Assembly: GCA_964016885.1 (NCBI GenBank)
Contig: OZ024743.1
Location: forward strand, 286,502,001 to 286,566,000
Length of the DNA stretch: 64,000 nucleotides
Origin: Eledone cirrhosa
Taxonomy: Eukaryota
Reading direction: 5' to 3'
The notes beneath the pieces were generated by a model. The model ran no database searches, was not told the origin of the DNA, and saw nothing but the letters and a program-made list of their open reading frames with translations. A program made the translations under genes and the position numbers. How positions within the stretch are numbered: position 1 is the first letter of the stretch; every line of letters begins with the position of its first letter. Positions 1 through 64,000 of the stretch are shown in pieces.

Positions 1-1905
1 CTGATCAACTTGGATCAGTCTAAGGCTTTCGATAGGGTTGACCATCGTTACCTGGATGCGGTGCTCGAGGCGGCAGGCTTCGGACCCGTGTTCAGGGGCT
101 GGATTGCTGCAATGCACAACAGCAACATCTGCTCAAGGGTCAAGGTGAACGTTCCATATCACGCGATCCATTCGACAGGTATGCCCTCTCTCCTCCCTTC
201 TGTACGTACTGACTCTCGAGCCACTACTGTGGAAGTTGGAGCTATTTCAGGGCATCCCTCTGGAACCGGGACTGCGGAAAGAAAGCGGCGTCGGCCTACG
301 CCCACGACGTGATAGTAGTGGTGTCGAGCACCTCGCAAATCGAGGAAGTTGGCACCTTACTGAAGGAATACGAAAGTTTCACAGGAGCGAAGCTGAACCG
401 GGACAAGTCTATCGGTTTGCAACTCGGATCGTGGAGAGGTAAACCGATGCCTTCCGATGACGTCGTCGGACGCTGGACGGAAGAACCGGTAAAGCTGCTC
501 GGGGTCTGGTTTGGTCCGGACCTCCAGGTGGAGAAGAACTGGAACGAAGTGACGGCCAAGGTGTTTGCACTCACCCAGAAGTGGGCCGAGTGCAAACTAT
601 CCTTGAAAAGTCGAGCGGAGGTGGCGAACACTTTTATAGCGTCCGTCATCTACTACCGCTTGACCGTCGTGCCTTGTCCAGCCAAAACGCTCACCAAAAA
701 TGGAGCGCGTGCTCTTCCAATTCCTTTGGAGGAAGCGGGCTCCTTTGGTGAGAAGATCCATCTGCTCTCAACACCTTTCCAACGGAGGGCTGGGGATGCC
801 GTGGCTGACGATGCGCAAACACGCGCTCAGGCTGCGGCATCTCTACGTATTCCTCACCGGACAACCGGTGTGGGCCCCGTTCGTGAGGCGAGCCTTCCCA
901 CGACTCGTCTCGCTGACCGAGCTGCAGTCCTGGGTCAAGCAAAGACCGAGGAAAATGGGCGACTGGCACATCGAATGTGCTCAGGTGCTCACAGCCCTCT
1001 GGCAGGCGGACCCGGCGATCAGTGGAGACTCCACTTCGTCATTCTATAGAGGATTGATCTGCAGCAAATGCGACGACGCTCTAGACGTAGAGGAAGACGA
1101 ACTGGCCAGTCTGTTCGGTAGGACCTTTCGCCCGGGACCGATGGACAACTTCCAAAAGTCCCTGGCCTGGCAATGCTACCGAGGAGCTTTACCAGTTCGA
1201 GACAAGCTCTACAGACATGGGCGCCCGGGAAGGGACCCTTCGAAAAAGATCTGACCGAGATGTGTGCGAGACGAAGAAACCGTCGCGCACGCATTCATAC
1301 ACTTCCCGGGCGTTACCGACCTGTGGGGCTATGTAGAAAGACTATTGTCGTGGGTGGGACCAAGCTGGTTGACCACCGAGTCCATTGTCATGATCAAACC
1401 GCCACCCTCCTTCAAAAACGAAGGAGAGGCGGTTTTCCTTTGTGTGATAGCTATGGCGAAAGAGGTTGTATGGTGGACAAGGTTAAAAGGGCTGAGGTCA
1501 GACACCTTTCTCTCCGGCCAACAACTGATTCTTTTTTCAAATACCACTTTGGAAGAAGAATCAGGATGGAGAGAGAGGTGCTGTACCCCAACAAGTTTTA
1601 TGAAAGGTGGGTGACAGTGTCGAGAATGGCCCTGGTGAATGGGCCTTCTCTCTATATCAGCCTGTAGGTTGAGGAAAAAGAGGAAGAGAGGAAAGGGGTA
1701 CAAACTCTTCGTACTCCTGGAGATAAGGGCTGCACATTTTTTCGGGGGTATGTGTTACCCATATGAAATGTCTCCCCCTATTGGGGAAAATCGATTAACT
1801 TTTAAATTGCATTTGTGATAATATTTTACACGTTTTTATTGTATGTAAACTTCCCCCTTTGTATTTGTCCCCTTCTTGTGTGCCCCTGTGGCTAATAAAG
1901 AAACA
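1..1905 (+). mobile_element. 3' part of a Tx1/L1-like non-LTR retrotransposon (frameshifted RT and C-terminal region, 3' UTR)
   Basis: DQSKAFDRVDH RT motif at the start; later frames give LNRDKSIG, KLLGVWFG, GGLGMP, LPVRDKLYR and a C..EET..HAF zinc-knuckle-like region across several frameshifts; AATAAA at 1894-1899 followed by TA repeat. Confidence 0.85.
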
Positions 1906-2289
1906 TATATATATTATAATAAAACAACTAGTAGTGTTTCAGTATCAAAATTATTTGCAATAAGCCTATAAACTATTAGGTCGTTGGAAACAACTCAGGG
2001 TGTTCTATTAAATGCAGTTAATTTTTCAAAACTATAATAGTCACAGAAAGAGTTGAACAGACGCTGTCAATTTTATAATTCTTCCTTTGCTGTAAGCCGA
2101 ATGACTGCAAGGCATCAGCAGATGAACTAAGTAATTTGAGCGTTAAGTGTTCTTACTATTAACATTGAGTCCTCTTTTGTTGGTATACGGGAGATCCGTA
2201 TCAAAGGTTGCAAGAGACGTTCAGATTAATAAAAAAAAAAAAGAAAAGAAAAGAATTGTTTGTCATGCTTTTGGAACCTTGTCATTACA

Positions 2290-2465
2290 GGTACAGTCCA
2301 TCTGATGGGCTTCCAAATAGTTTCATTCTACCTAATCTCACTCACACTGTATGGGTTGATCCAAGACTATAGCAAATGACATGCATAAGATTCCACGTGG
2401 TGGATTCGAATCTGGAACCTAATGATTGCGAAGCGTACATCTAAATCATTCCGCCATGCTGCGTT
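2290..2465 (-). mobile_element. Degenerate tRNA-derived SINE
   Basis: Minus strand reads ...gcatggcggaatgatttagatg...aggttccagattcgaatccacc, resembling A/B boxes. Confidence 0.45.
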
Positions 2466-3169
2466 CTTAGAAAACGAAAGGGAAATATACAACAAATCAG
2501 TGGAAAGTTTATATTTATTTATTTATTTATTTATTCATTTATTTATTTATTACAGTGCTTACTGTAGAAAATCTGGCAATATAATCACCGCGTTGAAACG
2601 TCATAAGAAAATGCTTGAGAAAAAGCCAGGTGAATTGAAGATATAGAGCAAAATGTAAACTAATTCAAAAACGAGGCAGAGGAAAGACGTTAGTAAGCAA
2701 ATTATTAAGTCCATCAAGAATGTTATCTTTCTCCAAAGAGCTGTTTGGTTATTCTATATTACGAATTCCTGTAACCTTTACTTGTTACTAGTTAGATTTG
2801 TATAACATTCGGATTCAAAATAGCATTGCAGAAATAATTGTTTAGATTTTCGTGCCACATTTGAAACAGCATATTATTTCTGTGTTAGAAATGTTATCCT
2901 AACTGTAGGTCTAGATTAACCAGGTAGCAATATAGCGTATTCTATGGCCCCCAAATTTCAAGGTCCCTGCGCCAAATGTTTGCAAACTATTAATTCCAAT
3001 TCAGTGATTCTCCACACGCCCTATTTACTGTATTACCGTCAATTTTTATGAATGACTGGGTGTTTAATCCTTTTGATGCCAAACCGCAAGAAACCGTCTT
3101 TGGCTTTATAATACAAAGTTGTTATTTTAAAGGGTTTATATTTACCTAAACACCTTCCATTATAACTTT

Positions 3170-3733
3170 GGTGGATTGGCAGTATCGGTAGAGGGTCGGA
3201 CGCCATGCTTTCCAGCATAGTTACGTCCCTTTATGATCTGAGTTCAAATCCCGCCGAGATTGACTTTGCCTTTCATCCTTACGGGGTTGATAAAATAAAG
3301 TACCAGTAATGCACTGGGTAATTGCTGGCCTTGTGCCTAAAGTAGAAACAATTATAACTTGGCAGTATCGGTAGAGGGTCGGACGCCATGCTTTGACGCA
3401 TAGAGTTACGTACCTTGCCATTCTGAGTTCAAATCCCGCCGAGGTTAACTTTGCCTTTCATCCTTACGGGGTCGATAAAATAAAGTACCAGTAATACACT
3501 GGGTAATTGCTGGCCTTGTGCCAAAAGTAGAAACAATTATAACTTTAAGGGCGATGAATTGGCAATATCGGTAGAGGGTCGGACGCCATGCTTTCCAGCA
3601 TACTTAAGTCCCTTTACGGTCTGAGTTCAAATCACGTTGAGGTTAACTTTGCCTTTCATCCTTACGGGGTCGATAAAATAAAGTACCAGTAATTCACTGG
3701 GTAATCGCTGGCCTTGTGCCAAAAGTAAGAACA
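3170..3733 (+). mobile_element. Three head-to-tail copies of a ~180-bp tRNA-derived SINE
   Basis: Each copy has tggcagtatcggtagag (A-box-like), gagttcaaatcc/a (B-box-like) and the core aactttgcctttcatccttacggggtcgataaaataaagtaccagt; copies at about 3170-3350, 3361-3535, 3547-3733. Confidence 0.9.
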
Positions 3734-4439
3734 ATTATAACTTTATGTAAGAATCTTTATTAAGCTATGCTCCCAAACACCACCTTAATAATAAATAAAA
3801 GTTACTTATATTACGAAGTCTCTCCAAATTTTTTGAAAATCATAGGCAGTCTTTCATTAAAAATATGATAAGGAAAGATTGATCAAATACTCGGTAACGT
3901 TTATGATCCAATACACTTTAAATTAAACAAATTACAATCACCAAATAGTATGACAACGGCAGACTTTGTTTTTGTCGGATGGTAATTTATAGATTTGCTA
4001 TTAACTACTGTCTATTTTGATACATGGGTTGAATCAACGAGATTATTACTAATATATTACAAACATCATAATGTTAACAATCTTCACCGAAACAAATAAA
4101 GATTTATAAATAGGTAAGAAACATTTATGTATAGTTACTACTTTAATGTTAAGCTGCTAAACAAAGCTATAACTCAAATAGCAAATTTAAATTAATTTAT
4201 TCAGCTTTTCAACGTTAGACCGAACATAAAGACCAACATTATTTTCGGTTATTATGTCAAAAGAAAATATTTAACTTGTGCGTTTTAGTTGCTTAAGTAA
4301 CAACGCTTATATTAACAAATTTACAAAGGCATCTCTGTCCCCCAGTATACAAATGTCCAACGCAACTGGGACGACATTAAATGCAGGTCTTCTTTTAGGC
4401 GGATCGAGTCTAGCTTGTACCAACACTGCCTCGCCTGCC

Positions 4440-5000
4440 TTCGCTCCGCTTCACAGCCAAACAGCAGAGCGTGACTCAATTCTGAGCCCTCCTCATCAAC
4501 CGCTACCCTTCTTGATGACGAATGCACTCGCATCGGAGTGGCCCAACGCCTCGGCCTCCGCGTATATGAGCCACATAAATGCCATTGCGGAGCGGACGTT
4601 GACAAGTTCAGACTGCACCCACTGTCTTGCCGCCAGAGCGCATGCCGGTTTCCCCGACATGCCGCTCTCAATGAGAAATATAGAGAAGGAGTCTGGACGC
4701 AGCTGGCTTCCCATTACAACTGGAGCCAGCGGGCCTTGACCGCGGCGCCCCAATGGAATTACCCTCTTCCCATTCGAAGGAGGTAGATCCCTCATCTGGG
4801 ACGCTACATCTTGTGACACGTTTTCGTACCGGTCGCCGTCGAGATCTCAGGCGTACATGGACCCCGTACTGCCGAGCTCCTCCGTAAGATCGGGACGTCG
4901 GCAGCCCGTCTGAGGAAGGAGCCCCGCGAGGTTGAGTGGCTGTTGCAGTGGGTGTCGCTGGCCATTGTCCGAGAGAAAGATTTTGCGGTCCTGTCAGCGG
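4440..5000 (+). mobile_element. C-terminal fragment of a CRE-like (restriction-like endonuclease) non-LTR retrotransposon
   Basis: CHCGADVDKFRLHPLSC zinc knuckle plus RHAALN, then RPNGITLFPFEGGRSLIWDAT, FVPVAVEISG and QWVSLAIVR in shifted frames; GC-rich island. Confidence 0.7.
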
Positions 5001-5671
5001 GGCGCAACCCCATTACCGCCGCGCCCTAGGCCCAGAGCCCAATCACCCACCCCCCACCCCCCATTCTTCTGTGACACTAGAAATCTTGCTTTCCCTTCCT
5101 TTTCCGTTTTTTTTTTTTGTACTTTCTAATTTTACATTCCATTCTTTCTTCTCAGTTTATCGTTTTTGCATTTAAATTTGATTTAAAACGAAATCGGAAT
5201 CCGCAGTCTTTCAAATATGCAGTTGGATTCATAAAAACAATTGCCCCCAAAATTGTGTAATACTCATAGACTTGCGACATTTCCCAGTTCGGAAAGTTAC
5301 ACAAAAGATTTAATGCTCGCATTTAGTCAGCTAATCAAAATAATATCTTTAATTCAACGCCTTTTAAAGTTCGTCTCCTGAGCTAATATAAATACTTCAT
5401 AAGTGCAGTCATTACACACCTCTTTTTGTATAATGTAGGATAAGTTAAATGTGTTCGCATGTGTCTTATTCTTATACCTAAAACCTTCTTGGTACTGCAC
5501 ATATAAGTACTACGTTATGTGCCATTAACACAGACTGGAAAACAAGCTGTGCAATCAATTAACTTGATCGTCTTAATTCTGAATGTGCACTGAAGACTTT
5601 TTATTTTGTTTTTTGTTGCCACTGTCACTTATCTGATTTTTGTATCAAAATGAGACCTGACTTTATTTTCA

Positions 5672-5712
5672 GCAATCCTGATGACAGGCTGCGTTCTGAA
5701 AGTGCTACATTA
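5672..5712 (+). ncRNA. Degenerate minimal hammerhead-like motif
   Basis: CTGATGA(5678)-cAGG ctgcgt TCT-GAAA-GTGC-TA; weak stem II, stem I mismatched at its first pair. Confidence 0.3.
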
Positions 5713-6049
5713 TGGACACATTACGCCATATAATAGCTTTTTGTCGCTACGGTTCACATGTTTGTTTATAAACATACACTATTTGCTTTTAAATGCATTT
5801 TTCATTCAGATTCTTTTCCATTGTAGCGAGCAATGAGTAGCTGCGCCTAATATTTTTTTGAATTTGTTCAAAACCTGAATTTAATATTAAGAAAGAAGTC
5901 TGATAAAGTTGTGTATTATCGTCACGCCTATCTAACTTATCCAATGAGAATATCTTCAGAGAAGTAGAAGACAAGCCTGAAGTGTTAATGGAATGTATGA
6001 ACATCCACAATCTTAAATAAGCAGAACTGCATGAACTTTCAATAGTGGT

Positions 6050-6720
6050 CGCTGCACGATCCAATGGTTAAGAAGTTCACTCCACAATCATTAGGTCCTG
6101 TTGAAAACTGGCCAATCCACAGCGATGCGATACTGCACAGCAACCATTCCATTGTTGCTTGGTGATAGCTTGTGACCGAGATATACAAACTCCGTAACTT
6201 GAGCAATTTGCTGGTTGTAGATTGTGAGTTGGAGATTGACATTGTTTTTATTAGTTGCTATACATTTCATTTTGGAGATGTTGTGTAAGCCAATCTCTAG
6301 TGCATGTTTGGCCAGTATATTCAGAAAGTTTTGCAGATCAGTTCTAGAGTAACTCATGATAGCCAGATCGTCTGCATAGCTAAGATTTGATAGGATTTGA
6401 CCTCCTATTTGATAGCCAGAGGAGCATTCTTCTTCAGTTTGGTAGATAAGTGCAGCTATAACGATACAGGTATACAGAAAAGCTTTTGTGAAGTCAATGA
6501 AGGTGATATGCACAGGGTTGTTGAATTCTATTGATTTCTCAATGATTTGTTCAATAGCTAGAATCTGCTGAATGATACCTCTTCCAGGTTCATACGCAGC
6601 TTGTGTTTCAGGAAATGAGGCGTAAAGGCCTGACTTCACTCGTGCTGCAATGATACATGAAAAGCTTGTAAATATGACTCAGTAGGCTGATAGGACGATA
6701 ATTCCCACAATCAAGTCTGC
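6050..6720 (-). mobile_element. Internally deleted RTE-like reverse transcriptase fragment
   Basis: NYRPISLLSHIYKL, QAAYEPGRG, FIDFTKAF, LSYADDL, FVYLG motifs; the segment between KAF and YADD is much shorter than normal. Confidence 0.8.
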
Positions 6721-7181
6721 TACAGCCCGGCGGAGCCCTTTTTAAAGTGGTAAGATATAGATTAGGGGAAATTTGGCTGCTAAATCAAGGACGCCGGGTG
6801 ACCCCATAGAGACACTCAGATCTAGAATAAAGAAATAGCAAAACATGTAATGTGTGCCAGCAAGTACACTGCAATAGTCCCCAAACATATATGGTTCTTT
6901 TAACTCTTAATTCAAAGCAACACTTACCAGAGTACATTTGAATAGAATGAATATTTTATAGACAGACATCCGTAAATCTAGGAAAAGTTCTAAGAAATTA
7001 TTCTAGGAGAATAGAAAATCTTTTTTCGGTCAAACATAAGCTTTTGTCTCCTTTACCTACTTAATATAACTTCTGTTTTCTTTGAAATTTAGAAGATCGT
7101 TATCATATTCAGAGGCTGTGGCACAGGGATGGTGGTGGCTTTAACAGCAGCAGTAGTTGTCATGGCAACACTGAGCTCGAG

Positions 7182-7360
7182 TGGCAGTATCGGTAGAGGA
7201 TCGGACGCCATGCTTTGAGGCATAGAGTTACGGCCCTTGCCATTCTAAGTTCAAATCCCGCCGAGGTTAACTTTGCCTTTCATCCTTACGGGGTCGATAA
7301 AGTACCAGTAATACTCTGGGATAATTGCTGGCCTTGTGCCAAAAGTAGAAACAATTATTT
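7182..7360 (+). mobile_element. tRNA-derived SINE (same family as 3170-3733)
   Basis: tggcagtatcggtagag...gttcaaatcccgccgaggttaactttgcctttcatcc...gtagaaacaattatt. Confidence 0.9.
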
Positions 7361-8586
7361 GCAGATGAAATATTTTCAGAGAGGAGATTAATTTTTTATT
7401 GCCATTGTGTCTGTTAAAAGTGTCTCATATATTTATATATATTGAATATGAGTGAATTGAAATACTTCATTTAATTGAGATTATTCGTGCAGCAAGTAGA
7501 TATAAACTAACTCTAGGAATATCTAAAAGCAACAAACAAGGGAGGTAACTTCAATGGGATCAGTCGATCGTCATTTTTGCGCAATGCCGGCAAAGTAGAT
7601 TGGAGTGGAACTTGTCTTTAGGTCAAATGGTGAAATAAATCAACAGGCGAAACACGAACGTATGTGTTTAGTATGATCGCTCCTCTGATGAACGTTCCCT
7701 CGGCGATATTGTTGATATTCATTATCCAGGTTACTATATTTCATATATTGCTTTATATATTGATCCTTTCTAAATTTTGCCAACTGAGTAGAATATAATT
7801 TGCTAAGGTCATCTAATAAGATCGAAACATGTCCGTCGCTTTCAACAATTTGTTTTAAAGACTCTCATCTGCATAGTCTATATTCTCCCAAAATTTCGAT
7901 TATTTTATTCTATTGGAGTAATTTCCTTTGCTTGTTTTGTATATATTTTAAACATCCCTGAAGAGAGATTTTGTCTGTTGACTGCATGGATAAGCTTAGT
8001 TAATCGAAGATTTTTCATTTCCTTATATTGTATATGTGAGTTCTTAGTATTTAGTATACTTAGTATGCAGAACGCTACATCCAGGTACTTACCTTCCCCA
8101 GTATTGGGTCTTTTAGTAGTCATAGATGTGAGAGTGGTCTGAGTAAAGAGGCAATCAGATCTTATTGCTAAAACAGTGAATTCTGAACACCAACTACAAT
8201 TTAATGCAACAGAAAACATTCTCTATTCATGTAAAACCTAATTTAATTGCATATTAAAGTTTATATTCAGTTGTATACATTATATCTAAACATGAAGTAC
8301 TGATAGACATAACACGAGAAAAAATCAAATGCCAGGAATTTTATATATAAACTTCCTGACATGTGTATAATATAAACGAAATATATAGTTGTCGGACGTA
8401 GTTTCTTGTTGTTTTCTTCAATTTGATACATGGTCTGAGATGTTGAGAGGAGGGGGACTACAGATGTTTTGATGTCTATGTCTTTTTCAAAGGTTTATAA
8501 GTTATAGGTCAGATTGAAATAGTTTCGACCAGAAATCGAAAACAGCTCCCCGACACGGTATACCAGGAATTAACCCCTACACTGTA

Positions 8587-8782
8587 CAAAGGTCAGCTGA
8601 TAGGTTCATAGGCTGACTATGAAGGAGTGATGCCAGAGCTGTGAAATCTTGCATGCATTAATTTCAACTCTTCTTATTAATAACTGCATTGTTTCTCCAA
8701 AGACTATGTTGAAAAATAAACCCGATTTGGTCATTCCATGAGAGTATCCTGGTCAGTCTATGAACATTTCAGCCGACCTTCG
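8587..8782. mobile_element. Mariner-type MITE
   Basis: ~31-bp imperfect TIRs (caaaggtcagctgataggttcataggctgac / gtcagtctatgaacatttcagccgaccttcg) flanked by TA on both sides. Confidence 0.75.
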
Positions 8783-9080
8783 TAGGTGTTCGCCTCATAG
8801 AAACCTTTACGCGATTGCTTAAGCTGTTAGAAATATCCAGTAAATTTCTTTTAAATCACACCCTATCGTATTAGAAAGGGAAGTATACATAGGATGATGC
8901 ATATAGTTTTCCTTTTCATTCATTTGTATACATTGATACATACACGATGAAACACACTCGTGCGCATTCATACATACGCATTATGAATACTTGCAGAAAA
9001 CCGCTGAAAGGGCAGTGCTCCTGCTAGGATTTACCGTATTTATATATATACACTATTAGCCTCAACTACAGAGTGTTTAA

Positions 9081-9270
9081 AGCGGCGAATTGGCAGAGTT
9101 GTTAGAACGTCGACTTAAATGTTTCGCGATATTCGTTCCAGCTCTCTAACTTCAAATCCCACAGAGGTCAACTTTGCCTTTCATTTCAAGTTTTTTAAGG
9201 TCGATACATAAAGTACCAATTCAGTACTGGGGTCAATTCTTTCTCTATATCTCTTCTTCTCTCTAAACTC

Positions 9271-9352
<82 letters not shown>
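9081..9352 (+). mobile_element. Older SINE copy followed by a (CT)n microsatellite
   Basis: ggcgaattggcagagttgttagaacg...ttcaaatcccacagaggtcaactttgcctttcat; (CT)n at about 9273-9351. Confidence 0.7.
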
Positions 9353-9356
<4 letters not shown>

Positions 9357-9645
9357 GAAGCAATCGGCTTTGTTCAGACCTGGAGAGGAGTGAGCTCCGG
9401 TATGTTTAAAATGCCCACAATTGTGCCCAATGACTCCCGCAAGAGTTTCGCGTCCATATACACAAAGAGTGTTTATTTTAGCTACATTATAATTGTATTA
9501 ATAACAAATCATCTCAGACATTTCTGAAACGACCAAGTTGAAACTTCGAAGTCACTACCACTTTTCTATTCACAAGTATTGAATGCTCAATCAGTTAATG
9601 TTTGAATGCTTTAAATATTATGGCATTTTAAACACACATTCCAAT

Positions 9646-9676
<31 letters not shown>

Positions 9677-11035
9677 TACGCATACACACATACATCGATC
9701 CATCCATCCATCTATACATACATACACACACACACACTCCTCACAATTTCTCTTTGAAGAAAACGAAAATAAATACATAAATTATAAAGCATATTTTTGT
9801 TTAACAATTGCAAAATTAGAGCACGAGTAAGTAGAAGTACATCTACTGCAGTTTTCTGCCGTATTCCTTTTAAATGTAGTTATTGATTGATTCAATAACG
9901 ACTTGCCAACTTACACTGTTTTCAAACATTCACTGAACTAGCCAACAACCAACCATCGAAGCACCCACGCAAATAGAATTTATTTTTAGTTCCAGTATCT
10001 ATTTTGAGGAATCGTTTGGGTATCAGAACTGTACAAATAATTTCATTTCGCAATACTCCGCCCAGCTAATTCTGATATTAACTAACATATCATGAGTATA
10101 TAGATTGCAGGTGATAACATAAAATAATCGATATTTCACTTCGACTATTTCAGCTATATTTTGGCAGACAACTACTTAAAGAATCCTCCGTTTGCTATTT
10201 GTTTCCTCGTTGATCAATTTATTTCGAGGTAACCTTCATACTGTTTCTTCAACAGTACATACAGAATCTGACCTCAATTCTTTTCATTGAATTACTTGCC
10301 AGTAATGTCGAATTTACTGATTTCTATTACTGTTCACTCACATACGCACACACCCAATATTTAATAATTATGTCTTAGATTTAATTGGTTATGTTGAAGA
10401 TGTTGAACATCACTTATTCGAATTTCACCAGCATCAAGAAAATAAAACTAAATTATCTCTACTACTCATTTTGATATCTGTAGATTACTAAAAAATTGAT
10501 TAACAATTTTCCAAAGATACCATTGCAGGCAGCTGAGAGTATAAATACATTCCTTGAAAGGAAATATATAAATTTCAAAAAAAGGAACATAAATGTTCTT
10601 TTTTATGAATAAGGATCAGTTGAATTTGTTATATTCCCACCAGGCGATACCAACTATTTTGAACATTTATACAAGAGCAACTCTGCCTATCCAAAGAGTG
10701 CTCTTATCTGAAAGAAAGTGGCAATTATATCATTTCAAAGCTTTCCAATTTTCCCTTTAATGAAACAGACAGAATAAATGTTGATATCTAACTTGATGTC
10801 CCCTCTGCTTTGTGAGCTTAGAGACCACGGAAGAGGGTTTTCATGACCACGCGGGAGGGTATATTTATTAGTAAATGGTAAAATATATACAACAAATAAG
10901 TAAGTGAATTGTAGTAGATGGTTTCCAGTCCAGTCAGACTGCAACTACAAATAAAAAAAATTGTTAAGTTTGCTTTGTAACAATAGCATATCTAAGTTTT
11001 TGGATAAATCAACTTACTTTAACTTTGACCTCATT

Positions 11036-12965
11036 TCAATGGGACCCTTGAACTTTATGGAGTCTAGCTAACTCTTTGACGTCAGGCTGGATTTTCGTAA
11101 GATTTAGCCGGAGATCTCCACATGTAATTACATTGTAGCGGTTGCGAGCCTTACTGTGCAGTCTGGAAACAGCACCAAACCTCCTCTTGACTAAGTATGA
11201 GCTTGGAAAAGGCAGAGCAAATCTCTTAGCCTCTGCATGTAGGTGTGGAAATCGAGGCTGAATTTCCTCTTGCATCCAAAAAAGGGGTTCACCTATTTTG
11301 GGAAATCTAATTTTGATCATGTCATCTGCTTGAAGTTCAATGAATTCTTCCTGAAATATAACGCCCAAATCATCGACGTTAGCTGTGAAGGGATCTGCTA
11401 CCCACATTGGGATGTCCATCAGCAAAAGGTCGACAAACCGTTCTCTCATGTTGTCTTGTAGCGCACGGAAGTGAGCGGTATAAATTTGGAGTTGGTCATC
11501 GCTTACAATGTTTTGAACATTGGCGACGCTAGGAAAATTAAAGAATTCCCGTCAACAAAGATTCCTTTCGATGACATTCAATTTGGCCAGGAATGTTTTC
11601 ACAGCATTCCTTGCTTTAAGCAAGGTGATCTTCTTCCCCTGCAAAGCCAAAATGACGCTATTGCATTTGTCGACGATGTCGGTGAAGTACGCGCAGTTTT
11701 GCCTCACATCGAGGGTTTTCTTGTACAGTTCTGTGATGCGTCCTCCCAGAAACTCAATGATAGAGTCGAACAGTTCAAAGAAGTGAGTAAGGCACTTGCC
11801 CTTTGAAAGCCACCTCACTTCATTATGAAGGAGCAACTTGACGAATTCTTCGTCATTATCTTGGCACATTTGCCGGAAAATCCGTTCATTGAGGGAATGC
11901 CGTTTGATAAAATTGATGACATCAAGGGCCACCTGCAAGGACTTGCTCAGTGGCTTGCTGAGTTTCTTCACAGCCAAGTGTTGTCGATAAATGACACAAT
12001 GAACAACAAATACAGATAGATTTTCTCTCTTCAGAAGAGTGACGAAACCCTTATGTTGGCCGACCATTGCTCTAGCTCGTCCATAGCACATGATACAATG
12101 TGTCGTATTTGGTCCTAGATGTATGTATTACCTGCCTGTGTGTTGTAGGTAGTCCTGGATGTATGTATTACCTGATTATGTGTTGTATATGGTCCTAGAT
12201 GTTTGTATTACCTGATTATGTGTTGTATGTGGTCCTAGATGTTTGTATTACCTGCTTATGTGTTGTATGTGGTCCAAAATGTATGTATTACTTGCCTGTG
12301 TGTTGTATGTGGTCCTAGATGTGTGTGCTACCTCCTTACGTGTTGCATGTGGTCCTAGATGTGTGTATTGCCTGATTATCTGTTGTATGTGGTCCTAGAT
12401 ATGTGTATTACCTGATTATGTGTTGTATGTGGTCCTAGATGTGTGTATTATCTGATTATGTGTTGTATGTGGTCCTAGATGTGTGCGCTACCCACTTCTG
12501 TGTTTTTTTTTTCTTTTTTTAATTTGTAATATTATTTATACAATAGGAAATAAAATAGATCTACATAGTGTTAACTCGTTATGGTTGAGTCAATAATTTC
12601 AGACATGAAATACATTGTTATCGGTGAAGAAAAGACAAGATTCTAACTGGCTGCGCTTGAAGTGTCATTGACCCTGTTGACTGGGTTTTTCCATTGTTAG
12701 GATCTCAATTGCCGGTTAATGTCTAAACACGCCTGCACACCTGCTCACGGCTGCGGTCAGACCATAGTTATGCTCATTCAAATGCATTCACACTGGCTGT
12801 CTCAAAGACATACAAATATGGCTTATAAAACTTACCAAAGTAAAGAGCCTTCCAGTGCACTCCAAAGCTCCAAACGCCCCCCTAATGCCCCCTTGCTCCC
12901 AAACGCCCCCCTGGAGTTCCGAAACGCCCCCTGGGGGTGCATATGCCCCCCGTTGAGAACCTTTG
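11036..12965 (-). mobile_element. hAT (Buster/Charlie-like) transposon remnant: broken transposase plus one terminus
   Basis: HCVIYRQHL, HNEVRWLSKG, LPFPSSYLV, DLRLNLTKIQP and HKVQGSH* in two frames; terminus caaaggttctcaacggggggcatatgc on the minus strand ending at 12965; other terminus not found. Confidence 0.85.
12099..12502. repeat. Minisatellite, ~10 copies of a 40-bp unit
   Basis: ggtcctagat (with variants) recurs every 40 nt from 12111 to 12471; unit tgtgttgtatgtggtcctagatgtgtgtattacctgatta. Confidence 0.95.
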
Positions 12966-13989
12966 CATTAGATCATAGGTTTATAGAAGATGAGGGAATC
13001 ATGTCGAGGGATTCATACCTTTCTCATTTTTTTCTTTTCTTTTAATTAACTAAAAGTTTACTTTTGTAGGAAATCGACTGAATTGAAACCAAATTATTAC
13101 TAATGAAATCGAAACTAAAGAATACGTTTCATGTCCGACTACCGTGGCTAAAATGCTTAACTTAGGTCTAGTTATAATAGCTACCATCTGTTTAATTGAA
13201 CCTCAGATTGAGCAGTATCTAAGAAATACAAAACATATTATTAAAGGGAAGAGAAAAGGTAGAAGAAAAAAGAAAACGGAAAGGAGAAAAAGAAAAGGTG
13301 CTTCGTGTATAAGACGAATCTGCGATTGAATAAACCCGTTTCATTTTATTTGCATTACTTAATGCCCTATGAGAAAGACATGGACATTACAACACAATAT
13401 TAGTATAGAAATATAATTACATTAATTTAAATACCATATTTCTCTAATGTTATATAGTTGATATGCTGAATGATATAGAATAAATTAACTTCAGTCGCGA
13501 TTAATGTGTATTGTAATCTCTGGAATTAAATGAATTCACTTACACTGAAGAAAAACATGAACGTCTTACGTATATTTTCCTCCTTTATGAATTTGTCACC
13601 TTGTCTAAATTAGAAATCAATATGTTTCTTAAACTAGAATAACATTTCTGTTTTCAAAGAATGAATTTTCTTTCATGCATATGGTGTTGTTAACAGTGGT
13701 TATTTACTTGGTTCCATAATCGTGTTCAACCTGAGAGAATCGATTGAATTAAAACCGAATTATTACACATGAAATTACAACTGGATTGCAATATCTACTT
13801 TTCCAATTTCGGTTCATAGAAACACTTATGTTGTATTAATTTAAAATCTCAAATAGTGAAAAGAAAAGAAAATATTTGGAAGTTAAATCCAATATGTTAT
13901 ATTTGATTTGTTTCATATATAAATAATTCCTTGGGTTTGAACAGATAAGCAGTGTTATATGTCAGCTATTTAAAAATATTCTGAGCAGG

Positions 13990-14021
<32 letters not shown>

Positions 14022-14644
14022 TTCACTCACTGAAAAGTTAACCTGGTTATGTAAATTGACTAAATGCGAGTTGGGATTTCTCCTGGTCACCTTTAGAACT
14101 TCTTTCCACTTACAGGTAAGCGTTTAAATACCAGTGAGTCATTCATTATCTGTATTCTCCTGTTCACAACTAACAGCGAAGTACCGATTAACTAAAATCT
14201 AGTATTAACAAGAGCTCAAGACATTACACCATTACAGTTTATAATGATTTAGTCAGTAATCGCATATTACTAACATTTTTATTCACTCATTTATGTTAAA
14301 GTAATGAAAATAATCTATGATTTCTGGGTGTGTAACGAAATCATGAAATTAGATCAGATGCTTATGATCATCCGTACGACACAAAATAATAAAATGAACA
14401 TAATTTTATAATTCATTCTTTATAATTTAATAATAATAGTTTCATTTTTCTAAAAGTAAAAGCTTTCAGAGTAAAGAAATTTAAACGTTACAAGTTCGAG
14501 AAGGGATAGAAAACTAAAAATACAAAAGTATAAATTTATATGGAATTGATTGCACTTTTGAATGAAAACTACTTCAGTTTATAAAAAGTAACTAATCAAA
14601 GTGGGTAACCACCGTGTTCAATAAGAGTACATTATATTATAATG

Positions 14645-14830
14645 GGGAATTGGCAGTATCGGTGGAGAGTTGGACGCCATGCTTTCTAGCATAGTTACGT
14701 CCCTTTACAGTCTGAGTTCAAATCCCGCCGAGGTTAACTTTGCCTTTCATCCTTACGGGGTCGATAAAATAAAGTACCAGTAATGTACTTGGTAATTGCT
14801 GGCCTTGTGCCTAAAGTAGAAACAATTATA
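14645..14830 (+). mobile_element. tRNA-derived SINE
   Basis: Same family core as 3170-3733. Confidence 0.9.
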
Positions 14831-14935
14831 TTATAATAATAGTTTTGATTTAGGTAGAAAGCCAACAATTTAGGAGGGGAGGTTGATTGAATTGACCCGA
14901 GTGTATAACTGGTACTTTATTTTATCAACCCCCCC

Positions 14936-15044
14936 ATAATAATTGTTTCTACTTTGGCACAAGGCCAGTAATTATCCCAGTACGTTACTGGTACTTTATT
15001 TTATCGACCCCGTAAGGATGAAAGGCAAAGTTAACCTCGGCGGG
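14936..15044 (-). mobile_element. 5'-truncated SINE, inverted relative to 14645-14830
   Basis: Reverse complement of the SINE 3' half (cccgccgaggttaac...gtagaaacaattatt). Confidence 0.85.
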
Positions 15045-18000
15045 ATTATAACTTTAGTGTTCAGTAGTAATCTTTCCCGGACATTTAGCCAATATTGTCA
15101 GAAAATTTTATTCGTATATGTGAGAGTGAATGAGGAAAATGGGTGGGGGTTAAAACGGCAGAAAGCCAAAAAGAGAAACGTATGTAATTAAACAAGAAAA
15201 GCCAATGTCATAACAAAAGAAAAAGATTGTTAATATAGTATTTGTTCATAGATGTAAATTGGCGAGAAAATATATGAACGAATGGCGGAAAGAACATATA
15301 TAGATAGCATTATACCAATGTTTTTTTTTAAGGGAGGAAAAATTATTTTATTTCAAAATACTCAAATATATTCCTAGGATAAAATAACATAAAAACAATA
15401 AAGAATTTAGTATTTAGACAAACATATAGAAAAAGAAAGTAGTATTGGAAAGGACTATAAATGAGAGGGGAAGAACTATTAGGCAACAAAAAAGTGGGGA
15501 GAGGGTGACAGAATCTACACCTAAGTTAGAAAGGTGTTTTGGCTGCGCCCCGCTGCCAAAATAGCAAAGGCATCACAACATCCATAATTGATTTCCTGTA
15601 AAGCGCAAGACATCAAATTTATAGATGAATGAAAATAAAATGAGATTGCATTATGTCCATGGCTTTCACAAGTCTATTAGCAGCGTAAGAGAAGTGTAAA
15701 GATAACAACAACCAAAATGGGTAATTCTGTTTAATAAGATTCACTTATAAAACGCGATTTCTAAGAAAATACTTATAGAAATCGCAGTATTAAAAAGTCA
15801 ACTTAACAGAAGAAGCAGCCATGTTATTTCACAAAAGAATTTATAAATCACAAGTCCAACTCGTTTTCTGCATGAACGACCGCTTCCTTTTCGTAAGTTA
15901 AAATCTAAAAAAAAAAAGAAAAAAACGTTAACGTACATCATATGTTAAATATTTGATCGCTAAGCTTTTGTCAATCATATAAGGCGAACGTTTTTACAAA
16001 GTGTACTAGGCTTTTAAAAATACACTATCCAATATGTTCATAATTACTTCACTGTCTTCCTCCCACCACTTATATTCGAAATAAGATATAAATGTGTGTC
16101 CGTTCCTTTTGTTTTACAAATTGCTCTGCCGTTTTAATCATTCATCTTATTTAATCAATAATTTCCTTTCGTTTCCATAACTCAAGTAACCAAGAAAAGC
16201 ATTTAATTGATTTTCTAATTAAAAATTAATTACAACATATTCTATTTATAAGGTTTGTTTCCTTCCAAACACTCTTTGGGGTCCCGGGAGAAGAAGAAGA
16301 AGACGATATTCTATTTACAAATGAATTTGACGACTGGTGAAATCCGACACCAGGGGAATATTTTCTATTGTTTTCGAAAATAACATACTAAATTATAACC
16401 TCGGTGGATCCAATAATTTTCTTATGTGGTCTGTATGTCAACTTTTGATATAATAGCTATCGAGGTGGACCTTATATATAGAAAAATCTGAGGCTCTCTC
16501 AAGGTAGACATCGTCAAACTTGCACAGAGACAGATGGGCAATCGCTAACTCGCAAACTCACACCTTCTGGCGTTCCCAGATCTTGCCAGACGTCTCAATC
16601 ACAATGAAGGTTAGTGAATTCAATCTTCTGCATTCATTTCTCACACATTTTAACAACATCGCTATCATACAGCCTTACCACACTATCCAAAGCACACCTG
16701 GCATTCCTTCCAGCATCTTTTATTGTTTTCTCATTCATCGCATGGTTTTTGTCCTAAATCATGTCAACAAATAAAATATATTAATTTAGTGGTTTCGTGG
16801 TTTTGTTCATTTGTAAACTTCATATCAATATGATTGGGGAAAATCTCTTTCCCCGCGGCAACATCACCTCGCCTCAACAAGCAGCTTCCACTACTGGTTC
16901 CATTGACTATGGCAAGTATCGTACAATTCACTGAGACACACGCATCATTTGGACTTGACCAATCGACCTTTTACTTCAACGTTTCCACTACAAATTAACA
17001 ACAATACAACAATCAACATTAAAGATACTGCTAAACAAATTCGCCTTTCAAATATTTAACATTGGAAGAAAATGGCAACAAAGTATTGTTTGAATCATAT
17101 TGATTCAAACATTCTACGTTCTCTGCTGTTTGACTTCACCCTGATTTTCATTGTGACTGCAATCAAATACGAGTTATAAAGTCGACTGTAACCTTGGACT
17201 CGGAGATCAGGTCATTAACGCCGAGATTAAGAAGTCTAATTGAAACTATTTCAGTAGAAAGATCAATACGCTTAAAGCTCGGTAGGCTGAGAAAGCTAAC
17301 TAAATATACGAGATGTATATAACCTTGATGCGTCCTTAACTCATATCTGTGTGTAGGCATGCTTAGACACAGGAAAGATCAATAAATAGATGTGACTGAT
17401 AATTATGGCAAGTTCGACGGCATTTAATAATAATTGTTTTTGTATTTGAACACAGTTAAATAAAAACAAACTTCCACTTAGAGTCTATCCTAAACACTGT
17501 TGTTCAACTATGGTCACTACAGAAATAGTGTGAGCATGTATTTTTTGCACTTCATTCGATTAACCATTGCATGTCGGAATGTGCAGCATGATCTAGAGAC
17601 ATAGTATATCATGTATCTGGGACTAACCTTGGATCACACCTAATGGACTAACCGACTAACTACATGCTCCATTATGGCTAATCTGTGGTTACACACATTA
17701 ACTACAACTGCAACGATAAATGGCGGATTTGGCAAAAAAAAAAAGAAGACATGTGAAAGGAAATATTGTGAATGAAAAACAGATCAAAATAACAAAGGAT
17801 ATATTTCTTCTGATTAAAGAAAATTAACCTTCCATAAAGTTTGGATTGTGTGAGGAACGTTCACAAGGTATAGAGAGATGTAATTGTGAGTGGGGAGAGA
17901 AAATAATTAAGAGTGACAGTGTAAGAAGGAATAGTAGAAATAAATAAAGATGAAGTGAAAGAGAAGGCGACAGAAAGAAAAACGATGTTGTAGAGAGTAG

Positions 18001-18334
18001 AGTAAGAGGGACATAAAATAGTGAAAAGGGAACAGAAAGAAAAACAAGTTTGAAAGAAACAAGAAAAGAAAAACAAAGAAATTGTGTAGTGTAAATAAAA
18101 GTGAGGGAAAAGAGAAAGAGAAAATGAGTGGAAAGAAAGAACGCAAATAGGATAGAAAAGATTATAGATGAGAATGAAAAAAAGAGTCCTAGACAGCTAG
18201 CCAGTCAAAGAGAGAAAGAGAGAAAGGGGTGCGAGTAATAAGATAATTAAACACAAACTGGTGTTGTAACAATGAGGCATGTTATTAATTCCATCTCAGG
18301 GTGAGTTCTTACTGAAACCCGCATCTTCCTAACA

Positions 18335-18802
<468 letters not shown>

Positions 18803-19340
18803 ATATTCTTCTTTTTGGTTAATATCATCTTGGTTAAGAGAGTGGGACTGGCTTTGTGCAGTGCCTTTGCTCACTATAAAAGCTTCACGGCACAGGCATT
18901 GCTTTATATCTGGAGATCTCTCTGCACTTGTCGTCACATGGTACCATGGGCCCAGCATTATGTGTCAATAATTGTCACAAGTGTAGTGTTTGTACCAGAG
19001 TTTTCAAGTCGCTGGCTGGATTAAAAAGTCACACTCGTTCAGCGCATCGGTAGGGGTTCTCCTACATGGATATAAAGTAGTGGCCGTACTCGAAAACGAG
19101 TTGGCAGCCACCATATGTATGTATGTATGTATACACACTCCCACACACACACACACGGAGAGCCTAGGAGAGGTGGGGTCCAGCCGGTACTTTGTTCCGG
19201 GAGCCCAAAAGCTAAGAAGGCCCCCACAACAACCATGCAACATCCATTTTGAGAAAAATTTTGCCTGCTTCGGGCCCCAAAAGAGTCTTGTACGGTCTTG
19301 CAAAATTTCTCTTGCGAGGCCCTGCACACACATATGCGCG

Positions 19341-19408
<68 letters not shown>

Positions 19409-19508
19409 ATAACCTCTGTTATTTTCGTTCAACTAATTTATTTAAATTATTCTAAGCCGAGAATCATTCGGTTTCCTAAATAGAATATTAGTCTGACTTC
19501 ATTTATAC

Positions 19509-19749
19509 CATAAACGTGGTTTTGTCTTTGCGTGTAATTGTTCTCATCGCTCCACATAACGACGTATTGTCTTCGCTTTGTTCCGTTCATTGCCAGAGAA
19601 CGTCTCCACGAACCAAAGTATCGTCTTCCAGTTTTCCTTCGGTGGCAACGTTTTTCGAAATATTTACTTCTGCGTTCACAGATTGATTTTTTCAGTTTCA
19701 GAATATCCCGTTAAGGGTGAAAGCCACGATTCTTTGCTTAAACTTTAAT
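19509..19749 (+). repeat. ~240-bp dispersed repeat, second copy at 21254-21490
   Basis: Shared blocks cacgaaccaaagtatcgtcttcc, acgtttttcgaaatatttacttctgcgt and cgattctttgcttaaactttaat. Confidence 0.85.
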
Positions 19750-19865
19750 GTTTTTTTAATAAATGTTTACTCGAGGGTTCTTATATATTTGATATATATA
19801 TTTATCCTTATCGAGCCCTCTTTGGATTTTAGTCTTCACATTTATTATTATTACACACACACGTG

Positions 19866-20052
19866 GCGGTGGATTGGCAGTATCGGTAGAGGGTTGGACG
19901 CCATGCTTTGACGCATAGAGTTATGGCCCTTGCCATTCTGAGTTCAAATCCCGCCGAGGTTAACTTTGCCTTTCATCCTTACGGGGTCGATAAAATAAAG
20001 TACCAGTAATGTACTGGGTAATTTCTGGCCTTGTGCCAATAGTAGAAACAAT

Positions 20053-20057
<5 letters not shown>
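19866..20057 (+). mobile_element. tRNA-derived SINE inserted at a (CA)n tract
   Basis: Family core; attattacacacacac on both sides (TSD-like). Confidence 0.9.
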
Positions 20058-20132
<75 letters not shown>

Positions 20133-20136
20133 GTAT

Positions 20137-20413
20137 GTATAGGTAGATTTAAAAAGTCGAGGTCAATGTTGCAGCATATGTACAAACTTTATTTGCACAT
20201 TACAATTGTTTCTATATCGATCAGCTCAGGGTACAATGAAAGTGACGGGGCCCGACTCGTTTTCGACATCTCGTCGACACATCTTTGTACATATAAGAGT
20301 TGGGCCCCGTCACCTTGATTGTACCCTGAGTTGATTGATATCGAAATGATTGTAATATGTAACGATTGTAATATGCTGCAACACTGACTTCAACTCTTTT
20401 AAATCTACTTACA
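20137..20413. repeat. Diverged palindromic element next to (TA)n
   Basis: gtagatttaaaa/ttttaaatctac ends; cagctcagggtacaat..gtgacggggcccgactc versus gagttgggccccgtcac..attgtaccctgagttg. Confidence 0.85.
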
Positions 20414-20576
20414 CTCTGCACACTACAGCCGTAACATTGGAATACAACGCAAACGAAACGGACCTCGTAATAGCATTAAGTGCTTCGAACGGCGCGCCGT
20501 CTATAACTGTTGTTACACACCTAACACATACACACGTTCACACACATACACACACCCACACACGCACACATATATA

Positions 20577-20906
20577 TCTATATATATATATATAAAACTG
20601 AGGATGCGTGTGTATGTCCGTACCCACATAACTTCTACAGTTTGCAACCGAGTTTCTTCAAATTTGGAACAAACATGCGTTATGTTACCAGGAGTGTTGG
20701 GGGGGGGGGGTTGTCTAACACGGCCCCCAGATAAATATTGGTTGGTTGGCTGGCTGCACGAAAACTACACACACACACACACACATATATACATCTAAAG
20801 AGAGAGAAGGAGAAGTAGAGAGAGAGTGAGATAGGCCATTATGCAGAGAGAGGTACAAGATATTCAGATAGAGAAAGAGAGAGAGAATGGCGACGAACGC
20901 TGGTTT

Positions 20907-20967
<61 letters not shown>

Positions 20968-21502
20968 TAAAGACAGAGAGAGAGAGAGAGATCTGCACGT
21001 TCTTGATTGTTCTCCATTCTGTACAGAAAGAGAGAGAGGGGGTATGAGAGAAAGAGAGAGAGTAGGTATGAGAGAGGGGGGGTATGAGAAAAGAGAGTGA
21101 GGGGGATTGGGGAGGGGAGAAAATGATAGCAGCGTTCGATAACTTTAACTTTCATTTATTTATTCTTTACAAACTTTAACTCTCCCCCTTCCTCAACCTT
21201 ACATCTCTTTCTCTCTCTATTTCACACAAGACGTACTGTGACTCTGTGTGTGTCATAAACGTGTTTTTGTCTTTGCAAGAAATCGTTCTCCACGCTCCGC
21301 ATAACGGCGTAATTATCCTCGCTTTTTTTCATTCATTGCAGGGAACGTCTTCACGAACCAAAGTATCGTCTTCCTGTTTTCCTTCGGTTGTACGTTTTTC
21401 GAAATATTTACTTCTGCGTCCACAGCTTGATTTTTCTTAGTTTCAGATCCCGATAAGGGTAAAAGCAGCGATTCTTTGCTTAAACTTTAATCTATTCTTA
21501 TA

Positions 21503-21533
<31 letters not shown>

Positions 21534-22311
21534 GTAAAGAATGCGATGTCACATGGGTGTGGAAATGGTGATGATGTATTCATTCCAAGAATTACTATCA
21601 TTCCATCAGGAGCAGAAATTTCATTTTCCTTTAGAAGACTGCAATTTCCCATTCGTTTCAGCTTTGCTATGTACATTAACAAATCCCATGGTCAGACATT
21701 ATCTGTGTCAGGACTTCACTTGGAAGAGTCATGTTTCTCACACGGACAATTGTATGTTGGCTGCTCTAGAGTGGAAAGCAAAAGAAATCTATTTGCATAT
21801 GCTCGACAAGAAAAACAAAGAACATTGTTTACCAACAGGTCTTATAATCGCAATAACAAGGAGGTAGGTACGCACGACTTTTTCTTGAACAAACTTGAAG
21901 GAATTTTTTTTCATTTCTTAACCCAAATCAGTTCATTTTGTCTTAGGTAAAGGCCTCCAAAGAAGAGATCCTCCATTGATTGACAAACGGTGAAAGAGAT
22001 AACCGCCTTTAACCGCTTCTTTGGAGTCGACTGAAGCACTGCAGTGCAATGCAACAAAACGTCGTAACTTCTGGAGTTTGCAACCGATTTTCACCAAACT
22101 TGACACATGGGCTACGTATGTTCTACAGATGGATTTGAACACTCGGAATTGGCACATATTGAGTAGGAGACCCCTGGGGGCAGGAATCCATTTTTGGAAA
22201 AAGCCGATGATTTTGTACAAATATAGTTTTCGAAGAAGCACTGAAGTTTTGACATCAATGCTATACATGACAGCTATTTAATACCCGAGCAACGCCGGGG
22301 ACCTCTGCTAG
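20577..22311 (+). mobile_element. Non-autonomous Helitron with a PIF1-helicase C-terminal fragment
   Basis: 5' TC(TA)n AAAA start; VFIPRI...RRLQFPIRFSFAMYINKSHGQTL...FSHGQLYVGCSRV at about 21540-21850; 3' hairpin cccgagcaacgccggg (22284-22299) then CTAG (22308-22311), between A and T. The 5' boundary is less certain. Confidence 0.8.
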
Positions 22312-22498
22312 TATATATATAAAGTAAGCAAGAACAAAGTCTCAAGGTTGCATCATATATAGATTTTATTCACACATGACAATTATTTTTATATCGATTA
22401 GCTCAAGATACGATCATGATGGCCGGGAACTGACACTGCATCGACAGTTCAGAACAAGTGGCGAAAAAGGTCAATGAATCCTTTTATATACACATATG

Positions 22499-22529
<31 letters not shown>

Positions 22530-22744
22530 ACAAAGGAATTGTGGTAAGGAACCAGATGGACCATAACGCACCAGAGTACTCAATACTTAGGGTAGTAGAG
22601 TGGGAAATAGGAAAAAGTATGACCCCATATATGGGGTCATACTTTTTCCTATATATATACATATATATATATATATATCATCATCATCATCGTTTAACGT
22701 CTATCCTCCAAGCTAGCATGGGTTAGACGGGTTTGTCCCATATA

Positions 22745-22805
<61 letters not shown>

Positions 22806-22936
22806 AAAAACGATGAAGTTTCGTTTACAGGTATTGGGTCGTCAAGTATGAAATTTGTAGAAAAAAAAGATATGACCATATGCCTCACTACAAATGTTAT
22901 ACTTGACGACCGAATATTTAGTTTTTTATTGTTTCG

Positions 22937-23010
22937 ACCTGTTACGCGCGTTTCACAGAGGATTGGTTCAAGATGATCTGCATTATTATTGATCTGCTCT
23001 TCAGACTGGT
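22937..23010 (-). ncRNA. Type I hammerhead ribozyme motif (Penelope-like)
   Basis: accagt-CTGAAGA-GCAGA...TCTGT-GAA-ACGCGCGT-A-acaggt: stem II 5 bp, palindromic stem III, GUA triplet, stem I 5 of 6 pairs. Confidence 0.7.
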
Positions 23011-23117
23011 GATACAACAAAAAATATAGTGTTTGTTTTGATATCGATCAGCTCAGGGTAGTTCATGATGACTACCACCAGTAATTCATTTAAACACACA
23101 CGCACACATATATATAT

Positions 23118-23652
23118 ATCATCATCATCATTTTACGTCCGCTTTTCCATGCTTGCAAGGGTTGGGCGGGTCCTATTCAGCACAGCATCTCTCCACTTGT
23201 CACGGTCCTTCGTCATCTCCTCCGTGAGTTTCAGCGATCTGAGGTCTGCTCTCACCACCTCCGCCCATGTTTTTCGTGGTCAACATCTACTGCGTCTTCC
23301 TTCTACTGGGATTTCTTGGCACTTCTTTACCTAGATGTCATCCTCCATGCGCATCACATGTCCATACCATCTCAGCCTTCTCTCCTGCACACCACAACTT
23401 ATCGCTCTTATACCCAGTTTCTTTCTCAACTCGTCTATGCTTGGTCGTTCACGCACATTGGCATGGCACATCCAACGGAGCATACTTGCTTCATTTCTCT
23501 CCAGCCGTCGCATATCTTCTGCAGTTGCTGCCCATGTCTCACTACCATGCAGCATCGCGCATCTCACACAGACATCATATAACCGTCCTTTCGTACGCAG
23601 GGAGAAACCATTCTTCGTCAACAGAGGAAGCAGCTCCCTAAACTTCTTCCAC
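23118..23652 (-). mobile_element. 3' end of an RTE-like LINE with (GAT)n tail
   Basis: WKKFRELLPLL...MLHGSETW...MLRWM...RRLRWYGHVMRM, then PRKTWAEVV; tail ggaaaagcggacgtaaaatgatgatgat. Confidence 0.9.
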
Positions 23653-24171
23653 ATTTCGTTTATGTATTCGTTTTACAAAATTCTTGATTTGAAATCTTGC
23701 ATTGAAATAGATATTGTTATACTTTGGAAGGAAGATGTTTCCAATAAAAACACATGTACCAGACGAGTTTCACTTCAGTTTATCTTTAGTTAAGTAATTA
23801 ATCGTTTCCTCGGTTAGTTTAGAAACTAGATGGGTGTTTAATTGTCAAAGCTCTTTCGTCACACATCCCGTGACATTCTCAACTCCTTTGTGTCTCTTTT
23901 TTGTTCTGCTCTTGTTATATTTACTTTGTCATGTCTTTTAGTGACATGTATGTGGTCTGCGATGTGTGTGTGTATTTTTACATGTTGAAGTAGCAACACA
24001 CAAAGATACATGTGTGCTGAAAGAGTTTTGACAATTAAATATGACACTTAAGCAGCCATCTGGTTACTAAACTAACCAAGAAATGGATTAGTTACCTACC
24101 TAATAATATAACTGAAGTGTGAAACTCAACTGTTGCATGTTTTTATTAGCAGCATGACCCTCCAAAAGTAT

Positions 24172-24231
<60 letters not shown>

Positions 24232-24697
24232 CTGTGTGTGAATATCTTACTGTTTTACGATAGGATCATGCCAGATACTTGTGTTTCAAGATTTTTTTTA
24301 ATCCAATCCCAGCCAAATCAAACATGCATTATATGCAAATGAACTTCTCCAGCAGATATCTTATTGCAAAAAGTATATAAAGTATAACTGATTCTAATCT
24401 CAGAACAGAGTGAGTAAACGATATTGATAAAAAGATTAGTTTTGGTTGATTGGATGATGGGGGTCCAATAAGATCCAAAAATTGATTAAAGATGTTTATC
24501 ATTTTTTTCAATTTACAGGGAAAATTCTATTTTCTGGCATGTTTACATGCCTACATATTAAATATGTGTATATATTTATACACATTGGTATAGTCTCGGT
24601 TACACACTTTATATTTATACAGATATAACTTTAATATATACACACATATATCTGGGTGTGTGGGTGTGTCTGCATATGTGTGCCTGGTCTTCTAAAT

Positions 24698-25163
24698 CAG
24701 AGGTCCCCAACCACCAGGCCACGGACCAGTACCAGTCCGCGGATCATTTGCTACCAAGCTGCAAAGAAATAATTAACTTGTTTAAAATTATATAATAGAT
24801 AAATTGAATATCGCACTTTAATTTTAAAAGATTTTAGATATTCAATATTCATCTACTCAATACTATCTATCATAACGGTAAGGGCTCCCACTAATTCTAC
24901 ATTATAGTGAGTTGATATTGATGTGATAATAGTGTAATAGGTGTTGATTCAAGGAAACTAAGCACACAAGTGTGTGGTCGGGCTGGAGCCCTAACACGAG
25001 AGACAAAAGATTATACCCTTTTTCTTCCCTTTAATAAATTGCTCTTTTTATTATTGCTCTCTTTATCGAAATACTTAAATAACACATATGTGCAACTACC
25101 AGTCCATGGCAAGATTGTCTGGCAGAAGCCAATCCGTGGTCTAAAAAAGGTTAGAAACCACTG
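24698..25163. mobile_element. hAT (Charlie-like) MITE with perfect 8-bp TSD
   Basis: Termini cagaggtccccaacc / ggttagaaaccactg; TTCTAAAT at 24690-24697 and 25164-25171. Confidence 0.9.
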
Positions 25164-25432
25164 TTCTAAATTGTCAGTGGCATAACAACAGCTATCTATC
25201 AATCCATCTTCCTATTTGCTGTCTATCTGTCTGTATGACTGTGGTAAGAAACTCTCTGGAGAGCTAGACAGCAGAAGGTTCTCAAAGAAGAAATCCCCCT
25301 CAAACATGTGTTTCGGCCTGTGTGAGTAAGAAAGGAGTTTAGTGAGGAATTCAATGTATAGGTATGCGTTCATCAAGGTTTGGTCCTCAGCCCACTTCTG
25401 TTCATTATATTTCTCCCAGCTACTACAGAAAT

Positions 25433-25680
25433 AGGTGCACATGGCCTAGTGGTAAGAGTGTTAGACTTATGATTGTAATGTTGTGTGTTGTGTTCTTGAG
25501 CAAAACACTTCATTTCACATTGCTCCACTATACTCAGCTGAAAATGAGTACCAGCAGTAGTTGGGGGGATTAATCCTGTGATTGACTTGTGTCCTGTCCA
25601 GGAGGAAGTATTGTCTTCTGTCCCTTAATGGATAAGTACCAACTTAATGAGCCTTCAGGCTTGAGATAGACTTTAGACTT
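25433..25680 (+). mobile_element. tRNA-derived SINE (second family)
   Basis: catggcctagtggtaagagtgtt head, tgtgttcttgagcaaaacacttcatttcacattgctcca core. Confidence 0.7.
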
Positions 25681-25702
25681 TAGACATTATGGAGGTGTTT
25701 AA

Positions 25703-25920
25703 CCCTTTAGCATTTAAACCGGCCATATCCGGCCAGAACTCTCCCACCTCTTTCTGTTCAAACCAGCTGTAACCAGCTGCTCATACTGGCGTTAAGGTAT
25801 TGATCTCAAAATAAATAATATCAAAATCTCAGATTCAATATTAAGTGAGATATTTTGTAAGATAAAGACTTTTTCAAAAAAATACAATAGTATATATAAA
25901 GTAGTGCAAATGCTAAAGGG
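25703..25920. mobile_element. piggyBac-like MITE with TTAA target duplication
   Basis: ttaa|ccctttagcattt ... aaatgctaaaggg|ttaa; related copies at about 42178-42372 and 48669-48831. Confidence 0.9.
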
Positions 25921-27031
25921 TTAAGACTGTTTTCCATGAGAACTTCTTTATGATTTACTCCTTATAGCTAAATCCCTAGAAGAATAGAATTCAAAGAGTA
26001 TACTTAACAGAATGTTTTCTTTAGTGTAGAAATTGAACATAAAAGGTTTAATATTTGAGAAATGTTCATTACTTTTATTAGTATTTAACATGAGGTCAGC
26101 CCTGATCAAGCAGAGATGCATGATGCCAAGTACTCCATATCTTTTAAAATATTGGAGTATGATTCGAGGCAGATTTGGCTGTTATTTCCAGCAGGCTGAA
26201 CAACTATGTGGTGGCTCCATTGTTGGCTTATTTTGTTAATATTATTATCACAAGTCATGATACTTAAGTTATTATTTTGGCTTCTAAGTTACAATTATTT
26301 ATGCATAAAGTAATTTAGTAATAATTTGGTAATTCCATAGAAAGCCCATATATATTTGATTCACATAACAAATACTACTAGTACACATTCAATTACTCTC
26401 TAAAACAAATACATGTACAGCACAGCTGTTCACACCTTTGCAATATCATTTGTGAGAGGGAGAGAGAGGAGGTGGAGACAGACAGACAGGCAGTCTTAGA
26501 AAATAAAGACATAAATGAAACTTAAGATAACAGATAATGATGTATTTTTGGCACAGTTTGTGATGCACCCTGTCCTAGAATGTTAGCCTATGAAAAAATA
26601 GTCATTCCTTTTTGGTTTCTTATTTTTGGTACTTCCCCCTCCACCTCCCAATACTGTTTCTCTCTGCTACTTACCCCAATCAGGGTTACCTAGCCACCTA
26701 ATTCACCTTATTCTCATTGGTTTTAACTAGTATCACCCATCCCAAAGCCACCACTTCTTTGAGATTGGTAAGACATTTTGATTTGCATACACAAAACACA
26801 CAGAATGTAAAAGCTTATTATATAAACATGCAACACACACACATTTTTCTCCCTCTCAATTTCACACATACATATATATCTACACAGTTTTACCACATAA
26901 ATGCATATACATCTAAATACACATACAAATGTCTGTTCATATCTACTCCTCCTTCTATTCCAAAAGAGTATTTATATTTTTCATGAATACAGTATATGAA
27001 CATTAAAACTACTCTGACTGTTACCTTTCTT

Positions 27032-27100
27032 ATTGGCCAATCAAAATGATTTACCCCTGGGTAGATGAATGGGTATATAAACCCCCAGCCAAGCAGTTTT
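27032..27100 (+). promoter_or_regulatory. Arginine kinase distal promoter (P1a)
   Basis: ATTGGCCAAT double CCAAT (27032-27041), cctgggtagatgaatggg, TATATAAA (27074-27081), gcagtttt; ATG 82 nt downstream of the TATA start. Confidence 0.75.
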
Positions 27101-27155
27101 CTTTGCTGCATCTGACTTTCTTACTCCCAAACACTTGGAAAATTAAGATATAATT

Positions 27156-27306
27156 ATGGCTGATGCCGATGAACTTTTCAAGGCTCTTCAAGATGCCACG
27201 GAGTGTCATTCTTTATTGAAGAAACATCTCACTAAGGAGCGTTTCGAAAAGGTAAAGACGCTGAAGACCAAGTTTGGTGGGTCGATAGCAGATTGCATCC
27301 GCTCAG
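27156..27306 (+). CDS. AK: Arginine kinase alternative first exon 1a (MADADELF...ADCIRS-G)
   Basis: SLLKKHLT..KTKFGG.IADCIRSG phosphagen-kinase N-terminus; 151 nt; phase-1 donor G|gtaag compatible with exon 2. Confidence 0.92.
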
Positions 27307-28270
27307 GTAAGATCTATGTTATTGCTCAGTTTATAAATAATACCTAAATTAAAAATTGTAACTTTAATGAAATTTAGATTATGACAAAACTTTGGAAAAA
27401 GATTAAAAAATAAAAACTTAAAGACATTTCTGACAAAAAGTTGATTACAGTTTTGAAATATCTGAGTGGATTAACCATTTTATTTGAAAACCTTGATTAT
27501 GTCTAAAGTTTACAAACATACAAACCAAATATAGACAAGGACAAAACTTTAGAAACATCATAAGAAAATTAATTATTTCTATCTAAAACCAAGATTTATT
27601 ATTAAAGATCATAAATATCATGAGACATTTCAGTCAAAGAAAATATGTATTATAACTAAAATTTTAAGATATCGTAAAAATAGTTAACATAAAAAAATTA
27701 AGATTAAGAAGTATGATAAAAAATTTTAACAATTCCCTTTCATATTTCTATGATAAGATGTTGTGATATTCATGCTTTTCCTAATATCATTAACAACATA
27801 AATGAAATGAAATTAGATTGCATACAGGTAACACCAAGAACATATTGCCATGACAGTGCACTCAACAATATACTACTACTACTACAAATTCATATTATAA
27901 CAACCATTTCAAACTATTTTCCCCATTGCTCTCTCTTCATTCTACACTTTTAATTCATATGTATAGAAGTTTGTATTTGTAGTTAACCCTTGCTAGTGTG
28001 GAAAAATACTTTAAACAGCGATGATGCTGATGATGTATCTGTTGTGTGCATATGTTTATGATGACAATCTATTTGTAAAAATAGAACATATAATTTGTAT
28101 TACCAACAAGATTAAAAATATTTGATTTCTTGGTATGGAAACATAAGTTCAAACTATGGATCTTTCAGTCAGATGCACCATTTATTTCTTGCCTTAACCT
28201 GGTGGTTAATAAATATTGCACATTATAGCAAAAAGATATACAAGATAACCTTAAATAGCTTAACTGTTAG

Positions 28271-28519
28271 CAGGGGCAGTGGAAGCATTTCTGAATGAGG
28301 TGTGTGTGGGGAGGGGGGGGCAAATTTGGTCTATTTAGTTGTAGTGATTAGTTTAGCTGTTATCATCAAATATCAACCAAGATATAAAACACTTTGATAC
28401 GTGATAAACATATCATGTACATGAATTGTAGGGCATATACAAATAAATGTGTGTTTTGGTAGTTTGGGGAGAAAAATATAATTGGGGGATGCCCCCCACC
28501 CCCAGTTCCACCGCCCCTG
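28271..28519. mobile_element. MITE with 5-bp TSD (hAT5-like)
   Basis: TIRs caggggcagtggaa / ttccaccgcccctg; GTTAG at 28266-28270 and 28520-28524. Confidence 0.75.
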
Positions 28520-29029
28520 GTTAGTCATACAAGTAAAAAGGTTTAAGGTTGTTTTTAACCATAAAGTCTGTCAAACAAACCTATGAATAAAGGTGTTTAA
28601 GCCATGACTTTCACATCATTAAAAGAAAGAACATACAAACATAATGTATCTAGAACAATGTATCTAATTATTTTTAAAGTCAATACTGCACTGTGCCATT
28701 AAGTCAATGGCTTAAATTATGAGATGAAACTAATATGATCTTGTCAGGTTTTATCTTTAAAGCCAGTTGGCATGTTTTGATTTTATTAAACTTCTTCAAT
28801 AAAGCATAATCTGCCCAGTTAGGAAGACTTAGAAGAGATGATTTCTATATATAGAAACAAAAAGAATATAGTAACACTGAATATGAATATCTACAATATA
28901 GCATCAGGGGAAATAGCTCAGAGGAGCATTCTGCATACTAAATACATATACAGTAAGGCCTCACATATGTAATAATAGTAAATTGAGAAACTTTTATTGA
29001 CTGGGATTATACATTATACATACACACAC

Positions 29030-29312
29030 AAACAAACAAACACATACACATTTCACACATTCACAGACACACACATGCTTACACTCAGATTATCCATATA
29101 TACATCATACATGCACACACACACACACATACACACACAAATACATACACATTTCACACATTCACAGACACATACATGCTTACACTGAGATTATCCATAT
29201 ATACATCATACATGTACACACACACACACACACACAAACACATACACATTTCACACATTCACAGACACACACATGCTTACACTGAGATTATCCATATATA
29301 TATCATACATGT

Positions 29313-29320
<8 letters not shown>
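29030..29320. repeat. Three tandem ~100-bp CA-rich units
   Basis: catttcacacattcacagacac...atgcttacact(c/g)agattatccatatat...catacatg occurs three times. Confidence 0.9.
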
Positions 29321-29390
<70 letters not shown>

Positions 29391-29740
29391 TTATATATAT
29401 ATTTATATATATATTTATATATATATTTATATATATATATTATATATATATATTATATATATATATTATATATATATATTATATATATATATTATATATA
29501 TATATTATATATATATATTATATATATATATTATATATTATATATATATATTATATATATATATTATATATATATATTATATATATATATTATATATATA
29601 TATTATATATATATATTATATATATATATTATATATATATATTATATATATATATTATATATATATATTATATATATATATTATATATATATATATATTA
29701 TATATATATATTATATATATATATTATATATATATATATA
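29321..29740. repeat. ~420-bp pure A/T array, (TA)n with periodic TT/TTT interruptions
   Basis: Only A and T; roughly 11-12-nt higher-order unit. Confidence 0.95.
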
Positions 29741-30086
29741 TTATTCAAAATATTAACAAATGAAGATATTCACATAATCAAAATATATGCTTTATTATAT
29801 ATATTTTGAAGGTACTGTGTTGTTTTTTTTCCAGTACGTCCTCGTCAGATAAAATATGATTTGATATATGATATACCTCTACGGTCTTGGTATTTCAATT
29901 CCAGTATTGGCAGTGGATACTGGATTTGAAATATCAAGACCGTAGAGGTATATCATATATCAAATCATATTTTATCTGACGAGGACGTACTGGAAAAAAA
30001 ACAACACAGTACCTTCAAAATATATATAATAAAGCATATATTTTGATTATGTGAATATCTTCATTTGTTAATATTTTGAATAATAT
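29738..30086. mobile_element. Palindromic element A (170-bp arms, 9-nt loop) carrying inverted hammerhead-like motifs with G12>A
   Basis: Arms 29738-29907 and 29917-30086, 2 mismatches seen; plus-strand motif ttttat-CTGACGA(29976)-ggacgtactg..cagtaccttc-AAA-ATATATAT-A-ataaag. Confidence 0.8.
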
Positions 30087-30587
30087 TAAAACTCCAGGAA
30101 TATTTCTTTGTTGAGTGCTTTTAATCTATTGTAAAACTGTATTCATTGAGTAATCAATGAACCATATTAATCTTTGGTCATATATATATATATATACATA
30201 TATATATAATCGTTCATCGAGCAAACCTTGTTAAGGCAGACACCACACACACATATATACATATATATGAATATGTGTGTATATTTCATTATTATATTGT
30301 CCCAAACTCCCCTATGGTCGAGTTAACCTCGAGTGTATTAACTGTTTTTTCTAGCAAATACGTTATTCGCTCACTGTCCACCTTACTACCCTTCTGTGGA
30401 GGTCACAGAATGTGTGACGAAAGAGCTTTGACAAAATAACCATGATAATAAAGCTGAAGTGAAACTCAAATAGTGTATGTGTTGACTCAAATAGTGCATG
30501 TATTGACAACATGACTATCCCCAAATATAACAATAACTGTTTCAACACATGAATTCACATCAAGAATTTTGCAAAACAATTACATAC

Positions 30588-30627
<40 letters not shown>

Positions 30628-31037
30628 TCTGGTTACCCCCAACTGAACAGGATATTTATATATATATATGATCTTATGAAACATTGAGATGCTAGGTAAT
30701 TTTCTCAACCTGATTAGTTCTATTGTTACTTTGGTATGTATTGTGTGTTGGTTTCGCCTACCACAATGTTCGATTTGTCAAGCTATTTAAATGTATGTTA
30801 TTACTCTAAGGTCCTATCTTATTGAGTGCTTTGCTAACTCATCATTTCATATAAGTAGGCCGAATTTACTTGCAAACCGCCAGAGATTCGATTTTACTGA
30901 TTTCCAATTATATATAGATATATATATATATATACAGACCAGGATTTTTTTCATTCTGATGATTGAAAGCAAAATTGTTTGCTTTTAAGAAACCACTGGT
31001 AAATGGAATAATTGCCTTATGGTGTTTATTACATAAC

Positions 31038-31507
<470 letters not shown>

Positions 31508-32080
31508 ATATATATATGAATATATATATATATATATATATGAATATATATATATATATATATGAATATGTATATATATGAATATATATATATATATATA
31601 TATATGAATATATATATATATGAATATATATATATATATATATATATGAATATATATATATATAAGTGTGTGTGTGTGTGCGTGTGAGTGCGTACTTATG
31701 TCTGTGTGTATGTCTGTTTGTGAATGTGCAGCGCAACAGAATATATGAGTTAGTAGTGTAGGAAAAAGTGTATAGTTTTGTCCCTTTCTCCCCCTTTGTT
31801 TCCGTTTTCTTGTGTCAGTCGGTCAAATAATCATATTAATGCCATCAACATTATTACAAAATACCATTTTGCTTTTTAAAAAATCGATATTTGGCGTGCA
31901 TATAAATGCATGTAATTTGACTACGCATATTCTTCCATAAAGGGAAACCTGAATCCAAGTACACAACCATCTAAGGACGCACGCACTAGTAGATATATCA
32001 GCTTGTGAATGTTTGTACGCGTACGTTTATTTCTATGTGTGTTTTGTTTACCAGTTGTTTAAAAACATAAAGGTATCATT

Positions 32081-32168
<88 letters not shown>

Positions 32169-32338
32169 AAAAAGATGAGTACATGTACGTCAATACTCAT
32201 CTTTTTCCATTCCTCCGAGGGTTCTTAACCCCACTTATCAGGCTAAATAATTTCTTTAATTTCTTTAGTCAAAATACGGCGATAGCTTACATTTCTAATC
32301 ATTTCAAACCCACTCGCTGTTTCGAAAATATTCTTACT

Positions 32339-32384
<46 letters not shown>

Positions 32385-32469
32385 TGGTTACCGGCACACA
32401 CGCTTGAACACGCACATCAAATTTTCTAATGATAATCGGAGAGGAAGTCTTTCTACTGGGACACCTTTT

Positions 32470-33092
32470 CTTGTTGTTTTATCCAGGGTAACCCTGAAGC
32501 AGACTTATGACCAAAGGCGATCAGCCATGACCATCCCATATTTTGTTCAGACAGTGAATGTAGAACTAACACCAGTCTATGTATTTTAAAGAAATTATTG
32601 TTTAATATGAGGTAGATTAGATTGTTATTTAAAGCTGATTGAGTGACTGTATATAGGCATTTGTTCTTCAATGAGAGAGAGGAGTTTGCATTTTCAGGTA
32701 ATTTTATCGTTCCAAGTGTTAAAAAATTTTTTGGTTGTTCACTTTGCTTTTCATTTACTAGAGGTCGATTGATAAGCGAAGGACAAATATCATGCACACA
32801 CATATTATAGGAAGACTGACACACAAGAACGAAACATGAAAAAAAGAATAAAATAAACACGAGAAAAATAATCATGGGAAAACTTCAATAAATTATGGTT
32901 TCGTTTTGTCTGTGTGTAACTTTGATATAAATAACAATCAAATCTCCCTCATATTAAACAATACATTCTTTAAAATACATAGACTAGTGTTAGTTCTACA
33001 TTCACTGTCTGAACAAAATATTGGATGATCATGACTCGATCGCCTTTGGTCAAACGTCTGCCTCATTAGGGTTACCATGGACAAAACAACAT
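32470..33092. repeat. Inverted pair of ~140-bp repeat copies (32470-32611 and 32948-33092)
   Basis: atattttgttcagacagtgaatgtagaactaacac versus its exact reverse complement; flanking similarity on both sides. Confidence 0.85.
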
Positions 33093-33096
33093 CGCC

Positions 33097-33134
<38 letters not shown>

Positions 33135-33252
33135 TAAAATTATTGTGAGCAAGAAGCCAACAGTATGCAGAGGTTATATTTAATTTGTTAGGATTCAACA
33201 AGCTTAAAAAATTTTATAATTGATATAAAGCACTCGACAATTAGTGGAGTAA

Positions 33253-33586
33253 ATATACAATACAATATATTAACAAATGGAAACTATATTTATAAAACCA
33301 TATTTATTTTATTATACATATTTCAAGGTCCACCAAGGCAAATTCTGGTGCGCTTTCATCAGATAAAATACAATATAGATTTGTTTTATAAATAAATATT
33401 GACATACTCTGAAAAAAAGACAACCTTAACGGTATGTCAATATTTATTTATAAAACAAATCTGTATTGTATTTTATCTGATGAAAGCGCACCATAATTTG
33501 CCTTGGTGGCCCTTGAAATATGTATAATAAAATAAATATGGTTTTATAAATATAGTTTCCATTTGTTAATATATTGTATTGTATAT
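33253..33586. mobile_element. Palindromic element B (155-bp arms, 24-nt loop) carrying two inverted hammerhead motifs
   Basis: Arms 33253-33407 and 33432-33586, 3 mismatches seen; shares terminal atattaacaaatg and the tattttatCTGANGA context with element A. Confidence 0.85.
33469..33534 (+). ncRNA. Type I hammerhead ribozyme motif, intact core (mirror copy on - strand at about 33305-33370)
   Basis: tattttat-CTGATGA-aagcgcacca(taatttgcct)tggtggccctt-GAA-ATATGTAT-A|ataaaata; perfect 8-bp stem I; predicted cleavage after A33526. Confidence 0.8.
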
Positions 33587-33588
33587 AT

Positions 33589-34043
33589 CAGTGGCGAAGG
33601 GTAACCTGGAAAGCAGGGCATGCAGTCCAATCGCCATGGCGGAAAGTGGGATGTGCAACCTTACCCCCCCCCCCCAAAAAAAAAAATTCACTCTAAATGA
33701 CCCTACCAGTCAAAGCCGCATGTAGTGTTATCTAGTGTGTGTGTTATCTTTTTACGTGTCTACAATTTAGTAAGCAGCCAAAATTCTGCTTGCTTCAACC
33801 GACGCTGTTGTGTGTATGTGTGTATGTGTTATCTTTTTATGTGTCTACGATTTAGTAAGCAGCCAAAATTCTGCTTGCTTCAACCGACGCTGTTGTGTGT
33901 ATGTGTGTATGTGTTATCTTTTTATGTGTCTACGATTTAGTAAGCAGCCAAAATTCTGCTTGCTTCAACCGACGCAATTGATCAAGTCATGATTCTATAA
34001 CGCATGCACTGCATGCGTTGCCTGCATGCACCCTTCGCCCTTG
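33589..34043. mobile_element. hAT-like MITE in a TA tract, containing 85-bp tandem repeats
   Basis: TIRs cagtggcgaagggt / acccttcgcccttg; flanks gtatatat / atatatat; aaattctgct at 33781, 33866 and 33951. Confidence 0.8.
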
Positions 34044-34688
34044 ATATATATATATATAAAACAATGGGTCATGTATTGATCCTAGATAATTTTTGAACGT
34101 TTTCGACAGATCGTAGCGTTCGTGTATAATCGACGGACAAAAATGATAATATGGATTATGTTGTTATTGTAAACATGTCATGTTGAAATGTTAATTATTT
34201 TACTAGATGGACCGTAGAGTTTCTGATTTTATTTATCAAACGTGAATGGACAGGGAAATGAGAAGGAAAATAGATTTTTTTTTCCCCTGGACAACAACCC
34301 CGACTAAATACTGTGGTTTATATTAATTGTCATTAAATAATTGACTCTAAAATGGAAGCTGAATTTGTTTGAATAAAAACATTCAGTTTAGCAGACAACA
34401 GTTATATGCACTAAAGCGCATGCGTTAATTGATTGACTAGTTAAACAAAAATTGAGTCTTCGTTTTCTCATTCTTATCACTCCACAACCACCACCTCCAT
34501 TACGCCATCATTTAAACAAACACTACAGTTTTTAGTATATTCATCTGTGCGCGTGTGTGATGATTACATGTTAGTAAATAGTGTTCCGGCTCTTTATATA
34601 TATATATATACAGACATATTTTTCATTCGCACCGTTTCCTTTCGCTATATGTCTCTCCACCACTCCCCTACACACCTTTTGAACTCTC

Positions 34689-34720
34689 ACCTGAAGAAGG
34701 GCTTATGCCCGAAACGTCGT
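34689..34720 (+). ncRNA. Minimal hammerhead motif (Penelope-like)
   Basis: CTGAAGA-a-GGGC(ttat)GCCC-GAA-ACGT-C; only 2 bp of stem I; AATAAA about 40 nt downstream. Confidence 0.65.
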
Positions 34721-34898
34721 CCTCCACCTACCCCCCACTCTCCTGAGCGTGAATTTAATAAACATTTATCGTACTGCCTCTCTGTTCTGTCCCTGTTCAA
34801 TTTTTCATTATATATACAGACATACATACACACACGCAATACGACACAGTACATTGAAGAAATATATTAGTTTTACGCTTGATATAGTAGGAAAAGAG

Positions 34899-34934
34899 CC
34901 TTAACGTTTCGGACGCTAGTCCTTCATCAGAAAA
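34899..34934 (-). ncRNA. Minimal hammerhead motif (Penelope-like)
   Basis: Minus strand tttt-CTGATGA-a-GGAC(tagc)GTCC-GAA-ACGT-T-aagg. Confidence 0.7.
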
Positions 34935-35551
34935 TAGAATGATAAATTAAAGAAATGCTCTCGTGTCCCAAATAATAGGTCTGGCTGGAAGGAGGGGGGA
35001 GGGAATCGATAATTTTTCAAGATTGTATCCGTTGATTTAAAAAAACAAAACAGAATTAGTCGTTTAGTTTACATATTGAGACTCCAACCTATCCTATTTA
35101 TTTTAAAACGTATGGGATTTCTATTAATGTACTTTTTTGTCATATATAATCTTTTTAATGTCTAAAGAAAAATAATTGTCGCAGGAATGCTACCACTTAA
35201 AATAAAATTTCGCCGGAGATAGATTAGCAACATTTAATAAGCGGAGGGAGGTTGGAATACGAGCGGGGTGGTGGTGAAAAAATCTGAAAAATTAATAATT
35301 GTGTGGGGCGGGGGCTATTATTCGAAACTCGAGAGTAGAAAGATAAACGAGAGGCGACATTGGCAGAAACAAAGGAAATTAAAATCAGGAAGACCATAAA
35401 AGGTGACCAGTAATTAAGTTTCAAATCAGTTGCAGTGGAACTGTGCCAGAGATTAGGTGACACACACTGGAGTCTCTGATATATATTTACAGGACACCGA
35501 CTCGACTTGAATAAGATTATATATTGTCAACAACCTTAGAATTTCGACAGG

Positions 35552-35848
35552 CAGTGGTCACCAACCTTTCGGACCACTAAATTCCTAATTTTAAATCCCG
35601 TGGACCACTAATGTGAATTTCTTTAAACAAAGATAGATACATTTGTAAAATAATCGTCAGAGAACTTCCATTTTATTAATATGAAATGCACCTATTAGAA
35701 CATTGGGGGGGGGGGGGGGAATAGAATACATTTTAACTAAATAATATTTTTGTTATATTATTAATAAAACATAAAAATTGCAAATAATGTCCAAATTTTT
35801 CTGTGAACCACCAAAATTTTCTCTCGGACCACCGGTTGGCGACCGCGG
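35552..35848. mobile_element. hAT-like MITE
   Basis: Termini cagtggtcaccaacc / ggttggcgaccgcgg with subterminal ggaccac repeats; TSD not preserved. Confidence 0.65.
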
Positions 35849-35911
35849 CCTTAAGGCACCCATTAACTGACAATACATGTGTGAGCATGTATATGGATGT
35901 GAATAAGTGCA

Positions 35912-36387
35912 TGTATACACGAAAACATTCGATGCTCTCGGTACAATTTGTTCAACTTAGGTAGTAGACTGAATCTCTCGCCTCCTCCCTCATACAACAT
36001 TATCACCTGGCCGTTTAGGTGCCTTTAATGGCCTCCAATTAGTTGTGAAGTATAGAAGGCAGTTTATATCTAAACACAACTTCTCTTCCGCCCATTAGTC
36101 ATAGGGGCCCTAATAAAAATCATAGACACTGCTCTTCATCCTCTGACTTAGTTCAATTACACACGCGCGAGCCCCCCCCCCTCTCCACACACACACAAAT
36201 GTATATATATATATTATATATAAGCTTCAATAATCAAATCATATATTGTGTATAGAAATGACGTGTGTGTGTGTGAAAAAAAGCATATATTATGTATAGA
36301 AATGACTTTTTATATTACCTTTGTATATATTGTTTATTTGTTTTAAACACACACATATGTATGTGTGTGTGTGACACACACACACAC

Positions 36388-36448
<61 letters not shown>

Positions 36449-36925
36449 CACACACACACATACATATGTGTTAAAATCAATATATACAAATGTAATATAA
36501 AAAGTCATTTCTATACACAATATATGCTTTGATTATTGAAACTTAAATATAGGCTATTTTATTTACAAATTTTCATTAAAAAGAAAATTATATTTGAAAA
36601 CTGAAGGGAGACGATACACACGCACGCACATACCGGTATGTTTATAAATAAAACTATATATTTCAGTAGGTGTGTGTATACGGAGGACTTTGTTCGATGC
36701 TGAGTATTTGGAAGCTTTCCTATTTCTAGGTGGTAAACTGAATCTGTCACCCCTAAGTAACATTATCACCTGGCCCTTTGGGTATTTTTAGTGGTGTCTA
36801 CTTTGTTGTTGCTAGTATTCAGAGTAGATCATAAGTTTGAAGATAGCTGCTTCTCTTCTACTTGTCAGGCAGACACAGAGGCCCTGATAAAAGCCATAGG
36901 CTCAGCCCTTCATCCCTGATTTAGT

Positions 36926-36926
<1 letters not shown>
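35912..36926 (+). repeat. Diverged direct duplication (about 35912-36153 and 36676-36926) upstream of promoter P1b
   Basis: Collinear shared blocks ttcgatgct, actgaatct, aacattatcacctggcc, cttctcttc, ggccct.ataaaa, cttcatcc, ttagtt. Confidence 0.8.
36221..36545. repeat. Inverted duplication centred on (TA)n
   Basis: gtatagaaatgactttttatattac versus gtaatataaaaagtcatttctatac; ends ttcaataatcaaa / tttgattattgaa. Confidence 0.85.
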
Positions 36927-36967
<41 letters not shown>

Positions 36968-37086
36968 TATAACGTATTATATATAGTTACTAAAATCAAA
37001 CGGTTAAAAACATTGAAATTTTAACTAATGTTTCCGAGTCGATCACTGATAGAACATGCATGATGTATGCATGACTCAAGAATCAA

Positions 37087-37150
37087 CCAATCACAGTTAA
37101 GCCTGGTAGATGGGGTATAAAAGCTTGACTTTAGTGTATGCAGTTTACTG
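37087..37150 (+). promoter_or_regulatory. Arginine kinase proximal promoter (P1b)
   Basis: CCAATCA (37087), cctggtagatgggg, TATAAAA (37116-37122), initiator-like gcagttt about 26 nt after the TATA start. Confidence 0.75.
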
Positions 37151-37256
37151 TCGCACTTTCTTGCAGTTAGTCAATCCTAGCTGTAGTTGCGGGTCGTACA
37201 AATACAACCACTTTCTGCCTTATACCACTGCTTTCTTTTGCTCACAATCCAAGAAT

Positions 37257-37404
37257 ATGTCTGACCTTAAAGAATTGTGGGAACTTTTGCAAAAGGCCGA
37301 GAGTAAATCACTTTTGAAAAAACATTTGACACCAGCCAGGTATGAGAAACTGAAAAAACTGAAAACTAAATTCGGAGGCACTCTGGCAGATTGTATCCGT
37401 TCTG
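37257..37404 (+). CDS. AK: Arginine kinase alternative first exon 1b (MSDLKELW...ADCIRS-G)
   Basis: SLLKKHLT..KTKFGGTLADCIRSG; 148 nt; phase-1 donor G|gtaag. Confidence 0.92.
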
Positions 37405-39240
37405 GTAAGCTAAGAAAATGTTTAATAAATCAATATTATTTTAAATTTTACTTCATATAGACAAAACATCTACCGTTTATGAACAGGTTCCGAGAAATTG
37501 ATCTTTATATTACCCTCATATTCTTTTTAATAAAATATTGAAATAATGAGAAAATGTCTCTTCATAATTTTTTTTAAAGTTGAAATTAAATTAAACGTTA
37601 ATGAAATGTTCTTAGAGATTCTTGTATTATGAACATTTAAGGAATTCCACTTTATATTAAGAAAGGCTTTTGTCTTAGCAGCTTTTAAAAATTATAAACC
37701 GAAACGTTTAGCTCTTTCTCATTCATTGTTTCATTTACCTGATACATAAGATTAAATGGTGTGTATGTGATTTAAATAAAATATATATGAAACCACTTAC
37801 ATCAATGCTTCTCTCTTTTTATATTTAAAACTGAATTACTTCATTACATTATTAATCCTTAATATATGTAATATTCACTGGTATATCACGACTTCTAATT
37901 TTTAAAGAAATTATTTAATTTTCGTTCATGGTGTTATCATGTAATGGTCCGTCTTTCTGTTATTTCCTTAAGTATTTCGTCAATTTCAGCCACCAACGCT
38001 GCTCTGCTAGTTCGGAGCTGATAGAATTATGGTATATCCTGCTAGTAACGATAAATAACTAGATATATTATATATATATATATCTGCTGGCAAGCAAACA
38101 AACATTCTTCTATACACTACTTTCCTCACTAACAATATTATCTTAAATCTATCAGTTATCTGAATACATTTTAAATCGATGCAAATCTGTGTGCTGTTTT
38201 TCTAGCATTGTTGTAATGTTAGTAATTCTTAAATGACAAATAGTTCAAAGGTTTCTCATCAATTAATCTAAACAATAATTTGTTACGTTTTTTTTTTTTT
38301 TTTTTTTTTTTTTTCAATACTCTACTTGTCTCATCTCCTCTCTTTAATTAGCCGTATTAAATTGCTGTTCCTCTATTTTAATTCTCCATGCTAGTTTGAA
38401 TGATAACAAAATAACCTTCAGCCCTCCATCTATCAGTCGACATGTCTCATTTTTATCTTCCCTCAAGAGACTACTCGTATTCTTTTCATTTCTCGACATA
38501 TCACTGGATTTTTTTTTTCTTTTTCTTTCTAATAACTAAATTCGGTGAAACATTTGTTTTATATTTAATAAGAATTTTTTTCCCTATATCAAAATTATTA
38601 GATTGAAAACTAATTTTTATTTATTTACTGGCCTCACATTATTTATATATTTTTATTTTAGAAATAATATTCGATGAATAAAATATATGCAGCCAAAAAG
38701 GCTAATGCAATCTATAGTCTCTTTATTGTTTAACGTCTAGATTTATTTAACAGTAATATGACGATTAGGTAAAAGTTTACCTAATGGAGTTTTAGCAGGC
38801 AGCTAAAATTTAACTAGTGGAGGTTGTGACTCGTGCTTTTCCGAATGACATTAGTTATTTGGTTGGAGGTCAGCCCTGCTCGAGTAGACTTATAAAAAGT
38901 CATTCCAGCCATGACCATTCTATTTTCCTCTGTAGTGAACCCAATACCTCATTATTATAATGTGCCCTTTAAATTGGTGGGTGTGATTTAAAAGAAATTT
39001 GATTTATTTCTAGCATATCGTGTGACCATATAAAAGCTTCTTTAGGCGAATGACATGAGTGAAGTGAAATGGCGTCAAACCAGGAATTGAAACGGGTCGC
39101 TGAGTAGGGTCGCATTAATTTTACCAATTTCGAATATCATATTTGGGGCAGTTTTAGTGAATTATTAATCAGTCATATTTAATGAAAGTTCAAGATTTCA
39201 TATGTATGATTCAAAACAGATTCAAATGCCCCTGTAAAAA

Positions 39241-39271
<31 letters not shown>

Positions 39272-39893
39272 TAATGTATGCATAAAACTACCGGTCTTTA
39301 TATAAAATATAATTTAACATGTAAATGTTATCAACATTGGCTTCCACTCTTAGTTTCTTCAAATCTGTGTGTGTGTGTGTATATATATAATTTCATTTCG
39401 AAGTGACAACCATTGGACCAGTGGTGTTTTATTCTGCGGAGAAATCTTTTCTAAAACACGACTGAAAGCTTTTACGTAGGCATTAGACTTCAGTTTCTTT
39501 GCTCTTTAAATAAATGTTTAAAACATTATAATCTAAAAACAAATAACGTAAAACACTCAACATAAGCGTTACCTGAGATACGGAAATGATGAGTGCAGCG
39601 ACCATAATTTGTTCAGCAATAATTTTCTCCAAAATCCAAAGATGTTTTATATAATAAATTCTGGCTGCACTGTTAATCATTCTTGCAACTCATTGTCTGT
39701 ACAATGTTGAAGTATTCTGGCAAAGGATTAAGAAACAAATTAAATTAAGAAAAAAAAAGATTCTTATTGTGTGAAATACTATCTAGAATACAAAATAAAA
39801 TTATAAAGAGTCAGTGAATTAAGGTGAACGGGAAAAGTTACAACTTTGGGTGGAAAAAAAAGGTTGGCGAAAATTTGTTCACTCTTTAAACTG

Positions 39894-40531
39894 GATAATC
39901 TTGCCGAATACGGGCGTTTGGTGGTTATATATGGTTTATTTTGAATCACTGAAATGAGTTTCGTTTTGAATAATTCTAATTTGATTGAACTTTTTTTTTT
40001 TCGTAATACGACCACCAAGTGTGACAATCTGCAATACCTCACACTTTGGTTAACTGAACACTTTCAGGCGAGGCTCAGGCGCTGAAATAACCAGGCACCT
40101 TCACGGGCATCACCTGACATCTCAGTGAAGACAAGAGCTTCGCTGTCAGTGACCCAACTCCAACGAACCTCTCGAACGCCAGAAGCTGGAAAAAATAATT
40201 ATTCCGAATTTTGTTCCGTTCGGCAGCGGAAGCAATGACCCCTACATTCACCGCGGCGTCCTAGATGGGACACCTACTTCTCACCCAAGGACAAAGAGTA
40301 AGACCGTCTGGTCTCTCCCCATCACTTCTGGATAAACCAGCCGGCTCCAGAACTGCGGGGTTTTGTTTTCCCTTGCAAATATACTTCAAGCTAATTTCAT
40401 TTTAAAAGCATGTGTATTCCAAAAAAAAAGCAAGTCAGGCTAAAACGAAATTTATTGGTTTTAGTAATTCAAGAAAATCATTTGTTTTTAACACCCCCAC
40501 CCCAAAAGCGCACATATTCGGCAAGATTACC
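39894..40531. mobile_element. Probable MITE/non-autonomous DNA transposon
   Basis: taatcttgccgaatacgggcgttt versus aaagcgcacatattcggcaagatta as inverted termini; GC-richer interior; no clear TSD. Confidence 0.55.
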
Positions 40532-42475
40532 AAACCTATAAATAATTAAAACAATATTTTGAATTGATTATTACCTCACAGTACATGACTTGGCATTTTT
40601 TCCTGGATTTAAAGTTATCCTATTTATTTAAATACCAGTTTATTCATTACTTTCACTTTTCCATAACGTGCATTATATGGTTTAGAAACAAAATGAGTCC
40701 GTTTGAGAGTATTTAATTGAAGTAATGATCTCTATTCATATTGTATAGTCTTTTTTTTTTGTTACGTGTCAATTGCTTGGAGATAAAACATTCATTCTTT
40801 TCCTTATTCGCGGTTCAGTCATAGCTTCGAAGCCATCTGGTTTTCTAAGCTATCAAAAATCTATATTTGTCATTAAAAAATAAAATTGTTCCTGTCCTGT
40901 AGTGTAACTTAATCACCTACCACCTGCAGAGAATAATAACCAAGCAAAATAATGAAGGTAGTGTGTATTAAAATGCTATTTGAAAATTTTAAGGCTGAAA
41001 TGTTATAAATGCAATCAATAGATGTGTGTACACTTTAAAAACAAGCAAAATATATTTACATGCATCTAAGAAATTTTGAGATCATTTCTATGAAATTTTA
41101 AATTCTATGGCTTAAATCTTTTAAGGACAAAAATTCCATTCCACATGTTAACATATTCAAACAATTTTGAGTGGAAAAACGTTACGATATTAAACATTTC
41201 ACTCGCATTACTGTCATTGTTTTGCTCTAGTAATCTATTTTTATTTATTATAGATTGGGAGATTATTTATTTATAAATTCTTCATTGTAAATCAAGGTAG
41301 CCACTCTGTAGAACATGGATTACTCAATTCGTGTAGTTTAAAAACAAATTCTGTTGACTTTTTCTTTCTTGATATCGATTCGTAAGTACTCGTATCTCAT
41401 GCAAGTTAGTGGTTTACTGATGGATATTGAATTGAATTTCGTTGTATGAACATGGCATTTAAAAAATTATTTAGAAGTCTTTTTTTCACATTTGTACCCA
41501 CTTCCCTCCTTTATATGAGAAGAAAAAAATCAGCAAATTGCTCTTATTTAAAATGAACAAGTACAACTGCCATAGAAAAGATAATATTCAAATTGCATAA
41601 TAGATGTGATGTGCAAAGCTTAGGATAGGTAGTAAAACAAAACTATCTTAAAACTCTAATCTTGCAGTTGCCTAGTTTTTAACATTTATACAATTACAAT
41701 TTGTATACATAACATATCTTAGAAGAAACACTGCTCTCCAGGCCTTTGTGTGTGTGACTATATTGTCAAATACATGTTTCCTGGTTTAAGAGAGTAGGGT
41801 GTAATTTGAGTAAAATTGAGATGAAATATCTAATAGATCTCGCAACTGTGCAAAGGCCTATCTTAGTAGTTAGTTCCAAGTAAATGTAACTGTCGCTTTC
41901 TCCCTCTTCAACTTTGGTAGACTTAAGATAAAGGGTGTTTCGGTTGTAACCATCCAACCTTACCAGTAACTATATAGTCGAATATATACTTCAAGATGAG
42001 TAAGGCGATGTTTGACGGGCAATTTCAAGCCCAAGTTGCTTTTCTTAATATTATATTTGTAGTGTTTGAGCAAGAACAATATAATTTATTTTATACATTT
42101 GTGGCAAAAGTGTACTTTCAAACTTATGACAAGTAATATATATATATATATATATATATATAATTCCTTCAAAAGTTATTTAAACTGGCCATATCTGGCA
42201 AGAATTCTCACACCTCTCTCTTCAAACTGGTTGTAGCCAGCCACTTATACTGATGTTATGGTATTGTTCTCAAAATAAATATCAAAATCTCATAGATTCG
42301 ATATTATGTGAGGTAAAACTTTTTACTGTGAAAATATAATAGTATATATAGAGTAATGTAAATGCTAAAAGTTTAAGGAGCAGTGTGAGATGAGTTACTT
42401 AGGATGCAAATTCTATTTGACCTCTTGATAATTTTTTATAAACTACTTTATAAATTCGTTTTTTCTTTCTTCCAG

Positions 42476-42735
42476 GTTGCAAAAACCCTGACAGTGGTGT
42501 AGGAATCTATGCTTCTGATCCAGATGCATACACCGTATTTGCTGAAGTCCTTGATGCTGTCGTCATGGATTATCATAAAATTGATAAAGTCAGCCACCCA
42601 ACACCAAACTTTGGTGATGTTACCAACTTGAACATTGGTGATCTTGATCCATCTGGTGATCTTATTGTATCTACACGTGTCCGTGTGGGTAGGAGTCACG
42701 ACAGCTTTGGCTTCCCTCCTGTCCTCACTAAAGAC
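42476..42735 (+). CDS. AK: Arginine kinase exon 2
   Basis: Acceptor tttcttccag|; CKNPDSGVGIYASDPDAY...STRVRVGRS...VLTKD; donor |gtatg; 260 nt. Confidence 0.97.
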
Positions 42736-43099
42736 GTATGTTGCTTTCTTGCTTTAATAACATTTCGTAGCCTATTTACTTTATATCTTAATATATGACT
42801 CGATGCTAATTGAAGTAATTTTCAGTATATTCAAAATTTTTAATAACAAAAGCGCAATCTAATAGTTGACTGTTTAAATGACTTAGCCTTATTGGGATTT
42901 GTCTTGGTTAAAAGAAATATATGGTATGTGGGTGCATAGAATCCACAGCATTGTTGATTAATTAAATAAAATTTTCTAAGATTTAGCTTGAACAAAGTAA
43001 ACAATATATTAATATTTATTAAGGTTCACAGATATTGCTTTCTGTTATTCTTGAAATTGTCGATTTCATTAACTATTAAGATGATTTTATTTTTAACAG

Positions 43100-43248
43100 G
43101 ATCGTGTTAAAATGGAAAAAGTTTCCGTTGATGCTTTGAAATCCCTTGAAGGTGAATTGGCTGGTACCTATCATCCCCTCACCAACATGGCTCCTGATGT
43201 CCAGAAGCAATTGACAGATGATCATTTTCTGTTTAACGACTCTGACAG
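43100..43248 (+). CDS. AK: Arginine kinase exon 3
   Basis: ttttaacag|; DRVKMEK...LTDDHFLFNDSD-R; |gttag; 149 nt. Confidence 0.97.
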
Positions 43249-44940
43249 GTTAGTTAAGATTGCTCTATTTTCTGTTTTGAGATATTATCAGTTTTTGTTA
43301 CTTGAATATGATTGTGCAAAAATTACTGCTGCTGTGTCTCTTATTTCTGTCATGTAACTCAAATATCTAACATTACTTACTTAAAATTCCCTAATGGTGA
43401 AAGATTAATATATTTGTGAACAATCATTGGTTCATTGTATTTTTTATGGCAAGTGACAAATAGATTGAATATCCAACTACTTAGTTTCAAAGCAAACAAC
43501 CATGCAGTCATGTTTGTGCTCAATTGATGAAAAGGAATTTTCACTGAAAAATATTTTTTATAGACAGCTTTTTTTTTTTTATCTTGATTATACATAGTGT
43601 AGGCTAAACTATATAGATTCTGTAGTGCAATTGAAGTAAATCAGTTAATGTACCAGTAATTTATTTGAACTGGCTGCCATATATGCAAATTATTCTATCA
43701 AATTGACTTAATTCCATAGGAACGGTGCGTTTATTAGCAGTAACTCAATTAAAAAGGGTAGTTACTGATAAAAGTTCATCGTTGAAATTAGTCTAGGTGA
43801 TTTTTTCTTTTTCTTTTTCTTTTTCTTTTTCTTTTTCTTTTTCTTTTTCTTTTTTTTCTTTTTTTTTTTTGATTTTTCTCTCTCCACTCTTCAGTCCATC
43901 AATATATATATTCTGAGGTATTTCTGTTTGTCTATACATACACAACCTACTGCTAATAGTGTTGGCTAAAATCTATGCACTACAGTAGCATAATTGAAAG
44001 ATTACGGGTTTTAAATTTTATAACTTTTTGTAACATTTTTAGAATTAATGAATACTGTAGTTTTGTTACAAGTAACTTAATATCATTGTTGGCAAGAGCA
44101 GGAGTGGAATGATAAGCCATTGCATCTTAGTGGTGTATAAACCAATCACTTTGACAAAGTGAAAGTCAGATCCAGTCCAATCCGTAAGGTGGTTGGGCTG
44201 GTGACAATAAAAAGCACCCAGTCCACACTGTATTGTGGTTGGTGTTAGGAAAGGCATCCAACTGTATAAACCAAACCAAAATGCAGATCCATATGACTTG
44301 TCTCATAACATGACAACCCATCTAACCCTTGCAAGCATGGAACATGGATGTTAAATGATGAGATGATCAATGTGTTAGCAGGCTTTTACAGTCTTTCTAA
44401 ACTTGCTGCTACTTATAGGTCAGTTACAGATGAATGCAGCTTTGAGTGATTGCTAAGTGTGCTTCCAGGAACTGATATATTGAAAGGGAGGGAAATATTT
44501 ACTAATTAGATTTGGACAAATTCATTATTCCATATGTTGTATTTTCAATGGAATGTACAATTGTCTTTTGGCAAAGATTTTCTCTCTGGAGGTGGCATAA
44601 GGTGGGTGAGCATATCATTTTACATCTGCTTTCATGCTAACACAGGCCAGAGGGTCTTTACAGTCAATTCTTTTTCAATATAGTTACTGCCCTCCCAGTT
44701 GGGTTGGAGAACCATGTCTTGCTTGTAATAAAATATCTATTTTATTAAAGCTCTAACACGTCTTTAGAAAGAGCATTTGAATTCTGTTGAGCAATGTTGA
44801 ATTTAATAAGAAATACTGACAACTATTTCTAAATGTTTTCTATAGAATACTACTTTTTTATTGAAATGTATTTTATATATTGCTTCAACCTATGAATTTT
44901 TAGCCAATACTATACAGCTTATATGTTTATTACTTTTCAG

Positions 44941-45106
44941 ATTCTTGAAGGCAGCTAGTGGTTATGATGACTGGCCTACTGGCAGAGGCATCTATTTCAG
45001 CGAGAACAAGACTTTCTTGTGTTGGGTCAATGAGGAAGATCATCTTAGGTTGATTTCCATGCAGAAAGGTGGTAATTTGGGTGAGGTCTATGCCAGATTG
45101 GTCAAT
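44941..45106 (+). CDS. AK: Arginine kinase exon 4
   Basis: cttttcag|; [16 protein letters not shown]...[17 protein letters not shown]; |gtaag; 166 nt. Confidence 0.98.
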
Positions 45107-45846
45107 GTAAGTAACCAAACTTCAATTATCCACTTCTTAGATATTTAATAAAATGTTTTGGCTGCCCTAACAATTATATTTTCCTTATTTCGCATCACCA
45201 TTAGATGAAACTTGGCAATAATATTGAAGGACTGACTGGGATTTTAGGATTATTTAAAACCATTTGTTATTGAACCAGGATTTAATACTGGTCAGGAGTT
45301 ATGTCCAAGATGTTATGTAAATATTAGACAATGTTTAGCAGATCATCATTCTATACTAGTGACTTTCAGTTTGCAGTATTTCAAGGATCTCTTGTCTTTA
45401 TTTCATCTTCAAAGCCCAGTGTTTTGAAATTTAACAAGTTTCAAAATTTTTATTAGTTATTTAACAATAATGTCTATAGTTTTACTGTGTTCTGTATCTT
45501 GTTCACTCCTTACTTTGTAACTTTATTCATTATCTTCAGTGACCTTTTATTTCCTGTTACTTTCTGAAATAATTGCTAATGATTGCACTTAAGATATCAA
45601 TAATTTGGTTTAGCAACTCTCTGTATCATGCTTCCTACAATGGATAATGTAGTTCTAGTTACACTGAAGAAAACAATTCCCAGCTGGAATGCATTTATTT
45701 GATTGTATTGATTGACCTGTAATAAACTCACTCTGCAGAACTGTACCTTTTCTTGCTTACATGTATTTATTTCACAATTTCCAGACCAGTATCTATAGCT
45801 GATATTTACACTAGTTTCAAGCACTCTGCATGCCATTTATACTTAG

Positions 45847-45930
45847 ATAATTAATTATAGTGACACTTTCAATTTTACTGAAGATAAACATTACTTCAGT
45901 AAAATTGAAAGTGTCACTATAATTAATTAT
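45847..45930. repeat. Perfect 37-bp inverted repeat with 10-nt loop (AK intron 4)
   Basis: ataattaattatagtgacactttcaattttactgaag and its exact reverse complement. Confidence 0.95.
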
Positions 45931-46328
45931 AGGCTTTGCTTGCTGATGCAGATTCTCTGAACCTATTCCATATTTTTTATTTATTTATTGACTACATTAT
46001 TTCATCAGGTTACAGCCACTGGTCTTAATACCTTACAGTAAATTATTAGTTGTATTCTACAATAAAAGTAATATCAGCAAGAGCCCTTTTCAGTGTATAC
46101 ACCCTCTTTCACTTAATACTTCTATTCTCTTTCTCATTTATTAGAGCATTTTATATATATATTATTTATCATCACTGTTTTACGTCCATTCTTCCATGCT
46201 AGCTTGGGTTAGATGTGTTGTCCTGTTGTGTCAGGTCGGGTGATCTTGTCTTGCTCATACAGGATATATTTATTTATATTTTTTTTTATATATCATCATC
46301 ATCGTTTAACGTCTATCATGGGTTATAT

Positions 46329-46494
46329 ATACCATCTTTAATAAAGGGAAGGACAAGTATTTAACAGTGTACAGGACAGTGTAATGTAACTGATTATGAT
46401 ATATATATATATATATATATATATCATAATCAGTTACATTACACTGTCCTGTACACTGTTAAATACTTGTCCTTCCCTTTATTAAAGATGGTAT
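46329..46494. repeat. Perfect ~166-bp palindrome centred on (AT)n (AK intron 4)
   Basis: ataccatctttaataaaggg...ctgattatg(at)n cataatcag...ccctttattaaagatggtat. Confidence 0.95.
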
Positions 46495-46850
46495 TGTAAT
46501 TTGAGGATATTTCGCAATTTTTGTCAGGTCAAAGTAGAAGCTCTCAACTGATTAGGAAGAGGAATCAATGAGATAGTTTAGATCCATCACAAGATGGAGT
46601 ACAAAAGCTGCCCTCTTCTGGTTCTAACAACTGCTTATTAAAAAAAATTCATTTTGATCTTTTTCGTTCTGACATGATAAAAATATTTTTTTTATGAGCC
46701 AATTCTAAATTTCATTAACATTATCTATCTTCTAAAGAGTAAATGATAGCTTTTCTGGTTGTTGTTGATTACATTTGAAATTGTTTGGTTTTATTTAAAT
46801 TTCTAATTTCTTATGTCAGTGTTGTCTATTTTCATAAATTATTTTTCCAG

Positions 46851-47031
46851 GCTATCCAGCAGATGGAAAAGAAACTGAAGTTTGCCAAGAAGGATAACAT
46901 GGGTTACTTGACATTCTGCCCAAGCAACTTGGGTACTACCATGAGAGCTAGTGTGCATATTAAGATCCCTAAGGTTGCTAAGAGACCAGATTTCAAAGCT
47001 ATCTGTGACGAACACAACCTTCAAGCCAGAG
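46851..47031 (+). CDS. AK: Arginine kinase exon 5
   Basis: tttttccag|; [19 protein letters not shown] active-site motif; G|gtaaa; 181 nt. Confidence 0.98.
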
Positions 47032-47137
47032 GTAAAGTGTTTTTTTTTGTTTTTTTTTTTTTGTTTTTTTTTTAAATTTCTTGACATATACATTTCCAGA
47101 ATGTTTTCATTGGTTTTATTTATCGTTCTAATTTTAG

Positions 47138-47280
47138 GTATCCATGGTGAACATACTGAAAGTGTTGGTGGAGTCTATGATATCTCTAATAAACGCCGTA
47201 TGGGACTCACAGAATTTGAGGCTGTGAATGAAATGATGAGAGGTGTCAATGAGATCATCCGGCTGGAAAAGGCTGCCTAG
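47138..47280 (+). CDS. AK: Arginine kinase exon 6 (terminal)
   Basis: attttag|; (G)[25 protein letters not shown]...KAA*; total CDS 1050 nt with exon 1a or 1047 nt with exon 1b. Confidence 0.98.
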
Positions 47281-47303
47281 ATCATTTTTTTTTTCTATTG
47301 TAA

Positions 47304-47420
47304 AATAAAAAAAAATGTATCCGAGATCGGATAGCAAAATAAGTCTACAATGTTAGATTGTTTGAAAATCTCAGATACATTTAGACTGTAAAAGGCTTCT
47401 GCCATCCAGGCGAGAATAAA
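47304..47420 (+). terminator. Candidate AK polyadenylation signals
   Basis: AATAAA at 47304-47309 and 47415-47420, the second followed by a T-rich tract. Confidence 0.6.
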
Positions 47421-47629
47421 GACTTTAAACATTTTTTTTTTTTTTTTTTTGTTTTAATGTTAATGATTTACATAAGAACCAGCAACTTGGTTTAAAATAT
47501 GTTTTAATAACTGAATACTTGTATTTGTTAGTTTTACAAAATCCTTTGTCATAATCTGTATATTCCTGGAAGATATGACACTGGCCCTCTGACACTTTAG
47601 CACTGTCAGTATTGGAGAACACAACTTCA

Positions 47630-48200
47630 GATTCACTGATGACATTGATTTACCAAGCAACAAAAGATAACTCGCCATTTTAATGAATCTCCAGATATGG
47701 AATGGAAATTAGCATTGAAAAAGCAAGACAGAATTGACACTGGAATCAGTCATTGACTGTGGGAGCTTGAGATGGTTGACTATTTCAAATACCTAGGTGC
47801 CATCATGAATAAAGGGTCAAAGCAAGAAATCCTTTCAAAAGCTATTTGAGCATTAAACCAATATGGTGAAACATGAACATCAGGCTTGAAACTAAACTAA
47901 AGATCATGCATACTCTAGTACTCTAGTACTTTCTATCTTATAAAATACTGTCAAGATAGGGATGCTCGCAGTGAAATTACAGAATGGAAAACTGACATTT
48001 GAAATGAGATGCTACAGAAAAATCATGGGCACATAAAGAAAGCATTTGCATAGCAATTAGGCAACTATGAAAACCTGCTAACCTCTATAGAGAAAGCTGC
48101 AATGGTACAGGTTCATAAGATCTGATAGATTGACCCAGACCATCTTTCAAGGAACAGTTCAGAAGAAAAGAAGGCAAGGACATCTGAAGAAATGGACCAC
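47630..48200 (+). mobile_element. Highly decayed RTE-like LINE fragment
   Basis: Remnant motifs LEMVDYFKYLG, FEMRCYRKIMG, IFQGTV. Confidence 0.55.
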
Positions 48201-48668
48201 TTTGAGGGTTTAAGGGAAATATAAAAGATAGTAGGATGTGAAGTATTGTTTTCTAGATTGAATGACTACACTGGCTTCATTGATTTTTGGAAATTATGAA
48301 AATTTTGTTTTTAGACTAAATTCAAAGATAGTTCTCTTTTCCCAACTTTGATATTTCCTTAAGTTTAAAAGCTAGTTTTAGGAAATATGAAGAAAGTGCA
48401 AATTGCTTATTGAACATTGTATTCAGTTCATATTCATACTGATGTCAGTTTCAGGTAGACTTAAGGACTATTTAATGTATGTGTAATCTAAATCTATTAA
48501 CAAAATAGATTTCAAGGACATGACAACCTCACTAATGTTGCTTCCACTGTAAAGGGCACCCAGTCATAAAACCATGCTAAAATATGGTTGTCTAGTCTCA
48601 GGCTGAAGTTTGCCTAAATCATGCCAGCAGGGAAAATAGAGTAAAATAATATATAATGAAAACTTTAA

Positions 48669-48831
48669 CTCTTTAGCATTCAAACTTGCCATAACTGGCC
48701 ACTCATACTGATGTTAAAGTATTGTTTTCAAAATAAATATCAAAATCTCAGATTCAATATTATGCAAGATAAAAAAAGCCTTTACTGTGAAAATACAATA
48801 GTAAATATAGAGTAATGTAAATGCTAAAGGG
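48669..48831. mobile_element. piggyBac-like MITE (family of 25703-25920)
   Basis: ttaa|ctctttagcatt ... aatgctaaaggg|ttaa. Confidence 0.85.
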
Positions 48832-50579
48832 TTAATGTAGTGTAACTGCCATTATATTTTCTGATTTATTTTGAAAAATATAAAAAAGTTTCAGATCTAA
48901 ACTAAAAATATTGACTTGTCCTATCCAACCTACAAGATTCACATATTAATGTCCCAAACAGGGTCACTTAATTTTGGGGGTGCAAAGTGTTGCGACTCAT
49001 TCTCTGCTTTCACCCTTGTAAAGCTGGGCACCACTGCCTACAGAGGAGAGGAAGATAATTAACTTGACTCACCACTTACTAGTCGTATTAGCTGCTGTTG
49101 AGACCTTAAGTGTCCTTGGTCCCTGCACTGCTGATTTCCTTTGTAAAAGTGGAATGGGTGTTGCTGGCTAATCTCCACAGCAATACTTTAACCATTTTAT
49201 CTGTAGGGTACACGGTGGAAACTGCTCTGACTGGCGAGTAGTCTGTCGTCCCCTGTCCCTCTTTTCTTTCATTGCTTAATTCGTTTTTTTTATTTTTTTT
49301 ATTTTACTATTGGGAGTTATAAATACAACTAAATGCGTGCACTTAACTGAGATGTAAGCTTACTGCAGAAGGGAGATAATTTCATTGTTTAAGCGCTACT
49401 TTGAAACCTGCAACAATACTAAAGTGTGATTTAATTGCCTTGCATTAAACAGACAGTTTCTTTTTGCCCGACTCATTTTTAAAAAAATATACTCTAGGAT
49501 GGTCAAGCTGCCAACAAAAACGGGCATCATTTTTCTTATCTCTAATGAGTTTTATTTCAAGCTCTATCATTTCTGGAGTATGCTCATAAAAAAAAAAAAG
49601 CCTTGACTTGGTGTCTGCAATACTTACTCTGAACTATACCCAACTTCCAAGTTTTATGTTCATTAGGTCACCTTAACCGTCAAAGCTAATGCCATTCTGG
49701 AGCAACACTGATCTGAAATCAAAATATAATCTGGAATTCATGGAATCTGATGATCTGCATCAGCAACAATTAGTTCATAAGTTCAATTGGGAAGAATCTA
49801 ATATTTCAAGCTCTTACTCTTTGTATAATGAAAGTAGTGTTGGTGTTTTCACTGCACTCTATGCAATTCCTATCTCTCATTTTATTTCTAGCCATCTGCT
49901 TGTATGTCCACTTGATATTTTCTTTGTAGTGTTAGATTAATAGAATCAATGGTAGACAAAATATAGTAAATGTAGCTGTTCTCTTTCTATCCTTTTCAGT
50001 CTATGTAGACAAAAAGAAGGTTGATACTCTGTGGTAGTTGGGTAAGGGGTGTGAAACTAATTTACTATGGTGGATCAAACAATGTGAGTACCCAGTAGTG
50101 GGCTAGCTAACCTAACTGTCTAGTATAGGTCAATATTTGAGATGAATTTTTGAACCTATAATTAGGAAATCAGGTGCTGTCTAGGCCCAAGATTTTTACT
50201 TTTTCAAAAGGCTACTTGTGTAATGTTTGATCCTCTAATTGTAGGTTTAAAAGTTTCAGCCTGTACAAGAAATTGTACTACAGTATGAGCAATTTGTGAT
50301 TGATCACATACAAGACATTTAGGGAGTATACTTTTACCAATGTGAATAAAAACTAGTAATGTTACGTAGATAATTTAATTAAAATTTCAAAATAATAGAA
50401 TGAATAGCAATTTTGAAAACAGTTAACATAAAATCTATTTTATGATTGTATTGTATTTTCTGTCATACAAATGCTATAATCTGATAGAATCATTCTCAAA
50501 TGCTTTTATTCTTGCCAGAAGTCAGTGTTCTCTGCCAATGGTATTTTCTTTATCTCTTACACACGTGATATTTTTTCAT

Positions 50580-50757
50580 GGCAGTATCGGTAGAGTGTCG
50601 GACGCCATGCTTTCCAGCATAGTTACGTCCGTTTACGATCTGAGTTCAAATCCTGCCAAGGTTAACTTTGCCTTTCATCCTTACGGGGTCGATAAAATAA
50701 AGTACCAGTAATGCACTCGGTAATTTCTGGCCTTGTGCCTAAAGTAGAAACAATTAA
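50580..50757 (+). mobile_element. tRNA-derived SINE (family of 3170-3733)
   Basis: Family core present. Confidence 0.9.
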
Positions 50758-51559
50758 TGGTATATCAACAGATTTTCTGTATGTTAAAAGTTTGAGTGGA
50801 CAATTTCTTGGAAAATAATAATTGAAATTCTATGTACATATATTATTTGAAACGCATTTATATTTAACACAACTGAGTGTCCTCCCAATCCTTTGTTTAA
50901 CAATTGTTTGATTTCTACGGCTGAATAGGAAGGGCATTGAGTCATAGAAATCTTGCCAAACAAAGAGTTGAGAAGACCCTCAGTTGCGTCAAAGACATGA
51001 CAACCTCTCCTGTGAACTCGGTGGGACATGAGACTGTACATAAGCAAGATAGATCCTTTGCTTGTCTGGGAGATCAGGAGCTTCACTTCAGTATTGACTT
51101 GGTCTATGTAGATCCTTGTTAGCAGGGAAATAGGATGTTAAAATAGCAACGATGATAATGTGTGTGTATTTTTGCTTTTAATCCATAATAGCATTTTAAG
51201 AAATCTATAAAATAATTGATAAATTGAATAAGTACTGGGATCAGCATGATCAGTGAAACTTTAAGATATTTGTGAGGTTGTGAGTTCGATTTTTCAGATT
51301 GTTTGGGTCTTGAGCAAAACACTATTTCACATTGCCCTTTCTGCCAGTTGTTACCAGTAGATAGTATCAGCAATGGAAACATTGTTTATATATATATGTA
51401 TATATTATACTGCAGGCTATAATAGAGGAGTATAAGACCGTCTGCCCATGGGAACTCCTGTATGTGGAGTCTATGGTGGAACTAGAAAAAATTCCAAACA
51501 TGGAAGCATGGCCTAGAAACAAGGGGTCTTAAAGTCAAGTAGAAGAGAAAACAGCCCTG

Positions 51560-52260
51560 ATTCCCTCAGGGAAATGGCCTTGCTCAGTGTGTAGATAGAA
51601 ATTCCATCCTCTGTCACAAGAGATGTAGTGGGATCTGGGGAAGTCTAGCTAAAAATGTAGGTTTTATATGTAGCTGCTACACTGGGACAGTAAGCAGCAA
51701 ACAACCATATAAAACAAGTGCTATCAAATTCCTGGAAGGCTCAGGTAGATGCAGTAGACAGCTTCTGCTACCTGGGTAACCAAATTAGCAGTGGGGGTGG
51801 ATGTTCTGAAAGTACAGTGGCCAGAGTGAGAATGGGATGGAAGAAGTTCAGGGAGATACTACCACCGCTAGCTATAAAAGGCTGTTCCCTCAAAATGAAA
51901 GGCAGACTGTATGATGCATGAATACAAACAGCAATGTTGCACGGTAGTGAAACCTGGATGCTGTGTGCAGAAGACTTGCGTAGATTGGGAAGAAATGAAG
52001 CTGGCAGGATGTGTAACAGTAATTTACATAAATGGCAAAGCATAAATGAACTGAAAGAGAAACAAGGCATAAGAGGAATCGGATGCAGTGTCGGTATGGA
52101 TATGTGATGCGTTTGAAAGATGACAGCTGTATAAAAAGGTGCAGAGCGCACAAAGTCGATGGAATCTATGAAATGGGGAGAGGTGATAAAAGCTGACCTT
52201 GCTCAATTGCACCTCTCATAGACAATGACACAGGACCGAGATCTCTAGCGTAATACAAAA
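51560..52260 (+). mobile_element. Decayed 3' part of an RTE-like LINE (family of 23118-23652)
   Basis: VDSFCYLG...RVRMGWKKFREILP...KGRLYDA...MLHGSETW. Confidence 0.85.
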
Positions 52261-52402
52261 TACCCACCTTCCCATGGGCACAGGCTGAAGCTGAAGCATA
52301 CATATATATAGTATGCACTCCCATACATCTCTCATGCGAACAGGCTGTGGCATATATCCAGTGAAGTCTCCAGCCCACACTATAAAGAGGTTGTGATGGC
52401 AA

Positions 52403-52845
52403 CACGGCAAAAAAAGCTCCCAGCCCACATTGTAGATGTTGGCATTAGGAAGGGCATCCAGCCATAGAAACTAAGCCAAAAATAGTTCTGTGTGAATAAG
52501 ATACGGTCACCTGGCCCAACTAGCCTCAAATGGGACAACCTGTCTAACCCAAGCTTGCATGGAAAAATAGACATTAAACAATGAACATGATATGTATTGT
52601 CCCATTTGAGGCTAGTTGGGCCAGGTGACCATGTCTTGTTCACACAGAACTGTTTTGGGCTTAGTTTCTATGGCTGGACGCCCTTCCTAATGCCAACCAC
52701 ATCTACAGTGTGTGCTGGGTGCTTTTTGACGTGAGTCTTACATGACCACTTCACAGTATGGGTTGGATGCTTTTTGACGTGAGTCTTACATGACCACTTC
52801 ACAGTATGGGTTGGGTGCTTTTTGTCATGACACCTACATGACCAT
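52403..52845. repeat. Tail-to-tail inverted SINE duplication followed by three ~48-bp tandem units
   Basis: ggtcacctggcccaactagcctcaaatgggacaa versus its exact reverse complement at 52597-52630; tgctttttgacgtgagtcttacatgaccac repeated. Confidence 0.85.
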
Positions 52846-53265
52846 ATATATATATATATTGAATAAAAAAAATGCAAAGTAGTTGCAGATGTTCTTTATT
52901 GATAAGGCTATGATACATATTTCAATGACGACAGTGGCCACACGATTCCGCGCAACCAGTGCCATGATCTCATCAACCTTATTATGTAATGAAGTTGTCT
53001 GATGAGATCATGGCATGGGTTGCGTGGAGTCACAGTTGTCTTTTTTGTTGACTGTTTCGTGTTTGTTGTATTTTCTTTTTCTAGTGCTGCTGTTGTTTTT
53101 GATGTTGTGACTCTTGTTGCGGTTGTTTTTTGTTTGTCACTGTGGATTTTGTGGCTGAGACTATTGTTATTTTTGCTGTTTTTAAAAAGTCTTTTGGTTC
53201 ATTTGTCTTGGTACTTTTACCCTTTTGTGTTCAGGGGTTCAAAGTACTGGCAGCCCTTTTACTAA

Positions 53266-53900
53266 TTAGAACGTTTTTTTTACGTCCTTTGCAGTCTCCA
53301 CATTTGAGGTCTTGGTAAGTTTGGATGTGTTGGTTTGTGAGTTTCTTGAGGAGGTTGCAGTAGTCGAAGTGTTGCCAGTAGTGGTGGAGAGAAACGTTTC
53401 TTTCTTATCTCTTCCTCTAGAAGGGAAGAAAGCCTCAAGGTAGTCAGTTTTGCATCTTGGATGTTTGCCTTCCACCACAACTTGCATCAACTCATAATCC
53501 ATGAATGGGATATTGGTCAAGTCTTCTGATTTAACCATTGCTTGGAACTCCAAGGTCATTCCAGTTTTGTTTAGTTAGGGAAAGGATATAATTTCAACCA
53601 CTATCCCAAACTTTTCTACTATTGCCTTCACTCAGGTTTGGTAATTGTGGGGAGGTACATTGATGATCTTAATTCTGATTAGATGATGATCTGTGTGTAA
53701 GGAGATTATTACAAACTATTGGGAAGTTCATGTTATCGTCACCAGCTCGAGAGCCTTCTCACTTTCACATGTAACTGCCATTGTCCCATGTTGCTTACCT
53801 TTTTGTATGTAGGTGAGTGCAGGACACATCTCTTTAAAACACTTTCCATTTCACCCGTAGAAGGGCATCTCAGTTTCATTTGTCTTCTAATTATACATTT
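53266..53900 (-). mobile_element. Possible decayed ORF1/gag-like fragment of a non-LTR element
   Basis: Broken coding-like frames (MKLRCPSTGEMESVLK...; MQVVVEGKHPRC) followed by a T/K-rich low-complexity region; family assignment is weak. Confidence 0.35.
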
Positions 53901-55167
53901 ATAGAAGATCATCCTCTGTTGTGAATTGTTTTTTATTGTGGATAGTTTCATTGTTGTTTTTTGTCACCAGTGCAAAGTATAAATCCCTATTTGCTACTTT
54001 GTATCAGTTCTGTATCCTTACAAACACCCCAATAGATTTAGTTCTCCTATTCTTTCGTTCTGGTGCATGTTCACTGCTTCCCTTCTTTCTTTTTACTGTA
54101 TTCTCTTTCAAACATTATTATTTTGGAGCTTGTATCTATGTTTTTTTTTAAAATCAAAATCAGGCAATTAAAAAAAAAGATTGAAATAAACAACACCCAC
54201 AAGCAGGATGTTGTTTCGGAAATGAGAACCTCATTTCAGCATTTTTTTTTTATTGTCTACTGCTATTAAAATATCATTATGGACGTACACCAATGCTGAT
54301 CTATACTGTGATACTCTCTATATGAAAACTCAAACACATCTCATAAACGTAACTAATTGAGAAGCTACAACAAGCTCCATAGTTTGGGAGATAAATTATC
54401 TTTTTCTGGAACAGAATTACTTGAGAAAATTTTTATATGGCAGAGTTGTGGCTTGTATCCAGTGGATGATTGGTGATAATGATGCAAACTTTGCTTCTGC
54501 TGCATCATTTCTTGCAACAAAATCAGTTTAGTTAGCTGCTCTTTAACTGAATGAATTGATTTATGTTTGATACCAGTCATTTGAATATCAAATCAAGAGA
54601 ATATGGAAAATAGATATTTCTTTACATTTACTGAGCTTCTAGTAACACATAAAAAGGTGTCAATCCACGTGGTAGCTGAGTCAACTATGATGAACACTTG
54701 CCAGCATTTCATGTATATCCCCTCTCCTTATGTAGTTTCCCCAGGGATGTGATGAAGATCATTTATCTTTTCTAGCAATGCAAGTCTTTAAGTGAATATA
54801 ATAAGTGTATCTCTCTAAATAATTTTTTATATTATCAACTGTCTGAACATCAGCCAAAGATAATTCATTACCTATGTCAAAATGTAATGAACTTGTAAAG
54901 AACATTGAATCAAACTGATCTGAATTATACTTAAGTCAACTAAAAGCATCATGATTGAGGTAATTCTTAGAAATCACATTGCAGTAACATGAGGGCCTGG
55001 CAATCCACTGAGAAGTTCATCTAGAATGGACTTTAATTGAATAAGATTTCCTTAATAGAAAATATTTTGAATTTTCAACACGTTTCAAATGCAATGTTGC
55101 TAAAATTATTACCATGTAGCAAATATATGCTATGGGCTTTCCATTTCAAGACATTTGTAGACCATGC

Positions 55168-55435
55168 CATCATCACCGTTTTACGTCCGTTCTTCCACAC
55201 TAGCATGGGTTAGACGGGTTGTCCTGTTGTAGGCAATGTCTGGTCGACTGACCTTGTCTTGGTCATACGGGAACTGATTCGGGCTTGATTTCTACAGCTA
55301 GATGCCCTTCCTAACACCAACCTCATTTACAGTTAGTGCTAGGTGTTTTTTTTTCCATGGTGCCTACATGTCCACTTTACAGTGTGGGCTGGGTGCTTTT
55401 TTGCCGTGGCACCGCCACGACCACTTTGCAGTGGA
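55168..55435 (-). mobile_element. SINE-like element with RTE-type tail
   Basis: catcatcaccgttttacgtccgttcttccacactagcatgggttagacggg; close relative at 61244-61515. Confidence 0.8.
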
Positions 55436-58400
55436 ATGATAGGCACTCCAGTCCTATCATCTCATTTCTACAGCTGAGTAAACATTTTTCGTTAATTTTA
55501 CAAAACACATGTTCATCTTTATCCTGTTATTTTTACCAAAAACTAGTAGTCTGTCAAGCTACTTTTTTACCATAATTAAACAAGTCAAAACTATTTTCAC
55601 ACTCTTAGCATATTCACATTACACCAGGGAACACTGTGTTTTCGTCATGCCCTCTCACTTCATACACTGTTGCTAATAATTAGCCTCTATCATGGTTTTA
55701 CCTTGCCTGAATAATTTCTATCAGTTTAAATACACGTGCATTTGTCTAATTTTTCTTCTTACTGATAGTCTTTTAGCTGCTTTGTACACATTTAACTCAA
55801 CAACACAAACCACACCATTACTAAGAAAACATGGAAATATATGTGTACACATTTTACAACATAAATTATTTAATTGTCTTATCAATATACATTTTCACAA
55901 ACACATTTGTAAACTTTTCCTTTAATTGTTGCAAATTAAAATCTGAAAACTGGCTTTGTTTCTATGAAAGGTTTCCAATTTAAATTAAAATCTTCCAACA
56001 TAATTTTATATAAAAATCTTACATTAAGTAATGAAATAATTGATAATTTTAGTAAATCCCTCAAAATTCTTCATTCACTAATTGGAATAGAGCATATACC
56101 ATTAAAAATATGGTCATGAAAGAGTTCATTCTCAAGCTATATGTTGTGTAATTACCTCTGCATTATTCTACCAACAAAATCGATCTATTATTTGTTGGTA
56201 TTTAATAAAAGGAAACATATGGTACCTTCTTCTTATGTCCATAAGCTCACCTTTTAATTTTTCTGAACATTATTTCTGCTACTGCAAATTTAAAAGCATT
56301 GTTTCCACACAGCAGAAAATATTGTAAAACCAAGGTATCGTTTTCTTAAGAGCATGTTCTTGAATGACATTCCTTTTTGCTATGAGATACATTGATATCT
56401 CCAACCACTAACTTACAATCCCAAACACTTATCTTGCATTTAGATTTAGGACTTAAGAATACAGTAGTTCAGTCAAATGAAGCAACTATCCAGAGGTTTG
56501 TTTCCTCAGGTTCCCATAAGGACTCGGAAGAATCTTTATTTTTTTTTTTGCTTCCCAAAAGAACTCAATATTTTCACAGAAGAGACTTTTATTCTTTCAT
56601 AGACTGATAAGTTATTGGTGTGAGCAATACTTATTGTATTTGCGGTTTATCTCTTGCTAACATGATGTGTTCCTTCTTCTGTTTACATTGTTCAGTGCTT
56701 CTAGCTTTCTATAGCTTTTGTAAACAATGAAAAATGACAATCATTTTGATTTGGAAAATATCAATTTTTCTTCTCTTGAAGCCTATTCACTTCTTTCAGT
56801 TACCTTTTTTTTTTCATTCTTAAAACATGTTATTTGGCTGTGCTCCATCTTTCTATATTAATTGCATGAAATATGAATGACCTGCAAGCTGGAAAGGAAG
56901 TCTTCATCTTTTATAGCTGATTCTGCTGTGAGGTGAAAGCTGGAGACTTTCTCTCCTTGAATTGTGACTAACAAAAGAACAACTCTATTTATAAAGTGAG
57001 AGAGAGAGAGATCTGAGACTGGAATGTGTATCATCTTGTCCTTGTTTTAACTGGAAGTAGACAATTGGCCTGATACACTCATTGTATCAATATTTAACTT
57101 TCAAGACAGAATGCATTGGAGCTTCCTATTTAATTTCAGCTTCAAACCAGTTGGGTGGTTGGATTAACATGTGGCTCACGAGTGTGTGGATGAGCTTCTC
57201 ACTCCTGCTTCAAACAATGGATTATGGATGTTTGGGATTTATACGTCAGCTGATATATGATGTTGGTAATAATTAGATTGAACTTACTGCAGAGAAACAA
57301 TAGAGCATTGTTGTTCATTCACCTAATCTTGTCAGTGTTAGCTTTTATACAGGATGGAAGGAAGGTCAAAGTAAACACACTCATTGTTATTTGTACTCTC
57401 AGTTACTATGAGGCAGAAATACTGTAATGTGTAGCATGTGAATTCATGTCAGTCAGAATGTAAGAGACATCAAATGACATTCCTTGTTCTGTTGCTCCTT
57501 ATTGCAAAGAAGTACTCATTGTCATTTCATATCTCACCTTACCAAGAACAACAAAACTACAGCAGTCTTATGTCTTGTCATATATTACTTTAGTTATTTT
57601 GGTTACACTAGTCAGATGTAAAAGCAATATTGTTAAAATTAAAAAAAGCCTGGTTTATAATTGCAAGAACATAGTGGAAGCACAAACAAGGGATTGAGGA
57701 TATGACATGAAGTGTTATCACAAGATGAACACTTAATAGATACATATATCATTCCATCAATATTAAATATAGCACTTCTGTGTATTCATCAGAATAGCTG
57801 GGCTCCAATCTCTGTTGAAGCACAGATGACACTTTTGTAAATCCAACTAATGAATATTTTTAAAACAAAAAATTTTAAATTCAGGATATTGATTTCAACT
57901 AAACACATTGAATTGTAATATTCCTGTTTTTCCCAATAGAATCACTGATAGAAGCACTGTTGTAGATAAAATAAAACCAGTTCACTGCTATAAATTTCCA
58001 CTATTTAACTTTCTTTTTATTAGATGTTCTTATACATCCAGCACAAACAAATGTTTGTTGCCTACTAAAACAAAAATTAGAAGGAAGATGAAGCATTGCA
58101 GGCTTGTTGATCTTGCTCTCAACCACCAGCACTGGTTAGGAAAGATACTTGCAGTATCATGAAAAGAGGTAAAATGCATAAATTTCTCCATTAAAAAAAT
58201 GTCTATTTAATACCTATATGTAGTGATAGATGGTAAATGAAAATCCAATTTAGTTACTTAAAACCCAATTACACTTGACTAGAAATTGAGAAAAGGACTA
58301 ACAAATTATAAACAAACTAAAGATCAATAAACATTGTACTCAATACCATTAGTTTTGTGGTGGCACAGGTTGAAGCTAAACTGAAAAGAAATATTAATCA

Positions 58401-59138
58401 AACAACAATCCATTTCCAAAAATACTTTATTTACATTGAAATTGTATAATTTCCATAACATTTGTTAGAGGATAACATTGTGATATGTGATGTGTAAGAT
58501 ATATTCTCATACCTTTTTGCTAATGCTATATAACCAATAGCAATAACAGTGTGGCACACACACACATGCACAAACACACGCACAAGCACTGGCACACATA
58601 TGCACAAACACACCGCTCAGAATAATTTGTCAAATTTCTTGAGTGACTTGAATATTTCCAGTAAAAAATAAATGTAAATAAAGGCATTTTAATGCTAATA
58701 ATACTGCATCACTACATACGTGTAAGTGATATACATGTCTTTTGTTTTTTTTTAAGAAATGAAATAGGGTTGCTGAGAAGTTTAAATTCATCACCGTCAT
58801 GTTATTATCAGCTATGAGTTGGATGAGAGAGAGGAAATGGTATAAGAAATGTTTATATTGATTTCCTTCATATAAATATAACAATAGGGAGCTGATAGTG
58901 ATAACATGCAATGAAATCCAGGTTTTAAAAACAGATGGATAACTTGTCAATTACATTTTATTCACTTAATACTGTAGAAACGTTAACCACTGGTTTTAAG
59001 GATTCTTATCAATTTTTTAAAGAACTAACCTCAACAGCCAAATCTCCCTTATGTACCACACTCTAGTATTTTTAAACAGGAAGAACACATTGGATAATGT
59101 AGTACAAGAAGTACTAAGTGTATACATACATACATATA

Positions 59139-60001
59139 CAGGGTGAGGACGATATTTGTTCGCAATTTTCAACTGCTAATTTTATGCAAATTTTTTTTTA
59201 CTTCCGTTGTGGCTCTTGTCTTCATAAAAACAGTGACTATATTTCCATTATTTATTTTCAGAATAATTGATTATGAATAATTTTGAACCTCCAAATTTGT
59301 GGAAGAGACACAGAGTTCTTGGAATCCGCGCCGGGAGGACAAATAAGGAAATTTCAGACTTTCTCAGCGTCAGCAGGAGAATGGTGTCTCATCCAAAGAC
59401 GTGCTCAGAGTCATGCAGACAAAGTTTACAACATTGGTCTTAGGTGTCGTCATGCCACCTCATCTCTTCCCTGAGAGCCTCAAGCTGAACACCGATGGCT
59501 ACATCCGCGTTCTGAGCGAGGTAGAAAAGCCCTGGATCTACCAGGTAGCTGCAGGTAGGCCGTACGTGTGGCAGCAAGACTCAACGCCCTGCCATACCAG
59601 CCAAAAGACCCAAGCCTGGCTATCAGAGAATTTCGTCGACCACACTTCACCTGACATCTGGCCCCCCAGCTCGCCTGACTGCAACCCCCTCGACTTCTTT
59701 GTGTGGGGCGCAGTGGAATGAGACACCAACAGATCTAGCTGCTATACGAAAGACGATCTGAAGGCCAGGATCACAAGTGCCTTTAGGGACCTAAGTCGGG
59801 GGACAGTGACGAAAGCCTGTAGCTGGTTCCGAGGCCGCCTTGAGGCCGTCATCAAAGCCAATGGCGGGTTTATCGAGTGAGATCGAAAGAAGTCATGAAG
59901 ACAAACCGACCCGAATTTGATAAATATATCTTAAAAAATAAAACTACTGTGTTATTTTTTCCTAGACAGTAATCTTGCGAACAAATATCGTCTGCACCCT
60001 G
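59139..60001 (+). mobile_element. Internally deleted Tc1/mariner element, DD37D (maT-like) transposase remnant
   Basis: 27-bp TIRs cagggtg..gacgatatttgttcgcaa, TA on both sides; WQQD-(37 aa)-D ending WPPSSPDCNPLD; in-frame stop at 59719, frame continues to 59880. Confidence 0.9.
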
Positions 60002-61243
60002 TATATATATATATACACATACATACATATAAAATAGAGGTGATCACAGTTGGAATGTTTGGATCATAAGACTGCTTGATCAGAGCTGGCTTGGGGCTAA
60101 ACAACAACTGAATTTTCTAAAATCAGTTCTGCATCAAGCAAATAATTAGGTATTGTGAACTTATATCAATAACTACTTAATCTAATCCATAATCTATATA
60201 TAAGTGGTTAAGATGTTAACCTTCTTCACTGGATGACAAAAAGTCAACATTTCTTTCATGTTATTTTGTTGAACCTTTAAGAACAGTCACAGTATTCTGC
60301 TTGTTTGTTTTTTGTTTTTAAATTAGACACTATCTCTCCCATTTCGTATTAGAGTGGTCAACATTACAAAAAGTTTTTTGGGCTGTAAAACTACTAAGTC
60401 CAAGAATGAAGTCTACAAATTTAGTAATGATTTTCCAATTTTAAAAGAAATGAATTGGATTTGAAAGCTGTTAGGTGATCTTATATATTGGAGTTGAGAA
60501 CAAAATAAAACCCAACTAGGGTTAATGATAAAACAAAAATTTAATATATGATAATATAAAAAAAGCCTTTTTTTATGAGATGAAGAACAGGATGATATCT
60601 ACTTGTTAGAAGATGTACAAAAAGAAGAGTGTGAGAAAGACATTACCAAACCTTGGAGTATACCAGAAATGATATATTGTGGGCCAGAGAGAGTCCATGG
60701 TGCAGTCTGACAAAGCATGATCCAAGAAATGAGAGATTGATGGAGATTACAGATGGGCAATATAAGTAGAATCTTCTATGTAAAGGTTTTACTAATGTCA
60801 AATGAAACAGCATTGCTTTGCTGAAATTCCCCATAATGAAAGACTACAGGTGAAGGACATATGAGAGTAAATCTTTGATAGATCTGGTTCTATGGAAGCC
60901 ATGCTAGTTGTTCCTGAGGAAGGAGAGAAATTCAAGGTGATAAAAGAAGTCACTGTTTACATCTATGGCATGTTTAGAGTGAGTGTAAGAGAAGTTGGTG
61001 AGAATGGGAGATAGTTTTGGAGTTCATTGTTGAGGCTGATGGAAGAGATACTGTTATGACCAGTTCTTTTCCTGTGTTGGAGCAGACTTATTGATGCATG
61101 GGTTTTACAGATGCTAATGAACAAAGTAATGCCTTTTTTTAGTGATGTAATTACTGAAATAAATACAATCAAGAATCAAAAATTGAAATAAGGATAGGTT
61201 CTGGTAGTTTATTCCTACCAGAAACCATTTACAATATATATTT

Positions 61244-61515
61244 CATCATCATCATCATCATTTTACGTCCGTTCTTCCACGCTAGCATGGCTTAGACGGG
61301 TTGTCCTGTTGTGGGCAGTGTCCGGTCGGCTGACCTTGTCTTTCTCATATGGGGACTGATTCTGGCTTGATTTCTACAGCTGGATGCCCTTCCTAACACC
61401 AACCTCATTTACAGTGAGTGCTGGGTGCTTTTTTTCCGTGGTGCCTACACGTCCACTTTACAGTGTGGGCTGGGTGCTATTTTGCTTTGTCATCTCCACG
61501 ACCACTTTGCAGTGG
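61244..61515 (-). mobile_element. SINE-like element with RTE-type (GAT)n tail
   Basis: Closely similar to 55168-55435. Confidence 0.8.
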
Positions 61516-62319
61516 GAGGGTGTGGGGGCATATTGTCTATATACTTCAGCTTTGGTTTGTACCCGTGGGGGGGGGGGGTCTTCTGTATTACTGCATGATG
61601 CCAGAAGTCATGGTCGTGTGTCATATATATATATATAGTCATATCATCATTACCATTTAATGTCCGTTTTCCAAGCTAACAAGAGTTGCACAGGTCATCA
61701 CAGACAAATTCAATATTTAATCAGGTGCTTTTGATCGCAGCACTACATTAGGGAGGTTGCCACGTCTTTGACACAACTGAAGAATTCTCTCTACCTTTAG
61801 TTTGGCAAACTTTCTATGACTGGATGTCTTTCCTATCAAACAACTTTACAATGTGTACTGGGTGCGTTTATTGTGTCACCAACACTAGATAAGTTTTTGT
61901 GTCCTTGACACACAACTAAAGTCCTCTGAACCCTTTTTGGCATGGTTTCTACAATTGGATACCCTTCCTTTCATCAACCACCTTACATATGAAGCTATTT
62001 TCCTTAAGTAAAACATTCTTTTTCTCTATTTCTATGCCCCTGTATTCATTATGGTGTGTGTGTATGTGTATGAAGGTGATTTGGGATATTGGTCCTTTTG
62101 ACTCCAAACATAGGCAATGGTATGACTCGGCAGCCCTTTCCAGGGATAGCATTGCTCACCTGCTAGCCAGGAGGGACCTAGAAAAGGTGGTCTAAACAAA
62201 ACTTGCCTATATCTAAGTTGGCCAGCAACCTGTGGCTGGCAGCTGTTCACTTATGTGAGAAAAATACTTGTAATGTAAATGAAATGACTAATAAGACAAA
62301 TAATGGACAGAATACATCT

Positions 62320-63280
62320 TCAATGATATCTTTGAAAATTGCATCCTGGAACGCATACATGCTATTAGATTTACCAGTCTCAAATCATCCTGAAACATTG
62401 TTACCAGATGATAGCCAGCTAGAAGGACAGACTCAAGATACACCTTATTCTACAAAGGTCAGCCAGAAAATGAGCATTGTGAAGCCAGAATTGGTTTTGC
62501 TTTAAGAACCTCCCTGGTGCAACATCTGACTGAGATGGTACTATGGATATATCCTGTGCCTTGAACGTTTCCCCCAACGATGCTTGTTCTCCATCCACAA
62601 GATCTCACAGAGATTTCATACATCAGACACTGGTATGCTGCAGTGGGCATATCAGCCAAGCACTGAGGCAATGATCATGAAACTGACTCCGGTGGTCAGG
62701 TTACAGAGTATGCCAAGAAGACAGCAGACTCCCAACAAAACATGTATTGTATGGAGAGTTGTTGCAAGATAAATGTTTGCAGTGCAAGCCACACAAGCAC
62801 TTTAAAGACTGCATGAAAGATATCCCGAAGAAGGTCAACATCAACACCGAAACATGAGAAAATCTTGCAACAGACAGAGCCCGCTGGTGAAATCTGATTG
62901 CTACCAATGTTAAGGAATTTGAAAAAAAAGCAGAGAGCCTATGCTGAAGTGAGAAGAACAGCTAAATATATGGGAGATGTTAGTGTGCTCACAAAAAGGG
63001 GTTCAAAAGTGACTCTTACTTGTGAGGGATGCAGGCACATATGTCAAAGGCTGTGCTGCTAAGCCATAGCAGACATGATACTCATGGAAATAACACCTTT
63101 GGGTATCCCATGCACCTTGATTTTACATGTGACATCTGTACCAAAATGTATCACTTTGCAGGTGGGCTTACACGGCACCACAAAGTATGCCGCATCAATC
63201 AAAATCAAATAAGTGGGAAACTTACCTGCATACTGTGTGGTATGACATGTAAGTCACTTCCTGGTTTGATGACATCAATG
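62320..63280 (+). mobile_element. Decayed RTE-like LINE (APE endonuclease start, C-terminal remnants, C2H2-like fingers)
   Basis: SLKIASWNA, GIGFAL-like segment, LQWAYQ, HFKDCMK, FTCDIC..GLTRHHKVC; many frameshifts. Confidence 0.55.
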
Positions 63281-64000
63281 ACAGCAACATTAATAACACG
63301 TTTTTATCACATATTTTTTTGTTCTGTTCTAAGAGATGGCCATACAAGTTAGCTTTCACTATAGGTGTGTAAATGGATGAGAACTGTTTCTCATTAGAAT
63401 AACACAAAACAACACTGATTAATTCACTCTGCCCACCTATTAATATAATCATTTTTTTGCCAAATAATGTGTTCCATTAAACAAAGATAGCTGGTATTAA
63501 CTTAATAAGCCAATTAAAATATATTGCTCAGTATTGTTATTGAGATTTGAACTAAAAAAATGCAGTCATAGAACTATAAACCTCTTCTAAAAAACATCTA
63601 CTCTAGCTTTCTCTCTTCTGAAGTTTAATTGTTAAGAACTTAATTTATATGAAATATAGATCAATAGAAGTTGATCAGCTTGTATTGATTATATTGTTAT
63701 AACTGCTACAGTGATATACACATTAACAAATAACTATGGGCTTAGAAGACAGTTTATAGAAACTAAACTATAAATAATAATATTTATATATATCTCCCTC
63801 CACTTCTTGTTTGAGAGAGAGATTTCATTTCAAGAGAGTAGACCACAAAACTTTAAATCACTATAAATCACCATAGCAAGGTTTTAATAACGAGTCACTC
63901 TGCTCTTATTACTCTTCTAGCTAGCAAGAAAAAAGAAAGACACCAATGACTAGGTATCAAATGATGATCAATGGGTTGGATAAGTCATTACATTAACCAC

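Follow-up and report, generated by a model that had tools for sequence, protein, structure and literature searches.

Two tandem first coding exons, each behind its own promoter-like sequence, on what is probably one arginine kinase gene of the octopod Eledone cirrhosa, and protein records of the same pattern in other molluscs

Introduction

The chicken B-creatine kinase gene, described in 1990, reportedly uses alternative internal exons under one promoter, in an enzyme that is said to be dimeric. For glycocyamine kinase, Ellington et al. reportedly traced the alpha and beta chains in 2004 to tandem exon duplication and alternative splicing, the two chains forming a heterodimer. Outside this enzyme family, the UGT1A locus and the clustered protocadherins splice variable first exons onto a constant region. 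Two N-termini made by alternative splicing are on record for the chicken B-creatine kinase (PMID 2365692, 1990, as cited in PMC10357257), and alpha and beta chains for the polychaete glycocyamine kinase (PDB 3l2d/3l2e; Suzuki et al. 1999, by its title in PMC6429109). Arginine kinases of about 40 kDa are described as generally monomeric (PMC11492440), and the splice isoforms of Drosophila ArgK1 are reported to differ N-terminally, a short added exon targeting the protein to mitochondria (PMC13215054). An earlier note on the DNA studied here had taken phosphagen kinases to diversify usually by duplication of whole genes or domains, a framing that leaves out the precedent of the alternative N-termini of chicken B-creatine kinase.

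Molluscs buffer their ATP mainly with arginine kinase, which is also known as the shellfish allergen Oct f 2 and, in Littorina, as a classic selected allozyme. Here we describe an arginine kinase locus in a 64 kb window (the whole stretch of Eledone cirrhosa DNA that was analysed). In our judgement it is quite probably a single gene with two tandem first coding exons, each with its own CCAAT/TATA promoter-like sequence, in which promoter choice is likely to set the N-terminus placed on one catalytic body.

Gene structure

The features of the locus are as follows.

26782 to 26913 (core 26800 to 26847), plus strand: probable decayed exon-1 copy, an exon-1 profile match about 310 bp before the ATG of exon 1a
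27037 to 27155, plus strand: promoter-like region and 5' UTR of exon 1a, with CCAAT at 27037 and TATA at 27074
27156 to 27306, plus strand: exon 1a, first coding exon, 50 codons plus G (residues 1-50)
37087 to 37256, plus strand: promoter-like region and 5' UTR of exon 1b, with CCAAT at 37087, TATA at 37116 and, ahead of that TATA box, an ATG in frame at 37110
37257 to 37404, plus strand: exon 1b, first coding exon, 49 codons plus G (residues 1-49)
42476 to 42735, plus strand: shared exon 2, with the common acceptor and the guanidino-specificity loop DSGVGIY (residues 56-62)
43100 to 43248, plus strand: shared exon 3; the exon 2-3 joint occurs in 3/3 RNA-like runs of a related octopod
44941 to 45106, plus strand: shared exon 4, with the NEEDH motif; its start matches the loose ends after 43248 in 3/3 of these runs
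46851 to 47031, plus strand: shared exon 5, with CPSNLGT and RASVH
47138 to 47420, plus strand: shared exon 6 and 3' UTR, coding to the stop at 47280, with AATAAA at 47304 and 47415

Each first exon has its own start codon and ends in the same-phase G/gtaag donor, and both join the one common acceptor at 42476 in frame with exon 2; every intron of the gene is GT-AG. The coordinates of the two exons, their ATG and donor and the in-frame join had been proposed in the earlier note and were all reproduced from the sequence. The products are 349 aa via 1a and 348 aa via 1b, free of internal stops. It had also been claimed that no copies of exons 2-6 lie between 1a and 1b, and this held for the whole 64 kb window: tblastn with the body and a profile of the bodies of 140 relatives found no second copy of these exons, returned the five known exons only and gave next best E values of 0.35 and 2.5, respectively. 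Between 1a and 1b, the intron contains an AT array of 450 bp as well as long palindromes that are nearly perfect.

The gene body shows about 90% identity with arginine kinases of Octopus, its nearest named relatives are arginine kinases, and in the tree of bodies it falls within the octopod clade, outside the Octopus-Amphioctopus group. Exons 1a and 1b each pass the 25.7-bit cut-off of the N-terminal domain PF02807 (40.6 bits for 1a and 43.8 bits for 1b), and the relatives P0004 and P0051, whose bodies are about 90% identical, contain PF02807 together with the C-terminal PF00217. In the structural model of P0004 (mean pLDDT 87.4), exon 1 spans the helices at 4-13, 20-24 and 27-33 and most of that at 44-53, and in this predicted fold it supplies the outer helices of the N-terminal domain. 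The motifs DSGVGIY, NEEDH and CPSNLGT, which we take to be the specificity-loop and catalytic motifs of arginine kinase, are all encoded by shared exons, which is why both isoforms likely phosphorylate arginine as the same substrate. The residues of the specificity loop are treated in PMC11492440.

The two promoter-like regions were compared by local alignment. The score of the proximal regions of 1a and 1b was matched by 1/500 shuffles, and that of the 500-nt upstream regions was reached in 9/300 shuffles. Both regions share the element TAGATG..GGGTATA, which occurs 2 times in the whole window, as a pattern drawn post hoc. An AG lies shortly 5' of the ATG of both exons; when 1a is joined to the AG before the ATG of 1b, a stop follows within three codons. 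Since inclusion of both exons would be unproductive, transcripts from the upstream promoter are expected to skip 1b, presumably together with the intron.

A further match to the exon-1 profile, built from 164 peptides, was found at 26782-26913 (16.9 bits, E 0.0012), a score reached by 0/40 locally shuffled windows, the best of which gave 13.4 bits. This third copy matches 1a at 10/16 residues and 27/48 bases; a stop in the same frame comes shortly before it, it lacks both an ATG and a donor where one is expected, and a Pfam search of it gave no match. By these sequence features it is probably a decayed module. Neither the third copy nor the layout across molluscs was part of the earlier note.

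Spliced contigs of a related octopod

Three sequencing runs (X1, X2 and X3) of a related octopod, presumed to be RNA and with spliced contigs, were compared with the window over 36980-43790; these runs have a share of only 0.04. Among the runs on record as RNA, none contains the sequence of the window species, in which neither junction was seen, and none was listed for the stretch around 1a; this says nothing about expression. X1 and X3 each have one contig that leads from an end of 1a type across exons 2, 3 and 4. These contigs carry 207 or 171 extra letters 5' of exon 2, which read F-G-G-T-I-A-D-C and match the end of 1a at 23/30 positions as against 21/30 for 1b by hand count. Although exon 1b lay inside the compared stretch, the extra letters did not align to it. 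The contigs were assigned to 1a because of the Ile of GGTIADC, the CAG at the joint and the lack of alignment on 1b. The 207 letters would correspond to a start near 27097 if there are no indels, a position that marks a contig end and is no proof of a transcription start.

A contig of 260 nt in X2 spans 1b together with its UTR, with zero cover in the two following intron depth bins, and the start of the intron after 1b is conserved in the octopod-like read-through P0013. Seven letters are left in the 1b contig after 37406 and do not continue into the intron; read as exon 2 they would end at 42484, and the main X2 contig begins at 42486. As many as 18 loose letters of 1a type are present on two short X2 contigs. 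Breaks of this kind are expected where graph words of 31 letters meet a variant at 42485, which makes it likely that both exon types join exon 2 in X2, the 1b join being read from contig geometry. The 1b-exon 2 joint is absent among the joints listed for X1-X3, and 13 further joints fall outside that list. Exon 1b is covered in X2 and has no cover in X1 and X3; this difference was not counted as tissue specificity because contigs drop rare forms and convey no levels, and the runs bear no tissue labels.

Distribution among molluscs

In total, three protein searches and three cluster listings yielded 222 proteins, each of which was divided where exon 1 meets exon 2. Of the 18 named mollusc species examined, 12 had records that agree wholly or almost wholly in the body and differ up to this boundary, a count that is not a frequency because the clusters were chosen partly by 'isoform' labels, most records are gene models and the comparison is one of protein records, not of the relatives' genomic DNA. 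Cross-species Elysia/Plakobranchus pairs and one decapodiform cluster were left out of it. Two exon-1 types were found in Octopus vulgaris, O. bimaculoides, Sepia pharaonis, Bradybaena, Arion, Batillaria, Babylonia and Gigantopelta, and three in Aplysia, Biomphalaria, Littorina saxatilis and the oyster Magallana gigas. The bodies behind differing first exons are identical at 299/299 residues in each of O. vulgaris, O. bimaculoides and S. pharaonis, and across the three variants at 303/303 in Aplysia, 302/302 in Biomphalaria and 301/301 in M. gigas; Bradybaena, Arion, Batillaria, Babylonia and Gigantopelta likewise have identical bodies, and between the three types of Littorina the bodies agree at 293-299 of 301 residues. 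The other 6 species (two Haliotis, Argopecten, Mizuhopecten, Liolophura and Lottia) gave no such pair in the records examined: the record pairs of Haliotis rubra, H. asinina, Argopecten and Mizuhopecten have the same exon 1, and the records of Liolophura and Lottia are separate genes. Complete proteins of both the 1a and the 1b type, sharing one body sequence (P0182/P0189, 299/299), are encoded on contigs of 1.3-1.4 kb. As far as these records reach, the layout is real, conserved and wider than the octopods.

These records bear on the suspicion that two arginine kinase genes were collapsed or mis-joined during assembly, so that one of the two first exons would come from the other gene. Several arginine kinase genes do exist in molluscs, and the array and palindromes lie between 1a and 1b. 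Against this, both exon types stand on identical bodies in three named coleoids, in two of them on one contig, and DNA contigs from the run X4 (which may be the source of the assembly) track 36980-43790 with short gaps, the long pieces showing 0-1 differences. We regard such an assembly error as very unlikely.

The records also bear on the start of translation of 1b. From the ATG at 37110 the frame is open through 49 codons, both here and in a pair of gene models from Octopus, one Sepia model has a 53-residue leader, and this start yields the public gene models of 397-402 residues. The 49-residue leader is free of acidic residues, and it would target the protein to mitochondria in the manner of the Drosophila ArgK1 first exon (PMC13215054). 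This reading is improbable in our view: this ATG precedes the TATA box, the leaders of octopods and decapodiforms are unlike except through the CCAAT and TATA boxes, the Met is missing in one decapodiform-like sequence, and the Sepia record P0181 (349 aa) begins at MSD. The 1b contig of the related octopod extends back to about 37154 only, which is a weak argument as it is a contig end and shows no transcription start. The comparison suggests that the coleoid gene models of 397-402 residues have been over-extended through the TATA box.

Divergence, selection and age of the exon pair

Exons 1a and 1b are identical at 32/49 aligned residues, and the codons differ at 21 of those 32. Over the final 32 codons, pS reaches saturation at 1.05 against a pN of 0.16, and for codons 2-17 the two values are 0.54 and 0.49. 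Both first exons are under purifying selection, in agreement with the earlier claim that the core was kept in spite of synonymous change. The divergence had been placed in the first 17 or so residues; it is not confined to them, as 7 of the last 32 residues differ too. The anatomy, the pS and pN values and the records of relatives also support the earlier reading of the locus, in which a single body is served by two modules under selection, each made up of a promoter and a first exon.

A non-functional, leftover 1b would be in keeping with the coleoid records, where 10 exons are of 1b type as against 18 of 1a type (window included). Yet the core of the window 1b is identical to that of Sepia at 29/32 residues, as against 25/32 for 1a, so that 1b is the more conserved of the two; it has retained its ATG, donor and promoter-like region and occurs in full-length records. 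The chance that 1b is such a relic is minute.

The two classes differ at fixed or nearly fixed residues. In coleoids, position 8 is F/Y in 18/18 exons of 1a type and W in 10/10 of 1b type, position 17 is Cys in 17/18 and Ser in 10/10, and position 28 is E/D in 18/18 and A in 10/10, respectively. By these residues coleoid exons group by class, not by species, a sorting that is partly circular outside same-species pairs as the classes were assigned by likeness. An acidic, Cys-bearing 1a had been set against a more basic 1b. The contrast in Cys and charge is found across the coleoids, where the mean net charge is +3.4 for 1a-type and +5.5 for 1b-type exons, but in the window the gap in charge is modest (+2 for exon 1a and +6 for exon 1b, with whole-protein pI of 6.32 and 7.17).

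Trees of exon 1 rest on only about 50 columns. A duplication within the octopods alone, with all octopod exons in one clade, was rejected by the topology test (p-AU 0.008). A coleoid 1a clade (p-AU 0.35) and a coleoid 1b clade (0.52) are compatible with the data, and neither group is starred in the trees. A coleoid-only origin was not rejected (p-AU 0.15), and a clade of the window 1a and 1b was 30 log units worse yet short of formal rejection (p-AU 0.07), in a set where two N-termini were shortened. On the evidence of the exon sequences, the 1a/1b pair is older than the octopod-decapodiform split.

A much greater age is a tentative idea, doubtful but worth stating: an ancient molluscan variable-exon cassette may predate the split of cephalopods, snails and bivalves, with two to three modules serving one core in different cell types or at different docking sites, one class of modules marked by MYxxY, and a third module decayed in octopods. 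The conserved N-terminal MYxxY motif of that class may be a targeting signal. If this were true, a cassette in one gene would do what separate muscle and brain creatine kinase genes do in vertebrates.

Discussion

The mechanism that we propose is that promoter choice would place either 1a or 1b, one at a time, on the shared exons 2-6. Such a swap would likely give separate expression control, as two gene copies would, without duplication of the catalytic body, and it would likely alter the outer N-terminal surface and with it docking, stability or a redox-sensitive Cys17. Tissue- or stage-specific use of the isoforms, for example in muscle as against other tissues, was put forward in the earlier note and stays a conjecture. 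Because the catalytic motifs sit in shared exons, the swap is likely to change expression and surface, not substrate.

The main rival explanation is that the second promoter alone matters: the coding exon was copied along with it since the start codon lies inside, and the two proteins are alike. That the catalytic motifs are all shared, that pN is near pS in codons 2-17 and that the charge difference is small speak for it. Residues 4, 8, 17 and 28 speak against it, being class-specific and fixed or nearly so across octopods and decapodiforms, and so do findings on creatine kinase, where N-terminal surface residues matter: N-terminal lysines are reported to set M-line binding (PMC2175123) and residue 36 to set thermal stability (PMC4754747). 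We give this explanation a minor but real chance and prefer promoter choice between two N-termini that differ in their surface. The locus offers a natural swap experiment, in which a phosphagen kinase exchanges outer helices of its N-terminal part while the catalytic core is identical.

If promoter choice makes the isoforms, gene-level expression studies and allergen epitope maps may mix two or three proteins. The same mixing may occur in enzyme studies where a muscle preparation is set beside a single cloned cDNA; for Sepia, the published cloning work describes one RACE cDNA and an enzyme purified from muscle (PMC5427814). In Littorina, Le Moan et al. 2022 reported multi-copy exons 1, 3 and 4 and read them as duplication or assembly error (PMC9923470); these copies may or may not be diverged first exons. 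In the text available to us, the 2024 review PMC11492440 does not contain 'exon', 'splic' or 'promoter', and the accessible parts of PMC8070484 and PMC3080659 have nothing further on the arrangement of arginine kinase. No published description of the mollusc arrangement was found in the open literature, while much of the field appears in subscription journals and Figure S2 of PMC9923470 may bear on it. The form with own promoters and multiple modules across molluscs thus appears undescribed. The principle of alternative N-termini has precedent in the phosphagen kinases, and the isoforms are already present in automatic annotation, as isoforms X1-X3 of Aplysia, Biomphalaria and Magallana and as CAI9720215/6 of Octopus vulgaris.

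As compared to the described systems, the gene resembles chicken B-creatine kinase in that two proteins with different N-terminal regions come from one phosphagen kinase gene, but here each exon is a first exon with its own CCAAT/TATA region, and up to three types occur in the mollusc records. With polychaete glycocyamine kinase it shares what is reportedly an N-terminal exon duplicated on a common body in an invertebrate phosphagen kinase; substrate and lineage are different, and the chains of that enzyme reportedly form a heterodimer. The separate promoter-like regions speak rather against a one-promoter, internal-exon type as in these two enzymes, although the AG shortly before each ATG would be compatible with a shared non-coding exon further upstream. 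Drosophila ArgK1 is also one arginine kinase gene with N-terminal isoforms, but there a non-homologous targeting peptide is added in front, whereas here a homologous part of the fold is exchanged. Tandem promoter-plus-exon modules spliced to shared exons are found in UGT1A and the clustered protocadherins as well; unlike these loci, the mollusc arginine kinase gene has two to three modules only, and its variable exon ends before the substrate-specificity loop.

Discussion

Upstream of exon 1b, positions 37110-37256 hold an open frame of 49 codons whose ATG lies just 5' of the TATA box, and the gene models of 397-402 amino acids in Octopus and Sepia probably over-extend 1b across the promoter. 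The start of the intron behind 1b (37405-37431) is conserved in the related protein P0013, an octopod-like read-through sequence, with nine codons alike, and this conservation suggests some constraint near the 1b donor. Directly 5' of the 1a promoter, a third, decayed copy of exon 1 is probably present at 26782-26913 (+), and a donor-like GTAAGA stands about 30 bases 5' of the core of this putative copy.

Reverse-transcriptase fragments and repeats 5' of the arginine kinase gene
213-1251
3176-3745
6094-6678 (-)
12098-12504

Long near-perfect palindromes, intronic
29738-30086
33253-33586
36280-36530
46329-46494

Short repeat of very high copy number, three copies
25712-25925
42178-42377
48679-48835

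Reverse-transcriptase fragments lie 5' of the gene (PF00078; E 3e-9 at 6094-6678 on the minus strand, and a weak match at 213-1046). A dispersed repeat, about 185 bp long, and a 40-bp tandem array are also present there. Several of the intronic palindromes sit at AT microsatellites, and the palindromes are either hairpin elements or assembly artefacts. One copy of the short repeat lies immediately 5' of the shared acceptor, and in this short-repeat region the DNA depth reached about a million (42224-42451). At the acceptor itself, the spliced contigs of a related organism had loose ends before 42473, where the final letters ahead of the joint differed from the expected Arg codon in all three runs, which represents either a real change or a display artefact.

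In 28 of the 222 related proteins, the N-terminus reads MYxx(A)Y, and a variable linker separates it from the kinase (P0008, P0038, P0054, P0061, P0062, P0068, P0069, P0100, P0191 and others). Such starts were found in gastropods and bivalves alike, and the window has none. The motif is a candidate for a conserved targeting or docking peptide.

The Sepia pharaonis record AKS26488 (P0181) is 1b-type, and the records from Sepiella, Sepioteuthis, O. vulgaris (BAA95609) and Amphioctopus are 1a-type. In studies that pair a cloned sequence with an enzyme from muscle, the two may be different isoforms. A third annotated isoform of O. vulgaris (P0047, CAI9720217; 269 aa) begins within exon 2 and is without most of the N-terminal domain.
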